DNA from: an uncultured Chloroflexia bacterium | Lineage (GTDB): Bacteria > Chloroflexota > Limnocylindria > Limnocylindrales > CSP1-4 | Reading direction: 5' to 3' | Length of the DNA stretch: 64,000 nucleotides | Assembly (NCBI GenBank): GCA_963823925.1 | Contig: CAWGNI010000001.1 | Location: forward strand, 19,608-83,607 | Part shown: one piece after another, positions 1 to 64,000 of the stretch | How positions within the stretch are numbered: the first letter of the stretch is position 1 | Layout of the letters: each line of letters begins with the position of its first letter | The notes under the pieces: generated by a model | Told to the model about the DNA's origin: nothing | What the model saw: the letters and a program-made list of their open reading frames with translations, nothing else | Databases searched by the model: none | Made by a program: the position numbers and the translations under genes

Positions 1-319
1 GCTTGATCGCCGGCGCATCCGACGGCATCACGATCACCGCCGGCACGCCGAACAGGCGGGCCGCCCGGGCGACCCCCTGGGCATGGTTGCCGGAGGAATA
101 CGTGATGACGCCGCGGAGCCGAGCCGCCGGGTCGAGTGCCGCGACCGCGACGTACGCGCCGCGCAACTTGAAGGCTCCGATCGGCTGGAGCGATTCAGCC
201 TTGAGCAACCGTCGTCGGTCCGGCGGCCCGAACCCGACCAACGGCGTTCGCGCCGCGACGCCGCGAAGCGTGACAGCGGCTTCGCGGATGGCCTCGATGG
301 TCACCAGTCCGTCGATCAT
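1..319 (-). CDS. Threonine ammonia-lyase / threonine dehydratase (PLP enzyme), first 106 codons; gene runs off the left edge
   Basis: Not in the ORF track because there is no stop in the window. Minus-strand translation from ATG 319-317 gives MIDGLVTIEAIREAAVTLRGVAARTPLV...LQPIGAFKLRGAYVAV...ITYSSGNHAQGVARAA. This contains the PLP-lysine motif FKxRGA and the SxGNHAQG motif of IlvA/TdcB-type enzymes. ATGA overlap with the stop of the upstream DksA-like gene. Confidence 0.8.
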   Translation of the reverse strand, partial: MIDGLVTIEAIREAAVTLRGVAARTPLVGFGPPDRRRLLKAESLQPIGAFKLRGAYVAVAALDPAARLRGVITYSSGNHAQGVARAARLFGVPAVIVMPSDAPAIK

Positions 320-657
320 CGGTCCCGAGCATCCAGTCGCTGGCAGTCGATGCACCGGGCCGCCCATGGGAGGGCATCGAGTCGCTCGTCGGGGATCGCC
401 TGACCGCAGCGGACGCAGCGGCCGTAGGAGCCCGCCTCGATCCGGGCCAGCGCTTCGTCGACCTGGACGAGTTGCTGCGCTGCACGATCGTGGAGGGCGA
501 GGTCCCGCTGCTGGGCGAAGACCTGGCTTGCCGCGGCGGCCTGCGAGCCGTACGTCATCTGCTCCGGCGCATCGATCAGTTCGCCGAGCTCCTCGACGAG
601 ACGAGCACGCTCGGCGACCAATGCGCTGCGGAGGGTGTCGATGTGGTCGGGTCCCAT
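316..657 (-). CDS. DksA/TraR-family C4 zinc-finger protein
   Basis: 113 aa. Helical N-terminal half followed by CVRCGQAIPDERLDALPWAARCIDC (CxxC-x17-CxxC), which is the DksA/TraR layout. Confidence 0.85.
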   Translation of the reverse strand: MGPDHIDTLRSALVAERARLVEELGELIDAPEQMTYGSQAAAASQVFAQQRDLALHDRAAQQLVQVDEALARIEAGSYGRCVRCGQAIPDERLDALPWAARCIDCQRLDARDR

Positions 658-678
658 GCCGGGATGGTACGCGTCGCG

Positions 679-695
679 TATACTCCATGGGAGTA
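679..695. promoter_or_regulatory. Operator candidate: inverted repeat TATACTCC-ATG-GGAGTA, identical 17-mer also at 43243-43259
   Basis: TACTCC / GGAGTA arms with a 3-nt spacer, ending 4 nt before the YHS-gene ATG. The same 17-mer sits on the copA start codon. It includes a TATACT -10-like hexamer. Confidence 0.55.
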
Positions 696-699
696 CTCA

Positions 700-894
700 A
701 TGAGGAGGTTCCCGGTGGCGATCGCGATCGATCCCGTATGCGGCATGGAAGTCGACACGGCCACGAGTCTGCTGTCGTACGAACACGACGGCACGACATA
801 CTGGTTCTGTGCGAAGGGCTGCTTGCTCGACTTCAAGGACGATCCACAGGCATTCCTGTCGCCCTCGGATCCGGCTCCCGCGTCTCCAGCCTGA
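700..894 (+). CDS. YHS-domain (TRASH-like) metal-binding protein
   Basis: Internal ATG of ORF 472..894. MRRFPVAIAIDPVCGMEVDTATSLLSYEHDGTTYWFCAKGCLLDFKDDP matches the DPVCGM...YxFCSxxC YHS pattern. GGGAG lies 7 nt upstream of the ATG. Confidence 0.8.
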   Translation: MRRFPVAIAIDPVCGMEVDTATSLLSYEHDGTTYWFCAKGCLLDFKDDPQAFLSPSDPAPASPA

Positions 895-1051
895 CAGCAC
901 CCGCCACTGCGCGGCCTCGAGCCGGATGGTCGCTTCCCGATAAGCCGCGGGTAAGCGTCGATCACGAGACTGGCATCGGCGGTCTGGGACCAGGCACTCG
1001 ACGGAGGGCCGGCGGCCGTCCGTAGGCGGCGATCGGCCGCGGAGGTGTGCT

Positions 1052-1147
1052 GTGCGTCAGATCCTCGATCGACTCGTCATCATCGTGACCCGGCTGGCCG
1101 TCGTCGGCATCGTCCTGGCCGGCTCGTCGGATGGCATGAAGTGGTAG
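1052..1147 (+). CDS. Candidate 31-aa hydrophobic micro-protein
   Basis: GTG preceded by GGAGG at 6-nt spacing. Translates to MRQILDRLVIIVTRLAVVGIVLAGSSDGMKW, one predicted TM helix, with G/C at nearly every codon third position. Too short to appear in the ORF track. Confidence 0.3.
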   Translation: MRQILDRLVIIVTRLAVVGIVLAGSSDGMKW

Positions 1148-1172
1148 GGCCGGATGCCGGCCTGCGCTGGGA

Positions 1173-1982
1173 TCAGGTCCTCGCGCCCGGGACGCTCGCG
1201 GGGTCGGCGGTCAGGCGCGAGGCCACGTAGACCGGGATGATCGAGGCGACCAGCACGAGCACCGCCGCGACGTTGACCAGCGGAAGCTGGTTCGGGCGGG
1301 AGTAGTTGCTGAAGATCCAGATCGGCAGGGTTTGGACGCCCGGCCCGGCGAGGAAGTTCGTCACGATGATCTCGTCGAATGACAGGGCAAAGGCCAGGAG
1401 GGCACCCGCGACCAGGGCGGTCCGGACGGCCGGGAACGTGACCCGGCGGAACGTCGTGAAGGTGTCGGCGCCGAGATCCGCGGAGGCTTCCTCGAAACTC
1501 CTGGATGTCCGACGCAGCCGGGCGACGGCGTTGTTGTACATGACCACGACGCAGAAGGTGGCGTGGCCGATGATGATCGTCGTGATCCCGAACTGGAAGC
1601 CGATCGTCCGGAACGCCTCGTTCAGGGCGAGGCCGGTGACGATGCCGGGCAGGGCCAGGGGCAGGATGACGATGAACGCCACCGACTCGCGCCCGAAGAA
1701 CCGGTAGCGGGAGACGGCGAACGCCAGGAGCGATCCAAGGATCAGCGCGATGACGGTCGCGCCGATCGCTGCCTGGATCGAGGTGCTCATCGCGTTACGG
1801 ATGCCCTGATCGCTGAATGCCTTGAGGTACCAATCGATCGTGTAGGACTGGATGGGCCAGGTCGCTACCTTCGCGGCATTGAACGAGTACAGGATGATGA
1901 TCCCGATCGGGACGTAGATGAAGCCGAGGATCACGACGGTCGCCACGCGCAGCGCGATCGTGACCCAGCGGGGCGTCGCCAT
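1173..1982 (-). CDS. ABC transporter permease (PotC-like, polyamine/opine-type importer)
   Basis: 269 aa, 6 TM segments, with an EAA-type loop (FEEASADLGADTFTTFRRVTFP). 1-nt TGATG overlap with the upstream permease gene. Confidence 0.9.
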   Translation of the reverse strand: MATPRWVTIALRVATVVILGFIYVPIGIIILYSFNAAKVATWPIQSYTIDWYLKAFSDQGIRNAMSTSIQAAIGATVIALILGSLLAFAVSRYRFFGRESVAFIVILPLALPGIVTGLALNEAFRTIGFQFGITTIIIGHATFCVVVMYNNAVARLRRTSRSFEEASADLGADTFTTFRRVTFPAVRTALVAGALLAFALSFDEIIVTNFLAGPGVQTLPIWIFSNYSRPNQLPLVNVAAVLVLVASIIPVYVASRLTADPASVPGART

Positions 1983-2881
1983 CAGAGGGCCTCGAAGGCG
2001 CCGAGACGCCGTGCGACGAACAGGAACAGCAGCATGATCGTGACCGGGACCATCGTGTAGGCCGCCGCGAGTGGCTGGTTGCCGGCGACCCCCACGAGGT
2101 CGTAGACGACGTTACCGATGAACTTCGTGTTCGACACGAGGGTCGGCGTGATGTAGTCGCCCATCGTCAGGCTGAAGGTGAAGATCGCGCCGGCCACGAT
2201 CGCGGGCAAGATCAACGGGAGGACCACCCGGCGGAACGTGATGCCCGCCTTGCCACCCAGGTCTGCGGATGCTTCGAACAACGAAACCGGGATCCGCTCC
2301 AGGCCAGCGTAGATCGGGATGATCATGTACGGCAGCCAGAGATAGCTCTCGACCAGCCAGACCGCTTCGATCCCGTACCCGGGGCCCTGCAGGCCGAAGG
2401 GGGCGAGGATCCAGTTGAGGACACCGTTCTCACTCAGGATGAGTCGCCAGGCATAGACCTTGACGAGATAGCCCGACCAGAGCGGGAGGAGGATCGAGAC
2501 GATCAGGAGCCCGCGAACGCGCGGCGTGGCGATGCGTGCCATGTAGAACGCGATCGGCAGGGCGACCACGATGCACGTCGCCGTCACGACGGCCGCCATG
2601 ATGACCGTCCGGATCGTGATCGTGTGATAGATCTCGCCGCTCAGGATCTTCTGGTAGTTGTCCAGGGTCGGTTCGGTGACGACGTTGCCGCTGAACGCAT
2701 CGACGGACCAGAACGAGGAGATGAGAAAGAGGGCCAACGAGCCGAGATAGGCGATGACGAGCCAGCCAAGCGGCGCTGCCAGGAGCGCCGCCAGCTGGGC
2801 CCGTGGACGACGGTAGAGCGCCGCCGCCAACCGCCGCGCCGGGCTGGTCGGTGGCGTCGCGGCGGCGCTCGTCGAGGTCAT
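1982..2881 (-). CDS. ABC transporter permease (PotB-like)
   Basis: 299 aa polytopic protein with EAA loop LFEASADLGGKAGITFRRVVLP. Confidence 0.9.
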   Translation of the reverse strand: MTSTSAAATPPTSPARRLAAALYRRPRAQLAALLAAPLGWLVIAYLGSLALFLISSFWSVDAFSGNVVTEPTLDNYQKILSGEIYHTITIRTVIMAAVVTATCIVVALPIAFYMARIATPRVRGLLIVSILLPLWSGYLVKVYAWRLILSENGVLNWILAPFGLQGPGYGIEAVWLVESYLWLPYMIIPIYAGLERIPVSLFEASADLGGKAGITFRRVVLPLILPAIVAGAIFTFSLTMGDYITPTLVSNTKFIGNVVYDLVGVAGNQPLAAAYTMVPVTIMLLFLFVARRLGAFEAL

Positions 2882-2908
2882 GTCGGCTGGAGCGGCGGAT
2901 CGCGACGG

Positions 2909-4147
2909 TTACCCGCCGGTGACCTCCGTCCAGGCTTGTGTCCAGGCATCGAAGTCGGTGCAGATATCGCCTCGTCCGTCGAGACAGGACACGGTCGGCG
3001 TGTTCCAGTAGTACACGTCGGCGAAGTAGTTCTCGTCATTGGCATGGAACGTTTCGCAGTGACCGGGGCTCTGGAGCTCCGCCTCGGCGCACGCCTGCTC
3101 GCTGACCGGCGCCTCACCGAAGTAGACCGTGACGTCCGCATTGGCCTTTGGCGAGATGATGTAGTCCATCCACTTGTACATGCAGTTCGGATGGGCGGCC
3201 TTGGACGAGATCATCCAGGTGTCGGACCACCCGGTCGCGCCTTCCTTCGGCTTGACGGCCGCCACGGACTTGCTGTCCGCTTCGAGGGTGTTGGCCTGGT
3301 ACTGCCAGGCCGTCCCGACCACCATGTCGCCGTTGGCGAATCCGTCGATCTCCTCCTGGGCGGTGCCCCAGTACTTGCCGATGAGGGTCTTCTGGGTCTT
3401 GAGCAGCGCGACCGCCGCGGCAAGCTGGTCCTTGTCGAGCGCATACGGGTTGGTGATGCCGAGGGCGGGCTGCGTCTTCATCAGGTAGAGGGCCGCATCC
3501 GCGATGTAGATGGCGTAGTTGTACGCCGTCACCTTGCCCTTGTACGGCGAGTCTGCTTCGAACACGACGCTCCAGCTATCGGGCGGCGTCGTCACGACCT
3601 GCGGGTTGTACATCAGGACGTTCGCACCGCGGCCGTGGGGAACGCCATAGGACACGCCATCGACCGTGTTGTACGGCTGGTTCTTGAGCCCTTCGAAGAC
3701 GTCCGCATAGTTCGGGATGAGACTCAGGTCGACCGGGGCGACATCGCCGCCGGCGATGAGTCGCAGGGTGGCATCACCCGATGCAGAGACGCCGTCGTAC
3801 TGGCCGGTCTTCATCAATTGGACCATGTTCCCGGAGTCGAGACCGACGGTGACGGTGACCTTGCACCCGGTCGCATCCTCGAACGGCGTGACCCAGTCAT
3901 AGCCTTCGACCTGCTCGCCGCCGGTCCCGCCGACGACGTAGCCGGCCCAGGCGACAAGGTTCAAGGCGCCCTCACCGTCACCGACGGTCGCCGCGCTTGG
4001 CGCCGCAGTCGTGGGCACGGCGGTGGTGCCCGCGGAGGGCGGCGTGCTCGCTGCCGCGGACGGCGCCGTGCTCGAGCTCGAGCTGGAACACGCGCCGACG
4101 ATGATCGCCGCGCCGGCCATGAGGGCCATCACTCTCCTGATCCGCAT
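2909..4147 (-). CDS. ABC transporter substrate-binding lipoprotein (PotD/PotF-like)
   Basis: Internal start of ORF 2909..4591. MRIRRVMALMAGAAIIVGACSSS carries a lipobox, GGAGGAGG lies just upstream, and the body is a solute-binding fold. Confidence 0.9.
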   Translation of the reverse strand: MRIRRVMALMAGAAIIVGACSSSSSSTAPSAAASTPPSAGTTAVPTTAAPSAATVGDGEGALNLVAWAGYVVGGTGGEQVEGYDWVTPFEDATGCKVTVTVGLDSGNMVQLMKTGQYDGVSASGDATLRLIAGGDVAPVDLSLIPNYADVFEGLKNQPYNTVDGVSYGVPHGRGANVLMYNPQVVTTPPDSWSVVFEADSPYKGKVTAYNYAIYIADAALYLMKTQPALGITNPYALDKDQLAAAVALLKTQKTLIGKYWGTAQEEIDGFANGDMVVGTAWQYQANTLEADSKSVAAVKPKEGATGWSDTWMISSKAAHPNCMYKWMDYIISPKANADVTVYFGEAPVSEQACAEAELQSPGHCETFHANDENYFADVYYWNTPTVSCLDGRGDICTDFDAWTQAWTEVTGG

Positions 4148-4163
4148 CCGATCCTCCTCCAAG

Positions 4164-5243
4164 TCACTCCACGTCCGCGACGGGGAGCTGATGCTGTCGC
4201 TTCCACACGAGGCGGACAGCCTTGCCTTGCTGTGCGAGCGCCTCGGTCGAGGACGTCGACAGGTTCTGCTGGGTGACGACAAGCTCGGCACCGGCATCGA
4301 GTGCGACGACGTAGCGCGTGTCCGAGCCGAGATAGACGACGTCCCGGATGACACCCGGAGCCGACGCCTCGTCGTCGTCCACGGCGACGTCAAGATCGGC
4401 GATGTGGATCTTTTCGGGCCGGATGGTGAACACGCCGGCGCTGCCGAGGATGCGCTCTGCGACCGCCCCGCCGAGCAGGTTCGAGGTGCCGACGAAGCCG
4501 GCCACGAACCGCGTGGCCGGTCGCTCGTAGACGTCTGCCGGAGCGCCGATCTGTTCGATCCGTCCGCGACTGAAGACGGCCAGACGGTCACTCATCGTGA
4601 GGGCTTCCTGCTGGTCATGGGTCACGTAGATGAAGGTGATCCCGACCTGCTGCTGGATGGCCTTCAACTCGATCTGCATCTCTTCCCGCAACTTGAGATC
4701 GAGCGCGCCGAGCGGTTCATCGAGGAGCAGGACCCGGGGACGATTGACGAGCGCACGGGCGAGCGCGACGCGCTGGCGTTGACCGCCCGACAGCTGGCTC
4801 GGCTTGCGTTCTTCGAACCCGACCAGGCGGACCATCCGAAGTGCCTCGTCGACCCGGGCGAGACGCTCGGTCTTGGAAACCTTTCGGACGACCAGGCCAT
4901 AGGCGACGTTGTCGGCGACCGACATGTGGGGGAACAGGGCGTAGTCCTGGAAGACGGTGTTCACGTCGCGATCGAACGGGGGGACGGACGTGACATCCGC
5001 GCCGTGCAGATAGATCCGTCCCGCGCTCGGGGCTTCGAACCCCGCGATCATCCGGAGCGTGGTCGTCTTGCCTGACCCCGACGGCCCAAGCATCGAGAAG
5101 AACTCACCGTCCCGCACATCGAGGTCGATGCCATCGACGGCCACGACGTCGCCGTAGCGCTTGATGACCGACTCGAGGCGGACGGCCACGCCCACGCCGT
5201 CCTGCCCGGAAGGACGATCGGGAGTGTCGGTCGGGAGCGCCAT
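4164..5243 (-). CDS. ABC transporter ATP-binding protein (PotA-like)
   Basis: Internal start of ORF 4164..5339. Walker [10 protein letters not shown], signature LSGGQRQR, Walker B LLLDEP, and a C-terminal TOBE-like tail. Confidence 0.9.
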
Positions 5244-5384
5244 GCGGACCTCTGGGCTGGTCGTGCATCGACAGGCCGATCGTCCGCGCTGCGGGATCGG
5301 GTGCGCCGCACTGTGCCGTGTGCTCGGGCGGCATGTCAAGGCGCGGCGGTCCCCGTCCCGTGCGATGCGTCATAGACTTCGGAC

Positions 5385-5981
5385 GTGCCCCATCTCCGTC
5401 CGTCGTGGCTGCTCGCGGCCGCGCTGACCATGCTCGTCGTCGCTGGCTGCGCTGCCGACCAGCCCCCGGCCACCCCATCGATCGTCCCCGGTTCGTCCGG
5501 CGCGCCGCGAGAGGTCAACCTGATCGCCAGGGACTACTCGTTCCAGCCGCCCTCGCTCGACCTCGTCCCGGGCGAGACGATCCTCCTGCACGTGATCAAC
5601 GGCGGCCTGGAAGTCCATGAAGCCGTCCTCGGCAACGCGTCCGTCCAGGATGCCTGGGAGGTCGCGGAAGCGGCGACGGTCGGGTCCCCTCCGGGTCCGA
5701 CGCCGGTCGTCACGGTACCCGCGGACGTCGCCGGGGTGCGGGTCGTGGTCAAGTCCGGTCAACGGATGGATATCGTCTGGACGATACCCTCCGATGCCCC
5801 GTCCAGCCCGACGCCCTGGCTGGTCGGTTGCCACATCCCGGGTCACTGGGCGAAGGGCATGCAGATCCCGATCCACTGGGTGACGGGTCCGGCTGCCGGG
5901 CAGCCCGTTGGGTGGTACGCTCTTGGCCGCGCGCCGTCTCGGATCACGGCGTCGTCGACCCTCGAGGAGGACCCTGGATGA
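5385..5981 (+). CDS. Cupredoxin-fold lipoprotein (type-1 copper site candidate)
   Basis: GTG start, lipobox LVVAGC. Candidate ligand set is EVHEAV ... [11 protein letters not shown] (H...C-x3-H-x4-M), plastocyanin/azurin-like. Confidence 0.75.
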
Positions 5982-6265
5982 CCTATGTGATCGCCGAGCC
6001 GTGCATCGACGTGATCGACACGGCGTGCGTGTCTGTCTGCCCGGTCGACTGCATCCACTTTGACGAGGGCACGGATCGCAAGCTGTTCATCGATCCGAAC
6101 GAATGCATCGACTGCGGGGCGTGCGAGCCGGAGTGTCCGGTGAACGCCATCTTCCCCGAGGAATCGCTCCCGACCGAGTGGGCGAACTACACGGTGATCG
6201 ACGCGCTCTGGTTCACTGACAAGGCGGCTGCTCGGACCGCCGTCGACGAGCTGAAGCCGCGCTGA
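5978..6265 (+). CDS. fdxA: Ferredoxin, 7Fe FdxA-type (3Fe-4S + 4Fe-4S)
   Basis: [27 protein letters not shown]...[20 protein letters not shown] overlap with the cupredoxin gene. Confidence 0.9.
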
Positions 6266-6338
6266 CCGGGGCCGCAGCCGCGCGGCCGATCCGCGGCGTC
6301 TCGGGTCGACCGGCCGGTCGCTGACTGCGCGGCCGAGC

Positions 6339-7268
6339 ATGCGCATCGTCTCGCTCCTGCCCTCCGCCACGGAGATCGTGTGCGCCCTCGGTCTGGCTGA
6401 CGAACTGGTCGGGATCACCCACGAGTGCGACTTTCCGGCGGATGTCGCAGGCAAGCCGGTGATGACCCACGCGATCCAGGATCCCGCCGGGCTGACGTCG
6501 CGGGAGATCCATCAACTCGTCAGTGCCTCGGTCCACGGTGGTTCGTCGCTCTACGCGCTCGATGAGGCGGCGCTGCGGGCTGCCGAACCGGACCTGATCA
6601 TCACCCAGGAACTCTGCCGGGTCTGCGCCGTGAGCTATCGCGAGGTCAACGACGTCGCTCGAGCCATCGACACCGACATCACCGTCGTCTCGTTGGAGCC
6701 GACCTCGATCGAAGGCATCTTCAATACCATCGCCACGGTGGGCGCGATGACCGAAGCCGAGGATGCGGCGGTCGACCTCGTCGAATCGTTGCGTGAGCGT
6801 CTGAGTGCGGTCGAATCGAAGGTCCAGGCGCGACGCGATGCGGGTGGACGATCGCCCAGGGTCGTCGGTCTCGAGTGGCTCGATCCGCCCTTCGCGTCCG
6901 GTCATTGGGTGCCCGAGCAGATCCGACGGGCGGGTGGCTGGGAGCTCCTGGGCTCGGACGGTGACGTCTCCCGGCAGACCACCTGGGACGCGGTCGCCGA
7001 GGTGGACCCGGAGATGCTCATGCTGCTTCCGTGCGGCTATCACCTCGCCGAGACGCAGGCTGCGTGGGCCAGGACTCGGCGGCCGGCGGGCTACGGCGAG
7101 ATGACGGCCGTGCGGCGTGGGCAGGTCTTCGCCCTGGACGGATCGGCGTATTTCAGCCGACCCGGACCCAGGATCGTCGACGGGATCGAACTCCTCGCCG
7201 AGATCTTCGATCCGGGCGCATTCGTCGACATCGCGCCGCCGGGATCCTGGGCGCCGGTCGAGCGATGA
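6339..7268 (+). CDS. Periplasmic-binding-protein-fold protein (BtuF/FhuD class) without signal peptide
   Basis: MRIVSLLPSATEIVCALGLADELVGITHECDFP is the typical N-terminus of cobalamin/Fe-siderophore binding proteins. 309 aa. Confidence 0.8.
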   Translation: MRIVSLLPSATEIVCALGLADELVGITHECDFPADVAGKPVMTHAIQDPAGLTSREIHQLVSASVHGGSSLYALDEAALRAAEPDLIITQELCRVCAVSYREVNDVARAIDTDITVVSLEPTSIEGIFNTIATVGAMTEAEDAAVDLVESLRERLSAVESKVQARRDAGGRSPRVVGLEWLDPPFASGHWVPEQIRRAGGWELLGSDGDVSRQTTWDAVAEVDPEMLMLLPCGYHLAETQAAWARTRRPAGYGEMTAVRRGQVFALDGSAYFSRPGPRIVDGIELLAEIFDPGAFVDIAPPGSWAPVER

Positions 7269-8191
7269 CCGACGCGGGTCGCGGACTGATGCCGTTCCAT
7301 CCGACCTTCGCCTGCCTCTGGTGCGGCGCCCGGCATACCTGTCGCGGGGCCGACGACCTCGAGGGGTGGGCCCAGCTCTGCCCCGATTGCGTGGGCAAGG
7401 CCGGCGACAACGGCTTCCTGCGGTTCCGCCTCCACCAGGCCCTGACCGACCGGGCGGCCGCGAATGCCGGATCGACGCCGACCAGGCCGACGGACCCGAC
7501 CCCGCCTGGACGGGATGCGGAGATGCTCGCCTACTACGAGGCACGCGCTTCCGAGTACGACGACTGGTACCTGCGCCGAGGCCGGTATGCGCGCGGGCCG
7601 ATCCACGACACCGCCTGGAACGCGGAGCTGGACCTCGCCGGCCGCTGGCTCGACGCGGTGCCGCTGCAGGGCGAGATCGTGGAGCTTGCCGCCGGGACGG
7701 GCTGGTGGTCGCCGCTCCTCGCCGCCAAGGGAGACCTGTCGATCTACGACGGCACCTCCGGGCCGCTCGACATCGCCCGGGAACGACTCATCGCCCACCG
7801 CCTCCGTGCGCATATCCACGTCCGCGACGCGTGGGCCGAGCCGGACCGCGCGGTCGACGGCCTGTTCACGGGGTTCTGGCTGAGCCACATCCCCAGGACT
7901 CGCCTCGGTCCGTTCCTGGAACTTGCCCGACGCTGGCTCAAGCCCGGCGGCGTGTTCGCGTTCATCGACTCACTGCCCGACCCGCAGTCGAGCGCGATCG
8001 ACCACCCGGCTCCGGCCGATGACCTGTCGGTCCGTCGCCTGGGCGATGGGCGCGAGTTCACGATCGTCAAGGTGTTCCATGAACCATCGGCCCTCGAGGT
8101 GGCCCTCGCCGACGCCGGGTTCCGCGATGCCGGCGTCACGACCACGGGACGGTTCTTCCTGACTGGGTCGGCGGTCGCCGGCCCCGGGTAG
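7265..8191 (+). CDS. Class I SAM-dependent methyltransferase with N-terminal Cys4 zinc ribbon
   Basis: Internal ATG of ORF 7031..8191, with ATGA overlap to the upstream gene. CLWCGARHTC...CPDC is followed by motif I VELAAGTGWW. Confidence 0.8.
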   Translation: MTDAGRGLMPFHPTFACLWCGARHTCRGADDLEGWAQLCPDCVGKAGDNGFLRFRLHQALTDRAAANAGSTPTRPTDPTPPGRDAEMLAYYEARASEYDDWYLRRGRYARGPIHDTAWNAELDLAGRWLDAVPLQGEIVELAAGTGWWSPLLAAKGDLSIYDGTSGPLDIARERLIAHRLRAHIHVRDAWAEPDRAVDGLFTGFWLSHIPRTRLGPFLELARRWLKPGGVFAFIDSLPDPQSSAIDHPAPADDLSVRRLGDGREFTIVKVFHEPSALEVALADAGFRDAGVTTTGRFFLTGSAVAGPG

Positions 8192-8237
8192 TCGGACCAC
8201 CCCGGTCCCGGCGGCGCCCGCCGGTATACTCGGCCCG

Positions 8238-9132
8238 ATGTCACCGCTGTCAAGATCACGGATCGCGACGGTCGGCTCCGGCGTGATGGCGGAGGCGATG
8301 ATCGCCGGCATCCTGCGTGGCGGTCTCGTCGAGCCGAGTCAGGTCGTCGCAAGCCATCCCCGCCAGGAGCGGCGCGAGCACCTCGAGCGGGAGTACGGGA
8401 TCCGGACCGTGCCTTCGAACGTGGAGGCGGTCGAGGGGGCCGACGTCGTCCTCCTCGGCATCAAGCCCCAGATGCTCGGCCGCGTCGGCCACGAGATCGG
8501 GCCACGACTCAAGCGCGGACAGCTCGTCCTCAGCGTCCTGGCCGGGCGCCACGACCGCCGCCCTGACCGGGCTGCTCGGACACGACCAGGTCGTCCGGAG
8601 CATGCCCAACACGCCGGCACGACTCGGCAAGGGGATGACCGTCTGGTACGCGACGCCGGAGACGACCGAACTCCAGCGCGCCCAGGCGGCGGCGCTTCTG
8701 GGCGCGCTCGGGCACCAGCTCGAGGTCGACGACGAGAAGATGGTCGCGATGGCGACAGCGGTGTCGGGGACCGGCCCCACCTACGTCTTCCTGGTCATGG
8801 AGGCGCTCATCGATGCCGCGGTCCATCTGGGGTTCCCCCGGCACATCGCCCACGACCTCGTGATCGAGACGCTCGAAGGCTCGACCGTCTTCGCCAAGCA
8901 GTCCGGGATGCACCCGGCGGAACTGCGCAACATGGTCACGTCGCCCGGTGGGACGTCCGCCGCGGCCCTCCACGAACTGGAATCCGGACGACTTCGGACC
9001 GTCCTGTCCGAGGCGGTCTGGGCCGCCTATCAGCGCACCGTGGAGCTCGGGGACCAGCTCGAGGCGTCGGTCGGACCACCGCCCGCCGGCAAGCGCACTG
9101 GTCCTTCGTCGAACCGCAGGGTGTCGCGTTGA
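8238..9132 (+). pseudogene. proC: Pyrroline-5-carboxylate reductase, frame-disrupted (one extra base near 8547; may be a sequence error)
   Basis: N-terminal part is in ORF 8238..9149 (IATVGSGVMAEAMIAG...LVLSVLAG). The rest is in ORF 8317..9132 (ATTAALTGLLGHDQVVRSMPNTPA...TSPGGTSAAAL). They join at gcc ggg [c] gcc acg. Confidence 0.85.
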
Positions 9133-9148
9133 GGCTGGCCACCTTCTG

Positions 9149-11104
9149 ATGCCGACGCCACCGACGACACCATCGCCGAACCTCACCATCGAAGGCATCG
9201 TCGCGATCGCCAGCCCGAGCGAATTCCGGGTCCATCCGCGCGATCGTGTCGTGGCCTACACGGCAGAGGCATCGGGAGCACGCCAGGTCTTCTCGCTCGG
9301 GCTCCGGGGCGGGACGGCTCGCCAGATCACGGCATCGGAGAAGCCGGTGAGCGACCCGCAGTGGTCCCCGGACGGACGCCGCCTCGCGTTCGAGCGCGAC
9401 GACGAGATCTGGGTCGTGGAGGCGGACGGATCCCGGCTGACCCGTGTCGTCGCCAGGCCCGGCAGCGGCAGCGGTGCCCGCTGGTCGCCGGACGGACATC
9501 GGCTCGCCTTCCTCTCGCGCCGCCGGGGCTGGGGTCAGGTCTGGCTCATCGATGCTCCGGTCCCTCGTCGGGGTCGGCCGGCCAACGAACCCAAGCCGCC
9601 TCGGCCGACCGTCGTGAGTCAGACCGGCGTCGACGTGGAAGCCTTCGAATGGGCGCCCGACGGGACTCGGATCGCCGCCATGGGCTGGTTCGGCCCGCGA
9701 AACGACGAGGCATCCCAGATCGCGGTGATCGATGTCGCCACCGGCGACACGCGCATCGTCGCCGGGACCGACAGCGTCGACGTGGGGGCGAGATGGCTGC
9801 CGGATGGATCGCTGCTGTTCGCGTCCGACGCCGACGGCTGGTTCCAGATCGTCCGGCTGACCGCCGATGGTCACGACCGAGTCGTCCTGACCACGGGTCC
9901 GCGTGAGCATGGCGATCCGAGGCTCAAGCTCGGATCGCCCCCGCTGCCCTCGCCCGACGGAGGTCATTTCGTATACGTGGAGGTCCATGACGGCCTGCGT
10001 GACCTCATCGTCGGCGACCTGAGTGCCGCCGCGCCGCCGAAACGTGGTCGCGGGCGGCCACCGAAGACACCGCGCATCGTGACGGCGGCCGCGGCCGGTC
10101 GACGGCTCAATCCCTGGGACGGTGTCTGGACCGCGGTCGGCTGGCTGGCCGACGGTGCGTGGATCGCCGCCACCGGCCAGCGAGCCACGTCGCCCGAGGA
10201 CCTGTGGCTGCTGCCGGTCCCCGGCGTGGCACCGGACGACGCCCGACCACGTCAGGTGACCGACTCGATGCCCATCGTGCTCCGCGACGCATTTTCCGAC
10301 TCGCGGATCCCGACCGCCGAGCGGATCGTCGTCACGGCCCGCGATGGCCTGCGCGTCGAGGGGACCCTCTGGCGGCCGCATCACGCCACCGGCCGACGTG
10401 GCGGCACGCGGGTCCCGACGATCATCTGTCCGCACGGCGGGCCGACCGCTCAGTCGCTGCGAAGCTTCCAGCCATTCAAGCAACTGCTCGTGGCCGAGGG
10501 GTTCGCCTTCTTCGACGTCGACTTCCGCGGGTCGACCGGGTACGGCCGAGCGTTCCGGGTCGCGAACGAGGGCGAGTGGGGGCATGCCGATGTCCATGAC
10601 CTCATCGACGCGGCTCGGTGGGCGGCCGACCAACCCTGGTCCGACGGGAAGCTCGCGATCTACGGCGGGTCGTACGGTGGATACATGGTCCTCTGCGCCC
10701 TCGTCGAGGAGCCGTCGATGTGGTCCGCCGGCGTCGACCTGTTCGGCGACTCGGAGATCGCGGAAAGCTATCGGCATGGGGATCGTCCTGGTCGGCTCGA
10801 CCTGGACAAGATGATGGGATCACCCGACGATCCCGGACGCGACGATGCCTATCGGCAAGGGTCGCCGGTCTATCGCGCCGAGCGCATCGAGGCTCCGCTG
10901 CTGATCCTCCACGGGCGCAAGGACAGGCGGGTCGTGCCGCTCATGACGGAACGGATGGTCGAAGCGCTCGAGATCGAGAACAAGCCGTATGAAGTGCACT
11001 GGTACGAGGAAGAGGCGCACGGCTGGGAGCGGCGAGAGAACCGACGGGACGCCTTCGAACGCACCCTCGCCTTCCTCAAGACCCACGTCCTGGATGCGAC
11101 CTGA
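9149..11104 (+). CDS. S9-family serine peptidase (prolyl oligopeptidase / acylaminoacyl-peptidase type) with N-terminal beta-propeller
   Basis: Internal ATG of ORF 8948..11104. Repeats of WSPDGRRLAF type, nucleophile elbow GGSYGGYM, and a C-terminal D...H (EEEAHGW). Confidence 0.9.
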   Translation: MPTPPTTPSPNLTIEGIVAIASPSEFRVHPRDRVVAYTAEASGARQVFSLGLRGGTARQITASEKPVSDPQWSPDGRRLAFERDDEIWVVEADGSRLTRVVARPGSGSGARWSPDGHRLAFLSRRRGWGQVWLIDAPVPRRGRPANEPKPPRPTVVSQTGVDVEAFEWAPDGTRIAAMGWFGPRNDEASQIAVIDVATGDTRIVAGTDSVDVGARWLPDGSLLFASDADGWFQIVRLTADGHDRVVLTTGPREHGDPRLKLGSPPLPSPDGGHFVYVEVHDGLRDLIVGDLSAAAPPKRGRGRPPKTPRIVTAAAAGRRLNPWDGVWTAVGWLADGAWIAATGQRATSPEDLWLLPVPGVAPDDARPRQVTDSMPIVLRDAFSDSRIPTAERIVVTARDGLRVEGTLWRPHHATGRRGGTRVPTIICPHGGPTAQSLRSFQPFKQLLVAEGFAFFDVDFRGSTGYGRAFRVANEGEWGHADVHDLIDAARWAADQPWSDGKLAIYGGSYGGYMVLCALVEEPSMWSAGVDLFGDSEIAESYRHGDRPGRLDLDKMMGSPDDPGRDDAYRQGSPVYRAERIEAPLLILHGRKDRRVVPLMTERMVEALEIENKPYEVHWYEEEAHGWERRENRRDAFERTLAFLKTHVLDAT

Positions 11105-11126
11105 CGGTCGCTAGACTCCCGCTCGC

Positions 11127-11687
11127 TCAGGGCGCGCTGCCGATGGATCCCGCCTCCGACGCACCGGGGCGGGCCGGCCTGCGCATGGCGAGCGCGATCG
11201 TGACCGCGACGCCGGTCCCGATGAGGAGGTCGCCGATGCTGAACACGTTGGCCGCCGGCACCCAGGCCGGCATGGCGAAGATATCGGTGAGGAGCCGGAG
11301 GGATGGATCGGGCAGGACGACGCTGTTGACATAGCCCGATGGGTCGAGCCCGACGGACGCGAACGCATCCGGGTCGGCCGGCATGTAGCCCTCGTTCGCG
11401 ATGATCGCTGCAAGGTTGCAGGCTGCCCCGATCGCTGCCAGGACGAGCCCAGGGACGCGGACGTTGCGGAGGACCGCGGCGAAGACCAGCAGGTTGGATC
11501 CGACGTAGATCGCCGGAGCGGCGTCCCCGAGCCGCGACCCGAGGTCCGAGAACAGGATGACCTGGACGAGCAGGCCGACGAGCGCCAGTGGGACCCACCG
11601 GAGTTGCAGCTCGGCCAGCCGCGTCAGGCGGCCACCCAGCAGGTACCCGGCGGCGATCCCGATCGGGATGGCGTACAGGATGAACAT
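11127..11687 (-). CDS. Polytopic membrane protein of unknown function (DUF5317-like, from memory)
   Basis: 186 aa, 5-6 hydrophobic segments, high GC3. Confidence 0.6.
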   Translation of the reverse strand: MFILYAIPIGIAAGYLLGGRLTRLAELQLRWVPLALVGLLVQVILFSDLGSRLGDAAPAIYVGSNLLVFAAVLRNVRVPGLVLAAIGAACNLAAIIANEGYMPADPDAFASVGLDPSGYVNSVVLPDPSLRLLTDIFAMPAWVPAANVFSIGDLLIGTGVAVTIALAMRRPARPGASEAGSIGSAP

Positions 11688-11700
11688 CTCGGACCCGCGG

Positions 11701-12204
11701 TCAGTCGGTCGGCGGTCGATCGGCGAGCAAGGTCTCGATCTGAACGACGTGCTCCGCGAGGTGGCTGGCGATGAACCGGTCCGGCATGGCCCCGACGGTC
11801 ATCTCGCCGGCTCTCGGGTGGAGACCCCGTTTCGCAAGGTCGACGGCCGTCAGGCTCGCCAATCGTCGTTCGAGCAGCCCGAGATCGTTCAGGATGCGGT
11901 CGTAGAGCGCTGCGGGCGGTAGCGTCCGATCGCGCCCGAGGATGGCGATCCTCACGGTGTCCGTGGCGACCCGCCCGAACGGCACGGGTTCAGGCGAGCC
12001 CGCCAGGACTCGCTCCATCTCACCCAGCCAGAAGGGCACCATCTCGGCAACATGGGCGAGTACTTCGGGCGGGCCCCAATGCGCTTCGTCCGAGTGATCG
12101 AAGACGGGGGCCAGTGGCCATGGAGCCGCAGCTTCGACGGCTGGGCGGGTCCCCTCGAGTCCGATCCGCGCCGACCGGACACGGGCCAGCAATTCGTCGT
12201 TCAT
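11701..12204 (-). CDS. DinB-family protein
   Basis: Internal ATG of ORF 11701..12600. 167 aa with spaced His motifs (EAHWGPPEVLAHVAEM, FIASHLAEHVVQIE) typical of the DinB/YfiT four-helix fold. Confidence 0.7.
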   Translation of the reverse strand: MNDELLARVRSARIGLEGTRPAVEAAAPWPLAPVFDHSDEAHWGPPEVLAHVAEMVPFWLGEMERVLAGSPEPVPFGRVATDTVRIAILGRDRTLPPAALYDRILNDLGLLERRLASLTAVDLAKRGLHPRAGEMTVGAMPDRFIASHLAEHVVQIETLLADRPPTD

Positions 12205-12276
12205 GGCCCCAGTGTCGCACGCCGGGCGTAGCATGGGAGACCACCTACGACCCGCCCGATCGCCAGGGAGACTTCG

Positions 12277-13445
<1,169 letters not shown>

Positions 13446-13632
13446 GCCGAGAAGCGTCACCGAGACGGTGGCGTCGTGGCCGCACCCGTGGCCCGGTTCC
13501 TCAGGACCGACGATCTGATCCTGTTGCCCGGCGGATGAGCCCGCAGAGGTCCAGATCGCCGAATCGCACCACAGCGCCAGATCCGTGTTCGGTACCATCC
13601 CCGCCAGAACACGTCGGGAAGGGAGGGATCTG

Positions 13633-14127
13633 GTGGAGTTCTACCCGTGGATCGTGCTCGGGCACGTCGTCCTCATCATCCTCGCGCTCGGAGCCCACGG
13701 GGTGTCGGCGTTCGCGATGTTCCGTGCGCGGACCGAGACGGATCGAGGGCGCCTCGGAGCGATCCTCGACCTGTCCGCCTCGACGCTGGAGGTGGCAGGC
13801 TGGGGCCTGCTCATCGGTGTGATCCTCGGCATCGTCGCGGCGGTGATCGGCGGCCATTTCGGGCGGGCCTGGCCATGGGCGGCGATCGTCGTGGTCGTCG
13901 TCGTGTTCGGGGCGATGACTCCGCTCGCGGCGAATCCGATGTCCGGCGTGCGCAAGGCGTTGGGTATGACCGTGCGCGGCGACAAGGCAGGGGATCCCCC
14001 ACGGCAGCCGGCTACGGACGAAGGATTGGCCCAGGCGCAGGCTGCTCTGCATCCGACACTCGTCGCGATGGTCGGGGTCGCCGGGATCGTCATCCTCGTC
14101 TGGCTGATGGAGGCCAAGCCGTTCTGA
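13633..14127 (+). CDS. Membrane protein, 4 TM, unknown function
   Basis: GTG inside ORF 13585..14127, preceded by GGGAGGGA. Hydrophobic helices; no family recognised. Confidence 0.55.
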   Translation: MEFYPWIVLGHVVLIILALGAHGVSAFAMFRARTETDRGRLGAILDLSASTLEVAGWGLLIGVILGIVAAVIGGHFGRAWPWAAIVVVVVVFGAMTPLAANPMSGVRKALGMTVRGDKAGDPPRQPATDEGLAQAQAALHPTLVAMVGVAGIVILVWLMEAKPF

Positions 14128-14163
14128 GGCGCGTCGTAGGCTGCCGCGGATAGACTCATCGAC

Positions 14164-15185
14164 GTGAAGATCGCTCATGTGCGTGAACGTCACGCGCCGG
14201 CCGGTGCACCCTGGCGTCTTGCTGCCGCGCTCCACGGCGGGGGATCGCCGACCGACTGGCTGGACCTCGAGGTCGCGCGACGCCGTGCCGTCGCCGATCG
14301 GCCGGTCCTGGCGCACGATTCGGTCCTGTTCAGGCGGCCGATCTCGACGCTCGATGAGCATCTCGGGCGAGGACTTCGCATCGAGGTCCTCCGTGACCTG
14401 ATCGACGGCTGGGAGTCACGCAGCGAGGGGGACGATCCAGCCGTCCTGCCGACGGCCGATCTCGATTTCGGACCACCGGTGTTGCGACCCGCCCTCGATC
14501 CGGGACTTCTACGCCTTCGAGGGTCATGTCCGGACGATGTGGGAGCGTCGCGGTGGGGACGTCCCCGAGGCGTGGTATCGCCTGCCGGTCTTCTACTTCA
14601 GCAACGTCTCCGAGGTCCGGGGTCAGGCGAAGCCGGTCTGGTGTCCGGCCGCATCGCACGAACTCGATTACGAACTCGAGGTCGCGGCCCTGGTCGATAC
14701 GCCGGCGGTCGATCTCGACGGCGGACCGAGGCGAGGAGGCGGTCGGCGGCTACATGATCTTCAACGACTGGTCGGCTCGGGACCTCCAGCGGGACGAGAC
14801 GGCCGTCCGCCTCGGACCGGCAAAGGGCAAGGATTTCGCGAGTTCGTTCGGACCCTGGCTGGTGACCCCGGATGAGCTGGCCGACGTCCGGAAGGGGACC
14901 GGCTTCGACCTGGCCATGACCGCCGAGGTCAACGGCGAAGAGACGAGTCGAGGGCGCTGGTCGGACGCGCAATTCTCATTCGGGGCGATGCTCGCTCGTG
15001 CATCGGCAGATGCTCGGCTCCGTCCAGGCGACCTCATCGGCAGTGGGACCGTCGGGACTGGTTGCCTGCTCGAGGTCCGTGACGCGACGATCGGGCGATA
15101 CCTCGAACCGGGCGATGAGGTCGTCCTGCGAATCGAGCGTCTTGGCGCCTTGCGCACGCCGATCGTTGCCCACCCGCGAGGATGA
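14164..15185 (+). pseudogene. Fumarylacetoacetate hydrolase (FAH) family protein, two frame disruptions (about 14500 and 14722)
   Basis: Three frames are needed. ORF 14164.. reads to ...DLDFGPPVLRPA. The ORF 14537 frame reads RDFYAFEGHVRTMWERRGGDVPEAWYRLPVFYFSN...HELDYELEVAALV. The ORF 14526..15185 frame reads EEAVGGYMIFNDWSARDLQ...GPAKGKDF...GDLIGSGTVG. Each shift is one extra base. Confidence 0.85.
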
Positions 15186-15683
15186 TCTCGATCGAGCCGA
15201 TGCGTATCGGACCACTGGCCGGCCGTCCATCGGATCTACGCGGAAGGCATCGCGACCGGCGATGCGACGCTCGAGCGGGAGGCACCCGACTGGACTCACT
15301 TCGACCACGGTCACCCGCCGGAGTGTCGTCTCGTTGCCACCACGGGTCCGGGCGGTCCGGTCGTGGGCTGGGCGACCTTGAGCCACTACTCGGCGAGGGC
15401 CGTCTACCGCGGAGTGGCATGGGAGAGCGTGTATGTCGCTGAAGAAGCACGGGGCCGAGGCGTGGGCCGGGCGTTGCTCGACGCGCTCATCCCGGCTTCC
15501 GAGCAGTCCGGATACTGGACCCTCATGGCCGGGATCCTCACCGAGAATGCGGCCAGTCTCGCGCTCCATCGCCGCGCCGGTTTTCGACGGATCGGCGTTC
15601 AGCGACGTCTCGGCCAGGACGTCCGGGGACGCTGGCGTGACGTGATACTGCTCGAACGGCGGAGCGGACTCGTCGGTCGCTGA
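15182..15683 (+). pseudogene. GNAT acetyltransferase (phosphinothricin-acetyltransferase-like), frame-disrupted near 15214
   Basis: ATGA overlap with the FAH gene. MISIEPMRIGP (ORF 15182) continues in the frame of ORF 15363..15683 as WPAVHRIYAEGIATGDATLE...VVGWATLSHYSARAVYRGVAWESVYV...RGRGVGRALL. Confidence 0.8.
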
Positions 15684-15691
15684 GGCCCGGC

Positions 15692-16285
15692 CTATCGCGA
15701 CGGACAGTCGGTCTTGACCGTGATCCAGGCCTGTTCGACCTCGGGGAACCGATCAACCGCGGTCGATCCGCCGAGGGTCTGCTGGGCGGTGCCCTGCACG
15801 CCGACGACAGGGGGACAACCGATCGCCTGCAGGGCGATGGTCAGGGTGATGACGTTGCCGGACAATTCTGCGGTTCCGGGGAACTGCCCGGCCTCGATGC
15901 GCGCCCCGGTCCGGCGGTCCTCGAGGACGGGCACGAAGCCGCCGCCGGGGACAGCCTCGAGGGCGCCGATCCGATCCGCTTCGCCATCCCCGTCGAGATC
16001 GAGCAGGAATTGATAACGCAGCTGACCGACATTCGGCGTGCCGGTCGGTACGGCTGCCGAAACAGACATCGAAACAGCGATCGACTCGCCGCTGGGACGA
16101 GCCGTCAGGTCGACGATGTCGATGTATCCGGGGACCGCATCCGACGTCGGTGTCACGCCGTCAACCGATCCCGATGGATGGGGCGCAGGCTCCTCGACCG
16201 ACGGACCCGTCGATGGGTTGCCTGCCGACGAGCAGGCTGCGACGGTCCCGATCGCGAGGATACCGGCGACGAGCGTCTGCCACAT
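15692..16285 (-). CDS. Lipoprotein of unknown function
   Basis: MWQTLVAGILAIGTVAACSS carries a lipobox. 197 aa. Lies directly downstream of, and co-directional with, the 1312-aa secreted protein. Confidence 0.65.
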   Translation of the reverse strand: MWQTLVAGILAIGTVAACSSAGNPSTGPSVEEPAPHPSGSVDGVTPTSDAVPGYIDIVDLTARPSGESIAVSMSVSAAVPTGTPNVGQLRYQFLLDLDGDGEADRIGALEAVPGGGFVPVLEDRRTGARIEAGQFPGTAELSGNVITLTIALQAIGCPPVVGVQGTAQQTLGGSTAVDRFPEVEQAWITVKTDCPSR

Positions 16286-16356
16286 GGAACGGTCTCGCGA
16301 GATGAAGCTGCACCCTCGGTCGCGGTACGGCCGAGGGTGCAGACGGGTGCGGACGG

Positions 16357-19300
16357 CTACGAGCCGAAATACGTGAACACGCGGGTCATCAGCTCGGTCT
16401 TCTGGTCGGCCGATCCGTAGGCCTCGAACGGGAAGGCGAGGAAGACGACCTTGTACGGTCCGTCGCTGACGGACAGGGCATCCGGCTCGGTCGCGTCATC
16501 GGTGAAGGCCGCCTGCGCGGGAGCGATCGGGGTTATCTGGTCGGAGTACTCCGCTCCGAACAGGATGGAGAAGTCGAGCGGGATCGTTCCGAGCCCGTCC
16601 GTGACGGGATTGCCCGCGACGCCGGTCACGTTGTCGGTCGCGACGTCGTTCTGGGCCTCGGAGCCGTCCCAATCGACATGCAGGTAGTCCTGGACGAAAG
16701 CAGTCGTCCCGGCCGTCTGGTCAAGGATGTCCTGACCGGACAGGAATAGCCGCCCGCCACCATCGAGGAAGGAGGCGAGATCGGCTTCGTAGAGGCCGAT
16801 CGGATCCGGGTATGAATTGCCGGTGAACCAGACGATGTTCGTGTGCGCCTTCATGTACCCGATCGGCAGGACCGGATCGGTCGCGAGGTCCCACACATCG
16901 AATGCCTGTCCAGCCGCGGTCAGCGCGTCCGTGTAGTAGGACAGGACATCCGGGATGTCCCCATCGTTGTCGACGACCAGCGTCGCGACCGCGACCGCGA
17001 TCGTCGTCGCCGATGCCGTCGCGCTCACGGTCGGGTCTCCGGTCGACACGGCGGCCAATGAGGCGACGTCGGAGGCTGCGTTGGCCGTCCCGTCGGGGAC
17101 ATCGACCTTGAGGCAGACCTCCACTGTCGCGCCGCTGGCGACGCTGACCGAATCGAGTGGCGAACCGCAGCCGGCATCGAGCACGACCGCGGGGAACGTA
17201 CCCGACGTCGCGCTGACCGTATAGGTGTCGTCGTTGGCGCCGAGATTCGTGACGAAGAACGGATAGGTGACCGACGCTCCGACGGCGGCGCCATCGGTCT
17301 GCGCGGTCGGTTCGATAGTCACGGCGTACGACGGGGCGATCGGCGTGCTATGGGCACTGCCGGTGGTGCCGATGCCCGACGCGGAGGTCACGGTGAGGCC
17401 GTCATCGACGATCTCCCCGACCTTCCTGGGCAGGTTCGACGTGATCCGGACACTGAAGTGGACATCGATGCTTTCGCCGGCCGGGACAGTCAGCCCGGTC
17501 CACCTGACCGTGCCCTTGCTCAGGTGCCCGCCGTCGCCTGCCGTCCAGAAGCTGGTGCGCGCAGGGATCGGATCGCTGATCGTGACGCCGGTCGCGTCGG
17601 CGTTGCCGACGTTGTACAGGGTGATGGTGTAGTCGACGAGACTGCCAGGCCCGACCGGCTTCCCGGAATCGGACTTGCTCACGGCGAATGCCGGGACGTC
17701 GGCATCGTCATGCATGGTCCATGCGCCGCGACCATGGGTCCCGGCAGCAAGGTTCCGGTTGGCGGGATCAAGGTTGAGCTGCCAGATCTGGACGCTCGGG
17801 AAGCCACTTCCGAGGGCCTGCCAGCTGGCGCCGCCGTTGTAGGTCACGAACGGCCCGACGTCGGTCCCGGCGTAGATCGTGCTCGGATAACTCGCGTCCA
17901 GCTGGAGCGAGTTCACGGGGGCATCTGGCAGGTTCGAACTGATGTCGGCCCACTTCGTGCCGCCATCGGTCGTCTTGAACACGTGACCGGGCCGGGATGG
18001 CGTCGCCAGGTTGAACCCGTTGAAGGCGACGTACGCGATCCGATCGTTCGAGCGGTCGACGGCGATATCCGCGACCGGCCGGTTCGGGAAGATCTTGGTG
18101 CCGACGCGCTTCCAGGTCGGGTCCGCGCTGCTGACGGCGTCGGGGCTGAACTGGACCCAGCCTTCGAGGGTGCCGACGTACACGCCGTCCCCACCGCCGG
18201 ACACGCCGATGGCACTGATGTCGCAGCCACGTGCCCCGTTCGGGGCTGTTCCCGTGCAGCCGGATGTGAGATCGCCACTGATCGTGTTCCAGTGGACGTC
18301 GGACGCGTTCGCTGCCTTGGCGTTGTCCGTTCGATAGAGTCGATAGGTTCCGAGGAAGAGTTGATCGGGATTCAGCTGGTTCATGACCTCGGGAACGTAG
18401 AACTCCGAGCGGTCGCTCAGGTTCAGCCCACCCGTGATGTACGCATTCGAGAAGAACTGCGCCCCGCCATCGGTGTTTCGATACGGGCTGATGCCGTAGT
18501 AGTTGCCGTATACGTACGAGTAGTCATTCGGGTCGACGAGGACCTGCCCGCCGTCCCCACTCTCGACGTCGAACCACGTGGAGCTCACGGTCGACTTGCG
18601 CATCGTGCCGTTGTCCTGGGTGCCTCCCCAGACCCGGTCCGGAAGCGTGGGGTTGTTGGCGATGCTGGTGAATTGCGTGATGGCCAGGCCGGTTCGGTGC
18701 GTCACCCCGGCCGTGTTCGGGTTCACGGTCCCGTTGAGGTTCTCCCAGTCATTTGCGTCCAGCGGATCGGTGGGGCCGTTGCGGCCGCCGCGGTCGCCGG
18801 ACGCCCAGACGCCACCGTCATTGCCGACCATGACCTGGTTCGTGTCGGCCGGGTTGATGGCGATCGCGTGATAGTCCGGATGGAGGTCGTACCCAAGGTC
18901 CTTCCAGGTCTGGCCGCCATCCGTCGAGCGGAACACGCCGCCCGATCCCGTTCCGTAGTTGAACAGGCCAAGGGCATAGACGATGTTCGAGTCGTTCGGG
19001 TCGACGCCGATCAGGTTGTCGTAGAAGCATTGGCCACCGCAATAGCCGGAGATGTTGTCGGGGTTGCCTGCCGGGCCGGCCGGCAGAAGATCCCATGGCC
19101 CGCCGTCGATGGACTTCCAGATCCGCGACGGCTTGTTGCTGCCACCTACGGTCCATTCGAAGCCGGCATAGAGGACGGCGCTCTCGCCGTCAGGGTGCGA
19201 GATGCCGAGCGCGAAGCGGGTGCCCCCGCCGGTCCCGAATGTCGCATCCGCCGGGATCCCGGCCATGAACTTGTGCCATGTCTGGCCATGATCGGTCGAC

Positions 19301-20295
19301 TGATAGATGGCATCGGACCAGAACGCCGCATACAGGATGTCGGGTGAGCCAGGATCCTGGACCAGGTCCGTCGGGCCTGTCTGTTCGGTCGCCGACTTGC
19401 GGAGCGTCCAGGTCGTTCCGCCGTTCTGCGACTCCCAGATGCCGTACGTCGAGGGGTCCGGTGGCGTCTGCCGCCGGCTGCCCGCGCGTCCGCGAAGGAC
19501 GGCGGCCCAAAGCCGGTTCGGATCCGCCTGGTCGACGACGATCTTCGAGATCGACACGCCCTGGAAGGTCGACCCGCCGACCGGGGCCCAGTGCATCCCG
19601 CCATCGGTCGACTTGAGGACGCCCGCGCCGAAGTAGCTGTCGCCGGACAGGTTGCCTTCGCCGGTCCCCGCATACACGATCGTGTCGTCCGACGGCGCGA
19701 TCGCCAGGGCGCCGATCGACAGCGTCGGGCTGTCATCCGTGCGTGAGGTCCAGGTCCCGCTGGTCTCGTCATAGGTCCAGATCCCGCCCTGGGCGCCACC
19801 GAGGATCTTCTGGCCGTTGCTCGGGCGGATGGCGAGTGCGCTCACTCGCCCGGTGACGGCGTAGAAGCTGTAGCTACCGCGAGTCACCTGGACGATCGGG
19901 TTCGGGCTGATCTCGGTCCAGGGTCCGGTGTACGTCGGAGGTGAGACAGGGGTTCCCTTCTTCAGCTTCTTGGCGGCCTTATTTGCCGCCGCACGAAGCT
20001 GCCCGGCCTGCTTGACCGAAAGGACGGCGTCGCCGGCCGTCCGTCCGCTGATGAACGCGTCGTTCTGCTTGAGGACCTCTTCGTCGTCCTCGCCGGCGTC
20101 CTCGCCGGGCAGCCGGATCCGGCTTTGCCTGGCCCGCGACGGTGTGACCTCTGGGTCGCCCGATGATGCCGCCGCTCCGCCGCCGAGCGGTTGCTGGGCC
20201 AGCAGGGTGGCCGGCATCGACGCCAGCATGAGCGCGGTGCTGAAACACAGGACGAGCGCGCGTCGGAGCGCAGACGAAGCCACTGGACGTCGCAT
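16357..20295 (-). CDS. Large secreted multidomain protein: BNR/Asp-box (sortilin/VPS10-like) beta-propeller repeats, DUF11-type repeat, C-terminal domain of unknown function
   Basis: ATG 20295 inside ORF 16357..20358, preceded by GAGGAGGG. Signal peptide MRRPVASSALRRALVLCFSTALMLASMPATLLA. At least 7 Asp-boxes (STDGGMHWAP, SQNGGTTWTL, STDHGQTWHK, STDGGQTWKD, TTDGGTKWAD, YNGGASWQA...). Also LVDYTITLYNVGNADATGVTISDPIP. The 3.9-kb frame is uninterrupted. Confidence 0.85.
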   Translation of the reverse strand: MRRPVASSALRRALVLCFSTALMLASMPATLLAQQPLGGGAAASSGDPEVTPSRARQSRIRLPGEDAGEDDEEVLKQNDAFISGRTAGDAVLSVKQAGQLRAAANKAAKKLKKGTPVSPPTYTGPWTEISPNPIVQVTRGSYSFYAVTGRVSALAIRPSNGQKILGGAQGGIWTYDETSGTWTSRTDDSPTLSIGALAIAPSDDTIVYAGTGEGNLSGDSYFGAGVLKSTDGGMHWAPVGGSTFQGVSISKIVVDQADPNRLWAAVLRGRAGSRRQTPPDPSTYGIWESQNGGTTWTLRKSATEQTGPTDLVQDPGSPDILYAAFWSDAIYQSTDHGQTWHKFMAGIPADATFGTGGGTRFALGISHPDGESAVLYAGFEWTVGGSNKPSRIWKSIDGGPWDLLPAGPAGNPDNISGYCGGQCFYDNLIGVDPNDSNIVYALGLFNYGTGSGGVFRSTDGGQTWKDLGYDLHPDYHAIAINPADTNQVMVGNDGGVWASGDRGGRNGPTDPLDANDWENLNGTVNPNTAGVTHRTGLAITQFTSIANNPTLPDRVWGGTQDNGTMRKSTVSSTWFDVESGDGGQVLVDPNDYSYVYGNYYGISPYRNTDGGAQFFSNAYITGGLNLSDRSEFYVPEVMNQLNPDQLFLGTYRLYRTDNAKAANASDVHWNTISGDLTSGCTGTAPNGARGCDISAIGVSGGGDGVYVGTLEGWVQFSPDAVSSADPTWKRVGTKIFPNRPVADIAVDRSNDRIAYVAFNGFNLATPSRPGHVFKTTDGGTKWADISSNLPDAPVNSLQLDASYPSTIYAGTDVGPFVTYNGGASWQALGSGFPSVQIWQLNLDPANRNLAAGTHGRGAWTMHDDADVPAFAVSKSDSGKPVGPGSLVDYTITLYNVGNADATGVTISDPIPARTSFWTAGDGGHLSKGTVRWTGLTVPAGESIDVHFSVRITSNLPRKVGEIVDDGLTVTSASGIGTTGSAHSTPIAPSYAVTIEPTAQTDGAAVGASVTYPFFVTNLGANDDTYTVSATSGTFPAVVLDAGCGSPLDSVSVASGATVEVCLKVDVPDGTANAASDVASLAAVSTGDPTVSATASATTIAVAVATLVVDNDGDIPDVLSYYTDALTAAGQAFDVWDLATDPVLPIGYMKAHTNIVWFTGNSYPDPIGLYEADLASFLDGGGRLFLSGQDILDQTAGTTAFVQDYLHVDWDGSEAQNDVATDNVTGVAGNPVTDGLGTIPLDFSILFGAEYSDQITPIAPAQAAFTDDATEPDALSVSDGPYKVVFLAFPFEAYGSADQKTELMTRVFTYFGS

Positions 20296-20542
20296 AACAG
20301 GTCGACCCTCCTCATGAGACCGATGGGACGCGATGATCGCCGGGCGCCTCCGCGGCATAGGGGTACCGCTGGGGCGGCCGGGTGGGTTCCCGGATTATGT
20401 GCCGGTGGACACCTGCGAGTCTATCGTCTGCGCCGCGCGATCTGGTCACGCGGTGCCAGAGCGCACCACCAAATTGCCGGAGCGATCGCCTGCTGTCGTC
20501 GTCTGGGGCGAGCTGACTGCGGGTTGAACCCAGGGAACATGA

Positions 20543-20571
20543 CGGACGCCCCGGCGTTGCCGGGGCGTCCG
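20543..20571 (-). terminator. Stem-loop (13-bp perfect stem, 3-nt loop) downstream of the subtilase gene
   Basis: CGGACGCCCCGGC-gtt-GCCGGGGCGTCCG, about 75 nt after the subtilase stop at 20645. The U-tract on the minus strand is weak. Confidence 0.45.
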
Positions 20572-20644
20572 TGCTGCTCAGTGGCGATCGGTGCATGGCC
20601 GAGCGGCCCCGGGGTCCGGGAACCGCTCAGCTCGCGCTAGATCA

Positions 20645-23600
20645 CTACTTGTTGTGTCCCCAGACGCAGGCGTAGCTCGCGCCCAGGAAGGCGTCACTTC
20701 GAAGCGTGGCGCAGTTCTTCCAGTTTCCACGCTTGACGTTCTTGGCCCTGTACGTGATGACGGCAGAGTCCATGGTTCCCGGCGTGCTGGAGACCTGGAT
20801 CTCCGTGCCGTTGACCGGGATCGTCCCGGTACCATCGGCGTACACGTTTGCGCCACGATTGCCGTACTTGTTCTCCGCGCCGACCGTGGCGAAGCCACCG
20901 GCCCCTGAACTCATGTCGCCATAGGTGTACGTGATGTCCTCGACCCCATCGAGGCCGATCCAGATCTGCATCGAGTCGGTCGTCGCGCTGCCGTATTCCG
21001 CGACGGCCTCCCAATCGAGGACCAGCCAACTACTCGACGCCGTCCGTCAGCGTCCCGATCCGCATCTCGCCAGCCGGCACCTGGGTTCAGGTCGGTCCAG
21101 AACGGAGCCAGGACGTTGTTCGGCAGGGCGCTGTCCGGGGAGGATCTGGTTGAGGTAGTCGACGTCGGCACCCGTCCCACCGCCGACGACGGCATAGCCG
21201 TTGCTGACGAACCCGATCCTCGAGTAGGTCTCACCGGCGAACTGGAAGGACGGGACGTTGTAGTTGGTGATGCACTCGTCGCTGGCGCCGCCGATCGGGC
21301 TGATCCCGAAGTCGGGGATCGACAGCGGGAGGTAGCCCGCCGGCGAGCATCCCGGTGCATTCAGCCGCGGTGACGATCGGCTGGATCAGCCGCGTCGAGT
21401 GTGCCCTTTGCAGCGATCTTCCTGGAACTCACGACCGTCGCGCCGCGGACGCTGTGGGTCTTGAGCTGGAGCTTCTTGGGCAGTGTGTCCTTGATCGAGT
21501 ACGTCGCCGCATCGAAGGTCGGGTTGGCTGCCGTGATGGTGCACGACGTCTTGGCGCTCTTCTTCAGGTGCGTCGGCGTGCACACCTTGGTCAGCGTGAC
21601 CGCGGCCTGGCCGCGGACGATCGTGACGGGGATGCGGACCACCCGATGGCCGCCGTAGGTCTGCTTGAGCTTGATCAGGCCGAACCGCGTCTGGCCGAGC
21701 GGTACCCTCGAGGCGTCGAGCTTGATGGTGAATGACTTGTCCGCCCCGGCCAGCACGGTGAGTGCGCTGGGGACGGTGATCCTGAAGTCACTCGGGCTGG
21801 ACGTTGTGACCGTCCATTCGCGACTTGCCGCTCAGCACGCTGCGAGCGACCCGGGTCAGGGTGGCGACGCCGGGCATATCCGGATAGTAGACGCTCGGGT
21901 AGTTGGCCCGATACAGCTGGTCTTCGAACAGCATGTAGTCGTTGCCGGTGACGTCGAAGGTCAGTCCGGGATCGCCGGCGACATTCGAGGTTGACCCGGC
22001 CGGAGCCGGCATCGAAGGCGTTGAACGGCGTGGTGCCGTCTTCCTCGACGAGCCCGGACCGTTTGGCCGTCGTCATCATGGCGGACTTGATCTGCCCGGG
22101 GGTCCACTCCGGATGGAGCGCCTTCAGCAGCGCCCCGGAACCGGCGATGTGCGGGCTGGACATGGACGTTCCGGCGATCGCCTGGAACAGCTGGCCCTCC
22201 GGGCCGGTGGCGACGTCAACGCTGAGGGGCGATGCGCCCGCCAGGATCTGGACGCCGGGAGCCGTGATGTCCGGCTTGCTGATGCCGAGCGACTGGCCGG
22301 GCCCGCCGCGCGAACTGAAGGAGGCCATCACGTCAGCCTGCTGGGTCCCGGTGACGCCGGCACTGAGCGTGGCCATGACACCGGTGTGGCTGCCCAGGAA
22401 GGACAGGATCGCCTGGCCCTGGGTGTACTGGATGTGGCTGGCGGGAAGGTAGTGGTTGTCCGTCTCCACATCGGTGACAGAGGTGCTGTTGTTGTACAGG
22501 ATCATCCCGACGGCGCCCTCGGCCGCCACGTTGAAGCCCTTCTCGGCTCGCCCGTAGGTGCCGCGTTTGCAGAGGACGATCTTGCCCGTGTAGCTTCCGG
22601 CCGCCTCCGGCCCGCAGAGCGGGTCGTTGGCGATGACCAGCGCAGCCGGTCCCACGCCACCGGTCAGCGAGGTGCCGGCGAGGTCGAGGGTGGCGCTGCC
22701 GGTCGCGGTCAGGTGGATGGTGTCGACGAAGGCGCGCGGGCCCGTGCTGGCCGCGACGGTGGTGACCCAGCCGCCACGATGGTCGGTGGTGTCCGCCGTC
22801 GGGCCGGAGTTGCCGGCAGATGCCGCAACGAAGATCCCGGCGTTGTACGCGTCGAGGAAGGCGAGTTCGGTCGCGTCGGAGTATGGGTTCGCTCCGCCGC
22901 TGATCGAGAAGTTGATGACGTTGACGCCGTCTTCGATGGCGGCTTCGGTCGCTGCGGTCGTGTCGGAGGTGAAGCAGCCACTCGCGCCGCAGACCTTGTA
23001 CATCTCGACATGAGCTCGAGGCGCAACGCCGGAGATGATCCCCCGGTCGACCCCGAAGATGGAGGCCACGACGCCGGCATCGCCGCCCGCCGTCGAGCTG
23101 GTGTGCGTGCCGTGGCCGTCGTCGTCGCGGGCGCTGTCGAATTCGCCCGGCTCGAGGTCGATGGCCGAGTCATAGGTGTCCATGAAGCGCTCGGCGCCGA
23201 TGAGCTTGTTGTTGCAGGTGAACGCGACGTCACCGGTCGTCGAGCTGCCGAAATCGCAGGTACGCGACCCACCGGCAGGCCGGGGAGCCGGGGCGCTGTA
23301 CGCCTTGCCGGAAGGGTCCGGATCCGCGAATGACGGATGCTCGGGCCAGATGCCCGTGTCGAGCACGCCGATGATCACGCCTTCGCCGGCACTCTCCTGG
23401 CCGCCGAGATCGCCCCAGATGGTGCCGGCCCCGATGAACTGCGGGCTGACGTCCGTCTGGACCTGCTCGAGGACGTCCGGGAGGACGGCGGCCACGCCGG
23501 GCATCGCCGCGATGCTGGCCACGCTGTCGACCGGGACGAGCGCCGAAACGGAGTTGAGGACGAGGTCGGTCCGACCGGTCACCTTCGTGCCGGGCACCTT

Positions 23601-23984
23601 CGACTTCAGGCGCTTCACGAACGTGTCCTGCTTGACGTTCACGTACGAGCGATAGCGGACGGTGTCGGTGGACTTGAGCTTGAGTCTCGTCTGGCCCCGG
23701 ATCTCCGGGTTGGTGGCCTTGAAGCCGTTGACGCCCCCGGTGTAGGAGGCGACCGGCGCGTCGGCGAGCTTCACGATGATCGCGACCCGACCATCAGCCG
23801 TGTGATACGCCTTCGAGACGTCGACCTTGATCGTCTTGCCGACCTTCGTCGGCTGGTCCGCGGCCAGCTTGAGACCCTTGGCCGGATCCGCCGCGGTGGT
23901 CGTCTGGACCAGTCCGACAAGCAGGGCCGAACCCATGAGCAGCGACGACAACCGTCGCGAACGCCTGGAGAGGCTGGGGCGCAT
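20645..23984 (-). pseudogene. Secreted S8A subtilase with I9 propeptide and PA-domain insert; C-terminal 1.35 kb carries about 7 frame disruptions
   Basis: ATG 23984 with GGGAGGAG upstream and a signal peptide. Catalytic triad in VLDTGIW (D), DDDGHGTHTSST (H) and GTSMSSPHIAG (S). Downstream sense is recoverable only by hopping frames through ORFs 21788..22012, 21361..21756, unlisted frames, 20911..21360 and 20645..20971 (...LPNNVLAPFWTDLNPGAG / GEMRIGTLTDG / SSWLVLDWEAVAEYG...MQIWIGLDGVEDITYTYG). Confidence 0.85.
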
Positions 23985-24241
23985 ACAGGCTCCTCCCATC
24001 GCGGGGGTACTCCCCGCCTTGTTTCGACGGCCCGGCCGTCCTGGATTCGCCCGCGGCTCCCCGATGTTCAAGGGCAGCTGGGAGTCGGGGCTCCTCGGCG
24101 TGCTCCCGCGCGGCCGAGACAGTGGCGCCATGATAGCCGCACGACGTGCGCCTGTGACACCGTATCTGCAGGCCAAACCGGTGCATCCGGGCACCGACTC
24201 CGGGCACCTAGACTGACCACCCACGCGAGGAGGCCGTCGCC

Positions 24242-25467
24242 ATGTTCTACGCCGCCCGCGGCAACATCCCACCCAAGCGGCACACCCAGCATCGCGCGCC
24301 CGACGGCTCGCTCTACGCCGAGGAACTCTTCGGGGTCGAGGGGTTCACCGGCCGGAGCTCCCTGCTCTATCACCTGACGCCGCCAACGCGGACCCACCGG
24401 ATCGAACCCGTGTCGGCGGTGACGCTCGAGGAGGTCGACGACGGCTACCACCACCATCGGCTGATCGATACCGCGAGCCTCGGACTCGCACGGAGACGCG
24501 GTCACCGGCAGGATCCCGCTGTTCTTCAACGGCGACGTCATCCTGGGTGTCGTTCGGCCGGCCGACTCCGATGCCCGAGACCGTCTTCTATCGGAACGGC
24601 GAGGCGGACGAGATGCTCTATGTCCATGAAGGCACGGGGCTTCTCGATACGGTCTTCGGACCCCTTCGCTACGGCCCCGGCGACTATCTGGTCCTGCCCA
24701 TCGGCACCACCTGGCGACTCGAGCCGGACACCGGCGTCGACCAGCGGATGCTCTATCTCGAGTGTCCGTCCGAGATCGAGGCGCCCAAGCGCTATCGGAA
24801 CGACTACGGGCAGCTCCTGGAGCACGCGCCGTTCTCGCAGCGCGACATCAGGGTCCCGGAAGCGGCTCCCGCCCGGACCGACGAAGGGGCGTTCCGGGTC
24901 CACGTCAAGGTGCGTGGCCGTTTGACGGCCTACCACTACGCGTTCCATCCGTTCGATGTCGTCGGTTGGGACGGCTACCTGTGGCCGTTCGCCTTCAACA
25001 TCGGCGATTTCGAGCCGATCACCGGTCGAGTGCACCAGCCGCCGCCGGTCCACCAGACGTTCGCCGCGCGGAACTTCGTCGTCTGCTCGTTCGTGCCGCG
25101 CAAGTTCGACTACCACCCGCTGGCGATCCCGGCGCCATACAACCACTCCAACATCAATTCCGACGAGGTGATCTACTACGTCGCCGGCAACTTCATGAGC
25201 CGTCGCGGTGTCGGCATCTCGTCGTTCACGTTGCATCCGGCGGGCATCCCGCACGGTCCGCATCCCGGTACCGCGGAGGCGTCGATCGGCAAGGAGGCGA
25301 CCGAGGAGCTGGCGGTCATGGTGGACACGTTCCACCCACTCAGGATCACGCGGCAGGCGGCCGCCCTCGAAGACGACCGCTATCCGTATTCGTGGCTGCC
25401 GGCCGAGGACGCCTCCGGCGAGGCTCGCGAGCTCAGCGAGCGCGGCCCGGAGGCGTTCCCCGACTGA
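24242..25467 (+). pseudogene. hmgA: Homogentisate 1,2-dioxygenase, two frame disruptions (about 24482 and 24570)
   Basis: ORF 24242.. reads MFYAARGNIPPKRHTQHRAPDGSLYAEELFGVEGF...HHHRLIDTASL. An unlisted frame reads DSHGDAVTGRIPLFFNGDVILGVVRPADS. The ORF 24547..25467 frame reads MPETVFYRNGEADEMLYVHEGTG...GDYLVLPIGTTWR...PYNHSNINSDEVIYY...HPAGIPHGPHPG. Confidence 0.9.
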
Positions 25468-25546
25468 GACCACGGCTGGCCTCGCCCGACGGTCCGCTTA
25501 TCGGCGCGGGCCAGCGAAGGCTGGTGTGGAGCGGCACAATGAGCCG

Positions 25547-26338
25547 ATGACCACTGACCCGCTGCCTCCGGTCCCAGGGATCGTCGATCTTCACCCCCGG
25601 CTCCAGGCGGGCGAGACCCTGTTCGGCGCCTTCGTCGGTCTCGGTTCGCCGCTCGCCACGGAGCTCGTGGCGCGCGCCGGATTCGACTGGCTGATCATCG
25701 ATCTCGAGCACGGCGCCGGGACCGAGGCGGACCTGTTGGCAGGGCTCCACGCGGTGGGGGTGACGCCGACGGCCGCGCTCGTCCGACCGCCCTCGGGTGA
25801 GCGCCTTCGGATCGGGCGTGCGCTCGACCTCGGCGCCCACGGGATCATGGTCCCGCGGATCGACCTGCCGGAGGAGGCTCGCGAAGCCATCTCGTTCATG
25901 CGCTATCCGCCGGACGGCACCCGCGGACTCGCCCTGTCCACCCGCGGGGCGGGCCTGAGCGAAGGCAGCCACACCGACGTCCAGGCGATCGGGCGGCGCC
26001 TCCTCGGGATCATCCAGATCGAATCGGCCAGCGCCGTCGAACATGTCGAGGAGATCGCCGCGATCGATGGCGCGGACGTGCTCTTCGTGGGACCGACCGA
26101 CCTGTCGCACAGCCTCGGTGTCCCCGGCCGGTTCGATGATCCGACGTACCTCGAGGCCATCGCACGCGTCGCCGCTGCCGCCGAGGCCGCCGGCAAGGCC
26201 GCCGGCATCCTGCTCCGCGACGCGTCAGCCCTGCCCCGGCACCGGGCGCTCGGGTTCCGGTTCATCGGCCTCGGCTCGGACATCGCGTACATCGCCGACG
26301 GTGCCAGGGCTGTCCTCCGCGAGGCCCACACCGACTGA
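25547..26338 (+). CDS. HpcH/HpaI-family aldolase (2-keto-3-deoxy-acid aldolase type)
   Basis: Internal ATG of ORF 25208..26338. DWLIIDLEHG, IMVPRIDLPEEA, IIQIESASAV and FVGPTDLSHSLG are class II aldolase / HpcH signatures. Confidence 0.85.
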   Translation: MTTDPLPPVPGIVDLHPRLQAGETLFGAFVGLGSPLATELVARAGFDWLIIDLEHGAGTEADLLAGLHAVGVTPTAALVRPPSGERLRIGRALDLGAHGIMVPRIDLPEEAREAISFMRYPPDGTRGLALSTRGAGLSEGSHTDVQAIGRRLLGIIQIESASAVEHVEEIAAIDGADVLFVGPTDLSHSLGVPGRFDDPTYLEAIARVAAAAEAAGKAAGILLRDASALPRHRALGFRFIGLGSDIAYIADGARAVLREAHTD

Positions 26339-27337
26339 TCCCGGCTCCTCGACGGGCGTCTCGGCATCGAGAGGCGTGGCCGGCTCTGGTGCTCCGCGCG
26401 GACGCGGGCCGGTCTGGGCGAGAATCACGCTGATCACGATGAGGCCGGCCCCGGCAAGCTGGATCGGTTCGAGCCGTTGGCCGAGCAGGAGCCAGGCCAG
26501 CGCGACGATGGTCAGCGGCTCGATGGTGCTCAGGAGCGCCGCCTGGGCCGCCCCGATGCGGCGAGCACCGGCGTAGAACGTCTGGATGGCGAGGAACGAC
26601 GCGAGGAAGGCGATGACCAGTACCGCCGGCCACGCGGCGGCCGGCACATCCGCCGGGTTCACCGAGCCACCGGTCGCCGCGGACGCGAGCGAGAACGTCA
26701 CCGCGGACGAGGTGACCATGATCGCCGCCATGACCGCCGCCACGCCGGTGGTGCCACCACCACCGTCCGCCTCGTGCCCCAGCCGATCGCGGCGTTCACC
26801 GGACAACCTTGCCGAAGCCAGGATCCAGATCGCGAAGATGGCCGACGACGCCATGACCAGGAGGATGCCCCCGACCGGTGGGGCGGTGGACAGGTCGATG
26901 CCGCCGAGAGCGAGGACGACCCCACACAGCGCCAGCACCACGGCCGCCCAGGGCCGCCGGCCCGGGAGCCGGGTCGCGAACCGGATCGACAGGACCGCGA
27001 CGATGACCGGGTAGGTGTAGACGAGGACGCCGGCGAGCGCCGCCGGGACGGTTTCGAGCGCCGCGTAGTAGGTCCCTGAGTTCCCGGTGAACAGGACGCC
27101 CAGCGCCACTGTCACGATCACCTGGCGTCGACCCAGGCGTCCGAGTGCCGATCGCCGGTGCGCCGAGACCGCGATCCAGAGCCAGGCGAGACCGGCCCCG
27201 ATCAGGAACCGCCAGGTGACCAGTTGCAGCCAGCCCATCCCGGTGTCGTAGGCCGGCCGGGCGAGGACGGTCGCCGAGCCGAACCCGACGGCGGCCACGA
27301 GGACCAGTCCGATGCCTGCCGCTCGACGACGATCCAC
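26225..27337 (-). CDS. EamA/DMT-family transporter
   Basis: 370 aa, 10 TM segments in two EamA halves. The acidic, Pro-rich C-terminal tail overlaps the convergent aldolase gene by 114 nt. Confidence 0.8.
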   Translation of the reverse strand: MDRRRAAGIGLVLVAAVGFGSATVLARPAYDTGMGWLQLVTWRFLIGAGLAWLWIAVSAHRRSALGRLGRRQVIVTVALGVLFTGNSGTYYAALETVPAALAGVLVYTYPVIVAVLSIRFATRLPGRRPWAAVVLALCGVVLALGGIDLSTAPPVGGILLVMASSAIFAIWILASARLSGERRDRLGHEADGGGGTTGVAAVMAAIMVTSSAVTFSLASAATGGSVNPADVPAAAWPAVLVIAFLASFLAIQTFYAGARRIGAAQAALLSTIEPLTIVALAWLLLGQRLEPIQLAGAGLIVISVILAQTGPRPRGAPEPATPLDAETPVEEPGSVGVGLAEDSPGTVGDVRDVRAEADEPEPERPVPGQG

Positions 27338-27414
27338 CGGCGGAGGCTAGCAGCCTCGCCCCCTCGTCGCGGCCCCGGTCTCGCTCGATCCGCCGACGGA
27401 CTACACTTGGCGAC

Positions 27415-27915
27415 GTGACGGACCTCACCGAGACCGACGTCGAGCGACGCATCCCTGCCATCACCGCGGAACGCCTCCGTGTGCTCAGCCGTAATCCTCC
27501 GGTCGTCGTCCCGCCCGGGACATCGCTGGAGGTGTGCCTCCAGGCCATCCGGGAGAGTGGGACCGGCAATTCCGTCTTCGTCTGCGAGTCGGACGGGCGG
27601 CTGGTCGGCGTGCTGACCGAACGAGATGTCTTCGCCCAACTGATCGGCGGGGAAGTGGACCTGGCCCAGCCGGTCGAGGCGCTCATGACCCTCGACCCGC
27701 ACACGCTGGATCTCGATCAGACGATCCACGACGTGATCGTGCTGATGCAGACGGGTCGGTTCCGAAACGTCCCGATCGTCGATGCCGACCGGATGCTGGT
27801 CGGGGTCGTGCGCCAGTCGGATGTCATCCGCTACCTCGCGGAATCGTTCCCGGAGGAATTGCTCAACCTTCCGCCCCGACCGAACCAGACCATGGAGGAA
27901 TCGGAGGGCGCGTGA
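27415..27915 (+). CDS. CBS-pair domain protein
   Basis: GTG start, 166 aa, two CBS motifs (LVGVLTERDV, LVGVVRQSDV). GTGA overlap with korA. Confidence 0.85.
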   Translation: MTDLTETDVERRIPAITAERLRVLSRNPPVVVPPGTSLEVCLQAIRESGTGNSVFVCESDGRLVGVLTERDVFAQLIGGEVDLAQPVEALMTLDPHTLDLDQTIHDVIVLMQTGRFRNVPIVDADRMLVGVVRQSDVIRYLAESFPEELLNLPPRPNQTMEESEGA

Positions 27916-29768
27916 CTGCCACCAAGGAGCTGGAGTCGGACGTCCAGGAGCTCGAGCGGGTCACCATCCGCTTCGCCGGGGACTCCGGCGACGGGATGCA
28001 GCTGACCGGAACGCAGTTCACTCGAACCGCGGCCGTCTTCGGGAACGACATCAGTACCCTGCCGGACTTCCCGGCCGAGATCCGTGCCCCGGCCGGTTCC
28101 CTGCCGGGCGTGTCCGGGTTCCAGATCAGCTTCTCGTCGTCCGAGATCCATACGCCGGGCGATCGGCCGGACGTGCTCGTCGCGATGAACCCTGCCGCCC
28201 TCAAGACGAACGTCGGGGACCTGCCGCCGGGCGGCGCCCTCATCGTCAATCGGGACGCGTTCACCCCGCAGAACCTGACCAAGGCTGCCTACGCCAGCAA
28301 TCCGTTGACCGACGGATCACTCAAGGACTACCGGGTCTTCGAGGTCCCGATCTCGACCCTCAACGAGCGGTCCCTCGACGGCCTGGACATGACCAGCAAG
28401 CAGAAGGACCTGACCAAGAACTTCTTCGCCCTGGGCCTCATGTTCTGGCTGTACGAGCGCAGCATGGACCCGACCGTCCACTGGGTCGACCAGAAGTTCA
28501 AGGCTCGCCCGGTCGTCGCCGAGGCGAACAAGCGGGCGCTCAGGGCGGGCTATGCATTCGGTGAGACGACCGAGGCGTTCCACACCCACTATCGCGTCCT
28601 GCCGGCGAAGCTCGAACCCGGCACCTATCGCAACATCACCGGCAACGAGGCCACGGCACTCGGGTTCCTGACCGCGGCCCACCTCGCCGACCGGCGACTC
28701 TTCTACGGCAGCTACCCGATCACGCCGGCCTCGGAGATCCTCCACCTGCTGTCGGGCTACAAGACCTTCGGGGTCAGGACGTTCCAGGCCGAGGATGAGA
28801 TCGCGGCGATCGGAGCGACGATCGGCGCGAGCTACGGCGGGGCGCTCGCGCTGACCGCGTCGTCCGGTCCGGGTATCGCCCTCAAGAGTGAGGCGATGGG
28901 TCTCGCCGTCATGGTCGAACTGCCGCTCGTCGTCGTGGACGTGCAGCGGGCCGGACCGTCGACCGGCATGCCCACGAAGAATGAGCAGGCCGACCTGTTC
29001 CAGGTCATGTTCGGGCGCAACGGCAATTCACCACTGCCCGTGGTGGCGCCGGCCACGCCGGGTGAATGTTTCGATCTGGCGATCGAGGCAAGTCGCCTGG
29101 CGCTCAAGTACATGACCCCGGTGGTCTACCTGTCGGACGCCTTCCTCGCGACCGGTTCCGAGCCATGGAAGATCCCGCCGTTGTCGACGCTGCCGTCGAT
29201 CTCGGTCGCGAACGCCACCGACCCGGTCTCGTTCCAGCCGTATCAGCGCGATCCGGACACGTTGGCTCGGCCATGGGCCCTGCCCGGAACCCCCGGCCTC
29301 GAACACCGCATCGGCGGCCTCGAGAAAGCCGATATCACGGGCAATGTCAGCTACGACCCTGACAACCACCACCGGATGCAGCGCTATCGCGAGGCGAAGG
29401 TCGCGGGCATCGCGACGGACATCCCGGCCCTCGAAGTCCACGGGCCGGAGCGAGGCGATCTGCTCATCCTCGGCTGGGGTTCGACCTATGGCGCGATCCG
29501 CTCGGCGCAGGAGCGGCTGGCTGCCGACGGCGAGTCGGTCGCCCACGCGCATCTCCGGCACCTCAACCCCTTCCCGGCGAACACGGAGGAAGTCCTGCGG
29601 AACTACCGCCGGGTGCTCATCCCGGAGGTCAATCTCGGCCAGCTGCTCATGCTCATCCGGGCTCGCTTCCTCATCGATGCCGTCGGCTACGACAAGGTCC
29701 GCGGCAAGCCCTTCCGGATCGGCGAGATCGTGGACGAAGCCCGCCGCGTGCTGGCAGATCGGGATTGA
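27912..29768 (+). CDS. korA: 2-oxoglutarate/2-oxoacid:ferredoxin oxidoreductase, alpha subunit
   Basis: GTG inside ORF 27534..29768. 618 aa with the fused gamma/alpha layout (IRFAGDSGDGMQLTG...; GSYPITPASEIL; ASSGPGIALKSEA). Confidence 0.9.
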   Translation: MTATKELESDVQELERVTIRFAGDSGDGMQLTGTQFTRTAAVFGNDISTLPDFPAEIRAPAGSLPGVSGFQISFSSSEIHTPGDRPDVLVAMNPAALKTNVGDLPPGGALIVNRDAFTPQNLTKAAYASNPLTDGSLKDYRVFEVPISTLNERSLDGLDMTSKQKDLTKNFFALGLMFWLYERSMDPTVHWVDQKFKARPVVAEANKRALRAGYAFGETTEAFHTHYRVLPAKLEPGTYRNITGNEATALGFLTAAHLADRRLFYGSYPITPASEILHLLSGYKTFGVRTFQAEDEIAAIGATIGASYGGALALTASSGPGIALKSEAMGLAVMVELPLVVVDVQRAGPSTGMPTKNEQADLFQVMFGRNGNSPLPVVAPATPGECFDLAIEASRLALKYMTPVVYLSDAFLATGSEPWKIPPLSTLPSISVANATDPVSFQPYQRDPDTLARPWALPGTPGLEHRIGGLEKADITGNVSYDPDNHHRMQRYREAKVAGIATDIPALEVHGPERGDLLILGWGSTYGAIRSAQERLAADGESVAHAHLRHLNPFPANTEEVLRNYRRVLIPEVNLGQLLMLIRARFLIDAVGYDKVRGKPFRIGEIVDEARRVLADRD

Positions 29769-29769
29769 C

Positions 29770-30844
29770 ATGACAGACCAGAACGGTGCGACCGCTACCT
29801 CGACCCAACCGGCCCTGAGCCCCGAGAATGCCGCCGTCCTCCAGCTGACCCGCAAGGACTTCGTGTCTGACCAGGAAGTGCGCTGGTGCCCGGGGTGCGG
29901 CGACTACTCGATCCTGGCCCAGACCCAGAAGGTGATGCCCGAATTCGGCTACCCGAAGGAGAACATCGTGTTCATCTCCGGGATCGGCTGTTCCGGCCGG
30001 CTCCCGTACTACATGAACACCTACGGCTTCCACTCCATCCACGGCCGTGCTCCGACCCTTGCGACCGGCCTCAAGGCGGCGCGACCCGACCTGATGGTCT
30101 GGGTCATCACCGGCGATGGCGATGCCCTGTCGATCGGCGGCAATCACGTCATCCATTCGATGCGCCGCAACGTCGACATCAACCTGGTGATGTTCAACAA
30201 CCGCATCTACGGCCTGACCAAGGGCCAGGCGTCCCCGACGTCGGAATTCGGCAAGCGGACGAAATCGACCCCGCTCGGCTCCGTGGACACGCCGATCATC
30301 CCGCTGACCATCGCGCTGGCAGCCGAGGCATCGTTCGTGGCCCGATCCGTCGATACCCACACCGAGCATCTCCAGTGGACGCTCGAGCGGGCGGGCCGGC
30401 ACAAAGGGTCATCGTTCGTGGAAGTCCTCCAGAACTGCAACATCTTCAACGACGGTGCGTGGCGCGACTTCACCGACCGCGACGTCCGCGAGGACCGGAT
30501 GCTGGTCCTGGAAGACGGCAGCCCGATGATCTTCGGGAAGGATCGCGACAAGGGGATCCGCCTTGTCCGGATTGCGGCCCGAGGTCGTCACGCTCGGGCA
30601 GGACGGCGTCACCGAGGCGGATCTGCTCGTCCACGATGAGCACGCCGAGGAACCCTACCTCGCGCTGATGCTTTCGCGGATGTTCTGGCCGGAATTCCCG
30701 GTCCCGGTCGGCGTCTTTCGTTCCATCGACCGACCGACCCATGACCAGCTCATCGATGACCAGATCGCCGGTGCGATCGAGGCGCGCGGCGCCGGTGTCC
30801 TCGATGACATCCTCAACGGTGGAGAAACCTGGACGGTCGAGTAG
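29770..30844 (+). pseudogene. korB: 2-oxoglutarate/2-oxoacid:ferredoxin oxidoreductase, beta subunit, frame-disrupted near 30566
   Basis: ATG 29770 in the frame of ORF 29344..30639 (WCPGCGDYSIL, GIGCSGR, VITGDGDALSIGGNH, the TPP motif). The last 92 aa are in ORF 30563..30844 (GLRPEVVTLGQDGVTEADLLVHDEH...). One extra base. Confidence 0.9.
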
Positions 30845-30868
30845 GGCCGCATCGGAGGAGCGAGACGG

Positions 30869-31369
30869 ATGCATTGTCCGGTATGTGGCTTCGACAACCT
30901 GACGGGTGCCGAGGTCTGCGATAACTGCGGCACGGAACTGGGTGGCCACGACAAGCCGGAGCCGGCGCTGTCGTTCCAGGGACGCTTGCTCGGCGAACAT
31001 CTCGACGACCTCGGCGCCCCACCCCCGATCGAGGTCGGCCCGGATCTGCCTGCCGATGCGGCGATCACGATGATGCGGGAGTCCGGGACGGATTGCCTCC
31101 TGGTCGTCGTGGACGACCGACTGGTCGGGATCTTCACGGACCGCGACGCGGTCGTGAAGGCCGCCGACACGGGCCTCGACGCCTTCCGCGTCGGCGACTA
31201 CATGACGGCAGACCCGGTCGTGCTTCGCCACGACGATCCGATCGCCCTCGCGATCCACAAGATGGCAGTGGGTGGGTTCCGCCATATCCCGATCGTGAAG
31301 GACGGTCGCCCGACCGGTGTGGTCACCGCCCGCGACGTCTTCCACCATCTGGCCGAGACGACAACCTGA
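30869..31369 (+). CDS. Zinc-ribbon + CBS-pair domain protein
   Basis: MHCPVCGFDNLTGAEVCDNCG followed by two CBS motifs (LVGIFTDRDA, PTGVVTARDV). 166 aa. Confidence 0.85.
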   Translation: MHCPVCGFDNLTGAEVCDNCGTELGGHDKPEPALSFQGRLLGEHLDDLGAPPPIEVGPDLPADAAITMMRESGTDCLLVVVDDRLVGIFTDRDAVVKAADTGLDAFRVGDYMTADPVVLRHDDPIALAIHKMAVGGFRHIPIVKDGRPTGVVTARDVFHHLAETTT

Positions 31370-31386
31370 CCGCCCGGGTCGCCGTT

Positions 31387-31719
31387 GTGGCTGACGACTT
31401 GATCTGGGCGACCCGCCTCGATGAGCTCGTCCGTGGCGCGGGAGCCGTCGGGGTGCCGGTCCGGACGTGGGCCGCGCTCGAGGACGTCCTTCCCAGCGTG
31501 GACCACGTCATCGTCGATCTGACTGCGAGGGCGTACGACGGTGTGGCGGCGGTGTCGCTCGCCCACGGAGCGGGGTTGCCGGTCCTCGCGGTCGGCCAGC
31601 ACGATGATGCGACCCTTCGCCGCCGGGCCATCGCGGCTGGAGCCGACCACGTCCATCCGTACCGCCGTCTGTTCGAGGATGGCCCTCGCCAGCTCGGGCG
31701 CTGGCTGGGGACGTCGTGA
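31387..31719 (+). CDS. Hypothetical protein, about 110 aa (flavodoxin/receiver-like alternating pattern, unassigned)
   Basis: GTG inside ORF 31093..31719, whose upstream part is Arg-rich junk overlapping the CBS gene. High GC3. No motif recognised. Confidence 0.4.
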   Translation: MADDLIWATRLDELVRGAGAVGVPVRTWAALEDVLPSVDHVIVDLTARAYDGVAAVSLAHGAGLPVLAVGQHDDATLRRRAIAAGADHVHPYRRLFEDGPRQLGRWLGTS

Positions 31720-31735
31720 CGACGCCGTCGGCCAC

Positions 31736-32909
31736 GTGACCGAAGAGCGCCCATCGATCTCGCCCGGGCGGTATCGCGATCGCCTCGAGGCGGCGACGGC
31801 CGCCGCTCAGGTGGCCGGACTCGACGCGTCTCCTCATCGGCGTCGGTGCCGACATGCGCTACCTGACGGGTTACCCGGCGATGGCGCTGGAGCGCCTGAC
31901 CATGCTCGTGATCCCGGTCGCGGGTGACCGGGCACTCGTGGTGCCTCGACTCGAAGAGGCACCAGCCCGGATCTGCCCTGCGGCAGCCGCCGGCAGCGTG
32001 CCGGTCGTCACCTGGGACGAATCGGACGATCCGCACGCACTCGTGGCGAGGATGACCGGGCTGACCATCGCCGGCGTGGCAAAGACCGGTCTCCGGATCG
32101 GCGTCTCGGACGATCTCCCGGCGCGTCACCTGCTCCGGTTGCAGGAGCGTCTGCCCGGGGCGACATTCGAACTCGCCTCGCCGATCCTCGGGGCGTTCCG
32201 GATCGTCAAGGACCCTGAAGAGATCGCCTTGCTGACCGCGGCTGCACATGCAGCGGATCGGGTCGTCGCCCGGATCGCCTCCGGGCGCCTGGTCGGCCGC
32301 ACCGAATCGGACGTCGCCCGGGAGGTCCGCGAGCGTCTGATCGAGGAGGGCCACGACACGGCGGTCTTTGCGATCGTCGGCTCGGGCCCCAATTCGGCGT
32401 CGCCGCACCACGACGCGTCCGAGCGGGTGATCCGGGCTGGTGAGCCGATCGTCCTCGACATCGGGGGCACGATCGACGGCTACGGCTCCGATATCACCCG
32501 GACGCTGTGGGTGACCGGCGGCGATCCGGACAACGGGCCGGACGAACGGTTCCGCCACCTGTTCGCGATCCTGCTCGCCGCCCAGGCCGCGGCGAGCGCG
32601 ACGGTCCGGGTGGGCATCCCGGCCGAGGCGATCGACGCTGCCGCCCGCCGGCCGATCGAGGCAGAAGGATACGGAGCGGCGTTCTTCCATCGGACCGGGC
32701 ACGGGATCGGTCTGGAGGGGCACGAGGACCCGTACATCATCGCCGGCAACGACCTCCCGCTCGAAGCGGGCATGGCCTTCTCGGTCGAGCCCGGCATCTA
32801 CCTGGCGGATTCCTATGGGGCGCGGATCGAGGACATCGTCGTGTGCGGGCCGGACGGCCCGATCCTGCTCAATGAGGCGCCCCGCGAGCTGTACGTCGTC
32901 GACGGTTGA
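31736..32909 (+). pseudogene. M24-family Xaa-Pro aminopeptidase/dipeptidase, frame-disrupted near 31829
   Basis: GTG 31736 in the frame of ORF 31541..31927 (VTEERPSISPGRYRDRLEAATAAAQVAGLDA), then the frame of ORF 31854..32909 (LLIGVGADMRYLTGY...VLDIGGTIDGYGSDITRT...FHRTGHGIGLEGHE...SVEPGIY, the metal ligands). Confidence 0.85.
32850..32909. repeat. Direct repeat copy 1 (60 bp, last 19 codons plus stop of the M24 peptidase gene)
   Basis: CCGGACGGCCCGATCCTGCTCAATGAGGCGCCCCGCGAGCTGTACGTCGTCGACGGTTGA is identical to 35954-36013. About 24 further bases match imperfectly (5 mismatches). Confidence 0.95.
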
Positions 32910-33337
32910 CCGGGCGCCGGGTCGGCCCCGGTGCACGGTGGGCCGTCGGATCATCTGAAGGTCTTCGTAAGTTCGTGACCGAACGGACGCCCCTGGAGGG
33001 CCAGTTCAAATGAAGAGGCACTGACCGGGTATCGGGATCCACGGGCGGCGTGGACCGCGGAGGTCTGCCGACGTTGCGGAACAGCGGCAAGCCCGGATCA
33101 TGGGTTCACGCGAGCACCGGACCACATCGTGCGCCCGTGGCTCCACGAGGGAGGAGTGTCGCGTGATCCGATGCGGTCCAAGCTCCTCGCGTCCAGCCGA
33201 GGGTCGACTCGCCCCAGGGAAAGGCGCACCGTGGCCGCCGAACCTACACTATCGCTACCAACGGCCGGGGCAGTTGTCGAAGCCCACCTCCCATTCATGT
33301 GGGCGTGCAGCCCTCCCAGATGTCAGCGTGAGGGACG

Positions 33338-35845
33338 ATGGCAGTGACTCCTCAGGCGACCCTGTGGGCGGTTGGGCAAGCGGCCGCGCATCGGGTCGCC
33401 GACGCGGGGCGGCAGCTACTCGCGCGGCCGAGCCTGCTGTACCTGCTCTTGACGCCCCTAGCATTCCCGATCCTCGAGATGCTCGGGAAGCGCCAGAGTG
33501 CGGTCCAGTTCGCGAACGACGTTCTTGCCGGCCAGCTCCCGCTCATCTCGGTCATTCGCGCCGACTGGCTCAAGTTTGGGCCGACGCTCTGGAACCCTCA
33601 CCTCACGTCGGGCAACGCGACCATGGTCCAGATGCCGCTGCCTCCGTTTACGCCGGACTTGATCCTCAGCTTGATCGTGCCGCTGTTTGTCGCCTACTTC
33701 ATCGCCTATGCCGCGTTGATCTGGGTCGCCGGGTATGGAATGCACCTATTCCTGAGGGACTCGCTTCGTCTGCGGACCCCGGCGTGCGTCGTGGGCGGGG
33801 TCATCTATATGTTCTCCTTCTGGCTGTACATCTACGGCTACGCTGTCCCGTTGATTCCGTTCAGCCTCTGGCTGCTGGATCGCTGGGTGGATGCCAAGGA
33901 AAACCGCTGGCGCTGGGGCGTAGCCCTGGTTGTCACCGGCTGCCTTCAGCTGTACGCCGGCCTGCTCCAGCTGGCCGCCCTGGTCGCGGCACTGCAACTT
34001 GCCTACCTGTTGGCAACTAACTGGCGATCCGGCCGGGTTCGTAGGCTTGTCGCAGGATGGCTCGGAGTCTGGACGGTTGCCTGCCTCCTCTTCGCACCGG
34101 TCGCGGTCACGATGCTCGTGTACCTTCCCGGGTCGGTGCGGACGATCTGGAACCTGTTCTGGCTCTATCCAACGGCGCCCCTCGACGCGCTTCGCCAGAC
34201 GATGTCCCTTTTCGGGAGCACAATCGGGGCCATTCCAGTGACCGGATGGACGCGCGGGTCCGCCGAATACTCGGGCACGTTCTTCGTTGGCGGAATTGCG
34301 CTGGCCCTGCTGTACATCGGATTGTTTCGACCCCGCGATGCGCGCCTGAGGTTCCTGCTTGCGCTGCTGGCGGCGTTGCCCGTCGTCTATGCCGCCGACC
34401 TGATGTTGATTCCACTTCAGGCTCAACTCGGCCTCCTCAAATCGTTCCAGGTAACCCGCGTAGCCTCCCTGTTTCCGTTCGCCCTCGCCGCAAACGCGGC
34501 TGTTGGAGCAGATTCGCTCTTCTCCGGCCAGTGGCGTGACTTCTTCAGAGGTCGTGCCAGGGTGGCCGGTTTGGGTGTCCTGATGGTGATTTTGGCGGCA
34601 GAAGCCAGCGCCAGCCTGGTGAACTGGGCGAACCCAACAGAAGGGGGCCGGACTTCGTCCGGCTGGCTGCTCGCGGCCGTCGCAATCGGGGGCGGAGTAA
34701 TCCTGGGCGGGGCTCTGCTCCGGCACGTGGCCCGCACCGAGGGAATCAGAGTTGTCGCGGGCCCGCTCTTGCTGATATTTCTAGTGGGACTTGTCGGCGA
34801 GAGTGCGATCTATGCTCGTGCCGAGCGATATCTTCACGGGGGACTGGGAACGTATTCGGAGTACATGACGGTCGATCCGGGCCAGGCGTACATCGCCAGG
34901 CAGGCGAAGGGCGATCTGGCACGGACGTTGACCATCGGCTCCCCGACTAATCGCGCCCTGAACGCCGGTCTGTACGACGCTGGTGGGCTGGAGCCGATAT
35001 ACCCGCTGACGTACCACGAATTGTTCGGCGTGCTCACGGCCCCGCACCTGAGCAAGGACGCTGCGGATTGGCGGTATTTCAACTGGTGGGGTGAGAAGGC
35101 TTTTCCGTTTGGCCCGGAGATGAATTATCCAGTGGCGGACCTGATGGGCATCCGCTGGATCTGGGCTCGGGGCATCTCTCTCCAAGACTCGCGGCTGGTC
35201 AGCCGCTTCCAGTCTCGGGCCATCACCGTCTACGAGAACCTCGCTGTCTTCCCGAGGGCGTTTGTCGTTCACCAGGTGAAGGCGTTTGCGTCGGAGCCCG
35301 CGCTCCTGAGCGGGCTCGCAGATGCAAATGACGCGCAGCTTCGAAGCACCGCGTTCGCCGTCCAGGGAGAACAAATCCCCGGACTGCCGCCTTCCGGGTC
35401 GTCCGCAGCCTCAGATGTGAGCGTGACCCGGTACTCGCCAGAGCGTGTGGACTTGTCGGTCAAGACTTCCACACCCGGGCTGCTCATCCTGACTGACACG
35501 TATGCCTCAGGGTGGACGGCGACCGTCTGCGGCTCAGCGGTACCGATCTACCGCGTCGACGCCGCGTTCCGAGCGGTCTCCGTCCCAGATGGCACCTGCA
35601 CGGTCTCCTTCACATACCGTCCGCTGTTCACCTACGCGGGCTTCGTCGCGACGGGCGTCACCCTCGTCGCCTTGATCGGGTTCACCACGTTGATGTTCTG
35701 GCGCGGACGTCGACGAGGTAAGCGTGGTCGACGGTTGAGTCCGACCATCGTGACCAACTCCGGTGCGAACCACGACGCCACCGCTGACACAAGTTCGATC
35801 GCCGATGGGGCGCCATCTGGCGGGCGCCACCCACCCGCCGATTGA
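33338..35845 (+). CDS. 835-aa polytopic membrane protein with large C-terminal extracytoplasmic domain (YfhO/ArnT-like glycosyltransferase-type architecture; family call tentative)
   Basis: About 13 N-terminal TM helices, a soluble roughly 300-aa region, one terminal TM, and a basic tail (RGRRRGKRGRR). Uninterrupted frame. Confidence 0.75.
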   Translation: MAVTPQATLWAVGQAAAHRVADAGRQLLARPSLLYLLLTPLAFPILEMLGKRQSAVQFANDVLAGQLPLISVIRADWLKFGPTLWNPHLTSGNATMVQMPLPPFTPDLILSLIVPLFVAYFIAYAALIWVAGYGMHLFLRDSLRLRTPACVVGGVIYMFSFWLYIYGYAVPLIPFSLWLLDRWVDAKENRWRWGVALVVTGCLQLYAGLLQLAALVAALQLAYLLATNWRSGRVRRLVAGWLGVWTVACLLFAPVAVTMLVYLPGSVRTIWNLFWLYPTAPLDALRQTMSLFGSTIGAIPVTGWTRGSAEYSGTFFVGGIALALLYIGLFRPRDARLRFLLALLAALPVVYAADLMLIPLQAQLGLLKSFQVTRVASLFPFALAANAAVGADSLFSGQWRDFFRGRARVAGLGVLMVILAAEASASLVNWANPTEGGRTSSGWLLAAVAIGGGVILGGALLRHVARTEGIRVVAGPLLLIFLVGLVGESAIYARAERYLHGGLGTYSEYMTVDPGQAYIARQAKGDLARTLTIGSPTNRALNAGLYDAGGLEPIYPLTYHELFGVLTAPHLSKDAADWRYFNWWGEKAFPFGPEMNYPVADLMGIRWIWARGISLQDSRLVSRFQSRAITVYENLAVFPRAFVVHQVKAFASEPALLSGLADANDAQLRSTAFAVQGEQIPGLPPSGSSAASDVSVTRYSPERVDLSVKTSTPGLLILTDTYASGWTATVCGSAVPIYRVDAAFRAVSVPDGTCTVSFTYRPLFTYAGFVATGVTLVALIGFTTLMFWRGRRRGKRGRRLSPTIVTNSGANHDATADTSSIADGAPSGGRHPPAD

Positions 35846-35953
35846 GGCCCTGGGTGCCGTTCTGAAAGCTGAAGCCCCAACAGTCGTTGGTCTTTATCGT
35901 CTCTCATCGACGCCTCGCTGCTGACATGCCGATCGCACGAGCAGCCGGCTCGC

Positions 35954-36013
35954 CCGGACGGCCCGATCCTGCTCAATGAGGCGCCCCGCGAGCTGTACGT
36001 CGTCGACGGTTGA
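35954..36013. repeat. Direct repeat copy 2 (60 bp)
   Basis: Identical to 32850-32909, but here not attached to any upstream coding sequence. Confidence 0.95.
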
Positions 36014-36212
36014 TCAGGCGTCAGGGTCGGCCCCGGCGTGTCAGGGCATCGCTTCGGGTCTGATGGGCTGGCGACCTGCGGTATCATCGATCGACGGGTC
36101 GCGCCCGATTCGACCTGCCAGCGCCCTTTCGAGTACCGATGACACCCACCAACCGACGTCGCACTGACGTCGCACCGAGGATCAGGCTCAGTCGCCCCGA
36201 TCGGGGTCCCGA

Positions 36213-36797
36213 GTGAGCCGCCGCCATCACGGCCGACCGCATCAACGCGTCCGCGGGCCGGTCGAGGCGCCCCGACGACCGACTGGGGTGAGCCCCGAAA
36301 CCAGGGATCGAGTCGAGCCCGGCGAGGAGGCGGCAAGCGACGGGACGTCCACCGCCGCCTCGCGGTCGACCCCGGTCTCCGCGCCGCCGGATCCGGTTCC
36401 CGCGACAGCCCCCGCGTTCGTCCCGCACCGCGACGCCCCGCCACCTGCCACGAACGGCGGATCGGGAAACGGGGCATCGCATCAGGCCGGCTCGCCGCAC
36501 GGCATCCCGGATCGGCACGGCCAGTGCACGGCTCCGCAGCTCCGGCGGTTCATCAAGAGCCGCCCATATGTCCCGATGCACGAGCTTCGTCGCCAATTCG
36601 GGATCGACGGCGGGGATGATGATGTGACCGGGGTGCGTCTCGAGCCCGGCTGGGTCTATGTCGGTCTGCCGACGCGGGAGGGGGGCCTGCTCGGGGAGCT
36701 CCTCCAGGCCGGCGAGATCGGATACGAGCTGTCGCTCGACCCGTGTACCCCGATCGTCATCGGCGTCTACCCGATGCGCCCGATCCCGAGATCCTGA
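36213..36797 (+). CDS. Hypothetical protein (Pro/Ala/Ser-rich N-half, structured C-half)
   Basis: GTG start, 194 aa. The C-terminal QCTAPQLRRFIKSRPYVPMHELRRQFGIDGG...GEIGYELSLDPCTPIVIGVYPMRP looks protein-like. No family recognised and the start is uncertain. Confidence 0.5.
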   Translation: MSRRHHGRPHQRVRGPVEAPRRPTGVSPETRDRVEPGEEAASDGTSTAASRSTPVSAPPDPVPATAPAFVPHRDAPPPATNGGSGNGASHQAGSPHGIPDRHGQCTAPQLRRFIKSRPYVPMHELRRQFGIDGGDDDVTGVRLEPGWVYVGLPTREGGLLGELLQAGEIGYELSLDPCTPIVIGVYPMRPIPRS

Positions 36798-36801
36798 CGC
36801 C

Positions 36802-37575
36802 CTAGCGGGATCGACCGGCGGCCTGCGCCAGGAGCGTCTTTGCTTCGAACGGGGTGACGTCCGGGTAGGCGGACCGCAGACGCGTGAGCAACCCCGCGAT
36901 GTGTGGAGCGGCGAAGCTGTTGCCCGTCGCGATGATCTTCGAGCCACCGAGCCAGGCGACCGGGACGTCGACACCCCAGGCGCCGAACTCGACCGGAGGG
37001 TGCGGGTTGTAGAAGAAGGTCAGCGGATCCGGGATGTCGTGGGCCGCGACCGATACGACCGACGAGAAGACCGACGGGTAGCTCTCGTGCCCCTGCATGT
37101 TGCTCGCCGAGCACACGAGCAGGCAGTCGGCGAAGTACGCCTGGTCGACCAGGTCGTGGAACGTCGGGAACAGCTGTTCGCTGCGTGACGACAGGCTCAG
37201 GTTGGCCACCGGGATCCGATGTTCGACGACCCAGTCGATGGCGTGGGCGAACGCCAGGCCCTTGCCCTTGTTATCCGGCCCCAACACCCGGATCGAGATG
37301 AGCTCGGCCTCGGGGGCGAGGGAATGGATGATCCCGGCGCAGGCCGTCCCATGGCCCACGACGTCTCCGCCGTCTCCATCGTCGACGACTTCGCCGTCAC
37401 CGTCCTGGGTGAGTTCTACCCGCAGGCTTCTGACCAGCCGGCCGCCGACCGCCGGGTTATCGCCGTCGACGCCAGAATCGATGATGGCGACGGTCACGCC
37501 CTGCCCACGAGCCGTCCAGCCAGTCGATCGGAGCGGCGTCGCTCGGGAATGGCCCCGTCCTTGCCAGCTCGCCAC
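36802..37575 (-). CDS. Small S8 (subtilisin-family) serine peptidase lacking signal peptide and propeptide
   Basis: 257 aa. Triad in VAIIDSGVD (D), VVGHGTACAG (H) and ATGNSFAAPHIAG (S), with oxyanion CSASN. Confidence 0.85.
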   Translation of the reverse strand: MASWQGRGHSRATPLRSTGWTARGQGVTVAIIDSGVDGDNPAVGGRLVRSLRVELTQDGDGEVVDDGDGGDVVGHGTACAGIIHSLAPEAELISIRVLGPDNKGKGLAFAHAIDWVVEHRIPVANLSLSSRSEQLFPTFHDLVDQAYFADCLLVCSASNMQGHESYPSVFSSVVSVAAHDIPDPLTFFYNPHPPVEFGAWGVDVPVAWLGGSKIIATGNSFAAPHIAGLLTRLRSAYPDVTPFEAKTLLAQAAGRSR

Positions 37576-37623
37576 GCTTCGGCTCCCGGAAGGGCTCGCT
37601 CCATGCCGGATACAGCTCGGATG

Positions 37624-38421
37624 TCACCGGCGGAGTCTGCCCAGCCTGCCGCTCGCGTCACGTCCGTCCGCCGCACGATGACGGCCGATGACCGAGAGGA
37701 GTTCGATCGCGAGTTCGCGATCTGCGGCAGAGGCGTGGCGCATCGAGGCGATGGCGTCCACGAACGCCCAGAACCGATCGTCGCCCGACCGGCGGCGGGT
37801 CGCGGCCGAGACGATCTCGGCGACCGCGGGATCCGTGTCGGCGCCTCCGTCGATCCGCAGCACGTCGGCCAGCAGCGCCCGGAGTTCGCGGGCGCGCGCC
37901 GACACCTTGATCGCGGTCGCCGCCTGTCGCGCGAAGTGGGCAGCGGTCTCGATGTCCTGGATGGAGAATGGACCCTCGAGCTTGTCGATGACCTCGAGGA
38001 CGCCGATGGTTCGGGCGCCGTCCTCGAGCGGCACGGCGAGGAGTGAGCGGGGCACGTAGCCGGTCTTGTCGGCGACGTTCCGGCCGAATCTGGGGTCCTG
38101 GGCAGGGTCGGTGATCGCGATGCTCTCGCCGGTCGTGAACACGTACCCGACGATCCCCTGGGCCGGACCGATGGTCATGCCCACCACCGGCTGTCCCTGG
38201 GCGCCGGCTGCGACCACGAACCGCAGGTTTCCCGAAGCCTCGTCGAGCAACGCGATCGAGGCGGCTTCGGCGGCGAAGATGCCGACCGTGGCATCCACGA
38301 TCGTCCGCAGCAGGACCATCTCGGGGTCCGTATCAAGATGGACCGCGGTATCACCCCGGAGCGCGATCTCGCGGAGCAGGGCCTGCGCGTCGGGCGACAG
38401 GTCCTTCGAGCGCTTCACCAT
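37624..38421 (-). CDS. GAF-domain protein
   Basis: 265 aa. GAF core (ASIALLDEASGNLRFVVAAG...GIVGYVFTTGESIAI...SLLAVPLEDGARTIGVLEV) plus a helical C-terminal region. The start overlaps the CRP stop by 7 nt. Confidence 0.8.
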   Translation of the reverse strand: MVKRSKDLSPDAQALLREIALRGDTAVHLDTDPEMVLLRTIVDATVGIFAAEAASIALLDEASGNLRFVVAAGAQGQPVVGMTIGPAQGIVGYVFTTGESIAITDPAQDPRFGRNVADKTGYVPRSLLAVPLEDGARTIGVLEVIDKLEGPFSIQDIETAAHFARQAATAIKVSARARELRALLADVLRIDGGADTDPAVAEIVSAATRRRSGDDRFWAFVDAIASMRHASAADRELAIELLSVIGRHRAADGRDASGRLGRLRR

Positions 38422-39140
38422 TGCGCGCGCTGTGCCATGCGGCGAACGTCGAGGACCACCAGGTCATGCGGCTCGACCCGCAGGAGGTCCTCGGCCACGA
38501 GTTCGGCCACGACCCGGTTGACGCTCTGCCGGGTGCCGCCGATCATCGCCGCGAGCTCGGATTGCGTATACGCCCGGCCGAGCCTGACGTCCTGCATCTC
38601 GCCAGGGGCGACCTCCTCGGCCATCCGTGCCAGACGGCTCGCGAGCCGCCCGCCGAGGTCGAGGAAGTGGAGCTCGGACACGTGGGTCGTCAGGCGTCGC
38701 AGGTCAAGCGTCAGCGTTCGCAGGATCGCCGTCCGGAAGGCCTCGTTGTCCGCCATCAGCGGCCCGAACGCCTCCTGGGTCAGGGTGTAGGTGACCGTCG
38801 GCTCGACCGCCACCGCCGTCGCCGAGCGGGGTGCGTCGTCGAGCAGCACCAGTTCGCCGAAGACATCGCCCGGTGCGAGCGTCACCAGGATCGCCTCCGC
38901 GCCGTCCTGCGACTCGATCGAGATCTTGGCCCTGCCCGACGCGATGACGTGCATGGCGTCACCTGGATCGCCTTCGTGGAAGATCGTCTCTCCGGCCCTG
39001 AACCGCCGCTGGCGAAGCATCGGAGCGATCAACTCCAGGTCCTCAGGCGCGACGCCGCGGAACAGGCGCGAGCGACCGATCGCATCGATGACCGCGCGAT
39101 CCTGGGCGGGCGTCGTCCGCGCCGCTGGTTGGTCGGTCAT
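38415..39140 (-). CDS. CRP/FNR-family transcription regulator (cNMP-binding domain + HTH)
   Basis: ATG 39140 inside ORF 38415..39245, GAGGAGGA upstream. RLFRGVAPEDL, GDVFGELVLLDDAPRSATAVA, and HTH YTQSELAAMIGGTRQSVNRVV. Confidence 0.9.
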   Translation of the reverse strand: MTDQPAARTTPAQDRAVIDAIGRSRLFRGVAPEDLELIAPMLRQRRFRAGETIFHEGDPGDAMHVIASGRAKISIESQDGAEAILVTLAPGDVFGELVLLDDAPRSATAVAVEPTVTYTLTQEAFGPLMADNEAFRTAILRTLTLDLRRLTTHVSELHFLDLGGRLASRLARMAEEVAPGEMQDVRLGRAYTQSELAAMIGGTRQSVNRVVAELVAEDLLRVEPHDLVVLDVRRMAQRAQW

Positions 39141-39229
39141 GGCGTGCGCGTCCTCCTCGTTCAGCGTCGGTCGCGAATCGGCCCGACCCGAGTGTAGGAC
39201 GCGATCCCCGGCTGGTCGAGGTTCTGTCG

Positions 39230-40885
39230 TCATGGCCGGCTCCATGATCCGCGATATCGATCGAGCAACTGGGTGGTGAGACCCGGGCCTGCGTCGACCA
39301 GGCCGAGGAACCCGTCCCGGTCGAGGGCGAAGAGCCGGCCACCAGATGCGGCCGTCACGGTCGCCGTCCGGGGAACCGAGGTCAGCAGGCCGATCTCGCC
39401 GAAGACATCCCCGGGACCGAGCGTCCGAAGCTCGGTCCGTTCGCCGCTGTCAGACCGCTGCGAGACGGTGTAGGTGCCGGTGTCGATGAAGTAGAAGCGA
39501 TCGGCTGGCTCTCCCTGCCCGACGATGACCTCCCCGGGCGCGACGTCGACCGGGACCACCCGCCGGGCGGCCGCCTCGAGGCGGGCTGGGAGGACGCCGC
39601 CGAACACGCTCGAGCGGATGATCTCCAGCCGCCTGGGTTCGAGTGCCGACGGGACCAGCGCGCCACTCGACCGAAGCAGGCCGATCGAAAGGATGCCCAC
39701 CACGCCAGCGCCGACCGCGATGGTGACGGTGGCGACCCCCGGCCCATAGGCATCGGCCAGCAGTGGGGCCGCGAACGCGCCGGCGATCGCAGCCATCGAA
39801 CTCGGGATCTGGAGGAAGCCCATCGCCCGACCGCGTTCGTCGTCCGGCACCACCCGCTGCAGGATCGTCGCATTGATCACGTCGAGCAGGAGCAGGGCTC
39901 CGACGGCGATGCCGATCGCCAACAGGGCCGGCCCGAGGTCGTTCGTGAAGCCGAGGACGATCAGACCCAGGCCACCGACCAGGCTGCCGACGATGATCCC
40001 GACATCCAGTCGTCGAAGGACGACCCAGCCGGCAGCGATCCCTGCCACGATCCCGCCGATCCCGGTCGCGGCGTTGAGGTAGCCGGTGGCCGCTTCGCCC
40101 GCCCCGAGCGAGTCGACCGCGATGACGACCGTCAGGACGCTGAGTCCGCCGCCCGCGAAGCTCGTCGCGATATCGAGCGCGATGACCCCGGGGATCCGGG
40201 CGATGATCGCCATCCAGCCGGTCCCATCGGCTGCAGCGGCCGCGTCGGCAGCGTCGTCCTCGGCGGACCGCGCGGCGGCCTCCGACTCGCTCAGGAGCGT
40301 CCGACGGCTCGGTAGCGTCGCGATGATGATCGACACGAACGCGAACGTCGCGGCATTGAGGATGAACCCCAGCGCCAGGCCACCGACGGCGATCAGCACC
40401 CCCGCGATCGCCGGTCCGATGAAGTAGGCGAGGTTGTCAAGGGTGGCCCAGACGCTGTTGGCCGGCCCGAGATCGCGCTCGTCATCGACCAGCGACGGCA
40501 GGTACGAACCGATGGCCGGCCCGAAGAAGGTCGACACGCAGGCTGCGAGGATCGCCACCGCGACGATCCAGAGCGTTGCTGCTCCGGTCAGGACGAGGAT
40601 CGCCAGGACGACCTGGAGGAGGCCCCGGATGATGTCGGTCGTCAGCAGGATGAGACGGCGGTCGAACCGGTCGGCCACGATCCCGGCCGGGATCGACAGC
40701 AGCAGCGACGGCGCGATCCGGGCGGCGCCCACCAGCCCGAGCGCCAGCGCATCGTGCGACTCCTGGTACACGACGATCAACATCGCGACCATGTACAGCC
40801 AATCGCCGATCGACGAGATGAACTCGCCGGCCATCAGGCGGGCGAGTCGAGAGTTGGCGAAGACGCGACGGTAGGCAGTCAGCAC
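39230..40885 (-). CDS. MFS transporter fused to a C-terminal cyclic-nucleotide-binding domain
   Basis: GTG start, 551 aa. About 12 TM segments (GIVADRFDRR MFS loop motif), then GQGEPADRFYFIDTG...GDVFGEIGLLTSVPRTATVTA. Confidence 0.85.
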   Translation of the reverse strand: MLTAYRRVFANSRLARLMAGEFISSIGDWLYMVAMLIVVYQESHDALALGLVGAARIAPSLLLSIPAGIVADRFDRRLILLTTDIIRGLLQVVLAILVLTGAATLWIVAVAILAACVSTFFGPAIGSYLPSLVDDERDLGPANSVWATLDNLAYFIGPAIAGVLIAVGGLALGFILNAATFAFVSIIIATLPSRRTLLSESEAAARSAEDDAADAAAAADGTGWMAIIARIPGVIALDIATSFAGGGLSVLTVVIAVDSLGAGEAATGYLNAATGIGGIVAGIAAGWVVLRRLDVGIIVGSLVGGLGLIVLGFTNDLGPALLAIGIAVGALLLLDVINATILQRVVPDDERGRAMGFLQIPSSMAAIAGAFAAPLLADAYGPGVATVTIAVGAGVVGILSIGLLRSSGALVPSALEPRRLEIIRSSVFGGVLPARLEAAARRVVPVDVAPGEVIVGQGEPADRFYFIDTGTYTVSQRSDSGERTELRTLGPGDVFGEIGLLTSVPRTATVTAASGGRLFALDRDGFLGLVDAGPGLTTQLLDRYRGSWSRP

Positions 40886-40957
40886 GGCGGCGCCGAACGC
40901 GACGAAACGCCCCGGGGAACGGGTCCCCGAGGCGTGATCGTCAGGCGGATCAGTCGA

Positions 40958-41482
40958 CTAATGCCGGGTCTGCTCGTCCGGGCCGCCCTCGCCGCCGGTG
41001 GCGTAGTCACGGTTTCGGAGATACCCCTCTTCGGTCGGGACGGCCGGCCGAGCCGTGAACTTCTGGCCCTCGGTGTCGTCTTCGGTCGGGACGGCCGGCC
41101 GAGCCGTGAACTTCTGGCCCTCGGTGTCGTCTTCGGTCGGGACGGCCGGCCGAGCCGTGAACTTCTGGCCCTCGGTGTCGTCTTCGGTCGGGACGGCCGG
41201 CCGAGCCGTGAACTTCTGGCCCTCGGTGTCGTCTTCGGTCGGGACGGCCGGCCGAGCCGTGAACTTCTGGCCCTCGGTGTCGTCTTCGGTCGGGACGGCC
41301 GGCCGAGCCGTGAACTTCTGGCCCTCGGTGTCGTCTTCGGTCGGGACGGCCGGCCGAGCCGTGAACTTCTGGCCCTCGGTGTCGTCTTCGGTCGGGACGG
41401 CCGGCCGAGCCGTGAACTTCTGGCCCTCGGTGTCGTCTTCGATCGGGGCGGCTGATTCGCCCGGACGGTGCTTCTGGTCCAT
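40958..41482 (-). CDS. Acidic tandem-repeat protein, 174 aa: 8 identical 17-aa units (DDTEGQKFTARPAVPTE)
   Basis: Internal ATG of ORF 40958..41503, with AAGGAG 5 nt upstream. The chosen frame has G/C at 15 of 17 third positions per unit, against 11/17 and 8/17 for the other two minus frames. No signal peptide or TM segment. Confidence 0.7.
   Translation of the reverse strand: MDQKHRPGESAAPIEDDTEGQKFTARPAVPTEDDTEGQKFTARPAVPTEDDTEGQKFTARPAVPTEDDTEGQKFTARPAVPTEDDTEGQKFTARPAVPTEDDTEGQKFTARPAVPTEDDTEGQKFTARPAVPTEDDTEGQKFTARPAVPTEEGYLRNRDYATGGEGGPDEQTRH
41028..41441. repeat. Perfect tandem repeat, 51-bp unit x 8 (plus 6 bp of a ninth, diverged copy)
   Basis: Unit TCTTCGGTCGGGACGGCCGGCCGAGCCGTGAACTTCTGGCCCTCGGTGTCG starts at 41028, 41079, 41130, 41181, 41232, 41283, 41334 and 41385 with no mismatch. 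Confidence 0.97.
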
Positions 41483-41667
41483 CGTGTCTCCTTCTGGTGC
41501 CATATCGCCCGTCGCCTTTTCGGGCCGTTACCGAGAGAGTAAAGGGTCGAATACGCACCGCGGAAGCCCAGGTCGGACTTCAACGCTGTCGGATGGCCGA
41601 CATCCGGCACGGCGAGCACCGCCGCAGTCCGCCGGTCCGAGGACGATCCTGGGCTCGAGTGACAAGC

Positions 41668-42537
41668 TCAATAGACCTCAGGGATGAAGGTCTGGTCCGA
41701 CATCGGCGGCCGGATGTACCCCTGATCGTCCTGACGGGGCGGCAGGACGATGGGTTCGGGGGTGAGGTCCTGGTAGGGGATCAGGCCGAGGAGATGTCTG
41801 ATGAGGTTCAGCCTCGCCCGCTTCTTGTTGTCCGCGTTGACCACGTACCAGGGCGCCTGCTTGATATCGGTGTAGGAGAACATCTCATCCTTGGCTCGCG
41901 AGTACTCGACCCAGCGCGAGCGGGATTCGAGATCCATCGGGCTGAGCTTCCAGCGTTTGGTCGGGTCCTCAAGTCGGCTCTGGAAGCGGCGTTCCTGCTC
42001 GGCGTCGCTGACCGAGAACCAGTACTTGACGACGATGATCCCCGAGTGCACGAGCATCCGCTCGAAAGCAGGGCAATCGCGCAGGAAGTCCTGGTATTCC
42101 TGCTCGGTGCAGAAGCCCATGACCCGTTCGACCCCGGCGCGGTTGTACCAGCTCCGGTCGAACAGGACCATCTCCCCGGCGGCCGGCAGGTGCGCGACGT
42201 AGCGCTGGAAATACCACTGGGACTTCTCACGCTCGGTCGGCGTTCCCAGGGCGACGACCCGGCAGAAACGCGGATTGAGGGTGAGGGCGAGCGTCTTGAT
42301 CGCGCCACCTTTCCCCGCGGCGTCGCGGCCCTCGAAGATCACGACGACGCGAAGACCCTTCTGCTTGATCCACTCGAGTTGCTTGACGAGTTCGACCTGG
42401 AGGATGGCGAGCTCGCGGAGGTACGCCTTGTTCGAGAGCGTCCGGACGGCGGAGCCGATCTCCTCGACCGGCGGATCTGCCCACACGTCGGCCAGTTCGG
42501 TGCTTTGCTGCTGCTGTTCGTCCCTCGTCCTGGCCAC
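41668..42537 (-). CDS. ppk2: Polyphosphate kinase 2 (single-domain PPK2)
   Basis: GTG 42537 inside ORF 41668..42909, GAGGTG upstream. Walker A FEGRDAAGKGG, also FDRSWYNR and DxxxKRWKLSPMD. Confidence 0.9.
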   Translation of the reverse strand: MARTRDEQQQQSTELADVWADPPVEEIGSAVRTLSNKAYLRELAILQVELVKQLEWIKQKGLRVVVIFEGRDAAGKGGAIKTLALTLNPRFCRVVALGTPTEREKSQWYFQRYVAHLPAAGEMVLFDRSWYNRAGVERVMGFCTEQEYQDFLRDCPAFERMLVHSGIIVVKYWFSVSDAEQERRFQSRLEDPTKRWKLSPMDLESRSRWVEYSRAKDEMFSYTDIKQAPWYVVNADNKKRARLNLIRHLLGLIPYQDLTPEPIVLPPRQDDQGYIRPPMSDQTFIPEVY

Positions 42538-42626
42538 GGCGCACCTCGGTTGCCGGTCGCGCCCCACACGCGGCGCCCGCAGAGATGATAGCCCTCGTAT
42601 CGCGCGATCCCGAGCGTCGGGCGACG

Positions 42627-43211
42627 CTAGCCGGTCGGGATCTCGATACCCTCGCGCCGAAGGAGATCTCGCTTCATCGCGATCCGCTCCTCTCGGCCGC
42701 CCCATGCGTCGCCACCGTACCCGCCGATCGTGCCATCGGCGGCGACGACTCGGTGACACGGGATGAGCAGGCCGACCGGATTGCGCCCGACGGCACCGCC
42801 GACGGCACGAGCCGCGCGTGGCGCGCCGATCCGCCGGGCGATCTCGCCGTAGCTCGCGGTGTGACCCCATCCGATACCCGCCACCGCAGCAAGGACTCGA
42901 CGATCCCATCCCGGCCGATCGGCAAGGTCGAACGACACATCATGCCGCGGCGGGCGCCCGTCGAGCAGCGATCCCAGGGCAGCCACGGCGGACACAAGGT
43001 GGCTCCGAGCCGGCTCGTCGCCATCCGGATCTGCGACATCCGGATCCACGACGTGGCGGGGATCGCCGCCGAGGCGACGACGCAGGCGTGCTTCGAGCGA
43101 CGGGCCGGTGGTGAACCACTCGACCGCAACGACCCCGTCCCGGGTCGCGGCCACATGGAACGGCCCCCAGGGCCCGGGGACCGTCGTCCAGATCGCGATC
43201 CGCTCCTCCAT
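42627..43211 (-). CDS. ogt: Methylated-DNA--protein-cysteine methyltransferase
   Basis: 194 aa with active site IPCHRVV and YGEIARRIGAPRAARAVGGA. Confidence 0.9.
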   Translation of the reverse strand: MEERIAIWTTVPGPWGPFHVAATRDGVVAVEWFTTGPSLEARLRRRLGGDPRHVVDPDVADPDGDEPARSHLVSAVAALGSLLDGRPPRHDVSFDLADRPGWDRRVLAAVAGIGWGHTASYGEIARRIGAPRAARAVGGAVGRNPVGLLIPCHRVVAADGTIGGYGGDAWGGREERIAMKRDLLRREGIEIPTG

Positions 43212-43242
43212 GCCCGGGAGTCTCGCATAGTCGGCACCGTGA

Positions 43243-43259
43243 TATACTCCATGGGAGTA
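43243..43259. promoter_or_regulatory. Operator candidate, same 17-mer as 679-695; extended here to the perfect ATACTCC-ATG-GGAGTAT
   Basis: 7-bp arms with a 3-nt spacer. The right arm runs into the copA ATG (43259). TATACT at 43243-43248 could serve as the -10 for a near-leaderless transcript. Confidence 0.55.
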
Positions 43260-45595
43260 TGAGCGACACGCCGTCCACCGCAGAGCTGGCCATCCCGATC
43301 GAGGGGATGACCTGCGCTTCCTGCGTCAACCGGATCGAGCGGTTCCTGAACAAGACGCCGGGCGTTGAGTCCGCTGCGGTCAACCTCGCCACCGAAGTGG
43401 CGACGATCCGCTTCCGGACCGACGTGGCCGACGAGTCCGACCTGGTCGGTGCGATCGAGTCGGCTGGATATGAGGTCCGCGAACGAGCGGCTCCGGAGCC
43501 GGACGCCGCGCCCAGACCCTGGTCGAGGCGTTCTCCGAGGACGACCTCGCCCGCGAACGGGCAGCCCGCGACCTGCTCTTCAGGTCGTCGGTTTCGATCG
43601 CCGTCTCGATCGGGATCATGATCCTCATGTTCGGGCCGTGGAACTCGATCCCGATGACCGACCTCAACCGGCTCGTGCTCGTGCCGGCAACGTTCATCCA
43701 GTTCTGGGCGGGCGGTCGCTTCTATCGGTCCGCCTGGCGAGCCGCTCGCCACCGCACGACGGGCATGGACACCCTCGTCGCGATCGGGACCAGCGCCGCC
43801 TGGGCGTACAGCGTCGTCGTCACCGTATGGCCCGGTCTGGTCGAGTCGGCCGGGATCGCGCCGGTCACGTACTTCGACTCCTCGACGATCATCATCGGTC
43901 TCGTCCTGCTCGGCCGCTGGTTGGAGATGCGCGCCAAGGCGCGCACGACCGGGGCGATCCGTCGACTGATCGGGCTCAGTCCGACGACGCGCGAAGCTGG
44001 TGGTCGACGGTGTCGACCGGGATGTCGATCTCGAGATGATCCGGGTCGGTGACCTGCTCCGTGTCCGGCCGGGTGACACGGTCCCGGTCGACGGCATCCT
44101 CATCGAGGGTGGGTCATCGGTGGACCTGTCGATGCTCAGCGGGGAGCCGATCCCGGTCGATGTCGGACCCGGCGATGAGGTGATCGGTGCTGCGCGCAAT
44201 CTATCGGGCAGTTTCGTCATGCGCGCGACGCGCGTGGGCCGCGACACGGCCCTGGCCAGGATCGTCGACCTCGTCCAGCGTGCCCAGGGTTCCAAGGCGC
44301 CGATCCAGCGACTGGCCGACCGGATCGCTGCGGTCTTCGTGCCGATCGTCCTGATCACGTCCGTGGCGACCTTCGTCATCTGGTACCTGGCCGGACCGGA
44401 ACCCCAGCTGACCTATGCGTTGACCGCGTTCATCAGCGTGCTGGTGATCGCCTGCCCATGCGCGATGGGACTGGCGACCCCGACGGCGATCATGGTCGGC
44501 ACGGGCCGGGGCGCAGAGGCCGGGATCATCATCCGCGGCGGCGACGCACTCGAAACGGCCCATCGGGTCGGGGCCGTGGTCATGGACAAGACCGGCACCC
44601 TGACCATCGGCCACCCCTCGGTCACCACCATCGCCCCGGCAGCCGGCTACACGGCCGAGCAACTCCTCGACATCGCCGGTTCGCTCGAGCGCGGCAGCGA
44701 GCATCCGCTGGGCACGGCGATCCTCGAGCGGGCCCGCGTCGACGAACTCGGTTTCCTCGCGGTCACCGATTTCGCCGCGGTCGTCGGCGGGGTCGAGGGC
44801 ACCGTCGCCGGGCCTGACCGCCAGCATCAGGTGCTGGTCGGCGATCGGCGGATGCTGGCGAGTCGTGGCATCGACCTCGCGCCGATCGACGCGGAGGCGA
44901 CGGCCGCGGAGACCGCCGGCCAAACGGTCGCACTCGTCGCCATCGACGACGTCGCTGCCGGGGTCATCGCGCTCGGCGATCCGATCAAGCCGACGGCCGC
45001 TGCCGCGGTCCGGGCCCTGACCGAGATGGGCGCCGAAGTCTGGCTGGTCAGTGGCGATGGGCGGATCACCTGCGAGGCGGTCGCACGCCAGGTCGGGATC
45101 CCGGCCGATCGCGTCGAAGCGCAGGTCCTCCCCGCGGACAAGGTGGCGGCGATCGAACGACTCCAGGCTCGCGGCCTCGTCGTCGCCATGGTCGGTGACG
45201 GGATCAACGATGCACCTGCCATCGCCCAGGCGGACGTCGGGGTGGCGATCGGGACTGGCGCAGACGTCTCGATCGAGGCGTCCGATATCACCCTCATCGG
45301 CGGCGACCCGCAGGCGGTCGCGGTCGCCATCGAACTGTCGCGCGCGACGATGACCGTGATCCGTCAGAACCTGGGCTGGGCGTTCGGGTACAACATCGTG
45401 CTCATCCCGATCGCCATGGGTGTCCTCTATCCGGCCTTTGGGATCACCCTCGATCCGGCGCTCGCCGCCGGGGCCATGGCCCTGTCGTCCGTGTCCGTGG
45501 TCACGAACTCGCTGCGCCTGCGTGGCTTCCATGGCAAGTCGCCCGTACACTCGGCGGATGCACGAGCCGTCGCCCCAGGGAGCAGTCCCGGTTGA
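43259..45595 (+). pseudogene. copA: Copper-translocating P1B-type ATPase, two frame disruptions (43474-43513 and about 43990)
   Basis: HMA domain GMTCASCV is in ORF 43259... The frame of ORF 43618..44052 carries QTLVEAFSEDDLARE...FIQFWAGGRFY...GMDTLVAIGTSAAW. ORF 44000..45595 carries KLVVDGVDRDV...CPC (VIACPCAMGL), DKTGTLT and GDGINDAP. Confidence 0.9.
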
Positions 45596-46062
45596 CCCAC
45601 GCGACCTCGACGGCGTCTTCGGCCACGAGGTCGAGATCGAGGTCCGGTTCGCCGATACCGACGCGCAGGGGCATGTCAACAACGCGAGCTATCTGACCTA
45701 CTGCGAGACGGCTCGGCTCCGCTACTGGACGGACGTCACCGGCGAGACGTTCGGAGCCGCCACCGGCGGGCCTGAGAGCCTGATCCTGGCCGAGGCGAGG
45801 ATCACCTATCGTGCGCCGGTCTTCTACGGAGACATCGTCACGGTGCAGACCCGGGCGACCCGCATCGGACGGTCATCGTTCACGCTCGAGCATCGCCTCC
45901 TGGCGGCCGTCCGCGGCCGACCGCAAGCGGCTCGCCGCCGTCAGCGACTCGGTCCTCGTCCGGTACGACTACGCGGCCGCGGCGCCGGTCGCGCTCAGCC
46001 CGGATCGGATCGCCGCCATCGAGGCCTTCGAGGGCGCGACCCTCACCGGTCGGCGTACCTAG
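45558..46062 (+). pseudogene. 4HBT/YbgC-type acyl-CoA thioesterase, frame-disrupted near 45915
   Basis: ATG 45558 in the frame of ORF 45420..46307 (EVEIEVRFADTDAQGHVNNASYLTYCETAR...FTLEHRLLAA). The C-terminus is in ORF 45811..46062 (ADRKRLAAVSDSVLVRYDYAAAAPVAL). Confidence 0.75.
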
Positions 46063-47327
46063 GACCCGTCGATCGCCCGGAAGATCGCAACCGCATTCTG
46101 GCCACCGAACCCGAAGCCATTGACCGCGACCGTCTCCACCCTGGCCTTCCGTGCGGTGAGGGGCACGTAGTCGAGGTCGCATTCCGGATCGGGGGTGTGC
46201 AGGTTCGCGGTGGGCGGGATGATGCCATCGCGGATCGCCCCGATGCCTGCCAGGGCGGAGGCGATCCCGGCGGCCCCCACGAGGTGGCCGATCATCGATT
46301 TCGGTGAGCTGATCGCGACCTTGTAGGCATGATCGCCATAGGCCGCCTTGATCGCCCGGGTCTCGGTCACGTCATTGAGTTGGGTGGCCGTCCCGTGGGC
46401 GACGATGTAGTCGATCTCGTCCGGCGCGACACCGGAATTGCGCAGCGCGGACGTCATCGACCGAGTCTGGCCACGGCCGGTCGGATCGGGGGCACTGATG
46501 TGGAAGGCATCGGCGGTCAGGGCGCCGCCAAGGATCTCGGCGAGGGGCGTGGCACCGCGTTCGAGGGCATGGGCCAGCGACTCGACGACGACGACCCCGG
46601 CCCCCTCCCCGAGGACGAAGCCATCGCGTGTCGCGTCGAACGGGCGGGAGGCAGTTGCTGGATCGTCGTTCCGCTTCGACAGGGCCGTCATGTTGGAGAG
46701 CGCGGCCAGTCCCATCGGCCAGATCGGCGCCTCCGACCCTCCCGTGAGGACGACATCGCACTCACCGGACCGGATGAGCCGAAACGCGTCGTGGAACGCG
46801 ATGACCGAAGTCGCACACGCCGCGACCTGGGTCATCACCGGACCGGTCAAGTGGTACTTCATCGACAACATGCACGCGCCCATCGAACCGGACAGGGCGG
46901 GTACCGCGAACGGGCTCACGAACCGCGGACCCTTCTGATCGTGGACGTGGGTCCCGTCGATGATCTGCTCGATCCCGCCCCCGCCCGTGTTCACGACGAC
47001 CCCGACCCGGTCACGCTGGTCTTCGGTCATGGCCTCGAAGTCGATCCCCGAGTCCCGAACGGCCTCGCTGCCCGCACCCATCGCCAGCTGGATGAAGCGG
47101 CTCATCCTCCGGGCCATCTTCGCGTCCATGACCGTGGCTGGATCGAAATCGACGACCTCGGCTGCGATCCGGACCTCGAACGCCTCTGCGTCGAAGCTTC
47201 TGACCATTCGGGTGCCGGTCACCCCGGCGAGCAGGTTCGACCAGTAGGTCGGGAAGTCATTGCCGATGGGCATGACGGCACCGAGGCCGGTCACCACGGC
47301 GCGACGCGCGGGATCCTGTTCAGGCAC
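46059..47327 (-). CDS. fabF: Beta-ketoacyl-ACP synthase II
   Basis: 422 aa with active-site Cys in VAACATSV, plus HGTATQLND and GHLVGAAG. Confidence 0.9.
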   Translation of the reverse strand: MPEQDPARRAVVTGLGAVMPIGNDFPTYWSNLLAGVTGTRMVRSFDAEAFEVRIAAEVVDFDPATVMDAKMARRMSRFIQLAMGAGSEAVRDSGIDFEAMTEDQRDRVGVVVNTGGGGIEQIIDGTHVHDQKGPRFVSPFAVPALSGSMGACMLSMKYHLTGPVMTQVAACATSVIAFHDAFRLIRSGECDVVLTGGSEAPIWPMGLAALSNMTALSKRNDDPATASRPFDATRDGFVLGEGAGVVVVESLAHALERGATPLAEILGGALTADAFHISAPDPTGRGQTRSMTSALRNSGVAPDEIDYIVAHGTATQLNDVTETRAIKAAYGDHAYKVAISSPKSMIGHLVGAAGIASALAGIGAIRDGIIPPTANLHTPDPECDLDYVPLTARKARVETVAVNGFGFGGQNAVAIFRAIDGS

Positions 47328-47412
47328 GAGGCCTCCTCACGGCTGGGTTGTCATCTGATTGTACGGAGGGCCCGACATCGCGCCGAGAACGGGGAACGTC
47401 GCCGCGACCCGT

Positions 47413-48687
47413 TCAATCGCCGTCGTAGCGCTTGAAGATCACCGCGCCATTGTGGCCGCCCAACCCGATATTGTTGGAGAGGCCGTAGCGGATCCGATGA
47501 TCCGTCGATTCGGCGACGACCCACAGGTCGCAGTCGGGATCCGGGTCACGGTAGTTGATCGTCGCGGGCACGCACTGCTCGTGGATCGACTTGACCGTCG
47601 CGAACGCCTCGAATGCGCCGGCGGCTCCCATCATGTGCCCGGTCATCGACTTCGTCGCGCTGATCGCCAGCGAACGCTCGGACCCGCCTGCCCGCGGCCC
47701 GAACACGGTCCAGATGGCTTCGGCCTCGCGCTTGTCGCCGAGTGGTGTCGAGGTCCCATGTGGATTGATCAGGTCGACCTCGTCGGCGGGCACACCCCGG
47801 CGGTCGAGCGCCATCTTCATGGCCCGAGCCGAACCGGCCCCCGCGTCGATCGGCTGGATCATGTCCCAGCCGTCTGCCGCCGACCCATAGCCGACCACCT
47901 CCGCATAGATGGTCGCGCCGCGGGCCTTGGCCAGTTCCAGATCCTCGAGGAAGAGCGATCCGGCCCCCTCGCCCAGGACGAACCCGTCGCGGGTCAGGTC
48001 GAACGGCCGGGAGACCGTCTCCGGGCCTTCGCCGGGCCGGGGCATCCCCATCCCGCGCATGTTCGAGAACCCGGCATGTCCGACTTCCAGGAGCGGCGCC
48101 TCGGTCGATCCGGAGATGACCGCGATGCAGTCGCCGCGTCGGATGGCCTCGGCCGCCTCACCGATATTGTGGGTCCCGGTCGCGCAGGCCGAAACGACGC
48201 ACATGTTGTGGCCGATCGCGCCCGTTTCGATGGCGATCATCCCCGAGCAGCTGTCGACCAGTGCGTTGGCGATGAACGTCGGCGCCACGGTTCGTGGGCC
48301 GCGCGCCTTCATCGAGACATAGTTGTCGATCATCAGCATCTGTCCGCCCGCGCCGGAGCCGAAGATCACGCCGACATCAGTCCGGTTCTCGTCGGTGATC
48401 TCGAAGCCTGAATCCGCGAGCGCCTGCTTGGCGGCCGCGACGCCGAAATGCAGGCTGGGTTCGCTGCGTCGGGCCGCCTTCGCGTCCATCCACGCCGTCG
48501 CGTCGAAATCCTCGACCTGGCCGCCGAGTTTCGCGTCGTAGGGCGTGGTGTCGAAGCGGGTGATCTGCCCGAGCCCGGACACGCCGTCGACCAGGTTGCG
48601 CCAGACGGTGGCGACGTCGTTACCGACGGAGCTGATGACGCCGAGACCGGTGACGGCGACGCGACGATCGTAGTCGGGCTTGCGCAA
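47413..48687 (-). CDS. Beta-ketoacyl-ACP synthase (KasA/FabF-like), second copy
   Basis: 424 aa with VSACATGT, HGTSTPLGD and GHMMGAAG. Confidence 0.9.
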   Translation of the reverse strand: MRKPDYDRRVAVTGLGVISSVGNDVATVWRNLVDGVSGLGQITRFDTTPYDAKLGGQVEDFDATAWMDAKAARRSEPSLHFGVAAAKQALADSGFEITDENRTDVGVIFGSGAGGQMLMIDNYVSMKARGPRTVAPTFIANALVDSCSGMIAIETGAIGHNMCVVSACATGTHNIGEAAEAIRRGDCIAVISGSTEAPLLEVGHAGFSNMRGMGMPRPGEGPETVSRPFDLTRDGFVLGEGAGSLFLEDLELAKARGATIYAEVVGYGSAADGWDMIQPIDAGAGSARAMKMALDRRGVPADEVDLINPHGTSTPLGDKREAEAIWTVFGPRAGGSERSLAISATKSMTGHMMGAAGAFEAFATVKSIHEQCVPATINYRDPDPDCDLWVVAESTDHRIRYGLSNNIGLGGHNGAVIFKRYDGD

Positions 48688-48716
48688 GAGTGGTTCCTCC
48701 TCGTCGACGGCCTGGT

Positions 48717-49679
48717 TCAGGCCGATGCGTTGGCGATGTCAAGCAGGCGGTCGAACGATCCCGGGTCATCTGCTGGGATGACCTCGGCGTCCGGGGCGAT
48801 CCGTTTGATGAGGCCGGTGAGCACGCGTCCCGGACCGATCTCCACGAACGTGGTGATCCCTGCGGTTCGCATCCGTTCGACGATCCGGATCCAGTCGACC
48901 CCGGCGGTCAGATGTTCGACGAGTTCGATCCGGCAGGCGTCCGCCGTCTCGATCGGTCGAGCGTCGGCGTTGGCGAGCAGGGGCGCTTCCGGATCGGAAA
49001 AGGCGATCCCGGCGAGTGCTCCCCGCATCCCGTCGGCAGCTTCGGCCATCAGCGGGGAGTGGGCGGCGACCGAGACCGGCAGGACGATCGCCCGCCTGGC
49101 GCCGAGGGTCCTGGCCAGTTCGGCCCCGGCTTCGACCGCGGGTCGTTCCCCGGAAACGACGACCTGGCCGGGCGCGTTCCGGTTGGCCACGACGAACACG
49201 CCGTGTCGCGCCGCCTCGTCGACCAGTTCCGGAAGGCGAGCATCGTCCAGTCCGATGAGCGCAGCCATCGCACCGTCCCGACCCTGACCCGACGCCTGCA
49301 TCAGGCGCCCACGTTGTCGCACGAGACGGACGCCATCCTCGAGCGAGAGGGCGCCCGCTGCCACGAGGGCCGAATACTGGCCCATCGAGTGGCCGGCGAT
49401 GAACCTCGGGGCCGGGGCGGGGACGCCGGCCGCTGCCCAACGTTCACGGATCGCGGCCAGGATCGCCATCGACGCCGCCAGGATGGCCGGCTGGGCGTTC
49501 TCGGTCAGGTCGAGGTCTTCGGCCGGACCTGACCAGGCCAATCGGCTGATCGGCTCGCCGAGGGCTCGGTCGGCGGCTGCGAAGACGGCGGCGGCGGCTG
49601 GCGATGTGTCGGCGAGGGCCTGACCCATGCCGACGGTCTGTGAGCCCTGGCCCGGGCAAACGAAGGCAAGCTGTTGCAT
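48717..49679 (-). CDS. fabD: Malonyl-CoA:ACP transacylase
   Basis: ATG 49679 inside ORF 48717..49949. MQQLAFVCPGQGSQTVGMG, and GHSMGQYSAL containing the nucleophile. Confidence 0.9.
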   Translation of the reverse strand: MQQLAFVCPGQGSQTVGMGQALADTSPAAAAVFAAADRALGEPISRLAWSGPAEDLDLTENAQPAILAASMAILAAIRERWAAAGVPAPAPRFIAGHSMGQYSALVAAGALSLEDGVRLVRQRGRLMQASGQGRDGAMAALIGLDDARLPELVDEAARHGVFVVANRNAPGQVVVSGERPAVEAGAELARTLGARRAIVLPVSVAAHSPLMAEAADGMRGALAGIAFSDPEAPLLANADARPIETADACRIELVEHLTAGVDWIRIVERMRTAGITTFVEIGPGRVLTGLIKRIAPDAEVIPADDPGSFDRLLDIANASA

Positions 49680-49797
49680 GGCCCCCAGCGTAGTCGCGGG
49701 ACGCGGCGTCCTCGCACGTCGAGCGTGCATGGTTGCATGTATCTCGGGCCCGCCGTACGCTTCGATGGTGCGCGACGAAACCGCCCCGGGCCGGCGT

Positions 49798-50352
49798 ATG
49801 ACCCGACCGGCCCCGACTCGCGCCATCGCCCGCCGGTTCGAGGCGGACCTCTCCGCCCCCGTCCTGGCGGCCGGCGACCGTCTGCCGAATGTCCGCCAGA
49901 TCAGCGAGCGAGTGGCGATGGGCCGCGCGTTGTGGCGCGAGCTCGTCATCGGGTTTGCCAGTCAGCTCGGCGAGCTGCGTCTCGGGTTCACCCAGCTGGC
50001 CGCCCTGTACGTGCTGGCCGATGGCAGCACGCTGACCGTGGGCGAGCTGGCGGAGTCGATCGGTCGTTCGCCGTCGGCGACGAGCCGGCTGGTCGATGGG
50101 CTGGTCCGACGCCGCCTCGTGGAGCGACACCAGGAGCCAGAGGATCGGCGACAGCGCACGCTTCGGCTGACCCAGCGCGGCCACGCCATCCTGCGGGTGG
50201 TCGATCGCGCCCGGGCCGATCAGTTCCTGTCCGCTGTCCGCCCCCTGCCCTCGGCCGAACGGGCGATCGTTGCGATGGGGGTGGCGGCGCTGGCCACCCA
50301 CGCCATCAGCCGGCGCGGCCGCCTGATCCGGACGTCGTCAACGCGGAGCTGA
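49798..50352 (+). CDS. MarR-family transcription regulator (start uncertain: 49765, 49798 or 49918)
   Basis: Winged helix LTVGELAESIGRSPSATSRLVDGLVRRRLVERHQEPEDRRQRTLRLTQRG. Divergent from fabD. Confidence 0.75.
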   Translation: MTRPAPTRAIARRFEADLSAPVLAAGDRLPNVRQISERVAMGRALWRELVIGFASQLGELRLGFTQLAALYVLADGSTLTVGELAESIGRSPSATSRLVDGLVRRRLVERHQEPEDRRQRTLRLTQRGHAILRVVDRARADQFLSAVRPLPSAERAIVAMGVAALATHAISRRGRLIRTSSTRS

Positions 50353-50358
50353 TCGCGG

Positions 50359-51765
50359 TCAGCCGCAGAACCCGCGGACGACGTCGTAGAGGACGGGCAG
50401 CCCCCAATGGAGGGCCGCGACCGAGACGCGCTCATCGACGCCATGGAACCGTTCGAGGAAGCGCTCGTCCGGATCGAGCTGGAGTGGCGAGAAGCCGTAG
50501 GTCGGCGTACCCACCGTGGCGGTGTGCTTGGCATCGGTGGCGAACGGGACCATGACCGGGAGCGGGATCGCCTCCGGATCATGGGCGCGGATCGTCGCCG
50601 CGAGGAGGTCGTACAGCGCGCCCTCGGCCGGGGATTCGGCAGGCGCACCGTAGACGATCAGCTCGATCGTGCACGAATCTGCGAGGTCCGCGACCGAGAC
50701 GTTCGACCAGCTGGGCCCGCATGTCGGGTTCCGAGGTGCCCGGCAGGACTCGACAGTCCACCTCGATCGTCGCCTCTCCCGGGATGACGTTGTACTTGAT
50801 CCCCGCATGGACCACGTCCGGGCTGATGCTGTCGCGCAGGAGCGCCCGGACGGTCCGGGCGTACATCGGGTCGCAGGCCCTGGCCATCGCCGCCTCGGCG
50901 CGACCCGGGTCATCGCCGGCGAGTCCATCGAGGATGGCTCCCGCTTCGGGTGGGAGGGCGGCGGAAGCGAGCCGCAGCGCGCGCCCCATCACGGGCGTCA
51001 CCCGGGTCGGACCCGGTACTGCCAATCGGGCGATCGCGGTCGCGGCAAGGACGGCGGCGTTGTCATCCCGAGGCATGGAACCGTGTCCAGCCGTCCCCTG
51101 GACGTGGATCCGATAGGCCGCAAAGCCCTTCTCGGCGACCTGGATCGGGTACAGGCGACGGCCGGCGATCGTCATCGACACGCCGCCGCATTCATTGAGC
51201 GCCCCGGCCGCGCGCAGCCACTCGGGCCGGTGCTCGGCCACCCAGCGCGCCCCGGCCAGGCCTCCGGCTTCCTCGTCGGCCGTGCAGGTGAACAGCACGT
51301 CCCGACGCAGGCCCGGGATCGGGTCACTCGCCGGATCGCGACCTGCGGCCCGGGCTTCGGCGGCAAGCGAGCGCACGACGCGCGAGCTCCATCGCGACCA
51401 TCGCCTTCATGTCGACCGCGCCACGACCATAGATGTAGCCGTCGACGAGGTCTGCCACCGAACGGGTCGTGACTCCAGCGTTCTGGCGGTGCGGGAACGA
51501 CATCGAGGTGCGACAACAGCAGGAGCGGCTCCCCACCGCTCCCGTCACCGTGCAGCCGGACATGGACGGAGCCGCGACCCGGCTCCGGCTCGATGATCTC
51601 CGGCACCAGACCGGCATCGGTCAGCATCGACCCGATCAGCCGCGCGGCGTCGAGTTCGCCAGCGGACCTGTCGGGCGGAGCCGGGTTCACCGACGGGATG
51701 CGGATGAGCTCGCGGACCGTCTCGACCAGGCTGTCCGTCGCGACGGTGGCCACGCCCGGCATCAC
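50359..51765 (-). pseudogene. M20-family metallopeptidase (ArgE/DapE/CPG2-like), three frame disruptions (about 51454, 51381, 50700)
   Basis: Four frames are needed. ORF 51172..51765 reads LIRIPSVNP...LLLLSHLDVVPAPPERWSHDPFGG. ORF 51324..51617 reads DLVDGYIYGRGAVDMKAMVAMELA. ORF 50579..51376 reads VVRSLAAE...FTCTADEEAGG...HVQGTAGHGSMP. ORF 50359..50928 reads VSVADLADSCTIELIVYGAPAESP...FATDAKH. Confidence 0.85.
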
Positions 51766-52046
51766 AGCGGCAGGCCCCCTGTCGCGATCGTGAGCGCCAG
51801 GCCGATGATGAAGCCACCGAACATCAGGGCGACGACCATCGCCACGAGGAGCCTGCCCAGGCGCCGCTCTTCTTCAAGCGCTGGGCCGGGGTCGGGGTCT
51901 CGACCGCCCGCGATATAGGGCGCGTCGAGTCCCTTGGCCCGGGCGATCTGGGCTCGCGGCGAATCGTATTCGGCCGGATCGGGCGGCAGCGTGTCAGGTC
52001 GTGCTTGACGCACCGGGCCCGCGGTCGGTGGGGTTCCCTCGGTCAT
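51762..52046 (-). CDS. Small membrane protein, 94 aa, one C-terminal TM helix
   Basis: ORF 51762..52046, ending in LGRLLVAMVVALMFGGFIIGLALTIATGGLPL. GTGA overlap with the M20 gene start. Confidence 0.45.
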   Translation of the reverse strand: MTEGTPPTAGPVRQARPDTLPPDPAEYDSPRAQIARAKGLDAPYIAGGRDPDPGPALEEERRLGRLLVAMVVALMFGGFIIGLALTIATGGLPL

Positions 52047-52991
52047 CGGTCCATGATGCCACCGAACACGGTCCCCGCATCACGAGCGTGTCCGGCAGCG
52101 GCTCGTAGCCGAGCCGCGCGTTGATCGCGCGCATCGGGGCGTTGTCGACGTCATTGCCGGCCTCGAGCGCCTCGAGGCCATTGGCGATGGCCCAGCCGAT
52201 CGTCGCCCGCTTCAAGGCGCCCGCCAGGCCACGCCCACGCAGACTCGAGCGACCGCGGTGTTGGCGTGCCAGGCGCGCTCCCGCCCGCCAGCCATGAGCA
52301 ACAGGCTCGCGAAGCCGGCCACGCGGCCCGTTCGATCATCGAGCGCGATCATGAACCCGTCAGCCGGGATCCCGGGGCGATCGACGTCACGGGTGCGAAA
52401 CTCCGCGAGGTCGCCCGCGGCGATCGGCTCGTCGCCCCCAGGAATATCCTCGTACGCCTGGACGGCGACGTCGTGGACCCCGGAGATGAGATCGGGCCTC
52501 GTCGCGAGTGTCGTGATACGGATGCCAGTCGGTGGCTCGATGTCCGGGATGGGGCAGCCGGCCAGACGCAGCTCGACGGTCTTGCTTCGCTCGTACTCGA
52601 GGAAACCGCGATGGGTCAGGAAGGCGATCCCCTCGGGTCGGGCATCGCTGGCGGGGAGGTGGAGCGCCACCTTGCCCGCCACTCGCGCGTGTTCGGACAC
52701 GGCGATCAACAGAGCCGTGCCGATCCCCCGGCGACGGGACTCGGGCACGACTCCGATCGTCGCCCAGAACGCATCGAAGTCCGGCGGATGGACGTACATC
52801 CGACCGGCCGTGCCGAATCCGATTGAACGGCCGTCGGATTCAGCGAGCAGGCGCATCGTCCCAGGAAATGTCGCCGCCGCCCAGCGGATCTCCTCGACAC
52901 TGGTCGGATCCTCCGGGGAGACGCGACCGACGAGCTCCGCGATCAACGAGAAGTCGGCGTCGCCCTCGGCGGGCCGGGTCCGGAACGTCAC
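51994..52991 (-). pseudogene. Two-domain GNAT acetyltransferase, frame-disrupted near 52240-52255
   Basis: ORF 52212..52991 (VPESRRRGIGTALL, the first GNAT motif A) continues in ORF 51994..52215's frame (LRGRGLAGALKRATIGWAIANG...NAPMRAINARLGY). GTGA overlap with the ilvD stop. Confidence 0.75.
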
Positions 52992-54712
52992 AAGAGGTTG
53001 GCCGTCATCCGTTCTCCGGTCGTCACCGCACCGGCGGACGCCGATCCGACCAGTGCCGCGTACTTGGCCATGACGCCGGACCGATACCGGGCGCCGGGCG
53101 GCGTCCAGCGCTCGAACCGTCGCGCGACTTCGTCGGCCGGCACGTCGAGATCGAGTGCCGATCGATCGACGTCGATGACGATGGTGTCGCCCTCCTCGAC
53201 GATCGCGATCGGTCCACCCAGCGCGGCTTCCGGGGCGACGTGCCCGATCATCAGGCCGTGGGTGCCGCCGGAGAACCGACCATCGGTCAGGAGGGCGACC
53301 GAATCACCGAGCCCTTCACCGACGAGGGCTGCCGTGACCGACAGCATCTCCTGCATCCCGGGTCCGCCGACCGGCCCTTCGTAGCGGATGACCACGACGT
53401 CGCCCGGGACGATCCGCTGGGATCGCACCGCGTCGTAGCAGGCGCCCTCGGAGTCGAAGACCCGGGCTGGGCCGCGGTGCTGCCGTCGCTCGTGGCCGGC
53501 CAGCTTGACGACGCAGCCATCGGGTGCCAGCGAGCCGTGCAGGATCGCCAGGCCACCGGTCGGCTTGAGCGGCGTCTCCAGCGTCCGGACCACGGTCTGG
53601 CCCGGCGTCTCGGTGACTTCGGCGGCGATCTCGGCGATCGTCCGCCCGTCGACGGTCGGGGCGTCACCGTGCAGGAGGCCAGGCCGCTTGAGCAGCTCGC
53701 GCATGACGAGGGCCACGCCACCGGCCTCGAACATGTCCAGCGCCGTGTACCGCCCGCCGGGCTGCATGTCGCCGATATGTGGCGTCCGGTCTGCGATCGT
53801 CCCGAACTCGTCGATGTCGAGCGGGATGCCGAACTCGTGGGCGATGGCCAGCAGGTGCAGGACGGCGTTGGTCGACCCGCCGGTCGCGGCAACGCTGGCG
53901 ATCGCGTTTTCGAGCGACGCCCGGGTGACGAACGTCGATGGGCGGACGTCCCGTCGGACGAGATCCATGATCAGTTCGCCGGTCCGGTGGGCGGCGGCAT
54001 CCTTGGCCGGATCCTCGGCCGGGATCCCGTTGAGGCCGGCCGGGGACAGGCCGAGGAACTCCATCGCGGTGCTCATCGTGTTGGCCGTGTACTGGCCACC
54101 GCAGGCGCCCGGGCCAGGGCAGGCAGCGTTCTCGATCTCGTACAGCTCGTCGAGGCTGATCCGGCCCGCTCGGTACGCGCCGATCGCCTCGTAGACGGTG
54201 ACGACCGTGGCGTCACGCCGACCCTGGTACACGCCCGGATTGATCGTCCCGCCATAGAGCACGATGCCGGGGATGTCGAGGCGGCCGAGCGCCATGGCCG
54301 CCCCGGGCGTGGTCTTGTCGCAGCCGACCACGCAGACGACGCCGTCGAACATCTGGCCACGGGCGACGAGCTCGATCGAGTCGGCGACGACCTCGCGGCT
54401 GACGAGCGAAGTCTTCATCCCCTCGGTCCCCATCGTCACCCCGTCGCTGATGGCGATCGTGTTGAACTCCATCGGCGTGCCGCCGGCGGCACGGATGCCC
54501 GCCTTCACGAACTCGGCCAGGTGCCGTTGGTTGATGTTGCACGGCATCGTCTCGATCCAGGTCGTCGCCACCCCGACGATCGGCCTGGCAAGGTCCTCGT
54601 CGGTGAACCCGATGGCCTTGAGCATCGCCCGTGCACCGGCCCGATCGGGGCCATCGGTGATCGTGGCGGAATGTCGCTTGGCAGGATCGGAGATGGGGCG
54701 CTGATCAGACAT
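52988..54712 (-). CDS. ilvD: Dihydroxy-acid dehydratase
   Basis: ATG 54712 inside ORF 52988..54754. 574 aa with CDKTTPGAAMA, CPGPGACGGQYTANTM and LLTDGRFSGGTHG. Confidence 0.95.
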   Translation of the reverse strand: MSDQRPISDPAKRHSATITDGPDRAGARAMLKAIGFTDEDLARPIVGVATTWIETMPCNINQRHLAEFVKAGIRAAGGTPMEFNTIAISDGVTMGTEGMKTSLVSREVVADSIELVARGQMFDGVVCVVGCDKTTPGAAMALGRLDIPGIVLYGGTINPGVYQGRRDATVVTVYEAIGAYRAGRISLDELYEIENAACPGPGACGGQYTANTMSTAMEFLGLSPAGLNGIPAEDPAKDAAAHRTGELIMDLVRRDVRPSTFVTRASLENAIASVAATGGSTNAVLHLLAIAHEFGIPLDIDEFGTIADRTPHIGDMQPGGRYTALDMFEAGGVALVMRELLKRPGLLHGDAPTVDGRTIAEIAAEVTETPGQTVVRTLETPLKPTGGLAILHGSLAPDGCVVKLAGHERRQHRGPARVFDSEGACYDAVRSQRIVPGDVVVIRYEGPVGGPGMQEMLSVTAALVGEGLGDSVALLTDGRFSGGTHGLMIGHVAPEAALGGPIAIVEEGDTIVIDVDRSALDLDVPADEVARRFERWTPPGARYRSGVMAKYAALVGSASAGAVTTGERMTANLL

Positions 54713-54774
54713 CGGTCTCTCCTCGGCGGACCCGGATGGCGGTCCGTGCTCCAAGAACCCTACACGGCTCGGGC

Positions 54775-55965
54775 TTACGATTCAGCGATGCAGGCCCCGG
54801 TCCCGATGGGACTCGTCCGCCCCAGACCCGGTGCGATCCGGACCGCGACCTCCGTCGGGGACAACGCATAGCCGACGGTGGGGTCGGTCCGAGCCTCGGC
54901 GAACACGACCCCACCGACGGTGCCGTCCTGGAGGACCAACGGTCCGCCACTGTCACCCTTCGCGATGTCCGCGCGCAATTCGACGATCTGGCGGCGGACC
55001 TGACTCGTCCCGTAGATGTCGTAGCCGGTCGCCGAGTATCGCGCCGAGACCGCGACCGGCAGGATCGTCAGTGGCCCGCCTGCCGGGTAGCCGAGCGTCG
55101 CACCGACGGCACCTCGGTCGGGATCGGCCGCCGCGAATCGGAGGGCCGGCGCGTCCAGCGCCGGGACATAGAGCACCGCCACGTCGAAACTCGGATCGAA
55201 CAGCACGACCGTGGCGTCGACCGGTCCGAGTGACGGCAGCTTCGCCCGGATCCCGCGTCGTCCGGCTCCGGCCACGACATGCGCATTCGTGACGATGTAG
55301 TGCGGAGCCACCACGAACCCGGAGCCGACGGACTCCAGGCCGCACGTCGCGGCCGAGACCTTGGCCGTGCTCGCTTCGGCCGCTGCCGCGATCGCCCGCG
55401 CCGTCGGGTCGCTGGGTCGGTCGACAGCGGGCGCAGGGATGGGCTCGAAGCCGACGAACACATCGGGCAGCCCGGTCGAGTCGATCCAGCCGCCGAGCCC
55501 GGTCGCGACCTCCGTCGCCGGCGGCAGGATCGAGGACAGCGTCCGAACCGCGGTCGAGCCGCCGGCGGCTTCGGCCAACCTCGGGACCGGGCCTTCGATG
55601 AACAGGCCACCGGCAAGCCAGACGATGAGCAGGACCTGGACGACCCCCAGGCCGGCGCCGACGGTGCGGTCGGCTGCCCCGGCGAAGCCGGTCCCGAGCC
55701 GGACCGCGATGCTCCGCCCGATGGCCGAACCGATCGATTCACCGAGCCCGACGGCCGCGACGAGGATGACGAGGACGACGAGCGGACGGTAGCTGGGATC
55801 GACCCCGGACAGCGGGTCGGCCAGGTGGGGGAGGAGCAGGATCGCGAGGGCACCGCCGCCGATCGCGCCGAGCAGGCCCATGACCTGCGGGATCGCTCCG
55901 GAACGCCAACCGAGGACGAGGGCGATGACGATCAGGGCCAGGGTGAGGGCGTCGACCGGGTTCAC
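54775..55965 (-). CDS. MarP-like membrane serine protease (CvpA-type 4-TM anchor + S1C trypsin-like domain)
   Basis: GTG 55965 inside ORF 54775..56094. TM region followed by GSGFVVAPHYIVTNAHVV (His), DVAVL (Asp) and GDSGGPLV (Ser). Confidence 0.85.
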   Translation of the reverse strand: MNPVDALTLALIVIALVLGWRSGAIPQVMGLLGAIGGGALAILLLPHLADPLSGVDPSYRPLVVLVILVAAVGLGESIGSAIGRSIAVRLGTGFAGAADRTVGAGLGVVQVLLIVWLAGGLFIEGPVPRLAEAAGGSTAVRTLSSILPPATEVATGLGGWIDSTGLPDVFVGFEPIPAPAVDRPSDPTARAIAAAAEASTAKVSAATCGLESVGSGFVVAPHYIVTNAHVVAGAGRRGIRAKLPSLGPVDATVVLFDPSFDVAVLYVPALDAPALRFAAADPDRGAVGATLGYPAGGPLTILPVAVSARYSATGYDIYGTSQVRRQIVELRADIAKGDSGGPLVLQDGTVGGVVFAEARTDPTVGYALSPTEVAVRIAPGLGRTSPIGTGACIAES

Positions 55966-56017
55966 GAGCCGATCGTCGCACAGGTGGACCGGATGCGCCC
56001 TCCGTGGGGGCCGTGCG

Positions 56018-56641
56018 TCAGTGCGCTCCGCCGAGCGTGTCCACCCGGGCCGGATGGTCTGCTTCCCAGGCGCCGATGGCAGCATCCTTCGCAAGGAGGT
56101 AGCCGATCTCGTCGGTGCCGGCCAGGATCATCTGCTTGGCGAAGGGATCGATCTCGAAATCGATGGTCGTGCCATCCGGAAGCAGGATCCCCTGCTCGGC
56201 CAGGTCCACGGTGATATTCGCGTCCGGGTCGCTTGCGACGAGGTCGAACAATCGAGCGTGGGTCGGCCGATCGACGACGATGGGCAGCACGCCGTTCTTG
56301 AGGCTGTTGTTGCGGAAGATATCCGCGAAGGACGTCGACAGGATGGCTTTGACGCCCCACGCCGCGAGTGCCCACGGGGCGTGTTCCCGGGATGAGCCGC
56401 AGCCGAAGTTGTCACCGACCAGGAGGATCTGCCGTCCGGACATCTCTGGCCGGTCGATGACGAAGTGAGGCTCCGTGAGCGACCCGTCGGGTCCGAACCG
56501 CCAGTCGCGGAAGAGGGCCTCGGCGAGCCCCTCCTTGTCGGTCACCTTCAGGTATCGAGCCGGGACGATCTGGTCGGTGTCGACATTCTCCGCCGGCAGG
56601 GGGATGACCCGACTGGTGAACATGGTGAACGGCTCGGCCAC
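56018..56641 (-). CDS. leuD: 3-isopropylmalate dehydratase small subunit
   Basis: GTG 56641, 2 nt after the leuC stop (alternative ATG at 56623). NVDTDQIVPARYLK and GDNFGCGSSREHAPWAL. Confidence 0.9.
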   Translation of the reverse strand: MAEPFTMFTSRVIPLPAENVDTDQIVPARYLKVTDKEGLAEALFRDWRFGPDGSLTEPHFVIDRPEMSGRQILLVGDNFGCGSSREHAPWALAAWGVKAILSTSFADIFRNNSLKNGVLPIVVDRPTHARLFDLVASDPDANITVDLAEQGILLPDGTTIDFEIDPFAKQMILAGTDEIGYLLAKDAAIGAWEADHPARVDTLGGAH

Positions 56642-56643
56642 GG

Positions 56644-58089
56644 TCAGCGTCCCCCGAGGTCGGCCAGGGCCTCGATCCCCGGCAGCCGCCGCGGATCGGC
56701 GACGGCGCCGGCGATGGCGCTCGCGGCCGCGGTCAGGGGTGACGCCAGGAACGTCCGACCGCCCTTGCCCTGGCGTCCTTCGAAGTTGCGGTTGCTCGTG
56801 CTCACGGCGTACTGCCCGGGTTGGAGCTGGTCGCCATTCATGGCGATGCACATCGAGCAGCCGGCCTCGCGCCATTCGGCGCCGGCGGCCTTGAAGATCT
56901 CGGCCAGGCCTTCCTGTTCTGCTTCGCGCTTCACCTCGTCCGACCCCGGCACCACCATCAGCCGGACGCCGGCGGCGACATGGCGGTCCTTGAGGACTGC
57001 CGCCGCGAGCCTGAGGTCGCTGATCCGACCATTGGTGCAGCTCCCGACGAAGACGACGTCGACCTTCTGGCCGAGGATCGGCTGGCCCGGCCGGAGGTCC
57101 ATGTACTCGAGCGCGCGCTCCAGCGCCCGTCGCTGGGCCGGGTCGTCCTGGTCCTCCGGCGATGGGACCGGGCTCGAGATCGGGACGCCCATCCCGGGAT
57201 TGGTGCCGTAGGTCACCATCGGCTCGAGTCCGTCGGCGTCGATCGTGATCGCACGGTCGTAGACCGCGCCGTCATCAGTCGGGAGCCTGCGCCAGCGCGC
57301 GACGGCGGCATCCCAATCCGACCCGGCCGGTGCGTGCGTGCGGCCGTGCAGGTAGTCGAACGTCGTGTCGTCGGGGGCGATCAGCCCAGCGCGGGCTCCA
57401 CCCTCGATGCTCATGTTGCAGATGGTCATCCGCTGTTCCATCGTCAGGCCGCGGATGGCCGTGCCCGTGTACTCGAACACATGCCCGGTCCCGCCGCCGA
57501 TCCCGATCCGTGTGATCAGCGCGAGGATGATGTCCTTGGCGCTGACGCCCGGCTGGAGGCGGCCGTCCACCCGGACCTCGAACGTCTTCGGATCGCGCTG
57601 AAGGAGCGTCTGGGTGGCCAGGACCATCTCCACTTCGCTCGTGCCGATACCGAAGGCCAGCGCGCCGAACGCTCCGTGCGTGCTCGTGTGCGAGTCGCCG
57701 CATACGATCGTCATCCCCGGCTGGGTCAACCCGAGCTGCGGCCCGATGACGTGGACGATCCCCTGGGCGGGATCGCCGATACCGTGGAGCGGGATCCCGA
57801 ACTCCGCACAATTGGCCTCGAGCTGGTTCACCTGGGCGAGGGCCATCGCATCAGCGAACGGCAGGCTTCGGTCGGTCGTCGGGATGGAGTGGTCGGCGGT
57901 CGCCACGGTCTGCCCGGGACGCCGGACCGTCAGGCCACGCGCGCGCAGCCCGGAGAAGGCCTGCGGACTCGTGACCTCGTGGACGAGGTGGAGGTCCACC
58001 CCGAGCACCGCCGGCGCCCCCGGGTCCTGGGTCACGACGTGATCCGTCCAGATCTTGTCGACGATGGTGCGCGGGATGGGTGCGGTCAT
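56644..58089 (-). CDS. leuC: 3-isopropylmalate dehydratase large subunit
   Basis: ATG 58089; only the last 481 aa of the 1172-aa ORF 56644..60162 are used. [47 protein letters not shown] and NRNFEGRQG. Confidence 0.95.
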
Positions 58090-58233
58090 CGCCGGAGCGT
58101 ACCAGAGGCTCCGCCAATGGCTCCGGGACGAGGTTGCGGCAGGACGATCGGGTGCGGTTGACGCAGCGCGGAACCCTGCTAGACTGCCGCCACGCCATGG
58201 GACCGCTGTGGCCGAACGATTTTGGAGACCCGA

Positions 58234-58434
58234 TTGGGCTGGTTCGGATCCGGAGATCGCCGCAAGGTCGCCGTCGTCGTGACGTCGGATGGCCGGCGCG
58301 TCCACGTGCCGATCGATCCCGTCGATGTATCGCTTCTCGACCTTCTTCTCGCGCTTCCGGGGCTTGGCGGCCTTCTTGGGCTGATTACCGGCTCCCGGCG
58401 GGACCGAGGGACACGGAGCGACGAGCGACACTAG
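58234..58434 (+). CDS. Candidate ilv-leu leader ORF (66 aa, Val/Leu/Ile-rich); speculative
   Basis: TTG start with GGAG 6 nt upstream. [54 protein letters not shown]... has 20 of 66 residues V/L/I, and 7 of 10 Leu use the rare-looking CTT codon. Its stop lies 22 nt before the terminator stem. The antisense reading (Lys-rich, in frame with leuC) is an equally open frame. Confidence 0.25.
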
Positions 58435-58456
58435 CTCGACACCACCGATCAACCTC

Positions 58457-58493
58457 AGACCCTCGCCGGGACGGCGGGGGTCTTTCGTTTTGT
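58457..58493 (+). terminator. Intrinsic terminator / attenuator in the ilvB 5' leader
   Basis: AGACCCTCGCC-gggac-GGCGGGGGTCT is an 11-bp stem (one G:U pair), followed by TTCGTTTTGT. It sits 29 nt upstream of the ilvB ATG and before its GGAGGA Shine-Dalgarno. Confidence 0.6.
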
Positions 58494-58521
58494 CCGGACA
58501 CCACACGGAGGACCCGACCAG

Positions 58522-60396
58522 ATGACGATCGCCAAGGGAGACCCGACGGAACCATCGCGGACGTCGGCCCGGCCGGCCGCGCGGCGCAGCCACGTGCCCA
58601 ACGACGGGACCGTGGAAGCGGCTGCGGTCGAGCGTGCCCGAAAGAGCATGCTCCACGAGGGGCGCGACCTGAAGCGGACGCGGATCGGTGCCGACGTGCT
58701 CTGCGAGGCGCTCCTCCGGCAGGGGGTCGACGTCTTCTTCAGCTATCCGGGCGGGGTGATCCTGCCGCTCTACGACATCCTGGCCGACTACCCCGAGTTG
58801 CGCCACATCCTGGTCCGGCACGAGCAGGGCGGCGCACACGCGGCCGACGGGTACGCCAGGGTCACGGGCCGGGTCGGGGTGTGCATGGGCACGTCCGGAC
58901 CTGGCGCCACCAACCTCGTGACCGGGATCGGAACGGCCATGCTCGATTCGATCCCCATGGTGGCCATCACCGGCAACGTCATGGCGGCGCTCATGGGCAA
59001 GGACGCCTTCCAGGAGATCGACATCAACGGCATCACCCTGCCGATGACCAAGCACAACTACCTGGTCCGCGATGCCGACGAGTTGCCCCGCGTCATCGCC
59101 GAGGCCTTCCACATCGCCCGGAGCGGTCGTCCCGGCCCGGTTCACATCGACATCGCCAAGGACGCCCTCCAGCAGGAGACACGGGTCGAGCACCCGAGCG
59201 ACACGGAGGTGGTCGCGGGCCTGCCCGGGTTCCGCCCGAACTTGGACGGCCATCCACGCCAGCTCAAGCTCGCCGCGGCCGAGATCGCGGCGGCACAACG
59301 GCCGGTCATCCTGGCCGGACACGGCGTCCTCCATGCGGAGGCCTGGGACGACCTGGTCGCCTTCGCCGAGAAGGCGCAGATCCCGGTCGCGTGGACGCTG
59401 CTCGGCATCGGCGCGATCGATGAGGAGCACCCGCTTGCCTATGGATACATGGGCATGCACGGCTGGAAGCACGTCAACCGGGCGATCCAGACGGCCGACC
59501 TCCTGATCGCCGTCGGGATGCGCTTCGATGACCGGGTGACCGGGAACGTGCGGACCTACGCGCCGTATGCCCGGATCATCCATGCCGACATCGACCCCGC
59601 GGAGATCGGCAAGAACGTCGCGGTCGAGGTCCCGATCGTGGGCGATGCGAAGCGCGTGCTCCAGGCCCTGACCGGCCTGATCGAGAAGGTCGATCCGTCG
59701 GTCCGAACCGGGTACCTCGCCCAGCTTGCGGAATGGAAGACCGAATCGGTCGCCTCGAGTTGGCATGGGTCCGGGGCATGGCAGGCCGGCCTCCTGTCGG
59801 CCGACTACGTGGTCGAGCGGATCGGTGCCCTGACCGACCACGAGGCGACGTACGTCGCCGATGTCGGCCAGAACCAGATGTGGCTCGCCCGCTACACCGG
59901 GTTCCGGAACCCGAACAGCCACGTCAGCTCCGGCGGTCTCGGCACGATGGGCTTCTCGGTCCCGGCGGCCATGGGCGCGGCACTCGGCCGGCCCGACCGG
60001 GAGACCTGGGCGATCACCGGCGATGGCGGTTTCCAGATGACCTTCCAGGAACTGATGACCCTTGTGGCCGATCACATCCCGGTCAAGATCGCGCTCCTCG
60101 ACAACAAGAAGCTCGGGATGATCCGGCAATGGCAGGAGATCATCTATGCCGGCAACTACCACTCGTCCAGCCTGCCCGGACCGGATTTCGCAAAGCTCGC
60201 CGACGCGTTCGGGATCCCGGCCTTTCGGGCCCGGACGCCGGATGAGGTCGACGATGTCATCCGGGCCGCCCAGGCGGTCGACGGCCCGGCGCTCATCTGG
60301 TTCGAGATCGCCGAGGAGCAGAACGTCTTTCCGATGATGCCGGCCGGCAAGGGCCTGTCCGACCTCATCGAGAACTGGGGCGGGGCGGACGAATGA
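58522..60396 (+). CDS. ilvB: Acetolactate synthase (acetohydroxy-acid synthase) large subunit
   Basis: 624 aa, GGAGGA 9 nt upstream (alternative start ATG 58648). [23 protein letters not shown], and TPP motif [15 protein letters not shown]...ITGDGGFQM. Confidence 0.95.
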
Positions 60397-61010
60397 GCGT
60401 CGATCAATCGTCGAACGGGCAGCATTCGACTGCAGCGTCCGCTCATGCCGACAGCCCGGCCCATAGCGCCCCGCCGGATCGGGCCCTGCCGGGCGGCGGT
60501 GCGACGGGGCGCCACATCCTGGTGGCTGTCGTGCTCAACAAGCCGGGCGTCCTGAACCGCGTCGCCAGTCTGATGCGGGCCCGCAACTTCAACATCGACT
60601 CGCTGGCCGTCAGCCACACCGACCGGGAGGACATCAGCCGGATGACGATCACCCTCCACGGAGACGATGTCGCCGTCGAGCAGGCCGCCAAGCAGCTCTA
60701 CCGGCTGATCGATGTCCTCAAGGTCCAGGACGTCACGTCCGAGCCGACCATCCAGCAGGAGCTCGCCCTGGTCAAGATCCGGGCGACCGATTCGACCCGA
60801 GCGGAAGTCCTCAAGATCGTCGAGCTGTCACGTGGCCGGGTCGTGGACCTGGCCGACGGGTCGGTCATCGTCGAGGTCACCGGGACCGAGCCCGAGGTCG
60901 ACGCGTTCGTCGCGCTGGTCCGGACCTATGGCATCAAGGAATTGGTTCGGACGGGCGCCGTCGTCATGGCGCGCGGATCCGGATCCATCGAGGAGGCGAT
61001 CAAGCGATGA
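60393..61010 (+). CDS. ilvN: Acetolactate synthase small (regulatory) subunit
   Basis: 205 aa. ACT domain [37 protein letters not shown] overlap with ilvB. About 40-aa low-complexity N-terminal extension. Confidence 0.9.
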
Positions 61011-62059
61011 CAGCGACGATGTACTACGACAACGACGCGGATCCGGCGGCCCTCGCCGGCCAGACCGTCGCGATCATCGGCTACGGCAGCCAGGGTCACG
61101 CGCACGCCCTCAACCTCCACGAGTCGGGGGTCGATGTCGTGGTCGGGCTGGCGCCCGGGTCGAAGAGCCGCCAGCTGGCGACCGATGCCGGCCTCCGGGT
61201 CGCCGACGTGCGTGACGCCGTCAAGGCCGCGGACGTGGTCATGATCCTCGTTCCGGACACGGCCCAGAAGGCGGTCTACGAGGAGGAGATCGCCCCGGAG
61301 CTGCGGCCGGGCCACCTCCTGATGTTCGCCCACGGCTTCAACATCCATTTCGGGCGGATCGATCCGCCCGCCATCGTCGACGTCGGGATGATCGCGCCGA
61401 AGGGGCCCGGCCACCTGCTTCGATCGGTCTATCGGGCCGGCGGTGGCATCCCCGCCCTGTTCGCGGTCCACCGGGACCCATCCGCAACGGCGCGCGCGAG
61501 AGTCCTCGCCTACGGCCGCGCGATCGGGTCGACCCGGGCGGGGGTCCTCGAGACGACTTTCGCCGAGGAGACCGAGACCGATCTGTTCGGCGAGCAGGCC
61601 GTCCTGTGTGGCGGCACCGCGGCGCTCGTCAAGATGGGCTTCGAGACGCTCGTGGAGGCCGGCTACCAGCCGGAACTCGCCTACTTCGAGACGATGCACG
61701 AGCTCAAGCTCATCGTCGACCTGCTCTATCGGGGCGGCTTGAACTTCATGCGCTTCAGCGTCAGCGACACGGCCGAATACGGCGACTACGTGTCGGGCCC
61801 GCGGATCATCGACGACCATGTCCGGGCGACGATGAAGCAGGTCCTGACCGAGATCCAGGACGGGACCTTCGCCCGGAACTGGATCGCCGAGAGCGAATCC
61901 GGGCGCAAGGACTTCGAGCGGATGCGCGCTGCCGATCACGACCATCTCGTGGAGCGCGTCGGTGCCAGGCTTCGCGGTCAGATGCCATTCCTCGATCCGA
62001 TCGAGGTGTCGGCCGGCCAGTCCCAGGCGTCGGCGACGACGCCGGGGGCGGCAAAATGA
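61007..62059 (+). CDS. ilvC: Ketol-acid reductoisomerase
   Basis: 350 aa with [15 protein letters not shown] and [15 protein letters not shown] overlap with ilvN. Confidence 0.95.
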
Positions 62060-63693
62060 GCCCGGTACCGCGGCCCGCCGGCCCGTTCGTGGCGGCGGGC
62101 ACCGTCCGGATCTTCGACACGACCCTGCGCGACGGTGAGCAGGCTCCGGGGGCTGGTCTGACCGCTGCCGAGAAGCTCGACGTGGCGCGGCAACTGGCCC
62201 GCCTCAAGGTGGACGTCATCGAGGCGGGGTTCCCGGCTGCGTCGCCGGGGGACTTCGAAGCGGTCCGCCGGATCGCCAAGGAGACGCGCGGGGGCATCGC
62301 GGTCGCCGCCCTCGCCCGCTGCAAGGATGGCGATCCCCAGCGGGCCATCGAGGCGATCAAGGTCGCGGAACGACCTCATCTGCACGTGTTCATCGCGACC
62401 AGCGACATCCACCTCAAGCACAAGCTCCGGATCGACCGCGAGACCGCCCTGGCCGAGGCGGTTCGGTGGGTCCGGCACGGTCGGGAGCAGCTGGGCCGCG
62501 ATGCCGAGATCGAGTTCTCCGCCGAGGACGCCTCGCGGACGGACCTCGACTACCTGCTCCAGGTCTATGCAGCTGTCGTGGAAGCCGGCGCATCGACGGT
62601 CAACATCCCGGATACGGTCGGTTACGCCATCCCGTCGGAGTTCGGCGCGCTCGTCGAACGCGTCGTCCAGCTCGTCGGGGACCAGGCGACCGTGAGCGTC
62701 CACTGCCACAACGATCTGGGGCTCGCCACAGCGAACACGCTGGCCGCGGTCCAGGCCGGCGCCCGTCAGGTCGAGGTCACCATCAATGGACTCGGCGAGC
62801 GCGCCGGGAACGCCTCCCTCGAGGAGGTCGTGATGTCGCTGCGCACGCGCCCCACCCAGTTCCCGGACCTCGCGTCCGGCGTCGCCACCGAACAGCTCAC
62901 GGCGGCCAGCCGGTTGGTCAGCTACCTCACTGGCTTCGCGATCCAGCCGAACAAGGCGGTCGTCGGCGGCAATGCCTTCGCACATGAGTCGGGGATCCAC
63001 CAGGACGGCGTGATCAAGAACCCGCTGACGTACGAGATCATGACCCCGCAGTCGGTCGGGCTGTCCGGAAGTCAACTGACGATCGGCAAGCTGTCCGGTC
63101 GGCGGGGCCTCCAGGGCAAGCTCAAGGAGCTCGGGTACGACTACCAGGGCGAGGCCCTCGACGAGATCTACGCGCAGGCCGTCGCCCTCGCCGATGCCAA
63201 GAAGGAAGTCACCGACGCCGACCTGCACGCACTCGTCGAGCAGCGCTCGTCGGAGGTGCCCGCTTCGGTCGCCCTCATCGGCTGGAGTGAGACATCCTCG
63301 CACGGCGGCCACGCGACCGGATCCGTCACCGTCTCGATCGGCGGAGCGGAACGGGCCGCGGAGGCGACCGGCAACGGGCCGGTGAACGCGCTCTTCGGGG
63401 CGGTCGACCAGGCGCTGCAGCCCGTCCTCGGTTGGCATCCGATCCTGACCGAGTACGAGATCAAGGCGGTCACGGCCGGCGAAGATGCCCAGGGCCAGGT
63501 CCTGGTTCGCTGTCGACGATCGTCGGACGAGGGTCCGGGGGCGCTCGTGGTGACCGGGCACGGGTTGTCGACGAACATCATCGAGGCGTCGCTCGAGGCG
63601 TATCTCGAGGCGGTCAACAAACTCCATGGGGCCGAGATCAACGGCGTTGCGGTCGCGTTCGTCGCGCCGCGGCTCAGTGAGTCCGCCCCGTGA
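62056..63693 (+). CDS. leuA: 2-isopropylmalate synthase
   Basis: ATG 62056 inside ORF 61606..63693. [39 protein letters not shown], and a C-terminal LeuA dimerisation/regulatory domain. ATGA overlap with ilvC. Confidence 0.95.
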
Positions 63694-64000
63694 CCACGGC
63701 TCGGCCCAGCTACCAGATCGCCACGATCCCCGGCGATGGTGTCGGGCCGGAGGTCGTGTCGGCCACCCGTCGCGTCGTCGACGCCGCCGGTCGGCGGTTC
63801 GATTTTGCTGTCGACTGGTCCGAGTACCTCGTCGGTGGCGCGGCGATCGATGCCTTCGGCGTCGCCATCCGAGCGGAGGACGTCGTGGCCTGCGGCGCCG
63901 CCGATGCGATCCTCCTGGGTGCGGTCGGCGGTCCGCGATGGTCCGACCCGAGCGCGACCGTCCGGCCGGAACAGGCGCTGTTCGCACTTCGTGGCGGGCT
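63690..64000 (+). CDS. leuB: 3-isopropylmalate dehydrogenase, first 103 codons (runs off the right edge)
   Basis: GTGA overlap with the leuA stop. [23 protein letters not shown]...LLGAVGGPRWSDP is a typical LeuB N-terminus. Not in the ORF track because there is no stop in the window. Confidence 0.9.
   Translation, partial: MTTARPSYQIATIPGDGVGPEVVSATRRVVDAAGRRFDFAVDWSEYLVGGAAIDAFGVAIRAEDVVACGAADAILLGAVGGPRWSDPSATVRPEQALFALRGG

What the first reader, a model, noticed from the sequence alone, without database searches (positions are those of the whole stretch)
32850..36037. 3.1-kb lower-GC insertion flanked by 60-bp perfect direct repeats that duplicate the 3' end of the M24 peptidase gene
Seen: 32850-32909 is identical to 35954-36013 (60/60). 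The next 24 nt also match, with 5 mismatches, all of them transitions.

Copy 1 is the true end of the peptidase ORF. Copy 2 is an orphan gene tail.

Between them lie 428 bp of non-coding DNA, one intact 835-aa polytopic membrane protein gene (YfhO/ArnT-like architecture, suggesting surface glycosylation), and 108 bp more. The interior is visibly more AT-rich and less GC3-biased than the flanks.

This is the footprint of site-specific integration into a gene's 3' end (attL/attR). No integrase, excisionase or transposase is present, so it may be a decayed or satellite-type element.

Its long ORF has no frame break, unlike its immediate neighbour.
Basis: partly seen in the sequence, partly recalled or inferred. 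Interest (0 to 1): 0.6.

Follow-up and report, generated by a model that had tools for sequence, protein, structure and literature searches.

The report
Integrase-less glycosyltransferase islet in peptidase gene end
A 3.1-kb piece of foreign DNA carrying one membrane sugar-transferase gene was inserted at the end of a peptidase gene in an uncultured soil Chloroflexota genome, flanked by two copies of that gene end; this is an ordinary kind of small genomic island with no recombinase of its own.

Summary
32850-32909 equals 35954-36013 (60/60).

The segment between the repeats (period 3,104 bp) is a real, lineage-specific insertion.
- The closest relative found (L093, peptidase 86% aa identity) is colinear on both sides and has a clean empty site.
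- About 75 other Limnocylindrales loci also have the peptidase stop followed directly by the native flank.
- None has a second gene tail or any insert DNA.

The cargo is one intact 835-aa gene. It matches DUF6044/YfhO, and its model matches the GT-C glycosyltransferases AftD, AftA and ArnT. Its closest homologues (67-76% identity) lie in cell-surface glycan gene clusters.

No recombinase is in the insert. The 84%-complete MAG has only two Xer-like tyrosine recombinases and one serine recombinase.

The compositional deviation is mild (GC3 0.77, about the 13th percentile of the genome).

Best reading: a CIME-like, integrase-less islet that entered by one crossover between the gene end and an 83-nt look-alike on incoming DNA. 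The main rival is "insertion with long target duplication".

This is a new member of a known kind, of low interest.

The parts
31736..32909 (+). Xaa-Pro (M24) peptidase gene, the insertion target. It has a net +1 frame break near 31829-31831, so the longest ORF starts at 31854.
   Evidence: Pfam Peptidase_M24 2.6e-53 plus Creatinase_N. The N-terminal ~30 aa lie in another frame relative to relatives.
32850..32931 (+). Repeat copy 1 (attL-like). The first 60 nt are the last 19 codons plus the stop codon of the peptidase gene. The next 22 nt are a diverged tail that forms a G+C-rich hairpin (read by eye).
32932..33337 (.). Left non-coding arm of the insert, an orphan sequence.
   Evidence: No Pfam hit for any ORF and no Rfam hit. 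No homologue in the own genome, in 70 species of the genus, or next to the closest cargo homologues.
33338..35845 (+). Cargo gene: an 835-aa polytopic GT-C-fold glycosyltransferase (DUF6044 with a YfhO-type C-terminus), intact.
   Evidence: Pfam DUF6044 1.5e-10 and YfhO 4.7e-9. AF2 model with pLDDT 84.6 and pTM 0.85. Foldseek matches to AftD 6W98 (2e-8), AftA 8IF8 and ArnT 5EZM. D61 and 47 other columns are invariant across 30 homologues.
35877..35890 (+). Terminator-like hairpin with a T-rich tail, after the cargo gene.
   Evidence: consensus match only.
35846..35953 (.). Right non-coding arm of the insert.
   Evidence: No match elsewhere.
35954..36036 (+). Repeat copy 2 (attR-like): an orphan peptidase gene tail plus the native post-stop spacer.
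   Evidence: It is contiguous with the flank that is colinear with L093.
36078..36091 (+). Conserved CTGCGGTATCATCG motif of the native downstream flank. It marks the undisturbed right side of the empty site.
   Evidence: In most relatives it lies 11-82 nt after the peptidase stop.
36516..36797 (+). Conserved small-protein gene that normally lies about 0.4-0.75 kb after the peptidase stop. It serves as the synteny anchor.
   Evidence: tblastn gives 77-96% aa identity in about 45 relatives. No family hit.

Best explanation
This is a real, lineage-specific 3,104-bp insertion: an integrase-less, single-gene genomic islet of the CIME or 'hitcher' type in a Candidatus Limnocylindrales (Chloroflexota) MAG.

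How it got there (inferred). Incoming, probably circular, DNA carried a foreign GT-C glycosyltransferase gene and an ~83-nt look-alike of the peptidase gene end. It recombined once with the chromosomal gene end, attB x attP style. The crossover fell inside the 60-nt identical stretch.
- The left junction rebuilt an intact gene end followed by the element's own version of the post-stop spacer (copy 1).
- The right junction left an orphan gene tail joined to the native spacer and flank (copy 2).

The enzyme. It is not on the islet. It was either a tyrosine integrase acting in trans or later lost (my preference), or RecA acting on 60 nt of identity.

Present state (inferred). The islet can probably leave only by recombination between its repeats, or with an integrase supplied by another element.

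Cargo function (inferred from homology). The cargo most likely adds a sugar from a polyprenyl-phosphate donor to an envelope polymer. That would be a surface-glycan modification of the kind often carried by mobile DNA.

Shown versus inferred. Shown: the insertion, the empty site in relatives, the repeats, the cargo fold and the absence of a recombinase. Inferred: the circular intermediate, the crossover position, the enzyme and the biochemical activity.
For: - Repeats: exact 60-nt repeat plus a diverged 23-nt extension, only two copies in the genome.
- Empty site: the closest relative L093 aligns as window 27000-32916 with L093 1259-7177, and window 35954-42000 with L093 7111-13149. That is full synteny with a 67-nt overlap that equals the duplicated segment. 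None of the genus-level peptidase loci holds insert DNA.
- More relatives: 29 GTDB genomes and 19 JGI contigs carry the conserved tail. None has a second tail or insert DNA, and the usual spacing to the downstream small gene holds only when measured from copy 2.
- Where the differences fall: every difference lies in the last 23 nt. This fits two origins (host B' against element P') better than one duplicated target that diverged uniformly. My estimate is P about 0.003-0.06, depending on how many independent events are counted.
- Cargo is foreign to this locus: it is the only DUF6044 gene in the genome. Within the genus, homologues are found in only a few species, at no more than 39-46% identity and at other loci.
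- Cargo's usual home: the best homologues (76/74/70/67% identity) sit in DegT/GT2/GtrA/PMT_2/LytR glycan clusters. DNA homology to them is confined to the CDS.
- Composition: GC3 is lower than in the neighbours.
- Recombinases: none in the insert. Genome-wide there are only two XerC/D-like tyrosine recombinases on C5 and one serine recombinase on C7.
- A second case in the same genome: a 26.6-kb low-GC island flanked by 49-nt repeats of tRNA-Gly. This shows the pattern recurs here.
- Definition of CIME: PMC5704250.
Against: - No attP form, no other occupied site and no integrase-bearing relative of the element was found anywhere.
- There are no remnants of mobility genes in the arms.
- The element's copy of the 60 nt is identical to the host's, although the nearest known relatives differ at 3-7 of 60 positions. 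The donor would therefore have to be nearly conspecific.
- The 4 tail transitions are really one two-base change (CCGG to TCAG) seen twice. This lowers the count of independent differences and weakens the two-origin argument.
- Reads could not be inspected.
Confidence: 0.5

Rival explanations
1. Insertion with long target duplication (Nobusato 2000; Furuta 2010). A linear piece of foreign DNA was joined into the chromosome without any site-specific recombinase. About 83 nt of the target itself was duplicated, for example by staggered breaks or unequal joining on sister chromosomes. Both repeats would then derive from the host, and the tail differences arose afterwards.
For: - It explains the 60/60 identity directly, although no known relative shares those 60 nt exactly.
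- There are no mobility genes, the repeat is longer than 30 bp and both copies align to the single target in relatives. These are the criteria used in PMC2853133.
- No attP and no second occupied site was found.
- The class is reported with repeats of 46-423 bp at 93-100% identity.
Against: - All 5-6 differences sit in the last 23 of 83 nt and none in the 60 nt of the unconstrained orphan copy. That is unlikely under uniform decay.
- The published cases concern restriction-modification units, mostly in naturally competent bacteria.
Confidence: 0.25
2. Decayed prophage or ICE. A large element with an integrase once integrated here, and internal deletions removed everything except a lysogenic-conversion-type glycosyltransferase next to one att site. 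This is a sub-variant of the best explanation that names a specific origin.
For: - Surface-glycan GT-C genes placed next to att sites are known from serotype-converting phages (my own knowledge of the Shigella and Salmonella gtr clusters).
- CIME formation by decay is described in PMC5704250.
Against: - No phage or conjugation gene remnants in the arms.
- No DUF6044 relatives in IMG/VR or in GenBank phages. Plasmids hold only remote YfhO hits.
- The closest homologues are chromosomal glycan-cluster genes.
Confidence: 0.12
3. Assembly artefact. A separate 3.1-kb circular or strain-variant molecule sharing the 60-nt stretch was threaded into the contig as a loop.
For:
- The genome has many frame shifts, which suggests noisy long-read consensus.
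Against: - The assembly has 11 contigs for 2.9 Mb, and related records are long-read MFD MAGs. A 60-nt repeat is trivially spanned by long reads.
- Both flanks are colinear with one relative, so this is not a chimeric join.
- The two copies differ in their tails, which a collapsed-repeat loop would not produce.
Confidence: 0.06
4. Ancient duplication shared by the clade, not an insertion.
For: None found.
Against: All of about 75 relatives examined have a single tail and lack the insert.
Confidence: 0.01

Closest known systems
Cis-mobilizable elements (CIMEs) and other integrase-less 'hitcher' islands, as defined for streptococcal ICE/IME decay products (PMC5704250)
   Same: Flanked by direct repeats that include the 3' end of the target gene. 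The gene is kept intact. There are no integration or transfer genes. The element carries cargo only.
   Different: The att nature of the repeats is unproven. No cognate ICE or IME and no integrase is known for this site. It is much smaller (one gene). The host is an uncultured Chloroflexota.
Insertion with long target duplication (Nobusato et al. 2000; Furuta et al. 2010, PMC2853133)
   Same: A short gene unit inserted relative to a relative's empty site. The direct repeat is longer than 30 bp and aligns to the single target. There are no mobility genes.
   Different: The cargo is a glycosyltransferase, not a restriction-modification system. The repeat is a mosaic: 60 nt perfect and then 23 nt at about 78% identity.
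Actinomycete integrative elements and phage/ICE integration into gene 3' ends (att identity segments of roughly 40-110 bp; from my own knowledge of pSAM2/SLP1-type elements)
   Same: The length of the identity segment and the rebuilding of the target gene end.
   Different: Those elements carry int and xis next to the att site and usually target tRNA genes.
YfhO / GtrC-type GT-C glycosyltransferases of three-component envelope glycosylation systems (PMC5836110, PMC8035078)
   Same: A polytopic N-terminal GT-C module plus an extracytoplasmic beta-rich domain. Pfam YfhO C-terminal match. Homologues lie next to GT2, GtrA and PMT_2 genes. The genome has a GtrA gene elsewhere.
   Different: It belongs to the uncharacterised DUF6044 family. 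There is no sequence-level PDB match. It has no adjacent GT-A or flippase partner. Donor and acceptor are unknown.

Membership tests
CIME (cis-mobilizable element) | Lacks integration and transfer genes | tested here: met
   The only substantial ORF is the GT-C gene. Small ORFs in the arms have no Pfam hit.
CIME (cis-mobilizable element) | Bounded by attL and attR produced by site-specific recombination | tested here: inconclusive
   Direct repeats of the target gene end are present and mosaic. No attP, no integrase and no second occupied site was found.
CIME (cis-mobilizable element) | Derived from an ICE or IME by decay (remnants or related full elements) | tested here: not met
   No remnants in the arms. 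No related element in 70 genus genomes or in viral, phage or plasmid collections.
CIME (cis-mobilizable element) | Excision or mobilisation by an integrase supplied in cis or trans | not testable with these tools
   This needs reads or an experiment.
Insertion with long target duplication | Insert absent from a relative whose single target sequence aligns to both repeats | tested here: met
   In L093 the two alignment blocks overlap by 67 nt.
Insertion with long target duplication | Repeat longer than 30 bp, insert shorter than 20 kb, no mobility genes | tested here: met
   The repeat is 60-83 nt, the insert 3.1 kb, and there are no mobility genes. Criteria from PMC2853133.
Insertion with long target duplication | Both repeat copies derive from the target (near-uniform identity) | tested here: inconclusive
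   60/60 identity, then 5 transitions and 1 indel within 23 nt. No conspecific empty site is available to polarise the tails.
GT-C glycosyltransferases (YfhO/DUF6044) | Family HMM match above the curated cut-off | tested here: met
   DUF6044 40.6 bits (cut-off 27) and YfhO 35.6 bits (cut-off 28.5).
GT-C glycosyltransferases (YfhO/DUF6044) | GT-C fold | tested here: met
   AF2 model with pLDDT 84.6. Foldseek probability 1.00 to AftD, AftA and ArnT, with modest TM scores of 0.35-0.54.
GT-C glycosyltransferases (YfhO/DUF6044) | Conserved acidic residue in the first extracytoplasmic loop | tested here: inconclusive
   D61 is invariant in 30 homologues and lies just after the N-terminal helices. 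The topology was not computed.
GT-C glycosyltransferases (YfhO/DUF6044) | Transfers sugar from a polyprenyl-phosphate donor | not testable with these tools
   Biochemical assay needed.
DNA transposon / IS | Transposase, terminal inverted repeats, short target duplication | tested here: not met
   No transposase, no inverted repeats at the ends, and an 83-nt duplication.
Prophage remnant | Phage genes, or cargo relatives in phage genomes | tested here: not met
   No relatives in IMG/VR or GenBank phages, and no viral contig carries the gene tail.

The most novel reading that the evidence does not exclude
Uncultured soil Limnocylindrales may gain single surface-glycan genes as recombinase-free, or trans-mobilised, mini-cassettes. 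Each cassette would carry a portable copy of a host gene end as its address.

This 3.1-kb islet and the 26.6-kb tRNA-Gly island in the same genome would be two products of one such route. The 60-nt repeats would allow reversible gain and loss of a surface modification, for example under phage pressure.
Probability: 0.1. Interest if true: 0.5.

Novelty: new member of a known kind. Interest (0 to 1): 0.2.

Why it matters
It is a clean, well-bounded case of horizontal gain of one envelope-glycosylation gene in a poorly known soil phylum. The empty site is documented in about 75 relatives.

It adds one more case to the growing list of integrase-less islands flanked by long duplications of a gene end, whose insertion mechanism is still unsettled: site-specific recombination in trans, or long target duplication.

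On its own it changes no concept. The cargo family (DUF6044) has no literature, and here it is assigned to the GT-C fold.

Tried and rejected
- Homology beyond the 83-nt repeat. By eye, GGTATC...GATC..ACGGG at 33023-33051 resembled the conserved downstream motif. It scores below the mean of random genome windows and was rejected. A shuffle test on both sides of the repeat was also negative.
- Other occupied sites or an attP.
  - A family-wide 90-nt tail search was swamped by paralogue noise.
  - Exact-pattern scans of GTDB genomes, JGI metagenomes and IMG/VR gave single tails only, or nothing.
- Conspecific genomes. The best peptidase match elsewhere is 86% identical and the best cargo match 76%, so no population-level presence/absence test was possible.
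- Polarising the two tails with outgroups (L093, G149, G126, G093). The spacers are too diverged.
- Pseudogene remnants, RNA families and promoters in the arms. None found.
- Phage or plasmid origin of the cargo. No support.
- Repeats around the cargo homologues in L002, L042 and L043. None flank the gene.
- Transposon reading. No terminal inverted repeats and no transposase.
Full report
**Observation**

The window holds an exact 60-nt direct repeat, 32850-32909 and 35954-36013. It occurs only twice in the 2.94-Mb, 11-contig MAG that holds the window.

Copy 1 is the last 19 codons plus the stop codon of an M24 Xaa-Pro peptidase gene (Pfam Peptidase_M24 2.6e-53). Copy 2 has no gene body in front of it.

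The similarity continues after the stop codon, but not quite as described. A gapped alignment pairs 32850-32931 with 35954-36036.
- The tail has four transitions in the first 10 nt. These are the same CCGG to TCAG change, seen twice.
- Next comes a 1-nt indel, then ten identical bases. One more T/C transition follows just past the end of that alignment.
- Nothing beyond the repeat, on either side, is more similar than shuffled or random genome sequence.

Between the copies lie 428 nt without a credible ORF, one 835-aa ORF (33338-35845), and 108 nt with a terminator-like hairpin.

**Is it an insertion?**

Yes.
- **Closest relative.** The closest relative in the public collections is an ENA contig, L093, whose peptidase is 86% identical. 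It has the same gene order from korAB to the PPK2 gene. BLAST gives two colinear blocks: window 27000-32916 with L093 1259-7177, and window 35954-42000 with L093 7111-13149. The blocks overlap in L093 by 67 nt, which is the duplicated segment, and the 3.1 kb between them is missing.
- **Genus-level loci.** In the peptidase loci recovered from 26 of 31 genomes of the genus, no insert DNA is present, and the flank that follows copy 2 follows the peptidase stop.
- **Conserved motif.** CTGCGGTATCATCG lies 11-82 nt after the stop in most relatives. In the window it lies after copy 2, at 36078-36091.
- **More relatives.** Forty-eight further loci carry the conserved gene tail (29 GTDB species, 19 JGI contigs). 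All have one tail only and no insert DNA. The highly conserved small gene that normally sits 0.4-0.75 kb after the stop sits 0.5 kb after copy 2, but 3.6 kb after copy 1.

So the 'ancient duplication' alternative is refuted. Record titles place the clade in Candidatus Limnocylindrales (Chloroflexota), and many relatives are long-read 'MFD' MAGs.

**The cargo**

The 835-aa protein matches DUF6044 and the C-terminus of YfhO above Pfam's cut-offs. It has no NCBIfam or PDB sequence match.

An AlphaFold model built on 30 homologues is confident (pLDDT 84.6, pTM 0.85). Its best structural matches are the GT-C glycosyltransferases AftD, AftA and ArnT (Foldseek E 2e-8 to 8e-4). D61 is invariant. The model has a helical membrane module, a beta-rich domain at about residues 500-760, and a final helix.

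It is the only member of the family in this genome. Relatives within the genus are few and distant.

The closest homologues anywhere (76, 74, 70 and 67% identity) lie in cell-envelope glycan clusters with DegT, GT2, GtrA, PMT_2, Bac_transf and LytR genes. Nucleotide homology to them stops at the ends of the coding region.

The genome has a GtrA gene next to a 624-aa ORF that looks PMT_2-like by eye, on contig C8. A polyprenyl-phosphate sugar route is therefore plausible. By analogy with YfhO-type systems (PMC8035078, PMC5836110), the gene most likely decorates an envelope polymer. This is inference.

**Composition**

The insert has GC 0.62-0.65 against about 0.70 around it. The ORF has GC3 0.772 against 0.861 for the peptidase. 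That is only about the 13th percentile of long ORFs in the genome, and the nearby korAB region is equally low in GC. Composition supports foreign origin only mildly.

**Recombinases**

- Nothing in the insert resembles an integrase, excisionase or transposase.
- There are no terminal inverted repeats.
- Six-frame searches of the 84%-complete genome find two tyrosine recombinases, both XerC/D-like and on another contig, and one serine recombinase.
- No viral contig carries the peptidase tail or a relative of the cargo.
- The two non-coding arms have no match in the genome, in 70 species of the genus, or next to cargo homologues.

**Mechanism**

The footprint fits a single crossover between the chromosomal gene end and an ~83-nt look-alike on incoming DNA. 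The result is a rebuilt gene end followed by a slightly different spacer, and an orphan tail followed by the native spacer.

All differences between the copies lie in the last 23 nt. The orphan 60 nt, which is under no selection, has none. I estimate P of about 0.003-0.06 for this under uniform decay of one duplicated target, depending on how many independent events are counted. This favours two origins.

The weaknesses are as follows.
- No attP form or parent element was found.
- The element's 60 nt are identical to the host's, although the nearest known relatives differ at 3-7 positions. The donor would have to be nearly conspecific.
- The enzyme is unknown.

The main rival is 'insertion with long target duplication'. 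This class is described for restriction-modification units, with repeats of 46-423 bp and no mobility genes (PMC2853133). It explains the 60/60 identity for free but not the clustered tail differences.

An assembly loop is unlikely. The assembly appears to be long-read, the flanks are colinear with one relative, and the two copies differ.

**Comparison and novelty**

[quoted passage not shown] Membership is not proven, because the att nature and the ICE/IME ancestry are untested or unmet. What is shown is that it resembles one.

The same genome has a second integrase-less, low-GC island of 26.6 kb, flanked by 49-nt repeats of tRNA-Gly. Earlier notes of this scan list many similar cases.

The finding is therefore real but ordinary: a new member of a known kind, with an uncharacterised GT-C family as cargo.

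Noticed in passing
own genome contig C4:105194-105242 and C4:131770-131818 (outside the window): An exact 49-nt direct repeat with 26,576-bp spacing. The left copy covers the 5' half of a tRNA-Gly(CCC) gene plus 9 nt. The right copy is an orphan. The interior has GC 0.625 against 0.687 for the genome, carries metabolic and ABC-transporter genes, and shows no tyrosine-integrase hit or motif. This is a second integrase-less island.
   Followed up: partly
window 36038-36797: A small protein (roughly the last 73-93 codons of ORF 36213-36797) is 77-96% identical in about 45 relatives. It always lies downstream of the peptidase gene, after a ~450-nt leader that begins with the conserved motif CTGCGGTATCATCG (36078-36091). 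No Pfam, NCBIfam or Rfam match.
   Followed up: partly
window 31829-31831: The M24 peptidase gene has a net +1 frame break relative to L093 and other relatives. An extra T in GCG[T]CTCCTC is the likeliest cause, and it is not in a homopolymer. It is either a real pseudogene or a consensus error in a MAG with many frame shifts.
   Followed up: partly
loci L049, L050, L054, L062, L072, L073, L084, L092 (relatives): Eight relatives carry an extra 0.8-1.2 kb between the peptidase stop and the GGTATCATC motif, without any tail duplication. In most it looks like a convergent SDR-like gene (read by eye from its end sequence). The same intergenic spot therefore tolerates independent gene gain or loss.
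   Followed up: no
own genome contig C7:305748-307497 and C7:353688-355440: A ~1.75-kb near-identical direct repeat with 47.9-kb spacing, about 15 kb from the only serine recombinase gene (C7:290009-290434). It may be a large mobile element or an IS pair.
   Followed up: no
locus L042:2650-2886: The closest cargo homologue (76% identity) lies about 2 kb from a Transposase_mut fragment and split DegT genes. This suggests that glycan locus is also rearranging.
   Followed up: no

What the first reader, a model, noticed from the sequence alone, without database searches (positions are those of the whole stretch)
36802..42537. Co-directional cluster: PPK2, 8x repeat protein, MFS::cNMP-binding fusion, CRP, GAF protein, propeptide-less S8 peptidase
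Six minus-strand genes sit with small gaps (185, 72, 89, -7 and 48 nt). Three of them carry cyclic-nucleotide/GAF sensory modules: the C-terminus of the MFS protein, the CRP regulator, and the GAF protein.

The cluster starts with a protein made of eight identical 17-aa units and ends with a minimal subtilisin that lacks both an export signal and a propeptide.

Inference only: the layout resembles multi-core precursor systems, in which a tandem-repeat precursor is cut into identical peptides by a subtilisin-type protease and exported. Fungal Kex2-processed repeat precursors and cyanobactin PatA/PatG proteases are the established analogies. Here an MFS pump would be gated by cNMP and the operon controlled by CRP/GAF.

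Alternative readings are a disordered acidic metal- or polyP-associated protein next to PPK2, or unrelated neighbours. I know of no described bacterial system with this composition.
Basis: inference. Interest (0 to 1): 0.75.

Follow-up and report, generated by a model that had tools for sequence, protein, structure and literature searches.

The report
Conserved protease cluster with repeat-motif proteins
A signal-peptide-less subtilisin-type protease, its GAF partner, a cAMP-type regulator and a nucleotide-sensing pump are found next to small proteins carrying an acidic D-(V/T)-E-G-(H/Q) motif in about 90 loci from soil Chloroflexota and Actinomycetota, forming an undescribed system that probably processes peptides under second-messenger control.

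Summary
Five minus-strand genes (repeat protein, MFS::cNMP, CRP, GAF, S8) form a conserved module. PPK2 is only a neighbour.

Across 87 related S8 loci:
- A GAF gene sits within 400 nt upstream of S8 in 60/62 assessable cases.
- CRP lies within 2.5 kb in 29/35.
- MFS::cNMP lies within 6 kb in 14/16.
- A small ORF carrying [DE]-[VT]-E-G-[HQ] motifs is present in about 26/30.

The spacers between motifs are unrelated between lineages. Motif number runs from 1 to about 10 strict motifs. Searching from motif proteins leads back to S8-GAF-CRP.

A palindrome, TGTC(G/A)-N6-(C/T)GACA, lies about 108 nt upstream of the motif ORFs. In the window it is at 41587-41602. This marks a CRP-type regulon.

The motif matches, in register, the recognition site of the cytoplasmic S8 leader peptidase ElxP, (D/E)(L/V)xxQ with cleavage after Q.

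My best reading is inferred, not shown: a cNMP-controlled cytoplasmic subtilase cuts after each H/Q, and the MFS may export the products.

The window's S8 looks "propeptide-less" because of a +1 frameshift. The family carries a conserved N-terminal extension of about 40 aa.

No Pfam, NCBIfam or PADLOC family and no paper describes these motif proteins. The cyanobactin, Kex2 and lanthipeptide membership tests fail.

The parts
41587..41602 (.). Palindromic CRP/FNR-type operator TGTCGGCCATCCGACA (5-6-5). Its centre is 112 nt upstream of the repeat-gene ATG.
   Evidence: It is the only perfect TGTC-N8-GACA in the 64 kb. It is conserved at the same place in L090, L002, L003, L004 and L008 within otherwise divergent DNA. 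Of 70 such sites across all loci, 74% have a motif ORF within 450 nt, against 6.1% of random positions. The median spacing to the start codon is 108 nt, IQR 91-117.
40958..41482 (-). Motif-repeat protein gene, 174 aa: MDQKHRPGESAAPI, then 8 x EDDTEGQKFTARPAVPT, then a 24-aa tail. The protein is acidic and hydrophilic, with no signal peptide.
   Evidence: ORF. TRF 51 nt x 8.3 at 41028-41452. Coding-type GC3. SD box. Orthologues with 6-10 units in L001-L004 and L090. Repeats are homogenised within each genome and differ between genomes, with only synonymous changes in the motif. No Pfam, NCBIfam or PADLOC family.
40907..40935 (-). GC-rich hairpin followed by UUUCGU, between the repeat gene and the MFS gene. 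Terminator- or attenuator-like.
   Evidence: The 86-nt fold gives -45.7 kcal/mol, z = -3.75, and 0 of 200 shuffles fold as well. A hairpin at the same place is kept with altered stem and loop sequence in L090, L002 and L001; L003 and L004 have different hairpins there. The simple terminator scan did not call it.
39230..40885 (-). MFS transporter (DHA3/MFS_3-like, related to EntS, Mef and Tet(V)) with a C-terminal cNMP-binding domain.
   Evidence: Pfam MFS_1, MFS_3 and cNMP_binding. NCBIfam TIGR00900 at 150 bits, below the cut-off. Intact phosphate-binding cassette. Found within 6 kb of S8 in 14/16 assessable loci, on either strand.
38415..39140 (-). CRP-family transcription factor: cNMP-binding domain plus HTH_Crp_2. 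Its stop overlaps the GAF start by 7 nt.
   Evidence: Pfam. NCBIfam CRP at 80 bits, below the cut-off. The start at M36 of the long ORF was chosen from the orthologue alignment. Found within 2.5 kb of S8 in 29/35 loci.
37624..38421 (-). Stand-alone GAF protein: GAF at residues 37-171 plus a ~90-aa C-terminal region of unknown fold. Likely the regulatory partner of the S8.
   Evidence: Pfam GAF. The nearest solved structures are mostly cNMP-binding GAFs. A GAF gene lies within 400 nt upstream of S8 in 60/62 loci. Its stop codon overlaps the orthologous S8 start as GTGA.
36802..37627 (-). Subtilisin-family (S8) peptidase with no signal peptide. D33, H75, S220 and N159 are intact. A +1 frameshift near 37510-37514 separates the conserved N-terminal extension (37627-37508) from the catalytic domain.
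   Evidence: Pfam. Catalytic residues are invariant in alignments A1 and A3. The frameshift shows in the DNA alignment with L090 and in tblastn with the L001 protein. The nearest solved sequences are intracellular subtilisin proteases. The AF2 model of orthologue P0015 has pLDDT 80 and a subtilisin fold.
36525..36797 (+). Small conserved ORF (conserved core CTAPQLRRFIKSRPYVPMHELRRQF...PMRPIPRS), convergent with S8 and ending 4 nt from its stop. Function unknown.
   Evidence: 90-94% identical in L001-L004, L008, L064 and L090. In L012, L013, L021, L022 and L025 it sits upstream of the CRP-GAF-S8 genes, and in L013, L021 and L022 a motif ORF was identified between it and CRP. No Pfam or NCBIfam match. 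The single-sequence AF2 model is unreliable, pLDDT 48.

Best explanation
This is one copy of a widespread, undescribed module controlled by cyclic nucleotides.

**Shown by comparative genomics:**
- A CRP-family regulator, a stand-alone GAF protein and a signal-peptide-less subtilase form a translationally coupled core.
- This core travels with a cNMP-domain MFS transporter and with one or more small hydrophilic proteins carrying the motif acidic-acidic-D-(V/T)-E-G-(H/Q).
- The motif-protein genes carry a conserved CRP-type palindrome about 108 nt upstream of their start codons.

**Inferred:**
- When cNMP rises, the CRP protein binds TGTCG-N6-CGACA and switches on the motif-protein gene. That gene is a separate unit, followed by a leaky hairpin.
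- The GAF protein senses cNMP or another ligand and controls the subtilase.
- The subtilase recognises D(P5)-V/T(P4)-E(P3)-G(P2)-H/Q(P1) and cuts after H/Q at every motif. This matches how the cytoplasmic S8 leader peptidase ElxP cuts after (D/E)(L/V)xxQ.
- In this window, that would turn the 174-aa protein into about seven copies of KFTARPAVPTEDDTEGQ (1862 Da) plus end pieces.
- In other lineages it would release lysine-rich spacers or a conserved basic C-terminal peptide.

**Least certain:** the cNMP-gated DHA3-type MFS exports the products or their breakdown fragments.
For: **Synteny.**
- REP-MFS-CRP-GAF-S8 is kept in L001-L004 at 65-87% identity. An actinobacterial locus, L005 (S8 51% identical), keeps MFS-GAF-S8 with CRP nearby and a one-motif ORF before the MFS.
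- Eighty metagenome loci found with an S8 profile give GAF 60/62, CRP 29/35 and MFS 14/16.
- Motif ORFs are present in 14/30 loci by a strict scan. Inspection adds 12 more.
- The gene order is shuffled (before the MFS, between CRP and GAF, or after S8), yet the association persists.

**Reverse searches.** Starting from motif proteins leads back to S8-GAF(-CRP/MFS).

**Operator.**

**Cyclases.** A class III cyclase gene lies within 8 kb in about 20 loci.

**Motif.**
- The logo shows conservation on the non-prime side only: P8-P5 acidic, P5 D in 89%, P4 V/T, P1 H 72% / Q 28%.
[quoted passage not shown] ElxP is a cytoplasmic S8 peptidase. LicP removes the hexapeptide NDVNPE.
- Motif codons change only synonymously, while spacers diverge.

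**Protease.** The catalytic triad is invariant. The nearest named models are QhpE, a subtilisin-like protease (its role as cytoplasmic leader peptidase of QhpC is from my own knowledge), and mycosin. The nearest solved structures are intracellular subtilisins.

**Sensors.** PBC motifs are intact, and the GAF domain resembles cNMP-binding GAFs.

**Transcript structure.** A hairpin follows the repeat gene.
Against: - No cleavage, export or ligand binding has been shown.
- The module contains no modification enzyme.
- The S1 pocket shows no obvious determinant for His or Gln.
- An apparent covariation between S8 residue 158 and P1 failed a prediction test. L095 and L096 have Ser158 but H/N motifs.
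- Peptides of 16-35 aa are large for a 12-TM MFS exporter.
- Spacers are low-complexity and unrelated between lineages, which fits linkers as well as it fits bioactive cores.
- Some motif ORFs sit far from any S8: P0002/L006, and TM-bearing ones in L013 and L046.
- Three or four assessable loci show no motif ORF.
- The window's own S8 is frameshifted, and the window holds no cyclase.
Confidence: 0.45

Rival explanations
1. An intracellular proteolytic switch, not a secreted-peptide factory. The GAF-S8 pair is a cNMP-activated cytoplasmic protease. Its substrates, the motif proteins, are disordered pro-effectors or regulators that act inside the cell. One example would be release of the conserved basic C-terminal helix of the single- or few-motif members. 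The MFS::cNMP moves a small molecule, or cNMP itself, and is part of the signalling circuit.
For: - Many family members are not arrays. They have 1-4 motifs followed by a well-conserved ~45-aa basic C-terminal peptide, NIGVMNPILARELSRARERDVQRE....
- Another group has a conserved N-terminal helix and a C-terminal (V/I)xxD...EY tail.
- Neither the S8 nor the substrates have export signals.
- The MFS is the least tightly placed component, and its closest named models are small-molecule exporters.
- Cyclase-STAND genes are frequent neighbours.
Against: - The MFS::cNMP is still present in 14/16 assessable loci.
- In the window and L005, the motif ORF sits directly upstream of the MFS gene.
- PADLOC has no match for the GAF or motif proteins.
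- No target of the released peptides can be named.
Confidence: 0.3
2. The motif is a binding element, not a cleavage site. The arrays would be multivalent pseudo-substrates, inhibitors or scaffolds for the S8-GAF complex, or acidic His/Gln metal-binding proteins. They would stay intact.
For: - Multivalent display of a short linear motif on low-complexity linkers, with very variable copy number (1 to ~10 strict motifs), is typical of binding arrays.
- Many proteins end 4-7 residues after the motif, so the motif plus x-hydrophobic-x-x-R looks like a self-contained unit.
- D, E and H are metal ligands.
Against: - His is replaced by Gln or Asn in whole lineages, which argues against metal ligation.
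- PPK2 and the Cu-ATPase are not conserved neighbours outside close relatives.
- The position-by-position match to S8 subsite preferences and to ElxP/LicP sites would be a coincidence under this reading.
- The S8 catalytic residues are strictly conserved.
Confidence: 0.12
3. A RiPP pathway whose modifying enzymes are encoded elsewhere. Candidates would be cyanobactin-like macrocyclisation by the S8, or an unlinked tailoring enzyme. Under this reading the repeat protein is a true multi-core RiPP precursor.
For: - It has multi-core architecture with a repeated recognition sequence.
- The dedicated S8's closest named model is QhpE, which to my knowledge processes the leader of a RiPP-like peptide.
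- Weak hits to the models for a ryptide-export MFS and a bacteriocin-transport cNMP protein.
Against: - No YcaO, rSAM, LanB/C/M, ATP-grasp or other tailoring gene recurs in the ~90 loci.
- PatA/PatG scores 18.5 bits against a cut-off of 421.
- The S8 fold search returns plain subtilisins, so nothing points to a macrocyclase.
- The window's units contain no Cys and no Ser.
Confidence: 0.08
4. These are unrelated neighbours, and the repeat ORF is a non-functional, hypervariable minisatellite that happens to be open in this frame.
For: The repeat is open in five of six frames. Repeats are near-identical at DNA level, which suggests recent expansion.
Against: - Synteny across two phyla, and the operator statistics.
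- Coding GC3 pattern.
- A motif under purifying selection with synonymous-only differences.
- Non-repetitive family members exist.
Confidence: 0.02

Closest known systems
ElxP / LicP-type lanthipeptide leader peptidases (S8)
   Same: S8 fold. ElxP is cytoplasmic. Its recognition motif, (D/E at -5)(L/V at -4)xx(Q at -1), superimposes in register on D-(V/T)-E-G-(Q/H). LicP removes the hexapeptide NDVNPE. Source: PMC10885120; motif logo.
   Different: There is no LanB/LanC/LanM and no Cys/Ser/Thr-rich core. The site is repeated up to ~10 times in one protein instead of once at a leader-core junction. A GAF partner and cNMP control are present. Sequence similarity to solved S8 proteases is only generic, about 25-30%.
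Yeast alpha-factor / fungal Kex2-processed repeat proteins
   Same: A tandem-repeat precursor in which a short conserved site alternates with the unit, and a subtilase-family processing enzyme. This resemblance is drawn from my own knowledge.
   Different: There are no dibasic KR sites. There is no signal peptide or secretory pathway. Here the acidic motif itself is the conserved part. The system is bacterial and cytoplasmic.
Cyanobactin PatE / PatA / PatG
   Same: A multi-core precursor with repeated recognition sequences cut by S8 proteases.
   Different: The PatA/PatG model scores 18.5 bits against a cut-off of 421. There is one protease, not two. The G(L/V)E(A/P)S and AYDG sites are absent. 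There is no heterocyclase and no evidence of a macrocyclase.
Intracellular subtilisin proteases (ISPs) of Bacillus
   Same: No signal peptide, a short N-terminal extension instead of an I9 propeptide, and the best sequence matches among solved structures (7y6m at 3e-22, 7xr8, 2x8j).
   Different: The extension motif is PAWxEPF...W rather than the LIPY/F motif of ISPs (my own knowledge). ISPs are not known to have a dedicated GAF partner or dedicated motif-array substrates.
QhpE (NCBIfam NF049966, subtilisin-like serine protease QhpE)
   Same: The best-scoring named NCBIfam model, at 101 bits. To my knowledge QhpE is a small cytoplasmic S8 that processes the QhpC leader.
   Different: The score is below the 165-bit cut-off. 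No QhpC or QhpD radical-SAM genes are present in any locus.
Cyclic-nucleotide-activated protease switches (for example SAVED/Lon or CHAT effectors of CBASS and type III CRISPR); own knowledge
   Same: The possible logic is the same: a second messenger, then a sensor domain, then site-specific proteolysis of a dedicated substrate.
   Different: Different sensor (GAF, CRP-type cNMP), different protease clan (S8), and no defence genes or PADLOC hit for the GAF or substrate proteins.
Mycobacterial MFS::cNMP fusion proteins (Rv3728, Rv3239c); own knowledge
   Same: An MFS efflux-type permease fused to a cytoplasmic cyclic-nucleotide-binding domain.
   Different: Those are uncharacterised too, and are not known to be linked to an S8, GAF or motif-protein genes.

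Membership tests
Cyanobactin pathway (PatA/PatG, PatE) | S8 protease matching the PatA/PatG family model (TIGR03895) | tested here: not met
   18.5 bits against a cut-off of 421.
Cyanobactin pathway (PatA/PatG, PatE) | Precursor with G(L/V)E(A/P)S and AYDG recognition sequences, and two proteases | tested here: not met
   Neither sequence occurs in the repeat protein. Each module has a single S8.
Lanthipeptide systems with LanP/ElxP peptidase | S8 peptidase with a leader-end motif (D/E-5)(L/V-4)xx(Q/R-1) | tested here: met
   S8 Pfam. The motif logo gives D 89% at -5, V/T at -4 and H/Q at -1, compared with the ElxP motif. This is a pattern match only; cleavage was not tested.
Lanthipeptide systems with LanP/ElxP peptidase | Dehydratase/cyclase (LanB/C, LanM, LanKC, LanL) and a Cys plus Ser/Thr core | tested here: not met
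   No such gene appears in the window cluster or the related loci. The repeat unit has no Cys.
Kex2-processed repeat precursors | Dibasic (KR/RR) sites between units, an N-terminal secretion signal, and a kexin-type S1 pocket | tested here: not met
   The unit EDDTEGQKFTARPAVPT has no dibasic site, and the N-terminus MDQKHRPGES is hydrophilic. S8 position 166 (BPN' numbering, by my hand alignment) is an invariant Ser, with no conserved acidic residue beside it.
Intracellular subtilisin proteases (ISP) | No signal peptide, a short inhibitory N-terminal extension with LIPY/F, and close sequence relationship | tested here: inconclusive
   No signal peptide. A conserved extension is present, but with PAWxEPF. 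ISPs are the best PDB sequence hits, but only at E about 1e-22. The fold search returns generic subtilisins, TM about 0.6.
QhpE | Score above the NF049966 cut-off, with QhpC/QhpD neighbours | tested here: not met
   101 bits against a cut-off of 165. No such neighbours.
CRP/FNR transcription factors | cNMP-binding domain with PBC, a C-terminal HTH_Crp_2, and a palindromic 5-6-5 operator | tested here: met
   Pfam. PBC FGELVLLDDAPRSA. A conserved TGTCG-N6-CGACA upstream of the motif genes. Binding itself is not testable here.
cNMP-binding GAF domains | GAF fold related to the PDE and CyaB2 cNMP-binding GAFs, and ligand binding | tested here: inconclusive
   Pfam GAF at 70 bits. After a phosphohydrolase GAF (4mcw), the best PDB hits are PDE2A GAF-B, PDE5, PDE10A and CyaB2. 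The NKFDE-like stretch DK...F...DIE is only approximate. The ligand is not testable with these tools.
DHA3 / MFS_3 exporters (EntS, Mef, Tet(V)) | 12-TM MFS matching MFS_3 or TIGR00900 | tested here: inconclusive
   Pfam MFS_3 at 69 bits, above its cut-off. TIGR00900 at 150 bits against a cut-off of 319. Substrate unknown.
PPK2 as part of the module | Conserved co-location with the S8 cluster | tested here: not met
   PPK2 has no hit in L001-L005 or L007-L089. It is present only in the near-identical strain L090.
Known anti-phage defence systems (PADLOC) | Match of the component proteins to defence-system models | tested here: not met
   Only generic cNMP-domain hits and a weak subtilase hit. 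Nothing for the GAF or repeat proteins.

The most novel reading that the evidence does not exclude
This would be a new class of bacterial second-messenger output. In it, a cNMP/GAF-gated cytoplasmic subtilase has its own CRP regulon of 'cleavage-array' proteins. It cuts after every D-(V/T)-E-G-(H/Q) site to release defined peptides or pro-effectors. These could be signals, toxins or dormancy factors, and some may be exported through a cNMP-gated MFS. The system is spread over Chloroflexota and Actinomycetota, and its substrates have no existing protein family.
Probability: 0.4. Interest if true: 0.85.

Novelty: new variant of a known kind. Interest (0 to 1): 0.72.

Why it matters
If the inferred mechanism holds, soil Chloroflexota and Actinomycetota have a common, unrecognised way of turning a cyclic-nucleotide signal into site-specific proteolysis of dedicated array proteins.

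- **For peptide discovery.** It would define a large new family of ribosomal peptides or pro-proteins. The family currently has no Pfam or NCBIfam model and is recognisable by a 5-residue site plus a 16-bp operator.
- **For biotechnology.** It would offer a cytoplasmic sequence-specific S8 protease cutting after DVEGH/DTEGQ, comparable in use to LicP or ElxP.
- **For cNMP biology.** It would give concrete, testable outputs for CRP, GAF and cNMP-MFS proteins, which are abundant but mostly functionless in annotations of these phyla.

The system is directly testable with four or five recombinant proteins.

Tried and rejected
1. **S1-pocket / P1 covariation.** S8 residue 158 is Ser in all 11 Q-type loci and Asn in 25/26 H-type loci. 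I predicted that Ser-type S8s P0123 and P0101 would have Q motifs. Their loci L095 and L096 have DDTEGH/DDTEGN. The idea is rejected.
2. **Structure of the small conserved ORF.** The single-sequence AF2 model has pLDDT 48 and is unusable, so I ran no fold search on it. Pfam and NCBIfam found nothing even at E up to 10.
3. **S8 structure.** The model (pLDDT 80) and the PDB fold search return only generic subtilisins.
4. **Whole-library search with the GAF protein.** The result is swamped by giant multi-GAF sensors and is not informative for family size.
5. **Single-linkage clustering of neighbourhood ORFs.** It collapsed into one component because of long spurious high-GC ORFs. Its only useful output was the cyclase cluster.
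6. **Simple promoter and terminator scan.** Nothing relevant was found.
7. **Literature.** Seven searches (motif strings, domain combinations, multi-core RiPPs, intracellular subtilisin plus GAF, cNMP plus bacteriocin transport, Rv3728) found no description of the system. The one paper matching the cNMP-bacteriocin search was irrelevant.
8. **PPK2, polyphosphate or metal link.** Rejected, because PPK2 and the Cu-ATPase are syntenic only in close relatives.
9. **Kexin-like P1 = Arg cleavage at the unit ends.** Considered because many proteins end at ...R. The S8 has no acidic S1 residue, so this is left open but not favoured.
10. **A ~170-aa ORF beside the cluster in L095, L096 and L027.** It is absent elsewhere and so is not a core part.

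Full report
**1. What is in the window**

The region lies in ~68% GC DNA. Its closest relatives are Thermomicrobiales/Chloroflexia MAGs.
- S8 peptidase, 36802-37575.
- GAF protein, 37624-38421.
- CRP-type regulator, 38415-39140.
- MFS with a C-terminal cNMP-binding domain, 39230-40885.
- Repeat ORF, 40958-41482.
- PPK2, 41668-42537.

The stated intergenic distances reproduce from these coordinates.

The tandem repeat is 51 nt x 8.3 at 99% identity. It encodes eight identical EDDTEGQKFTARPAVPT units inside a 174-aa, pI 4.4, strongly hydrophilic protein.

- Its codon-position GC (0.71/0.52/0.86) equals that of the flanking genes.
- An AAGGAG box precedes ATG 41482.
- The N-terminus M(D/N)(Q/T)K(H/N)RPGE is conserved in orthologues.

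Both cNMP domains keep a canonical phosphate-binding cassette. After a phosphohydrolase GAF (4mcw), the GAF domain's nearest solved relatives are the cNMP-binding GAFs of PDE2A, PDE5, PDE10A and CyaB2.

**2. Two corrections to the observation**

First, the S8 is not really minimal. Orthologues are 273-300 aa, with a nearly invariant N-terminal extension, P-A-W-x-x-P-F...W. In the window this extension is encoded at 37627-37508 in another frame. A one-base insertion near 37514, relative to the 96%-identical strain L090, separates it from the catalytic domain. The orthologous start is GTG 37627, which overlaps the GAF stop as GTGA. CRP, GAF and S8 are therefore translationally coupled.

The neighbouring Cu-ATPase is also broken into three frames. 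These may be assembly indels rather than biology.

Second, PPK2 is found beside the cluster only in L090. It is absent from every other related locus, so it is a neighbour and not a component.

**3. Is the neighbourhood conserved?**

Yes, strongly.
- The genome scan with the S8 found four Chloroflexia MAG loci with the same REP-MFS-CRP-GAF-S8 order. It also found an Ilumatobacteraceae (Actinomycetota) locus with MFS-GAF-S8 and a divergent CRP.
- A metagenome scan with an S8 profile gave 80 more loci at 48-77% identity.
- Over the 87 S8 loci held at that point, a GAF gene lies within 400 nt upstream of S8 in 60 of 62 cases with enough DNA.
- A CRP gene lies within 2.5 kb in 29/35, and an MFS::cNMP gene within 6 kb in 14/16.
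- A class III nucleotide cyclase fused to an AAA/STAND region lies within 8 kb in about 20 loci, though not in this window.

**4. Does a repeat ORF always accompany the module?**

Nearly always, but what is conserved is a motif, not the 17-aa unit.
- Homologues of the window protein are small proteins with several DDTEGQ, DDVEGQ or DDTEGH motifs and unrelated spacers.
- A motif scan of the S8 loci finds ORFs with three or more motifs within 4 kb of S8 in 14 of 30 assessable loci, and almost nowhere else in that DNA.
- Inspection of the remaining 16 loci finds ORFs with one or two motifs, or variant motifs (DEAVAH, DDVAAH, TQVKAH, DTSGH), in 12 more. Three have none (L063, L067, L088) and one is doubtful.
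- Position varies: before the MFS (window, L001-L005), between CRP and GAF (many loci), or convergent after S8 (L007, L010, L017, L028, L038 and others).
- L091 has three motif ORFs around one cluster. L007 has two S8-GAF-MFS triads flanking one array.
- Spacers range from K/A/P-rich to (AHKPTS)n or (GASSARSL)n. Motif counts range from 1 to about 10 by the strict definition; looser scans that also count AHKPTS-type sub-repeats report up to 17.

At least three architectures exist:
1. Pure arrays, as in the window.
2. Arrays with a conserved N-terminal helix (M..KQTQALKRLIKKLSALR.TL...ER.LLD) and a (V/I)xxD...EY tail.
3. One to four motifs followed by a conserved basic ~45-aa C-terminal peptide.

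Reverse searches from motif proteins return to the module. P0008 lies beside S8-GAF-MFS. P0163 and P0192 lie directly upstream of CRP-GAF-S8. One motif protein, P0002, has no S8 within 10 kb.

None of these proteins matches any Pfam, NCBIfam or PADLOC model.

**5. A regulon signature**

About 105 nt upstream of the repeat gene lies TGTCGGCCATCCGACA (41587-41602). It is a perfect 5-6-5 palindrome of CRP/FNR type and the only TGTC-N8-GACA in the 64 kb. It is conserved at the same position in L090, L002, L003, L004 and L008 while the surrounding sequence is not.

Across all loci there are 70 such sites. Fifty-two (74%) have a [DE][TVA]EG[HQ] ORF within 450 nt, against 6.1% of 1,860 random positions. 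Most of the rest precede variant-motif ORFs or the CRP gene itself. Even the orphan motif genes L006 and L009 carry two to four sites.

The distance from site centre to predicted start codon is tight: median 108 nt, IQR 91-117, with 112 in the window. This is independent evidence that a CRP-family protein, most simply the one in the cluster, controls the motif genes.

Downstream of the window's repeat gene, a GC-rich hairpin plus UUUCGU (40907-40935) has z = -3.75. A hairpin is retained there with different stem sequences in relatives. This suggests the repeat gene is a strongly expressed unit with partial read-through into the MFS gene. That last step is inference.

**6. What the motif looks like to a subtilase**

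I built a per-locus weighted logo from 153 distinct units in 42 loci. Conservation lies on the N-terminal side: acidic residues at -7 to -5, D (89%) at -4, V/T at -3, then E and G, then H (72%) or Q (28%). After that there is only a weak preference for a hydrophobic residue at +2 and Arg at +5.

Read as P5-P1, this is acidic / beta-branched hydrophobic / any / small / large polar. From general knowledge of the family, that is the usual subtilisin subsite pattern.

[quoted passage not shown] ElxP is explicitly a cytoplasmic S8 leader peptidase (PMC10885120). LicP removes the hexapeptide NDVNPE.

Among close relatives, all units within a genome are identical while units differ between genomes. 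Window and L090 differ by the same two synonymous changes in every unit. The motif codons show only synonymous differences, whereas the spacer shows replacements and indels. So the motif is under purifying selection, and the arrays evolve in concert with copy numbers of 6, 8, 9 and 10.

**7. The protease**

D33, H75, S220 and the oxyanion Asn159 are invariant. The best named models are QhpE (which, to my knowledge, is the cytoplasmic leader peptidase of QhpC) and mycosin, both below their cut-offs. The best solved sequence relatives are intracellular subtilisin proteases. An AF2 model of orthologue P0015 (pLDDT 80) is a plain subtilisin fold.

I looked for S1/P1 covariation and found an apparent Ser/Asn split at residue 158. 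A prediction from it failed on two new loci, so there is no covariation evidence for direct recognition.

**8. Most likely mechanism and its rivals**

*Shown:* a conserved module and a CRP-type regulon link the S8, GAF, CRP and MFS::cNMP genes with the motif proteins.

*Inferred, confidence about 0.45:*
- cNMP-bound CRP induces the motif gene.
- The GAF protein gates the cytoplasmic S8.
- The S8 cuts after H/Q of each motif, giving about seven copies of KFTARPAVPTEDDTEGQ in this organism.
- The MFS may export the products.

*Main rival, about 0.3:* the same proteolysis serves an intracellular switch that releases pro-effectors, and the MFS handles a small molecule or cNMP. The single-motif members with conserved C-terminal peptides favour this rival, as does the size of the peptides relative to MFS substrates.

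*Other rivals:* a non-cleaved binding or metal array (about 0.12) is disfavoured by H/Q/N exchange and by the subsite match. A RiPP with unlinked tailoring enzymes (about 0.08) and chance (about 0.02) are weak.

**9. Comparison with known systems**

The module works most like an ElxP/LicP-type leader-peptidase step, multiplied along one precursor. In overall logic it resembles alpha-factor/Kex2 or PatE/PatA. It is not a member of any of these:
- The PatA/PatG model fails.
- There are no lanthipeptide enzymes.
- There are no dibasic sites or secretion signal.
- QhpE is below its cut-off.
- The ISP-type extension motif differs.

Seven literature searches found no description.

I file it as a new variant of the protease-matured ribosomal-peptide kind. 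There is a substantial chance (about 0.4) that it is a distinct class of second-messenger-gated proteolytic system.

**10. Verdict**

Its details need correction: PPK2 membership, the propeptide-less S8, the cyanobactin and Kex2 analogies, and identical exported 17-mers as the essential product.

Interest is 0.72. The module is common, conserved and unannotated, and it makes sharp predictions that are cheap to test.

Noticed in passing
window 37508-37627 (around 37514): There is a +1 frameshift in the S8 gene relative to L090 and L001. The conserved N-terminal extension is read in a different frame from the catalytic domain. This could be an assembly indel or a decaying gene.
   Followed up: yes
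window 43259-45595 (+): The heavy-metal P-type ATPase (HMA plus E1-E2) is split over three frames compared with the intact 778-aa orthologue in L090. The breaks are near 43513 and 43990-44030. Together with the S8 shift, that makes three indels in about 9 kb.
   Followed up: partly
window 36525-36797 (+): A small ORF (CTAPQLRRFIKSRPYVPMHELRRQF...), convergent with S8, is more conserved (90-94%) than S8 among close relatives. In L012, L013, L021, L022 and L025 it moves to upstream of CRP-GAF-S8, with a motif ORF seen between it and CRP in L013, L021 and L022. It has no family match and no usable structure. It could be a further component of the module.
   Followed up: partly
window 36659-36674: A one-mismatch copy of the operator (TGTCGGTCTGCCGACG) lies inside the small conserved ORF, over the codons for VGLPT. 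L090 has a perfect site at the same place (10866). This may be a coding coincidence or a second operator.
   Followed up: no
window 40907-40935 (-): A stable GC-rich hairpin followed by UUUCGU lies between the repeat gene and the MFS gene. Relatives keep a hairpin there with changed stem sequences.
   Followed up: partly
L013 17168-17443 (-); L046 9745-10245 (-): Proteins with DDVEGH motifs followed by a hydrophobic (probably transmembrane) segment are encoded more than 4 kb from the cluster. The L013 one also has a TGTC-N8-GACA site upstream (17678). This suggests the regulon and substrate set extend beyond the cluster.
   Followed up: no
L007 340-7550: Two complete S8-GAF-MFS(cNMP) triads flank a single DVEGQ-array gene on one 7.7-kb contig.
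   Followed up: no
L003 8175, L004 8112, L008 12362, L060 7792: A second operator copy sits between the MFS gene and the CRP gene, or directly upstream of CRP. This suggests autoregulation of CRP-GAF-S8 in some lineages. The window has no such site.
   Followed up: no
L095 8023-8532, L096 5247-5792, L027 894-1388: A ~170-aa ORF (MQVPLTAYAEDC...) lies beside the cluster in three loci only. Its function is unknown.
   Followed up: partly
P0015 residues 194-215 (window S8 about 36940-37005): A family-specific loop with invariant residues, YNPxPPVEFGAxG, is predicted with pLDDT below 50 in an otherwise confident subtilisin model. It may be a substrate- or partner-binding element.
   Followed up: no
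window 41668-42909 (-): The PPK2 ORF is open for 124 codons upstream of the orthologue-supported start (42537). The Pfam match begins at residue 158 of the long ORF, so the extension is probably not translated.
   Followed up: partly

Follow-up and report, generated by a model that had tools for sequence, protein, structure and literature searches.

A tandem-repeat gene encoding a predicted disordered acidic protein, linked to a subtilase, a Crp-type regulator and a cNMP-domain MFS transporter in soil Chloroflexota and Actinomycetota

The repeat locus and its neighbourhood

The window analysed here is a 64,000-nucleotide stretch of the genome of an uncultured Chloroflexia bacterium (Limnocylindrales; assembly GCA_963823925.1, contig CAWGNI010000001.1). 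It contains an array of perfect 51-bp tandem repeats within a small open reading frame, referred to below as REP. REP is followed on the same strand by genes for a transporter, a regulator, a GAF-domain protein and a protease. The features of the locus are as follows.

41587..41602 (no strand): 16-bp palindrome TGTCGGCCATCCGACA (TGTCG-N6-CGACA, the geometry of a CRP site), centred about 112 nt upstream of the REP ATG; putative operator of the cassette's Crp-family regulator.
41488..41493 (minus): Shine-Dalgarno sequence AAGGAG, 5 nt upstream of the ATG at 41482.
40958..41482 (minus): REP gene, 174 aa, with the leader MDQKHRPGESAAPIE, eight repeat units and the tail EGYLRNRDYATGGEGGPDEQTRH.
41028..41435 (minus): array of eight identical 51-bp (17-codon) units, each encoding DDTEGQKFTARPAVPTE.
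40907..40935 (minus): 12-bp G+C-rich stem-loop between the REP stop and the MFS start; putative attenuator, terminator or mRNA stabiliser.
39230..40885 (minus): MFS transporter (MFS_1/MFS_3, DHA3/EntS-like) with a C-terminal cyclic-nucleotide-binding domain.
38415..39245 (minus): Crp/Fnr-family regulator (cNMP-binding domain plus HTH_Crp_2), overlapping the end of the MFS gene and the start of the GAF gene.
37624..38421 (minus): GAF-domain protein.
36802..37575 (minus): minimal S8 subtilase of 257 aa, with no signal peptide or prodomain visible by inspection.
36528..36797 (plus): small conserved ORF of about 90 aa (CTAPQLRRFIKSR...VGVYPMRP), convergent with the S8 gene; possibly a lineage-specific accessory gene whose membership of the cassette is uncertain.

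The original prediction, made from the sequence alone, described eight head-to-tail, mismatch-free 51-bp units encoding an acidic protein, and this observation holds. The period-51 self-match continues 6 nt beyond the array to 41441, so that the ninth unit diverges at 41442 as predicted, and TRF reports 41028-41452 with a period of 51, 8.3 copies, 99% matches and a score of 836, far beyond chance. The minus-strand ORF translates exactly as predicted. Two details need correction: five of the six frames rather than all of them are open across the array, since one plus frame has a TGA in every unit, and while G/C occupies 15 of 17 third codon positions per unit in the chosen frame, as predicted, the other two minus frames give 12/17 and 9/17, not 11/17 and 8/17. 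Across the ORF, GC3 is 0.86 in this frame against 0.72 and 0.52. The protein has no Cys or Trp and no hydrophobic stretch, its net charge is -2 per unit and -19 overall, and AlphaFold2 gives a pLDDT of 50.9 and no secondary structure, in keeping with predicted disorder.

The interpretation offered in the original prediction, namely a minus-strand gene of no nameable family that had undergone recent expansion or ongoing homogenisation, is likewise supported. The frame is corroborated by the recurrence of the encoded motif DDTEG[QH], in the same frame, in genomic loci from two phyla and in loci recovered independently through the neighbouring protease. The start MDQKHRPGE is conserved in the relatives L057 and L030 (L numbers denote individual loci), and an equivalent CAAGGAG precedes the gene in L057.

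A family of DDTEG[H/Q]-repeat proteins

The window REP gives only sub-threshold noise in Pfam (DUF1103 at 19.2 bits against a cut-off of 25.2) and nothing in NCBIfam. Of ten diverse relatives none matches a curated family as a family; the one Pfam score above a cut-off, EF-1_beta_acid at 41.3 bits against 25.7 in an actinomycete relative, is summed over the acidic repeats with no individual stretch passing, and NCBIfam has nothing above cut-off. A phmmer search against 1.84 billion representative proteins gave only 67 hits, led by long unrelated repeat proteins, and is not useful for sizing the family because the variable spacers defeat single-sequence search. A degenerate DNA pattern, by contrast, recovered at least 120 genomic loci in soil Chloroflexota and Actinomycetota. 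These loci define a family with tandem [DE][DE]DDTEG[HQ] motifs separated by variable, often basic spacers, and with the logo D.83 D.98 T.86 E.97 G1.0 [H.79/Q.21]. Taking two or more in-frame [DE][DE][TV]EG[HQ] motifs 11-25 residues apart in a small ORF without a signal peptide as the criterion, the window ORF belongs to it, with eight motifs at a 17-residue period. The original prediction tentatively mentioned short actinobacterial ORFs with D-x-E-G-H-type motifs; such ORFs are real, and 79% of units in the family end in H, but the closest relatives of REP are Chloroflexota MAGs rather than Actinobacteria.

The array evolves in concert. Of 123 REP loci, 96 carry in-frame arrays, many of them 97-100% identical, with periods that are always multiples of 3. 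The original prediction had proposed that repeat number be compared among relatives and had expected it to vary. L057, the nearest relative, has six copies instead of eight, and its two amino-acid differences are fixed in all of its copies. Copies are identical within a genome; between the window and L057 all 7 nucleotide differences per unit fall in the spacer (5 of them non-synonymous) and none in the motif. The expectation that such arrays are hard to assemble from short reads is borne out by at least 14 short-read contigs that end inside the array, while several long-read MAG relatives (L001, L006, L031, L112) carry frameshifts within theirs. It is important to point out that an array of 408 identical bases could be mis-assembled in copy number in the window as well. 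The gene was apparently not called in this genome: none of six candidate ORFs across the array is present in a collection of 15 billion proteins, whereas the window MFS is, although without a gene position on record.

A conserved but reshuffled gene cassette

The original prediction did not include the genes around REP, the operator-like palindrome or the hairpin. Blind clustering of neighbouring ORFs, with a GC3 filter because an unfiltered run was swamped by low-complexity high-GC ORFs, gives only four widespread families: GAF (63 loci), Crp (59), S8 (58) and MFS (55). These counts come from truncated 8-kb stretches, and tblastn raises them to 81, 86, 78 and 60 of the 123 REP loci, respectively. 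The Crp figure is an upper bound, because the query includes the cNMP-binding domain that the MFS also carries. Of the 60 loci with an MFS gene, 51 have the fused cNMP domain. Gene order is reshuffled between lineages, but GAF and S8 always stay together; the window order on the minus strand, REP, MFS, Crp, GAF, S8, is the same as in L057. About 25 of the 123 REP loci show no cassette partner by tblastn, which is partly explained by truncation, and L005 and the membrane-anchored variants also lack partners. In the reciprocal analysis of loci centred on the S8 gene, GAF is present in 30 of 30, directly upstream of S8 in loci with at least 1 kb of flank, Crp is present in 27 of 30, and a motif-bearing small ORF was tallied in about 20 of the 24 loci of at least 6 kb. 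No other gene family is present in more than about 9-16 of the 123 loci. The small convergent ORF is found by tblastn in 16 loci, most of them labelled Chloroflexota MAGs, and has no Pfam match. A copper P-type ATPase near REP in the window and its closest relatives is linked in only 6 loci, a possible linkage to PPK2 was rejected because PPK2 is absent from relatives, and a plasmid search with the GAF protein gave only generic GAF hits.

The nearest solved relatives of the GAF protein are the cNMP-binding GAF domains of PDE2/5/10 and CyaB. Nine S8 reading frames extend more than 200 aa upstream and are possible fusions, with Pfam showing GAF plus Peptidase_S8 in one product in L001; GAF is a sensor domain normally found in cytoplasmic proteins. 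The MFS protein belongs to efflux-type families (TIGR00900/DHA3, EntS, Mef, Tap), from which the direction of transport is assumed. A scan with PADLOC yielded only domain-level hits, of the cNMP-binding domain to Pycsar effectors (E of about 1e-6 to 1e-11) and of a generic subtilase, with no hit for REP or GAF and hence no match to a known anti-phage defence system.

Sequence features that may govern REP expression

The TGTCG-N6-CGACA palindrome is the only such site in the 64-kb window, and TGT-N10-ACA occurs upstream of REP in 85 of 111 loci, against 6.8% of background 400-nt windows. The recognition helix of the cassette Crp, GGTRQSVN(R/K), is conserved in 56 loci. In domain architecture and in the 5-6-5 geometry of the putative operator the system resembles E. 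coli CRP and its TGTGA-N6-TCACA sites; the half-site is TGTCG rather than TGTGA, however, the recognition helix reads TRQSVN(R/K) against SRETVGR, and the regulator appears to be local and dedicated to the cassette.

Downstream of REP, the 86-nt fold that contains the hairpin has a dG of -45.7 kcal/mol (z = -3.75). A hairpin of -20 kcal/mol or stronger lies within 90 nt of the stop in 82 of 103 loci, against 27 of 103 controls (p = 3e-17), and is conserved in structure but not in sequence. A consensus scan for sigma-70 promoters and intrinsic terminators found nothing, as expected for a 68% G+C genome and a hairpin that lacks a clean U-tract, and an Rfam scan of 40500-42000 was also negative.

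The S8 protease and its co-variation with the motif

The catalytic D/H/N/S residues are invariant in all 74 aligned cassette S8 sequences, with one alignment gap at the Asp column. The closest solved relatives are Bacillus intracellular subtilisin proteases (ISP; PDB 7y6m, 7xr8, 2x8j; E = 3e-22 to 3e-17), which likewise lack a signal peptide and a classical I9 prodomain. ISPs are general cytoplasmic proteases regulated by an N-terminal LIPY/F extension, whereas here regulation is presumably through a separate or fused GAF domain, and a repeat protein, the proposed dedicated substrate, is genetically linked.

The residue after the oxyanion Asn, which aligns with subtilisin 156, a classical determinant of the S1 pocket, co-varies with the last residue of the REP motif. 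It is Val in 49 of 55 H-type cassettes and Met, Tyr, His or Leu in all 18 Q-type cassettes, while in ISPs and BPN' position 156 is Glu. In the window protease the equivalent is residue 160, a Met. The Q-type cassettes form two clades that are each closer to H-type proteases (61-66% identity) than to each other (45-48%); the co-variation rests on only two independent H/Q switches.

A possible multi-copy peptide precursor

Our preferred reading, to which we assign a probability of about 0.5, is that REP is a multi-copy precursor under cyclic-nucleotide control, its functional element being the acidic motif [DE][DE]DDTEG[H/Q], repeated eight times and separated by fast-evolving spacers. In this view the Crp-family regulator would bind the upstream palindrome and switch on REP, with the hairpin keeping REP mRNA in excess over the downstream genes; the GAF protein would couple a cyclic nucleotide to the activity of the adjacent, apparently cytoplasmic subtilase; the subtilase would cut REP at each motif, probably with H/Q in the S1 pocket, yielding up to about eight near-identical 17-mers; and the MFS pump, gated by its cNMP-binding domain, would export the peptides. 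The analysis itself establishes the gene and its family, the linkage of the cassette, the operator-like palindrome and the hairpin, the concerted evolution of the array and the co-variation between S8 and motif. Every step of the chain is inferred, including regulator binding, cleavage and its position, export, the identity of the nucleotide and the role of the peptides, be it as signal, antimicrobial or metal-binding agents, and there are no expression, cleavage or export data. Several observations sit uneasily with this reading: no modifying enzyme is linked, so the products would be plain peptides; the spacer in the window (KFTARPAVPTE) has no obvious bioactive signature; and single-motif relatives with a conserved basic C-terminal tail exist (L139, L156, L166), so that multi-copy release is not universal and the motif could instead be a docking site.

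A more far-reaching and doubtful version holds that a single second messenger simultaneously switches on transcription, activates a GAF-controlled subtilase that cuts after each DDTEG[H/Q] and opens the exporter. This would be the first peptide signal or antimicrobial system described for Limnocylindria-type Chloroflexota, and a widespread, overlooked one in soil Actinomycetota. If the inferred mechanism holds, it would add a protease coupled to a GAF sensor, an MFS pump gated by a cNMP-binding domain, and a ribosomal multi-copy precursor in phyla where peptide signalling has scarcely been described.

The main alternative, which we consider unlikely, is that REP works as a whole cytoplasmic polyampholyte, either as a hydrophilin-like stress protectant or as a buffer for divalent cations or metals through its Asp/Glu/His clusters, induced by the Crp regulator and removed by the S8 protease when no longer needed, with the pump handling something else. 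The predicted disorder, the strong acidity alternating with basic spacers, the prevalence of His at the end of the motif, His-rich relatives (L014: DDDTEGHGHHHKNF), the soil and desiccation-prone carriers and the nearby copper ATPase all fit. However, H and Q are interchangeable even within one protein (P0006, L042), which is unexpected for a metal ligand, a conserved six-residue motif next to hypervariable spacers points to specific recognition rather than bulk physico-chemistry, and neither the linkage to an efflux pump nor the co-variation with the S1 pocket is explained. EF-hand or RTX calcium motifs were dismissed by inspection, as the spacing does not fit. Less likely still, REP could regulate the protease as a multivalent pseudosubstrate, inhibitor or scaffold, or else regulate the Crp protein, with the true substrates of the protease elsewhere. 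Linkage and co-variation would indicate that REP and S8 interact but not that REP is consumed, and single-motif forms with a conserved C-terminal helix look like docking modules. Yet the expansion of an inhibitor to 8-13 identical copies with rapidly changing spacers is hard to explain, a strong promoter of its own, with the putative operator and the hairpin, would imply high REP expression relative to the protease as for precursor genes, and the pump is again unaccounted for.

We regard it as improbable that REP is a RiPP precursor modified on Thr, Asp, Glu or Lys by an enzyme encoded elsewhere, for example an ATP-grasp ligase as in graspetides, with S8 only as the leader or spacer peptidase. 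A conserved leader and motif with variable cores, and the conserved Thr and acidic residues, match such an architecture, but no ATP-grasp, radical SAM, YcaO or Lan enzyme emerged from the neighbour clustering over 123 loci, and NCBIfam, which holds many RiPP precursor models, gives no hit. A non-coding array, or an assembly artefact with a collapsed or expanded structure, is very unlikely: short reads cannot resolve 408 bp of perfect repeat, but an artefact could change the copy number and not the existence or frame of a gene whose motif is conserved in frame across phyla and which is supported by codon bias, Shine-Dalgarno site, putative operator and hairpin.

Comparison with known systems

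Multi-copy precursors cut by subtilisin-family proteases include cyanobactin PatE with PatA/PatG and the fungal Kex2-processed repeat precursors (alpha-factor, ustiloxin/dikaritins). As in these, one ORF carries several near-identical units, short conserved sequences flank variable segments, an S8-family protease is encoded or acts alongside, and units are homogenised within a gene and diverge between species. What differs is that no heterocyclase, oxidase, macrocyclase insert or other tailoring enzyme is linked, that the only protease is a minimal, apparently cytoplasmic subtilase paired with a GAF sensor rather than a PatA/PatG-type enzyme, that export would be by an MFS pump with a cNMP-binding domain, that the motif is unrelated to those systems, and that the hosts are Chloroflexota and Actinomycetota.

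Peptide-pheromone and bacteriocin cassettes (Phr/Rap with subtilisin/Epr/Vpr processing, and LanP leader peptidases) share the logic of small precursor, S8 protease, dedicated exporter and cognate regulator, and the MFS C-terminus weakly matches TIGR03896, the cNMP-binding 'bacteriocin-type transport-associated' model (E = 2.3e-5, below its cut-off). Here, however, the N-terminus of REP has no hydrophobic segment, Sec signal or double-glycine leader, which together with the intracellular-type protease argues against a Sec-exported, Phr-like precursor; processing would be cytoplasmic, there is no Rap/RNPP receptor and no Lan enzyme, the precursor is multi-copy, and control would be by three putative cyclic-nucleotide sensors (Crp, GAF and the cNMP-MFS). 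A Pup/UBact-type modifier, with a C-terminal GGQ/GGE (or RxGE/Q) and linked PafA/Dop ligases, was also rejected, as the protein ends in ...EQTRH, the motif mostly ends in His, and no ligase family appears among the neighbours.

The family and its cassette are abundant in soil and sediment genomes, with at least 120 and at least 600 stretches recovered in two scans of the sequence collection, yet the family is absent from Pfam, NCBIfam and PADLOC, and literature searches on the motif, the combination of cassette domains, the operator half-sites and repeat precursors found no description within the literature searched. At least one cultured carrier, Aeromicrobium terrae (CC-CFT486), holds REP next to GAF and S8, and Geodermatophilus amargosae carries REP and the putative operator.

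The repeat array and its reading frame

The observation on which this analysis was based holds. The window carries eight identical 51-bp units that encode part of a small acidic protein, here referred to as REP. The period-51 self-match extends slightly beyond the eighth unit, and TRF assigns the array a score of 836. Five of the six reading frames are open across the array, whereas one plus frame contains a TGA in every unit. The minus frame starting at the ATG at 41482 has G/C at 15 of 17 third positions per unit, compared with 12 and 9 for the other two minus frames, and it is preceded by AAGGAG at a spacing of 5 nt. The features of the region relevant to the following sections are:

41028-41435: the eight identical 51-bp units, with the period-51 self-match ending at 41441
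41482-40958, minus strand: REP
41587-41602: 16-bp palindrome upstream of REP, TGTCGGCCATCCGACA, a putative operator
40907-40935: core of the hairpin following the REP stop
40885-39230, minus strand: MFS transporter with a cNMP-binding domain (MFS-cNMP)
39245-38415, minus strand: Crp/Fnr-family regulator
38421-37624, minus strand: GAF-domain protein
37575-36802, minus strand: S8 peptidase

The REP frame encodes MDQKHRPGESAAPIE-(DDTEGQKFTARPAVPTE)x8-EGYLRNRDYATGGEGGPDEQTRH, a protein that has no Cys or Trp and a net charge of -19. AlphaFold2 with a shallow alignment results in a pLDDT of 50.9, a pTM of 0.14 and no secondary structure, which is consistent with disorder.

None of six candidate ORFs across the array (window 40754-41687) is present in a collection of 15 billion proteins, while the adjacent MFS protein is. 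REP was thus apparently not called, or was called differently, in the public annotation of this genome.

An unannotated protein family

REP is a real gene of a large family that is not accounted for in the curated databases. Pfam and NCBIfam give nothing for the protein and nothing meaningful for ten diverse relatives; the single Pfam score above a cut-off among the latter is summed over repeats, with no individual stretch passing. A word-indexed search of 5.8 billion proteins returned 16 weak hits, and what these share is DDTEG[QH] repeated at intervals. A scan of 185,579 species genomes with a degenerate DNA pattern for two such motifs 9-19 codons apart subsequently yielded at least 120 loci. 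These derive from Chloroflexota, mostly Limnocylindria-type MAGs, from Actinomycetota (Acidimicrobiia, Ilumatobacteraceae, Nocardioidaceae, Mycobacteriales and Streptosporangiaceae), and include two isolates, Geodermatophilus amargosae and Aeromicrobium terrae.

The logo over 422 distinct units is [DE][DE]-D(.83)-D(.98)-T(.86)-E(.97)-G(1.0)-[H.79 / Q.21], followed by a variable, Arg/Lys-rich spacer, and the period is mostly 15-18 residues. It is important to point out that the conservation of the motif in this set is partly by construction; however, the motif was recovered independently in loci found through the neighbouring protease (see below). Sub-families share conserved N-terminal leaders: the group that includes the window protein has M[ND][QTS][KR][HR]RPGE, and another group has MDNYRRRPPMEGFSRPGSLGGEA. 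The nearest relative of the whole region is locus L057 (L numbers denote individual loci), from an 'uncultured Chloroflexia' MAG, which is 77% identical at the nucleotide level over 36497-41299; the affinity of the region is therefore most likely with Chloroflexota and not with actinobacteria.

Not every relative is a multi-copy protein. Single-motif or few-motif relatives (L139, L142, L156 and L166, as well as the tails of L097, L094, L096, L110 and of the proteins P0010 and P0013) end in a conserved basic C-terminal segment (...EGH-x3-4-NP.L...LA.ARE.[DE]IQR...K/R-rich) that may represent the ancestral form and that the window protein lacks. In addition, a separate class of proteins (L012, L022, L026, L040, L072 and L135) carries 2-3 DD(T/V)EGH motifs between apparent beta-strands of an N-terminal domain, followed by a transmembrane segment and a low-complexity tail. 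These genes are not next to the cassette described below, although in L135 one lies 7 kb from the S8 gene; most of them still have a TGTC-N8-GACA palindrome upstream, so they may belong to the same regulon.

Concerted evolution of the arrays

TRF-detectable arrays are present in 96 of 123 loci, with periods that are all multiples of three (39-192 nt). Many are 97-100% identical internally, such as those in L030 (8.8 x 48 nt at 100%), L014 (12.3 x 54 nt at 98%) and L097 (10.5 x 48 nt at 99%). L057 has 6 units of DDTEGQKFNARGAVPTE, compared with 8 of DDTEGQKFTARPAVPTE in the window as assembled, a copy number that rests on the assembly alone in the absence of reads. The 7 nucleotide differences per unit (2 synonymous, 5 non-synonymous) all lie in the spacer, and each is fixed in every copy of its genome.

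At least 14 short-read contigs end inside the array. In several long-read (contig_N style) MAGs (L001, L006, L031, L033, L076, L103, L105 and L112) the reading frame switches inside the repeats, so that DDTEGQ alternates with TTPRA and RRHRGP read-outs. These switches are either homopolymer sequencing errors or real decay, and gene callers then produce chimeric proteins such as P0002. The interpretation given in the original prediction, that the units are homogenised, likely to vary in copy number and hard to assemble from short reads, is therefore supported.

A conserved gene cassette

To explore the genomic context, all ORFs of at least 90 aa were taken from the 123 loci plus the window, filtered for coding-like GC3 and clustered by all-against-all BLASTP. 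Only four neighbour families are widespread: a GAF-domain protein (63 loci), a Crp/Fnr regulator (59 loci), an S8 peptidase (58 loci) and an MFS transporter (55 loci). Since the loci are uncentred 8-kb chunks, these counts are lower bounds. tblastn with the window proteins finds S8 in 78 loci, GAF in 81, Crp in 86 and the MFS in 60, of which 51 have the fused cNMP-binding domain; the Crp figure is an upper bound, because that query also contains a cNMP-binding domain. No modifying enzyme or other family recurs in this clustering, and PADLOC gives only domain-level hits.

Gene order and orientation are reshuffled between lineages, the commonest order being Crp> REP> GAF> S8> MFS>, but GAF>S8 always stay adjacent and co-directional. 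Nine S8 reading frames extend more than 200 aa upstream, which suggests GAF-S8 fusion, and Pfam shows GAF and Peptidase_S8 in a single product in L001. In the window all five genes run on the minus strand, and the last four (MFS-cNMP, Crp, GAF and S8) have overlapping or closely spaced coding regions.

As a reciprocal test, metagenome contigs were scanned with an alignment of cassette S8 proteins, which returned at least 600 stretches, of which 572 were confirmed. In loci with at least 1 kb on both sides, GAF is present in 30 of 30 and Crp in 27 of 30. By our tally, a small ORF bearing the motif (often DDVEGH) is present in about 20 of the 24 loci of at least 6 kb, and some of these are single-motif forms that consist of a leader, DDVEGH and the conserved basic tail (...NP.L...LA.ARE.[DE]IQR...).

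Properties of the cassette components

The S8 protein is a minimal 257-aa subtilase with no signal peptide or prodomain apparent from its sequence. Its closest solved relatives are Bacillus intracellular subtilisin proteases (ISPs), and the catalytic Asp/His/Asn/Ser residues are invariant in all aligned cassette members. The GAF domain is closest to the cyclic-nucleotide-binding GAFs of PDE2/5/10 and CyaB, while the MFS matches MFS_3/EntS-like and DHA3-type efflux models. Together with the Crp regulator, the cassette thus has three putative cyclic-nucleotide sensors: Crp, the GAF domain and the cNMP-MFS. Nine actinobacterial loci (L018, L019, L034, L071, L087, L104, L108, L111 and L123) also encode a large class III adenylate cyclase-ATPase protein (about 1100 aa) near the cassette, a possible local source of the cyclic nucleotide.

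Regulatory signals around REP

A 16-bp palindrome with CRP geometry and the consensus TGTCG-N6-CGACA lies upstream of REP. TGT-N10-ACA occurs within 400 nt upstream in 85 of 111 loci, compared with 6.8% of background 400-nt windows. The window has a single site, the only one in the 64 kb, whereas in several actinomycete loci (L011, L020, L025, L042, L070, L114 and L118) two operator-like palindromes lie exactly 23 bp apart. The cassette Crp has a conserved recognition helix, GGTRQSVN(R/K), in 56 loci, which fits a dedicated regulator-operator pair.

A strong hairpin follows directly after the REP stop. In the window the 86-nt fold has a dG of -45.7 kcal/mol (z = -3.75). Across loci the best 40-nt hairpin within 90 nt of the stop has a median of -26.5 kcal/mol, compared with -17.9 at control positions 350 nt further on (Mann-Whitney p = 3e-17). 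The hairpin sequences differ between lineages, so it is the structure that is conserved. This arrangement of promoter, gene and hairpin ahead of processing and export genes is typical of precursor-peptide genes.

Co-variation between the S8 protease and the motif

When cassettes are split by the last residue of the motif, 55 are H-type, 18 are Q-type and 1 is mixed. The S8 alignment column most associated with this split is the residue immediately after the oxyanion-hole Asn, which is Val in 49 of 55 H-type proteases, Met, Tyr or His in the Chloroflexota Q-type clade (Met160 in the window), and Met or Leu in the actinomycete Q-type clade. With that segment masked, each Q clade is 61-66% identical to H-type proteases, while the two Q clades are only 45-48% identical to each other; the switch therefore happened at least twice. 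HMMER aligns this position with residue 156 of subtilisin and of the ISPs, which together with residue 166 is one of the two classical determinants of P1 specificity. With only two independent events, the association is suggestive of S8 reading the motif rather than proof. H and Q are also interchangeable within single proteins (the protein P0006 and the REP of L042), which fits a residue recognised by a protease pocket better than a metal ligand.

A model for REP function

The sequence analyses establish that REP is a real protein, predicted to be disordered, that it is genetically and evolutionarily coupled to a GAF-S8 protease pair, a Crp regulator with its own putative operator and a cNMP-domain MFS of the efflux type, that its arrays evolve in concert, and that only the hexapeptide motif is constrained. 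We are highly confident that the gene is real and part of this cassette. The steps that would connect these components are, by contrast, inferred: a cyclic nucleotide would induce REP through the Crp regulator and activate S8 through the GAF domain, S8 would cleave at each motif, probably after H/Q, and the resulting peptides would leave the cell through the MFS pump. In the window there would be up to about eight of them, most with the sequence KFTARPAVPTEDDTEGQ, plus the leader and tail fragments, and they could act as signals, antimicrobials or chelators. We assign a probability of about 0.5 to this substrate-and-export model.

Alternatively, REP could function as a whole protein in stress protection or cation buffering, which seems unlikely but is the strongest of the competing explanations. 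A role as a pseudosubstrate or regulator is less likely still, as is a RiPP precursor with unlinked tailoring enzymes, and an artefact or non-coding repeat is very improbable.

In this view the system would work like the multi-copy peptide precursors that are processed by subtilisin-family proteases, such as cyanobactin PatE/PatA/PatG and the Kex2-processed fungal repeats, and it also resembles the precursor-protease-exporter-regulator cassettes of bacteriocins and pheromones. It does not fulfil the criteria of any of these, as it has no tailoring enzymes, no Sec or double-glycine leader and no macrocyclase domain, while processing would be cytoplasmic and three putative cyclic-nucleotide sensors are present. 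No curated family and no paper describing it were found, although the literature that could be searched is incomplete and a prior description cannot be excluded. We regard it as a putative ribosomal peptide precursor cassette that differs from the known ones in these respects; that it represents a distinct cyclic-nucleotide-gated peptide secretion system is possible, but less likely than not.

Other features of the region

A PPK2 polyphosphate kinase gene (window 41668-42909, minus strand) sits between the operator region of REP and the Ogt/Cu-ATPase genes. In the closest relatives (L057, L001 and L043) the Ogt side is syntenic but PPK2 is absent, and the gene therefore looks like a lineage-specific insertion and not part of the cassette. 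The listed ORF (413 aa) has about 155 residues upstream of the PPK2 domain, so the true start is probably later.

At the other end, a small ORF of about 90 aa (CTAPQLRRFIKSRPYVPMHELRR...VGVYPMRPIPRS; window 36528-36797, plus strand) lies convergent with the S8 gene. It is 62-94% identical in 14 full-length matches among 16 loci, most of them Chloroflexota MAGs, lies directly upstream of REP in L002, and has no Pfam match. About 1 kb beyond the S8 end of the cassette lies an 835-aa polytopic membrane protein with DUF6044 and YfhO matches (window 33338-35845, plus strand), which was not found as a conserved neighbour. TRF also reports four other short, imperfect tandem repeats in the window, at 37343-37396, 27025-27064, 57756-57800 and 63581-63612 (periods 27, 21, 21 and 12, respectively; about 2-2.7 copies); the first lies inside the S8 gene, and none resembles the REP array.
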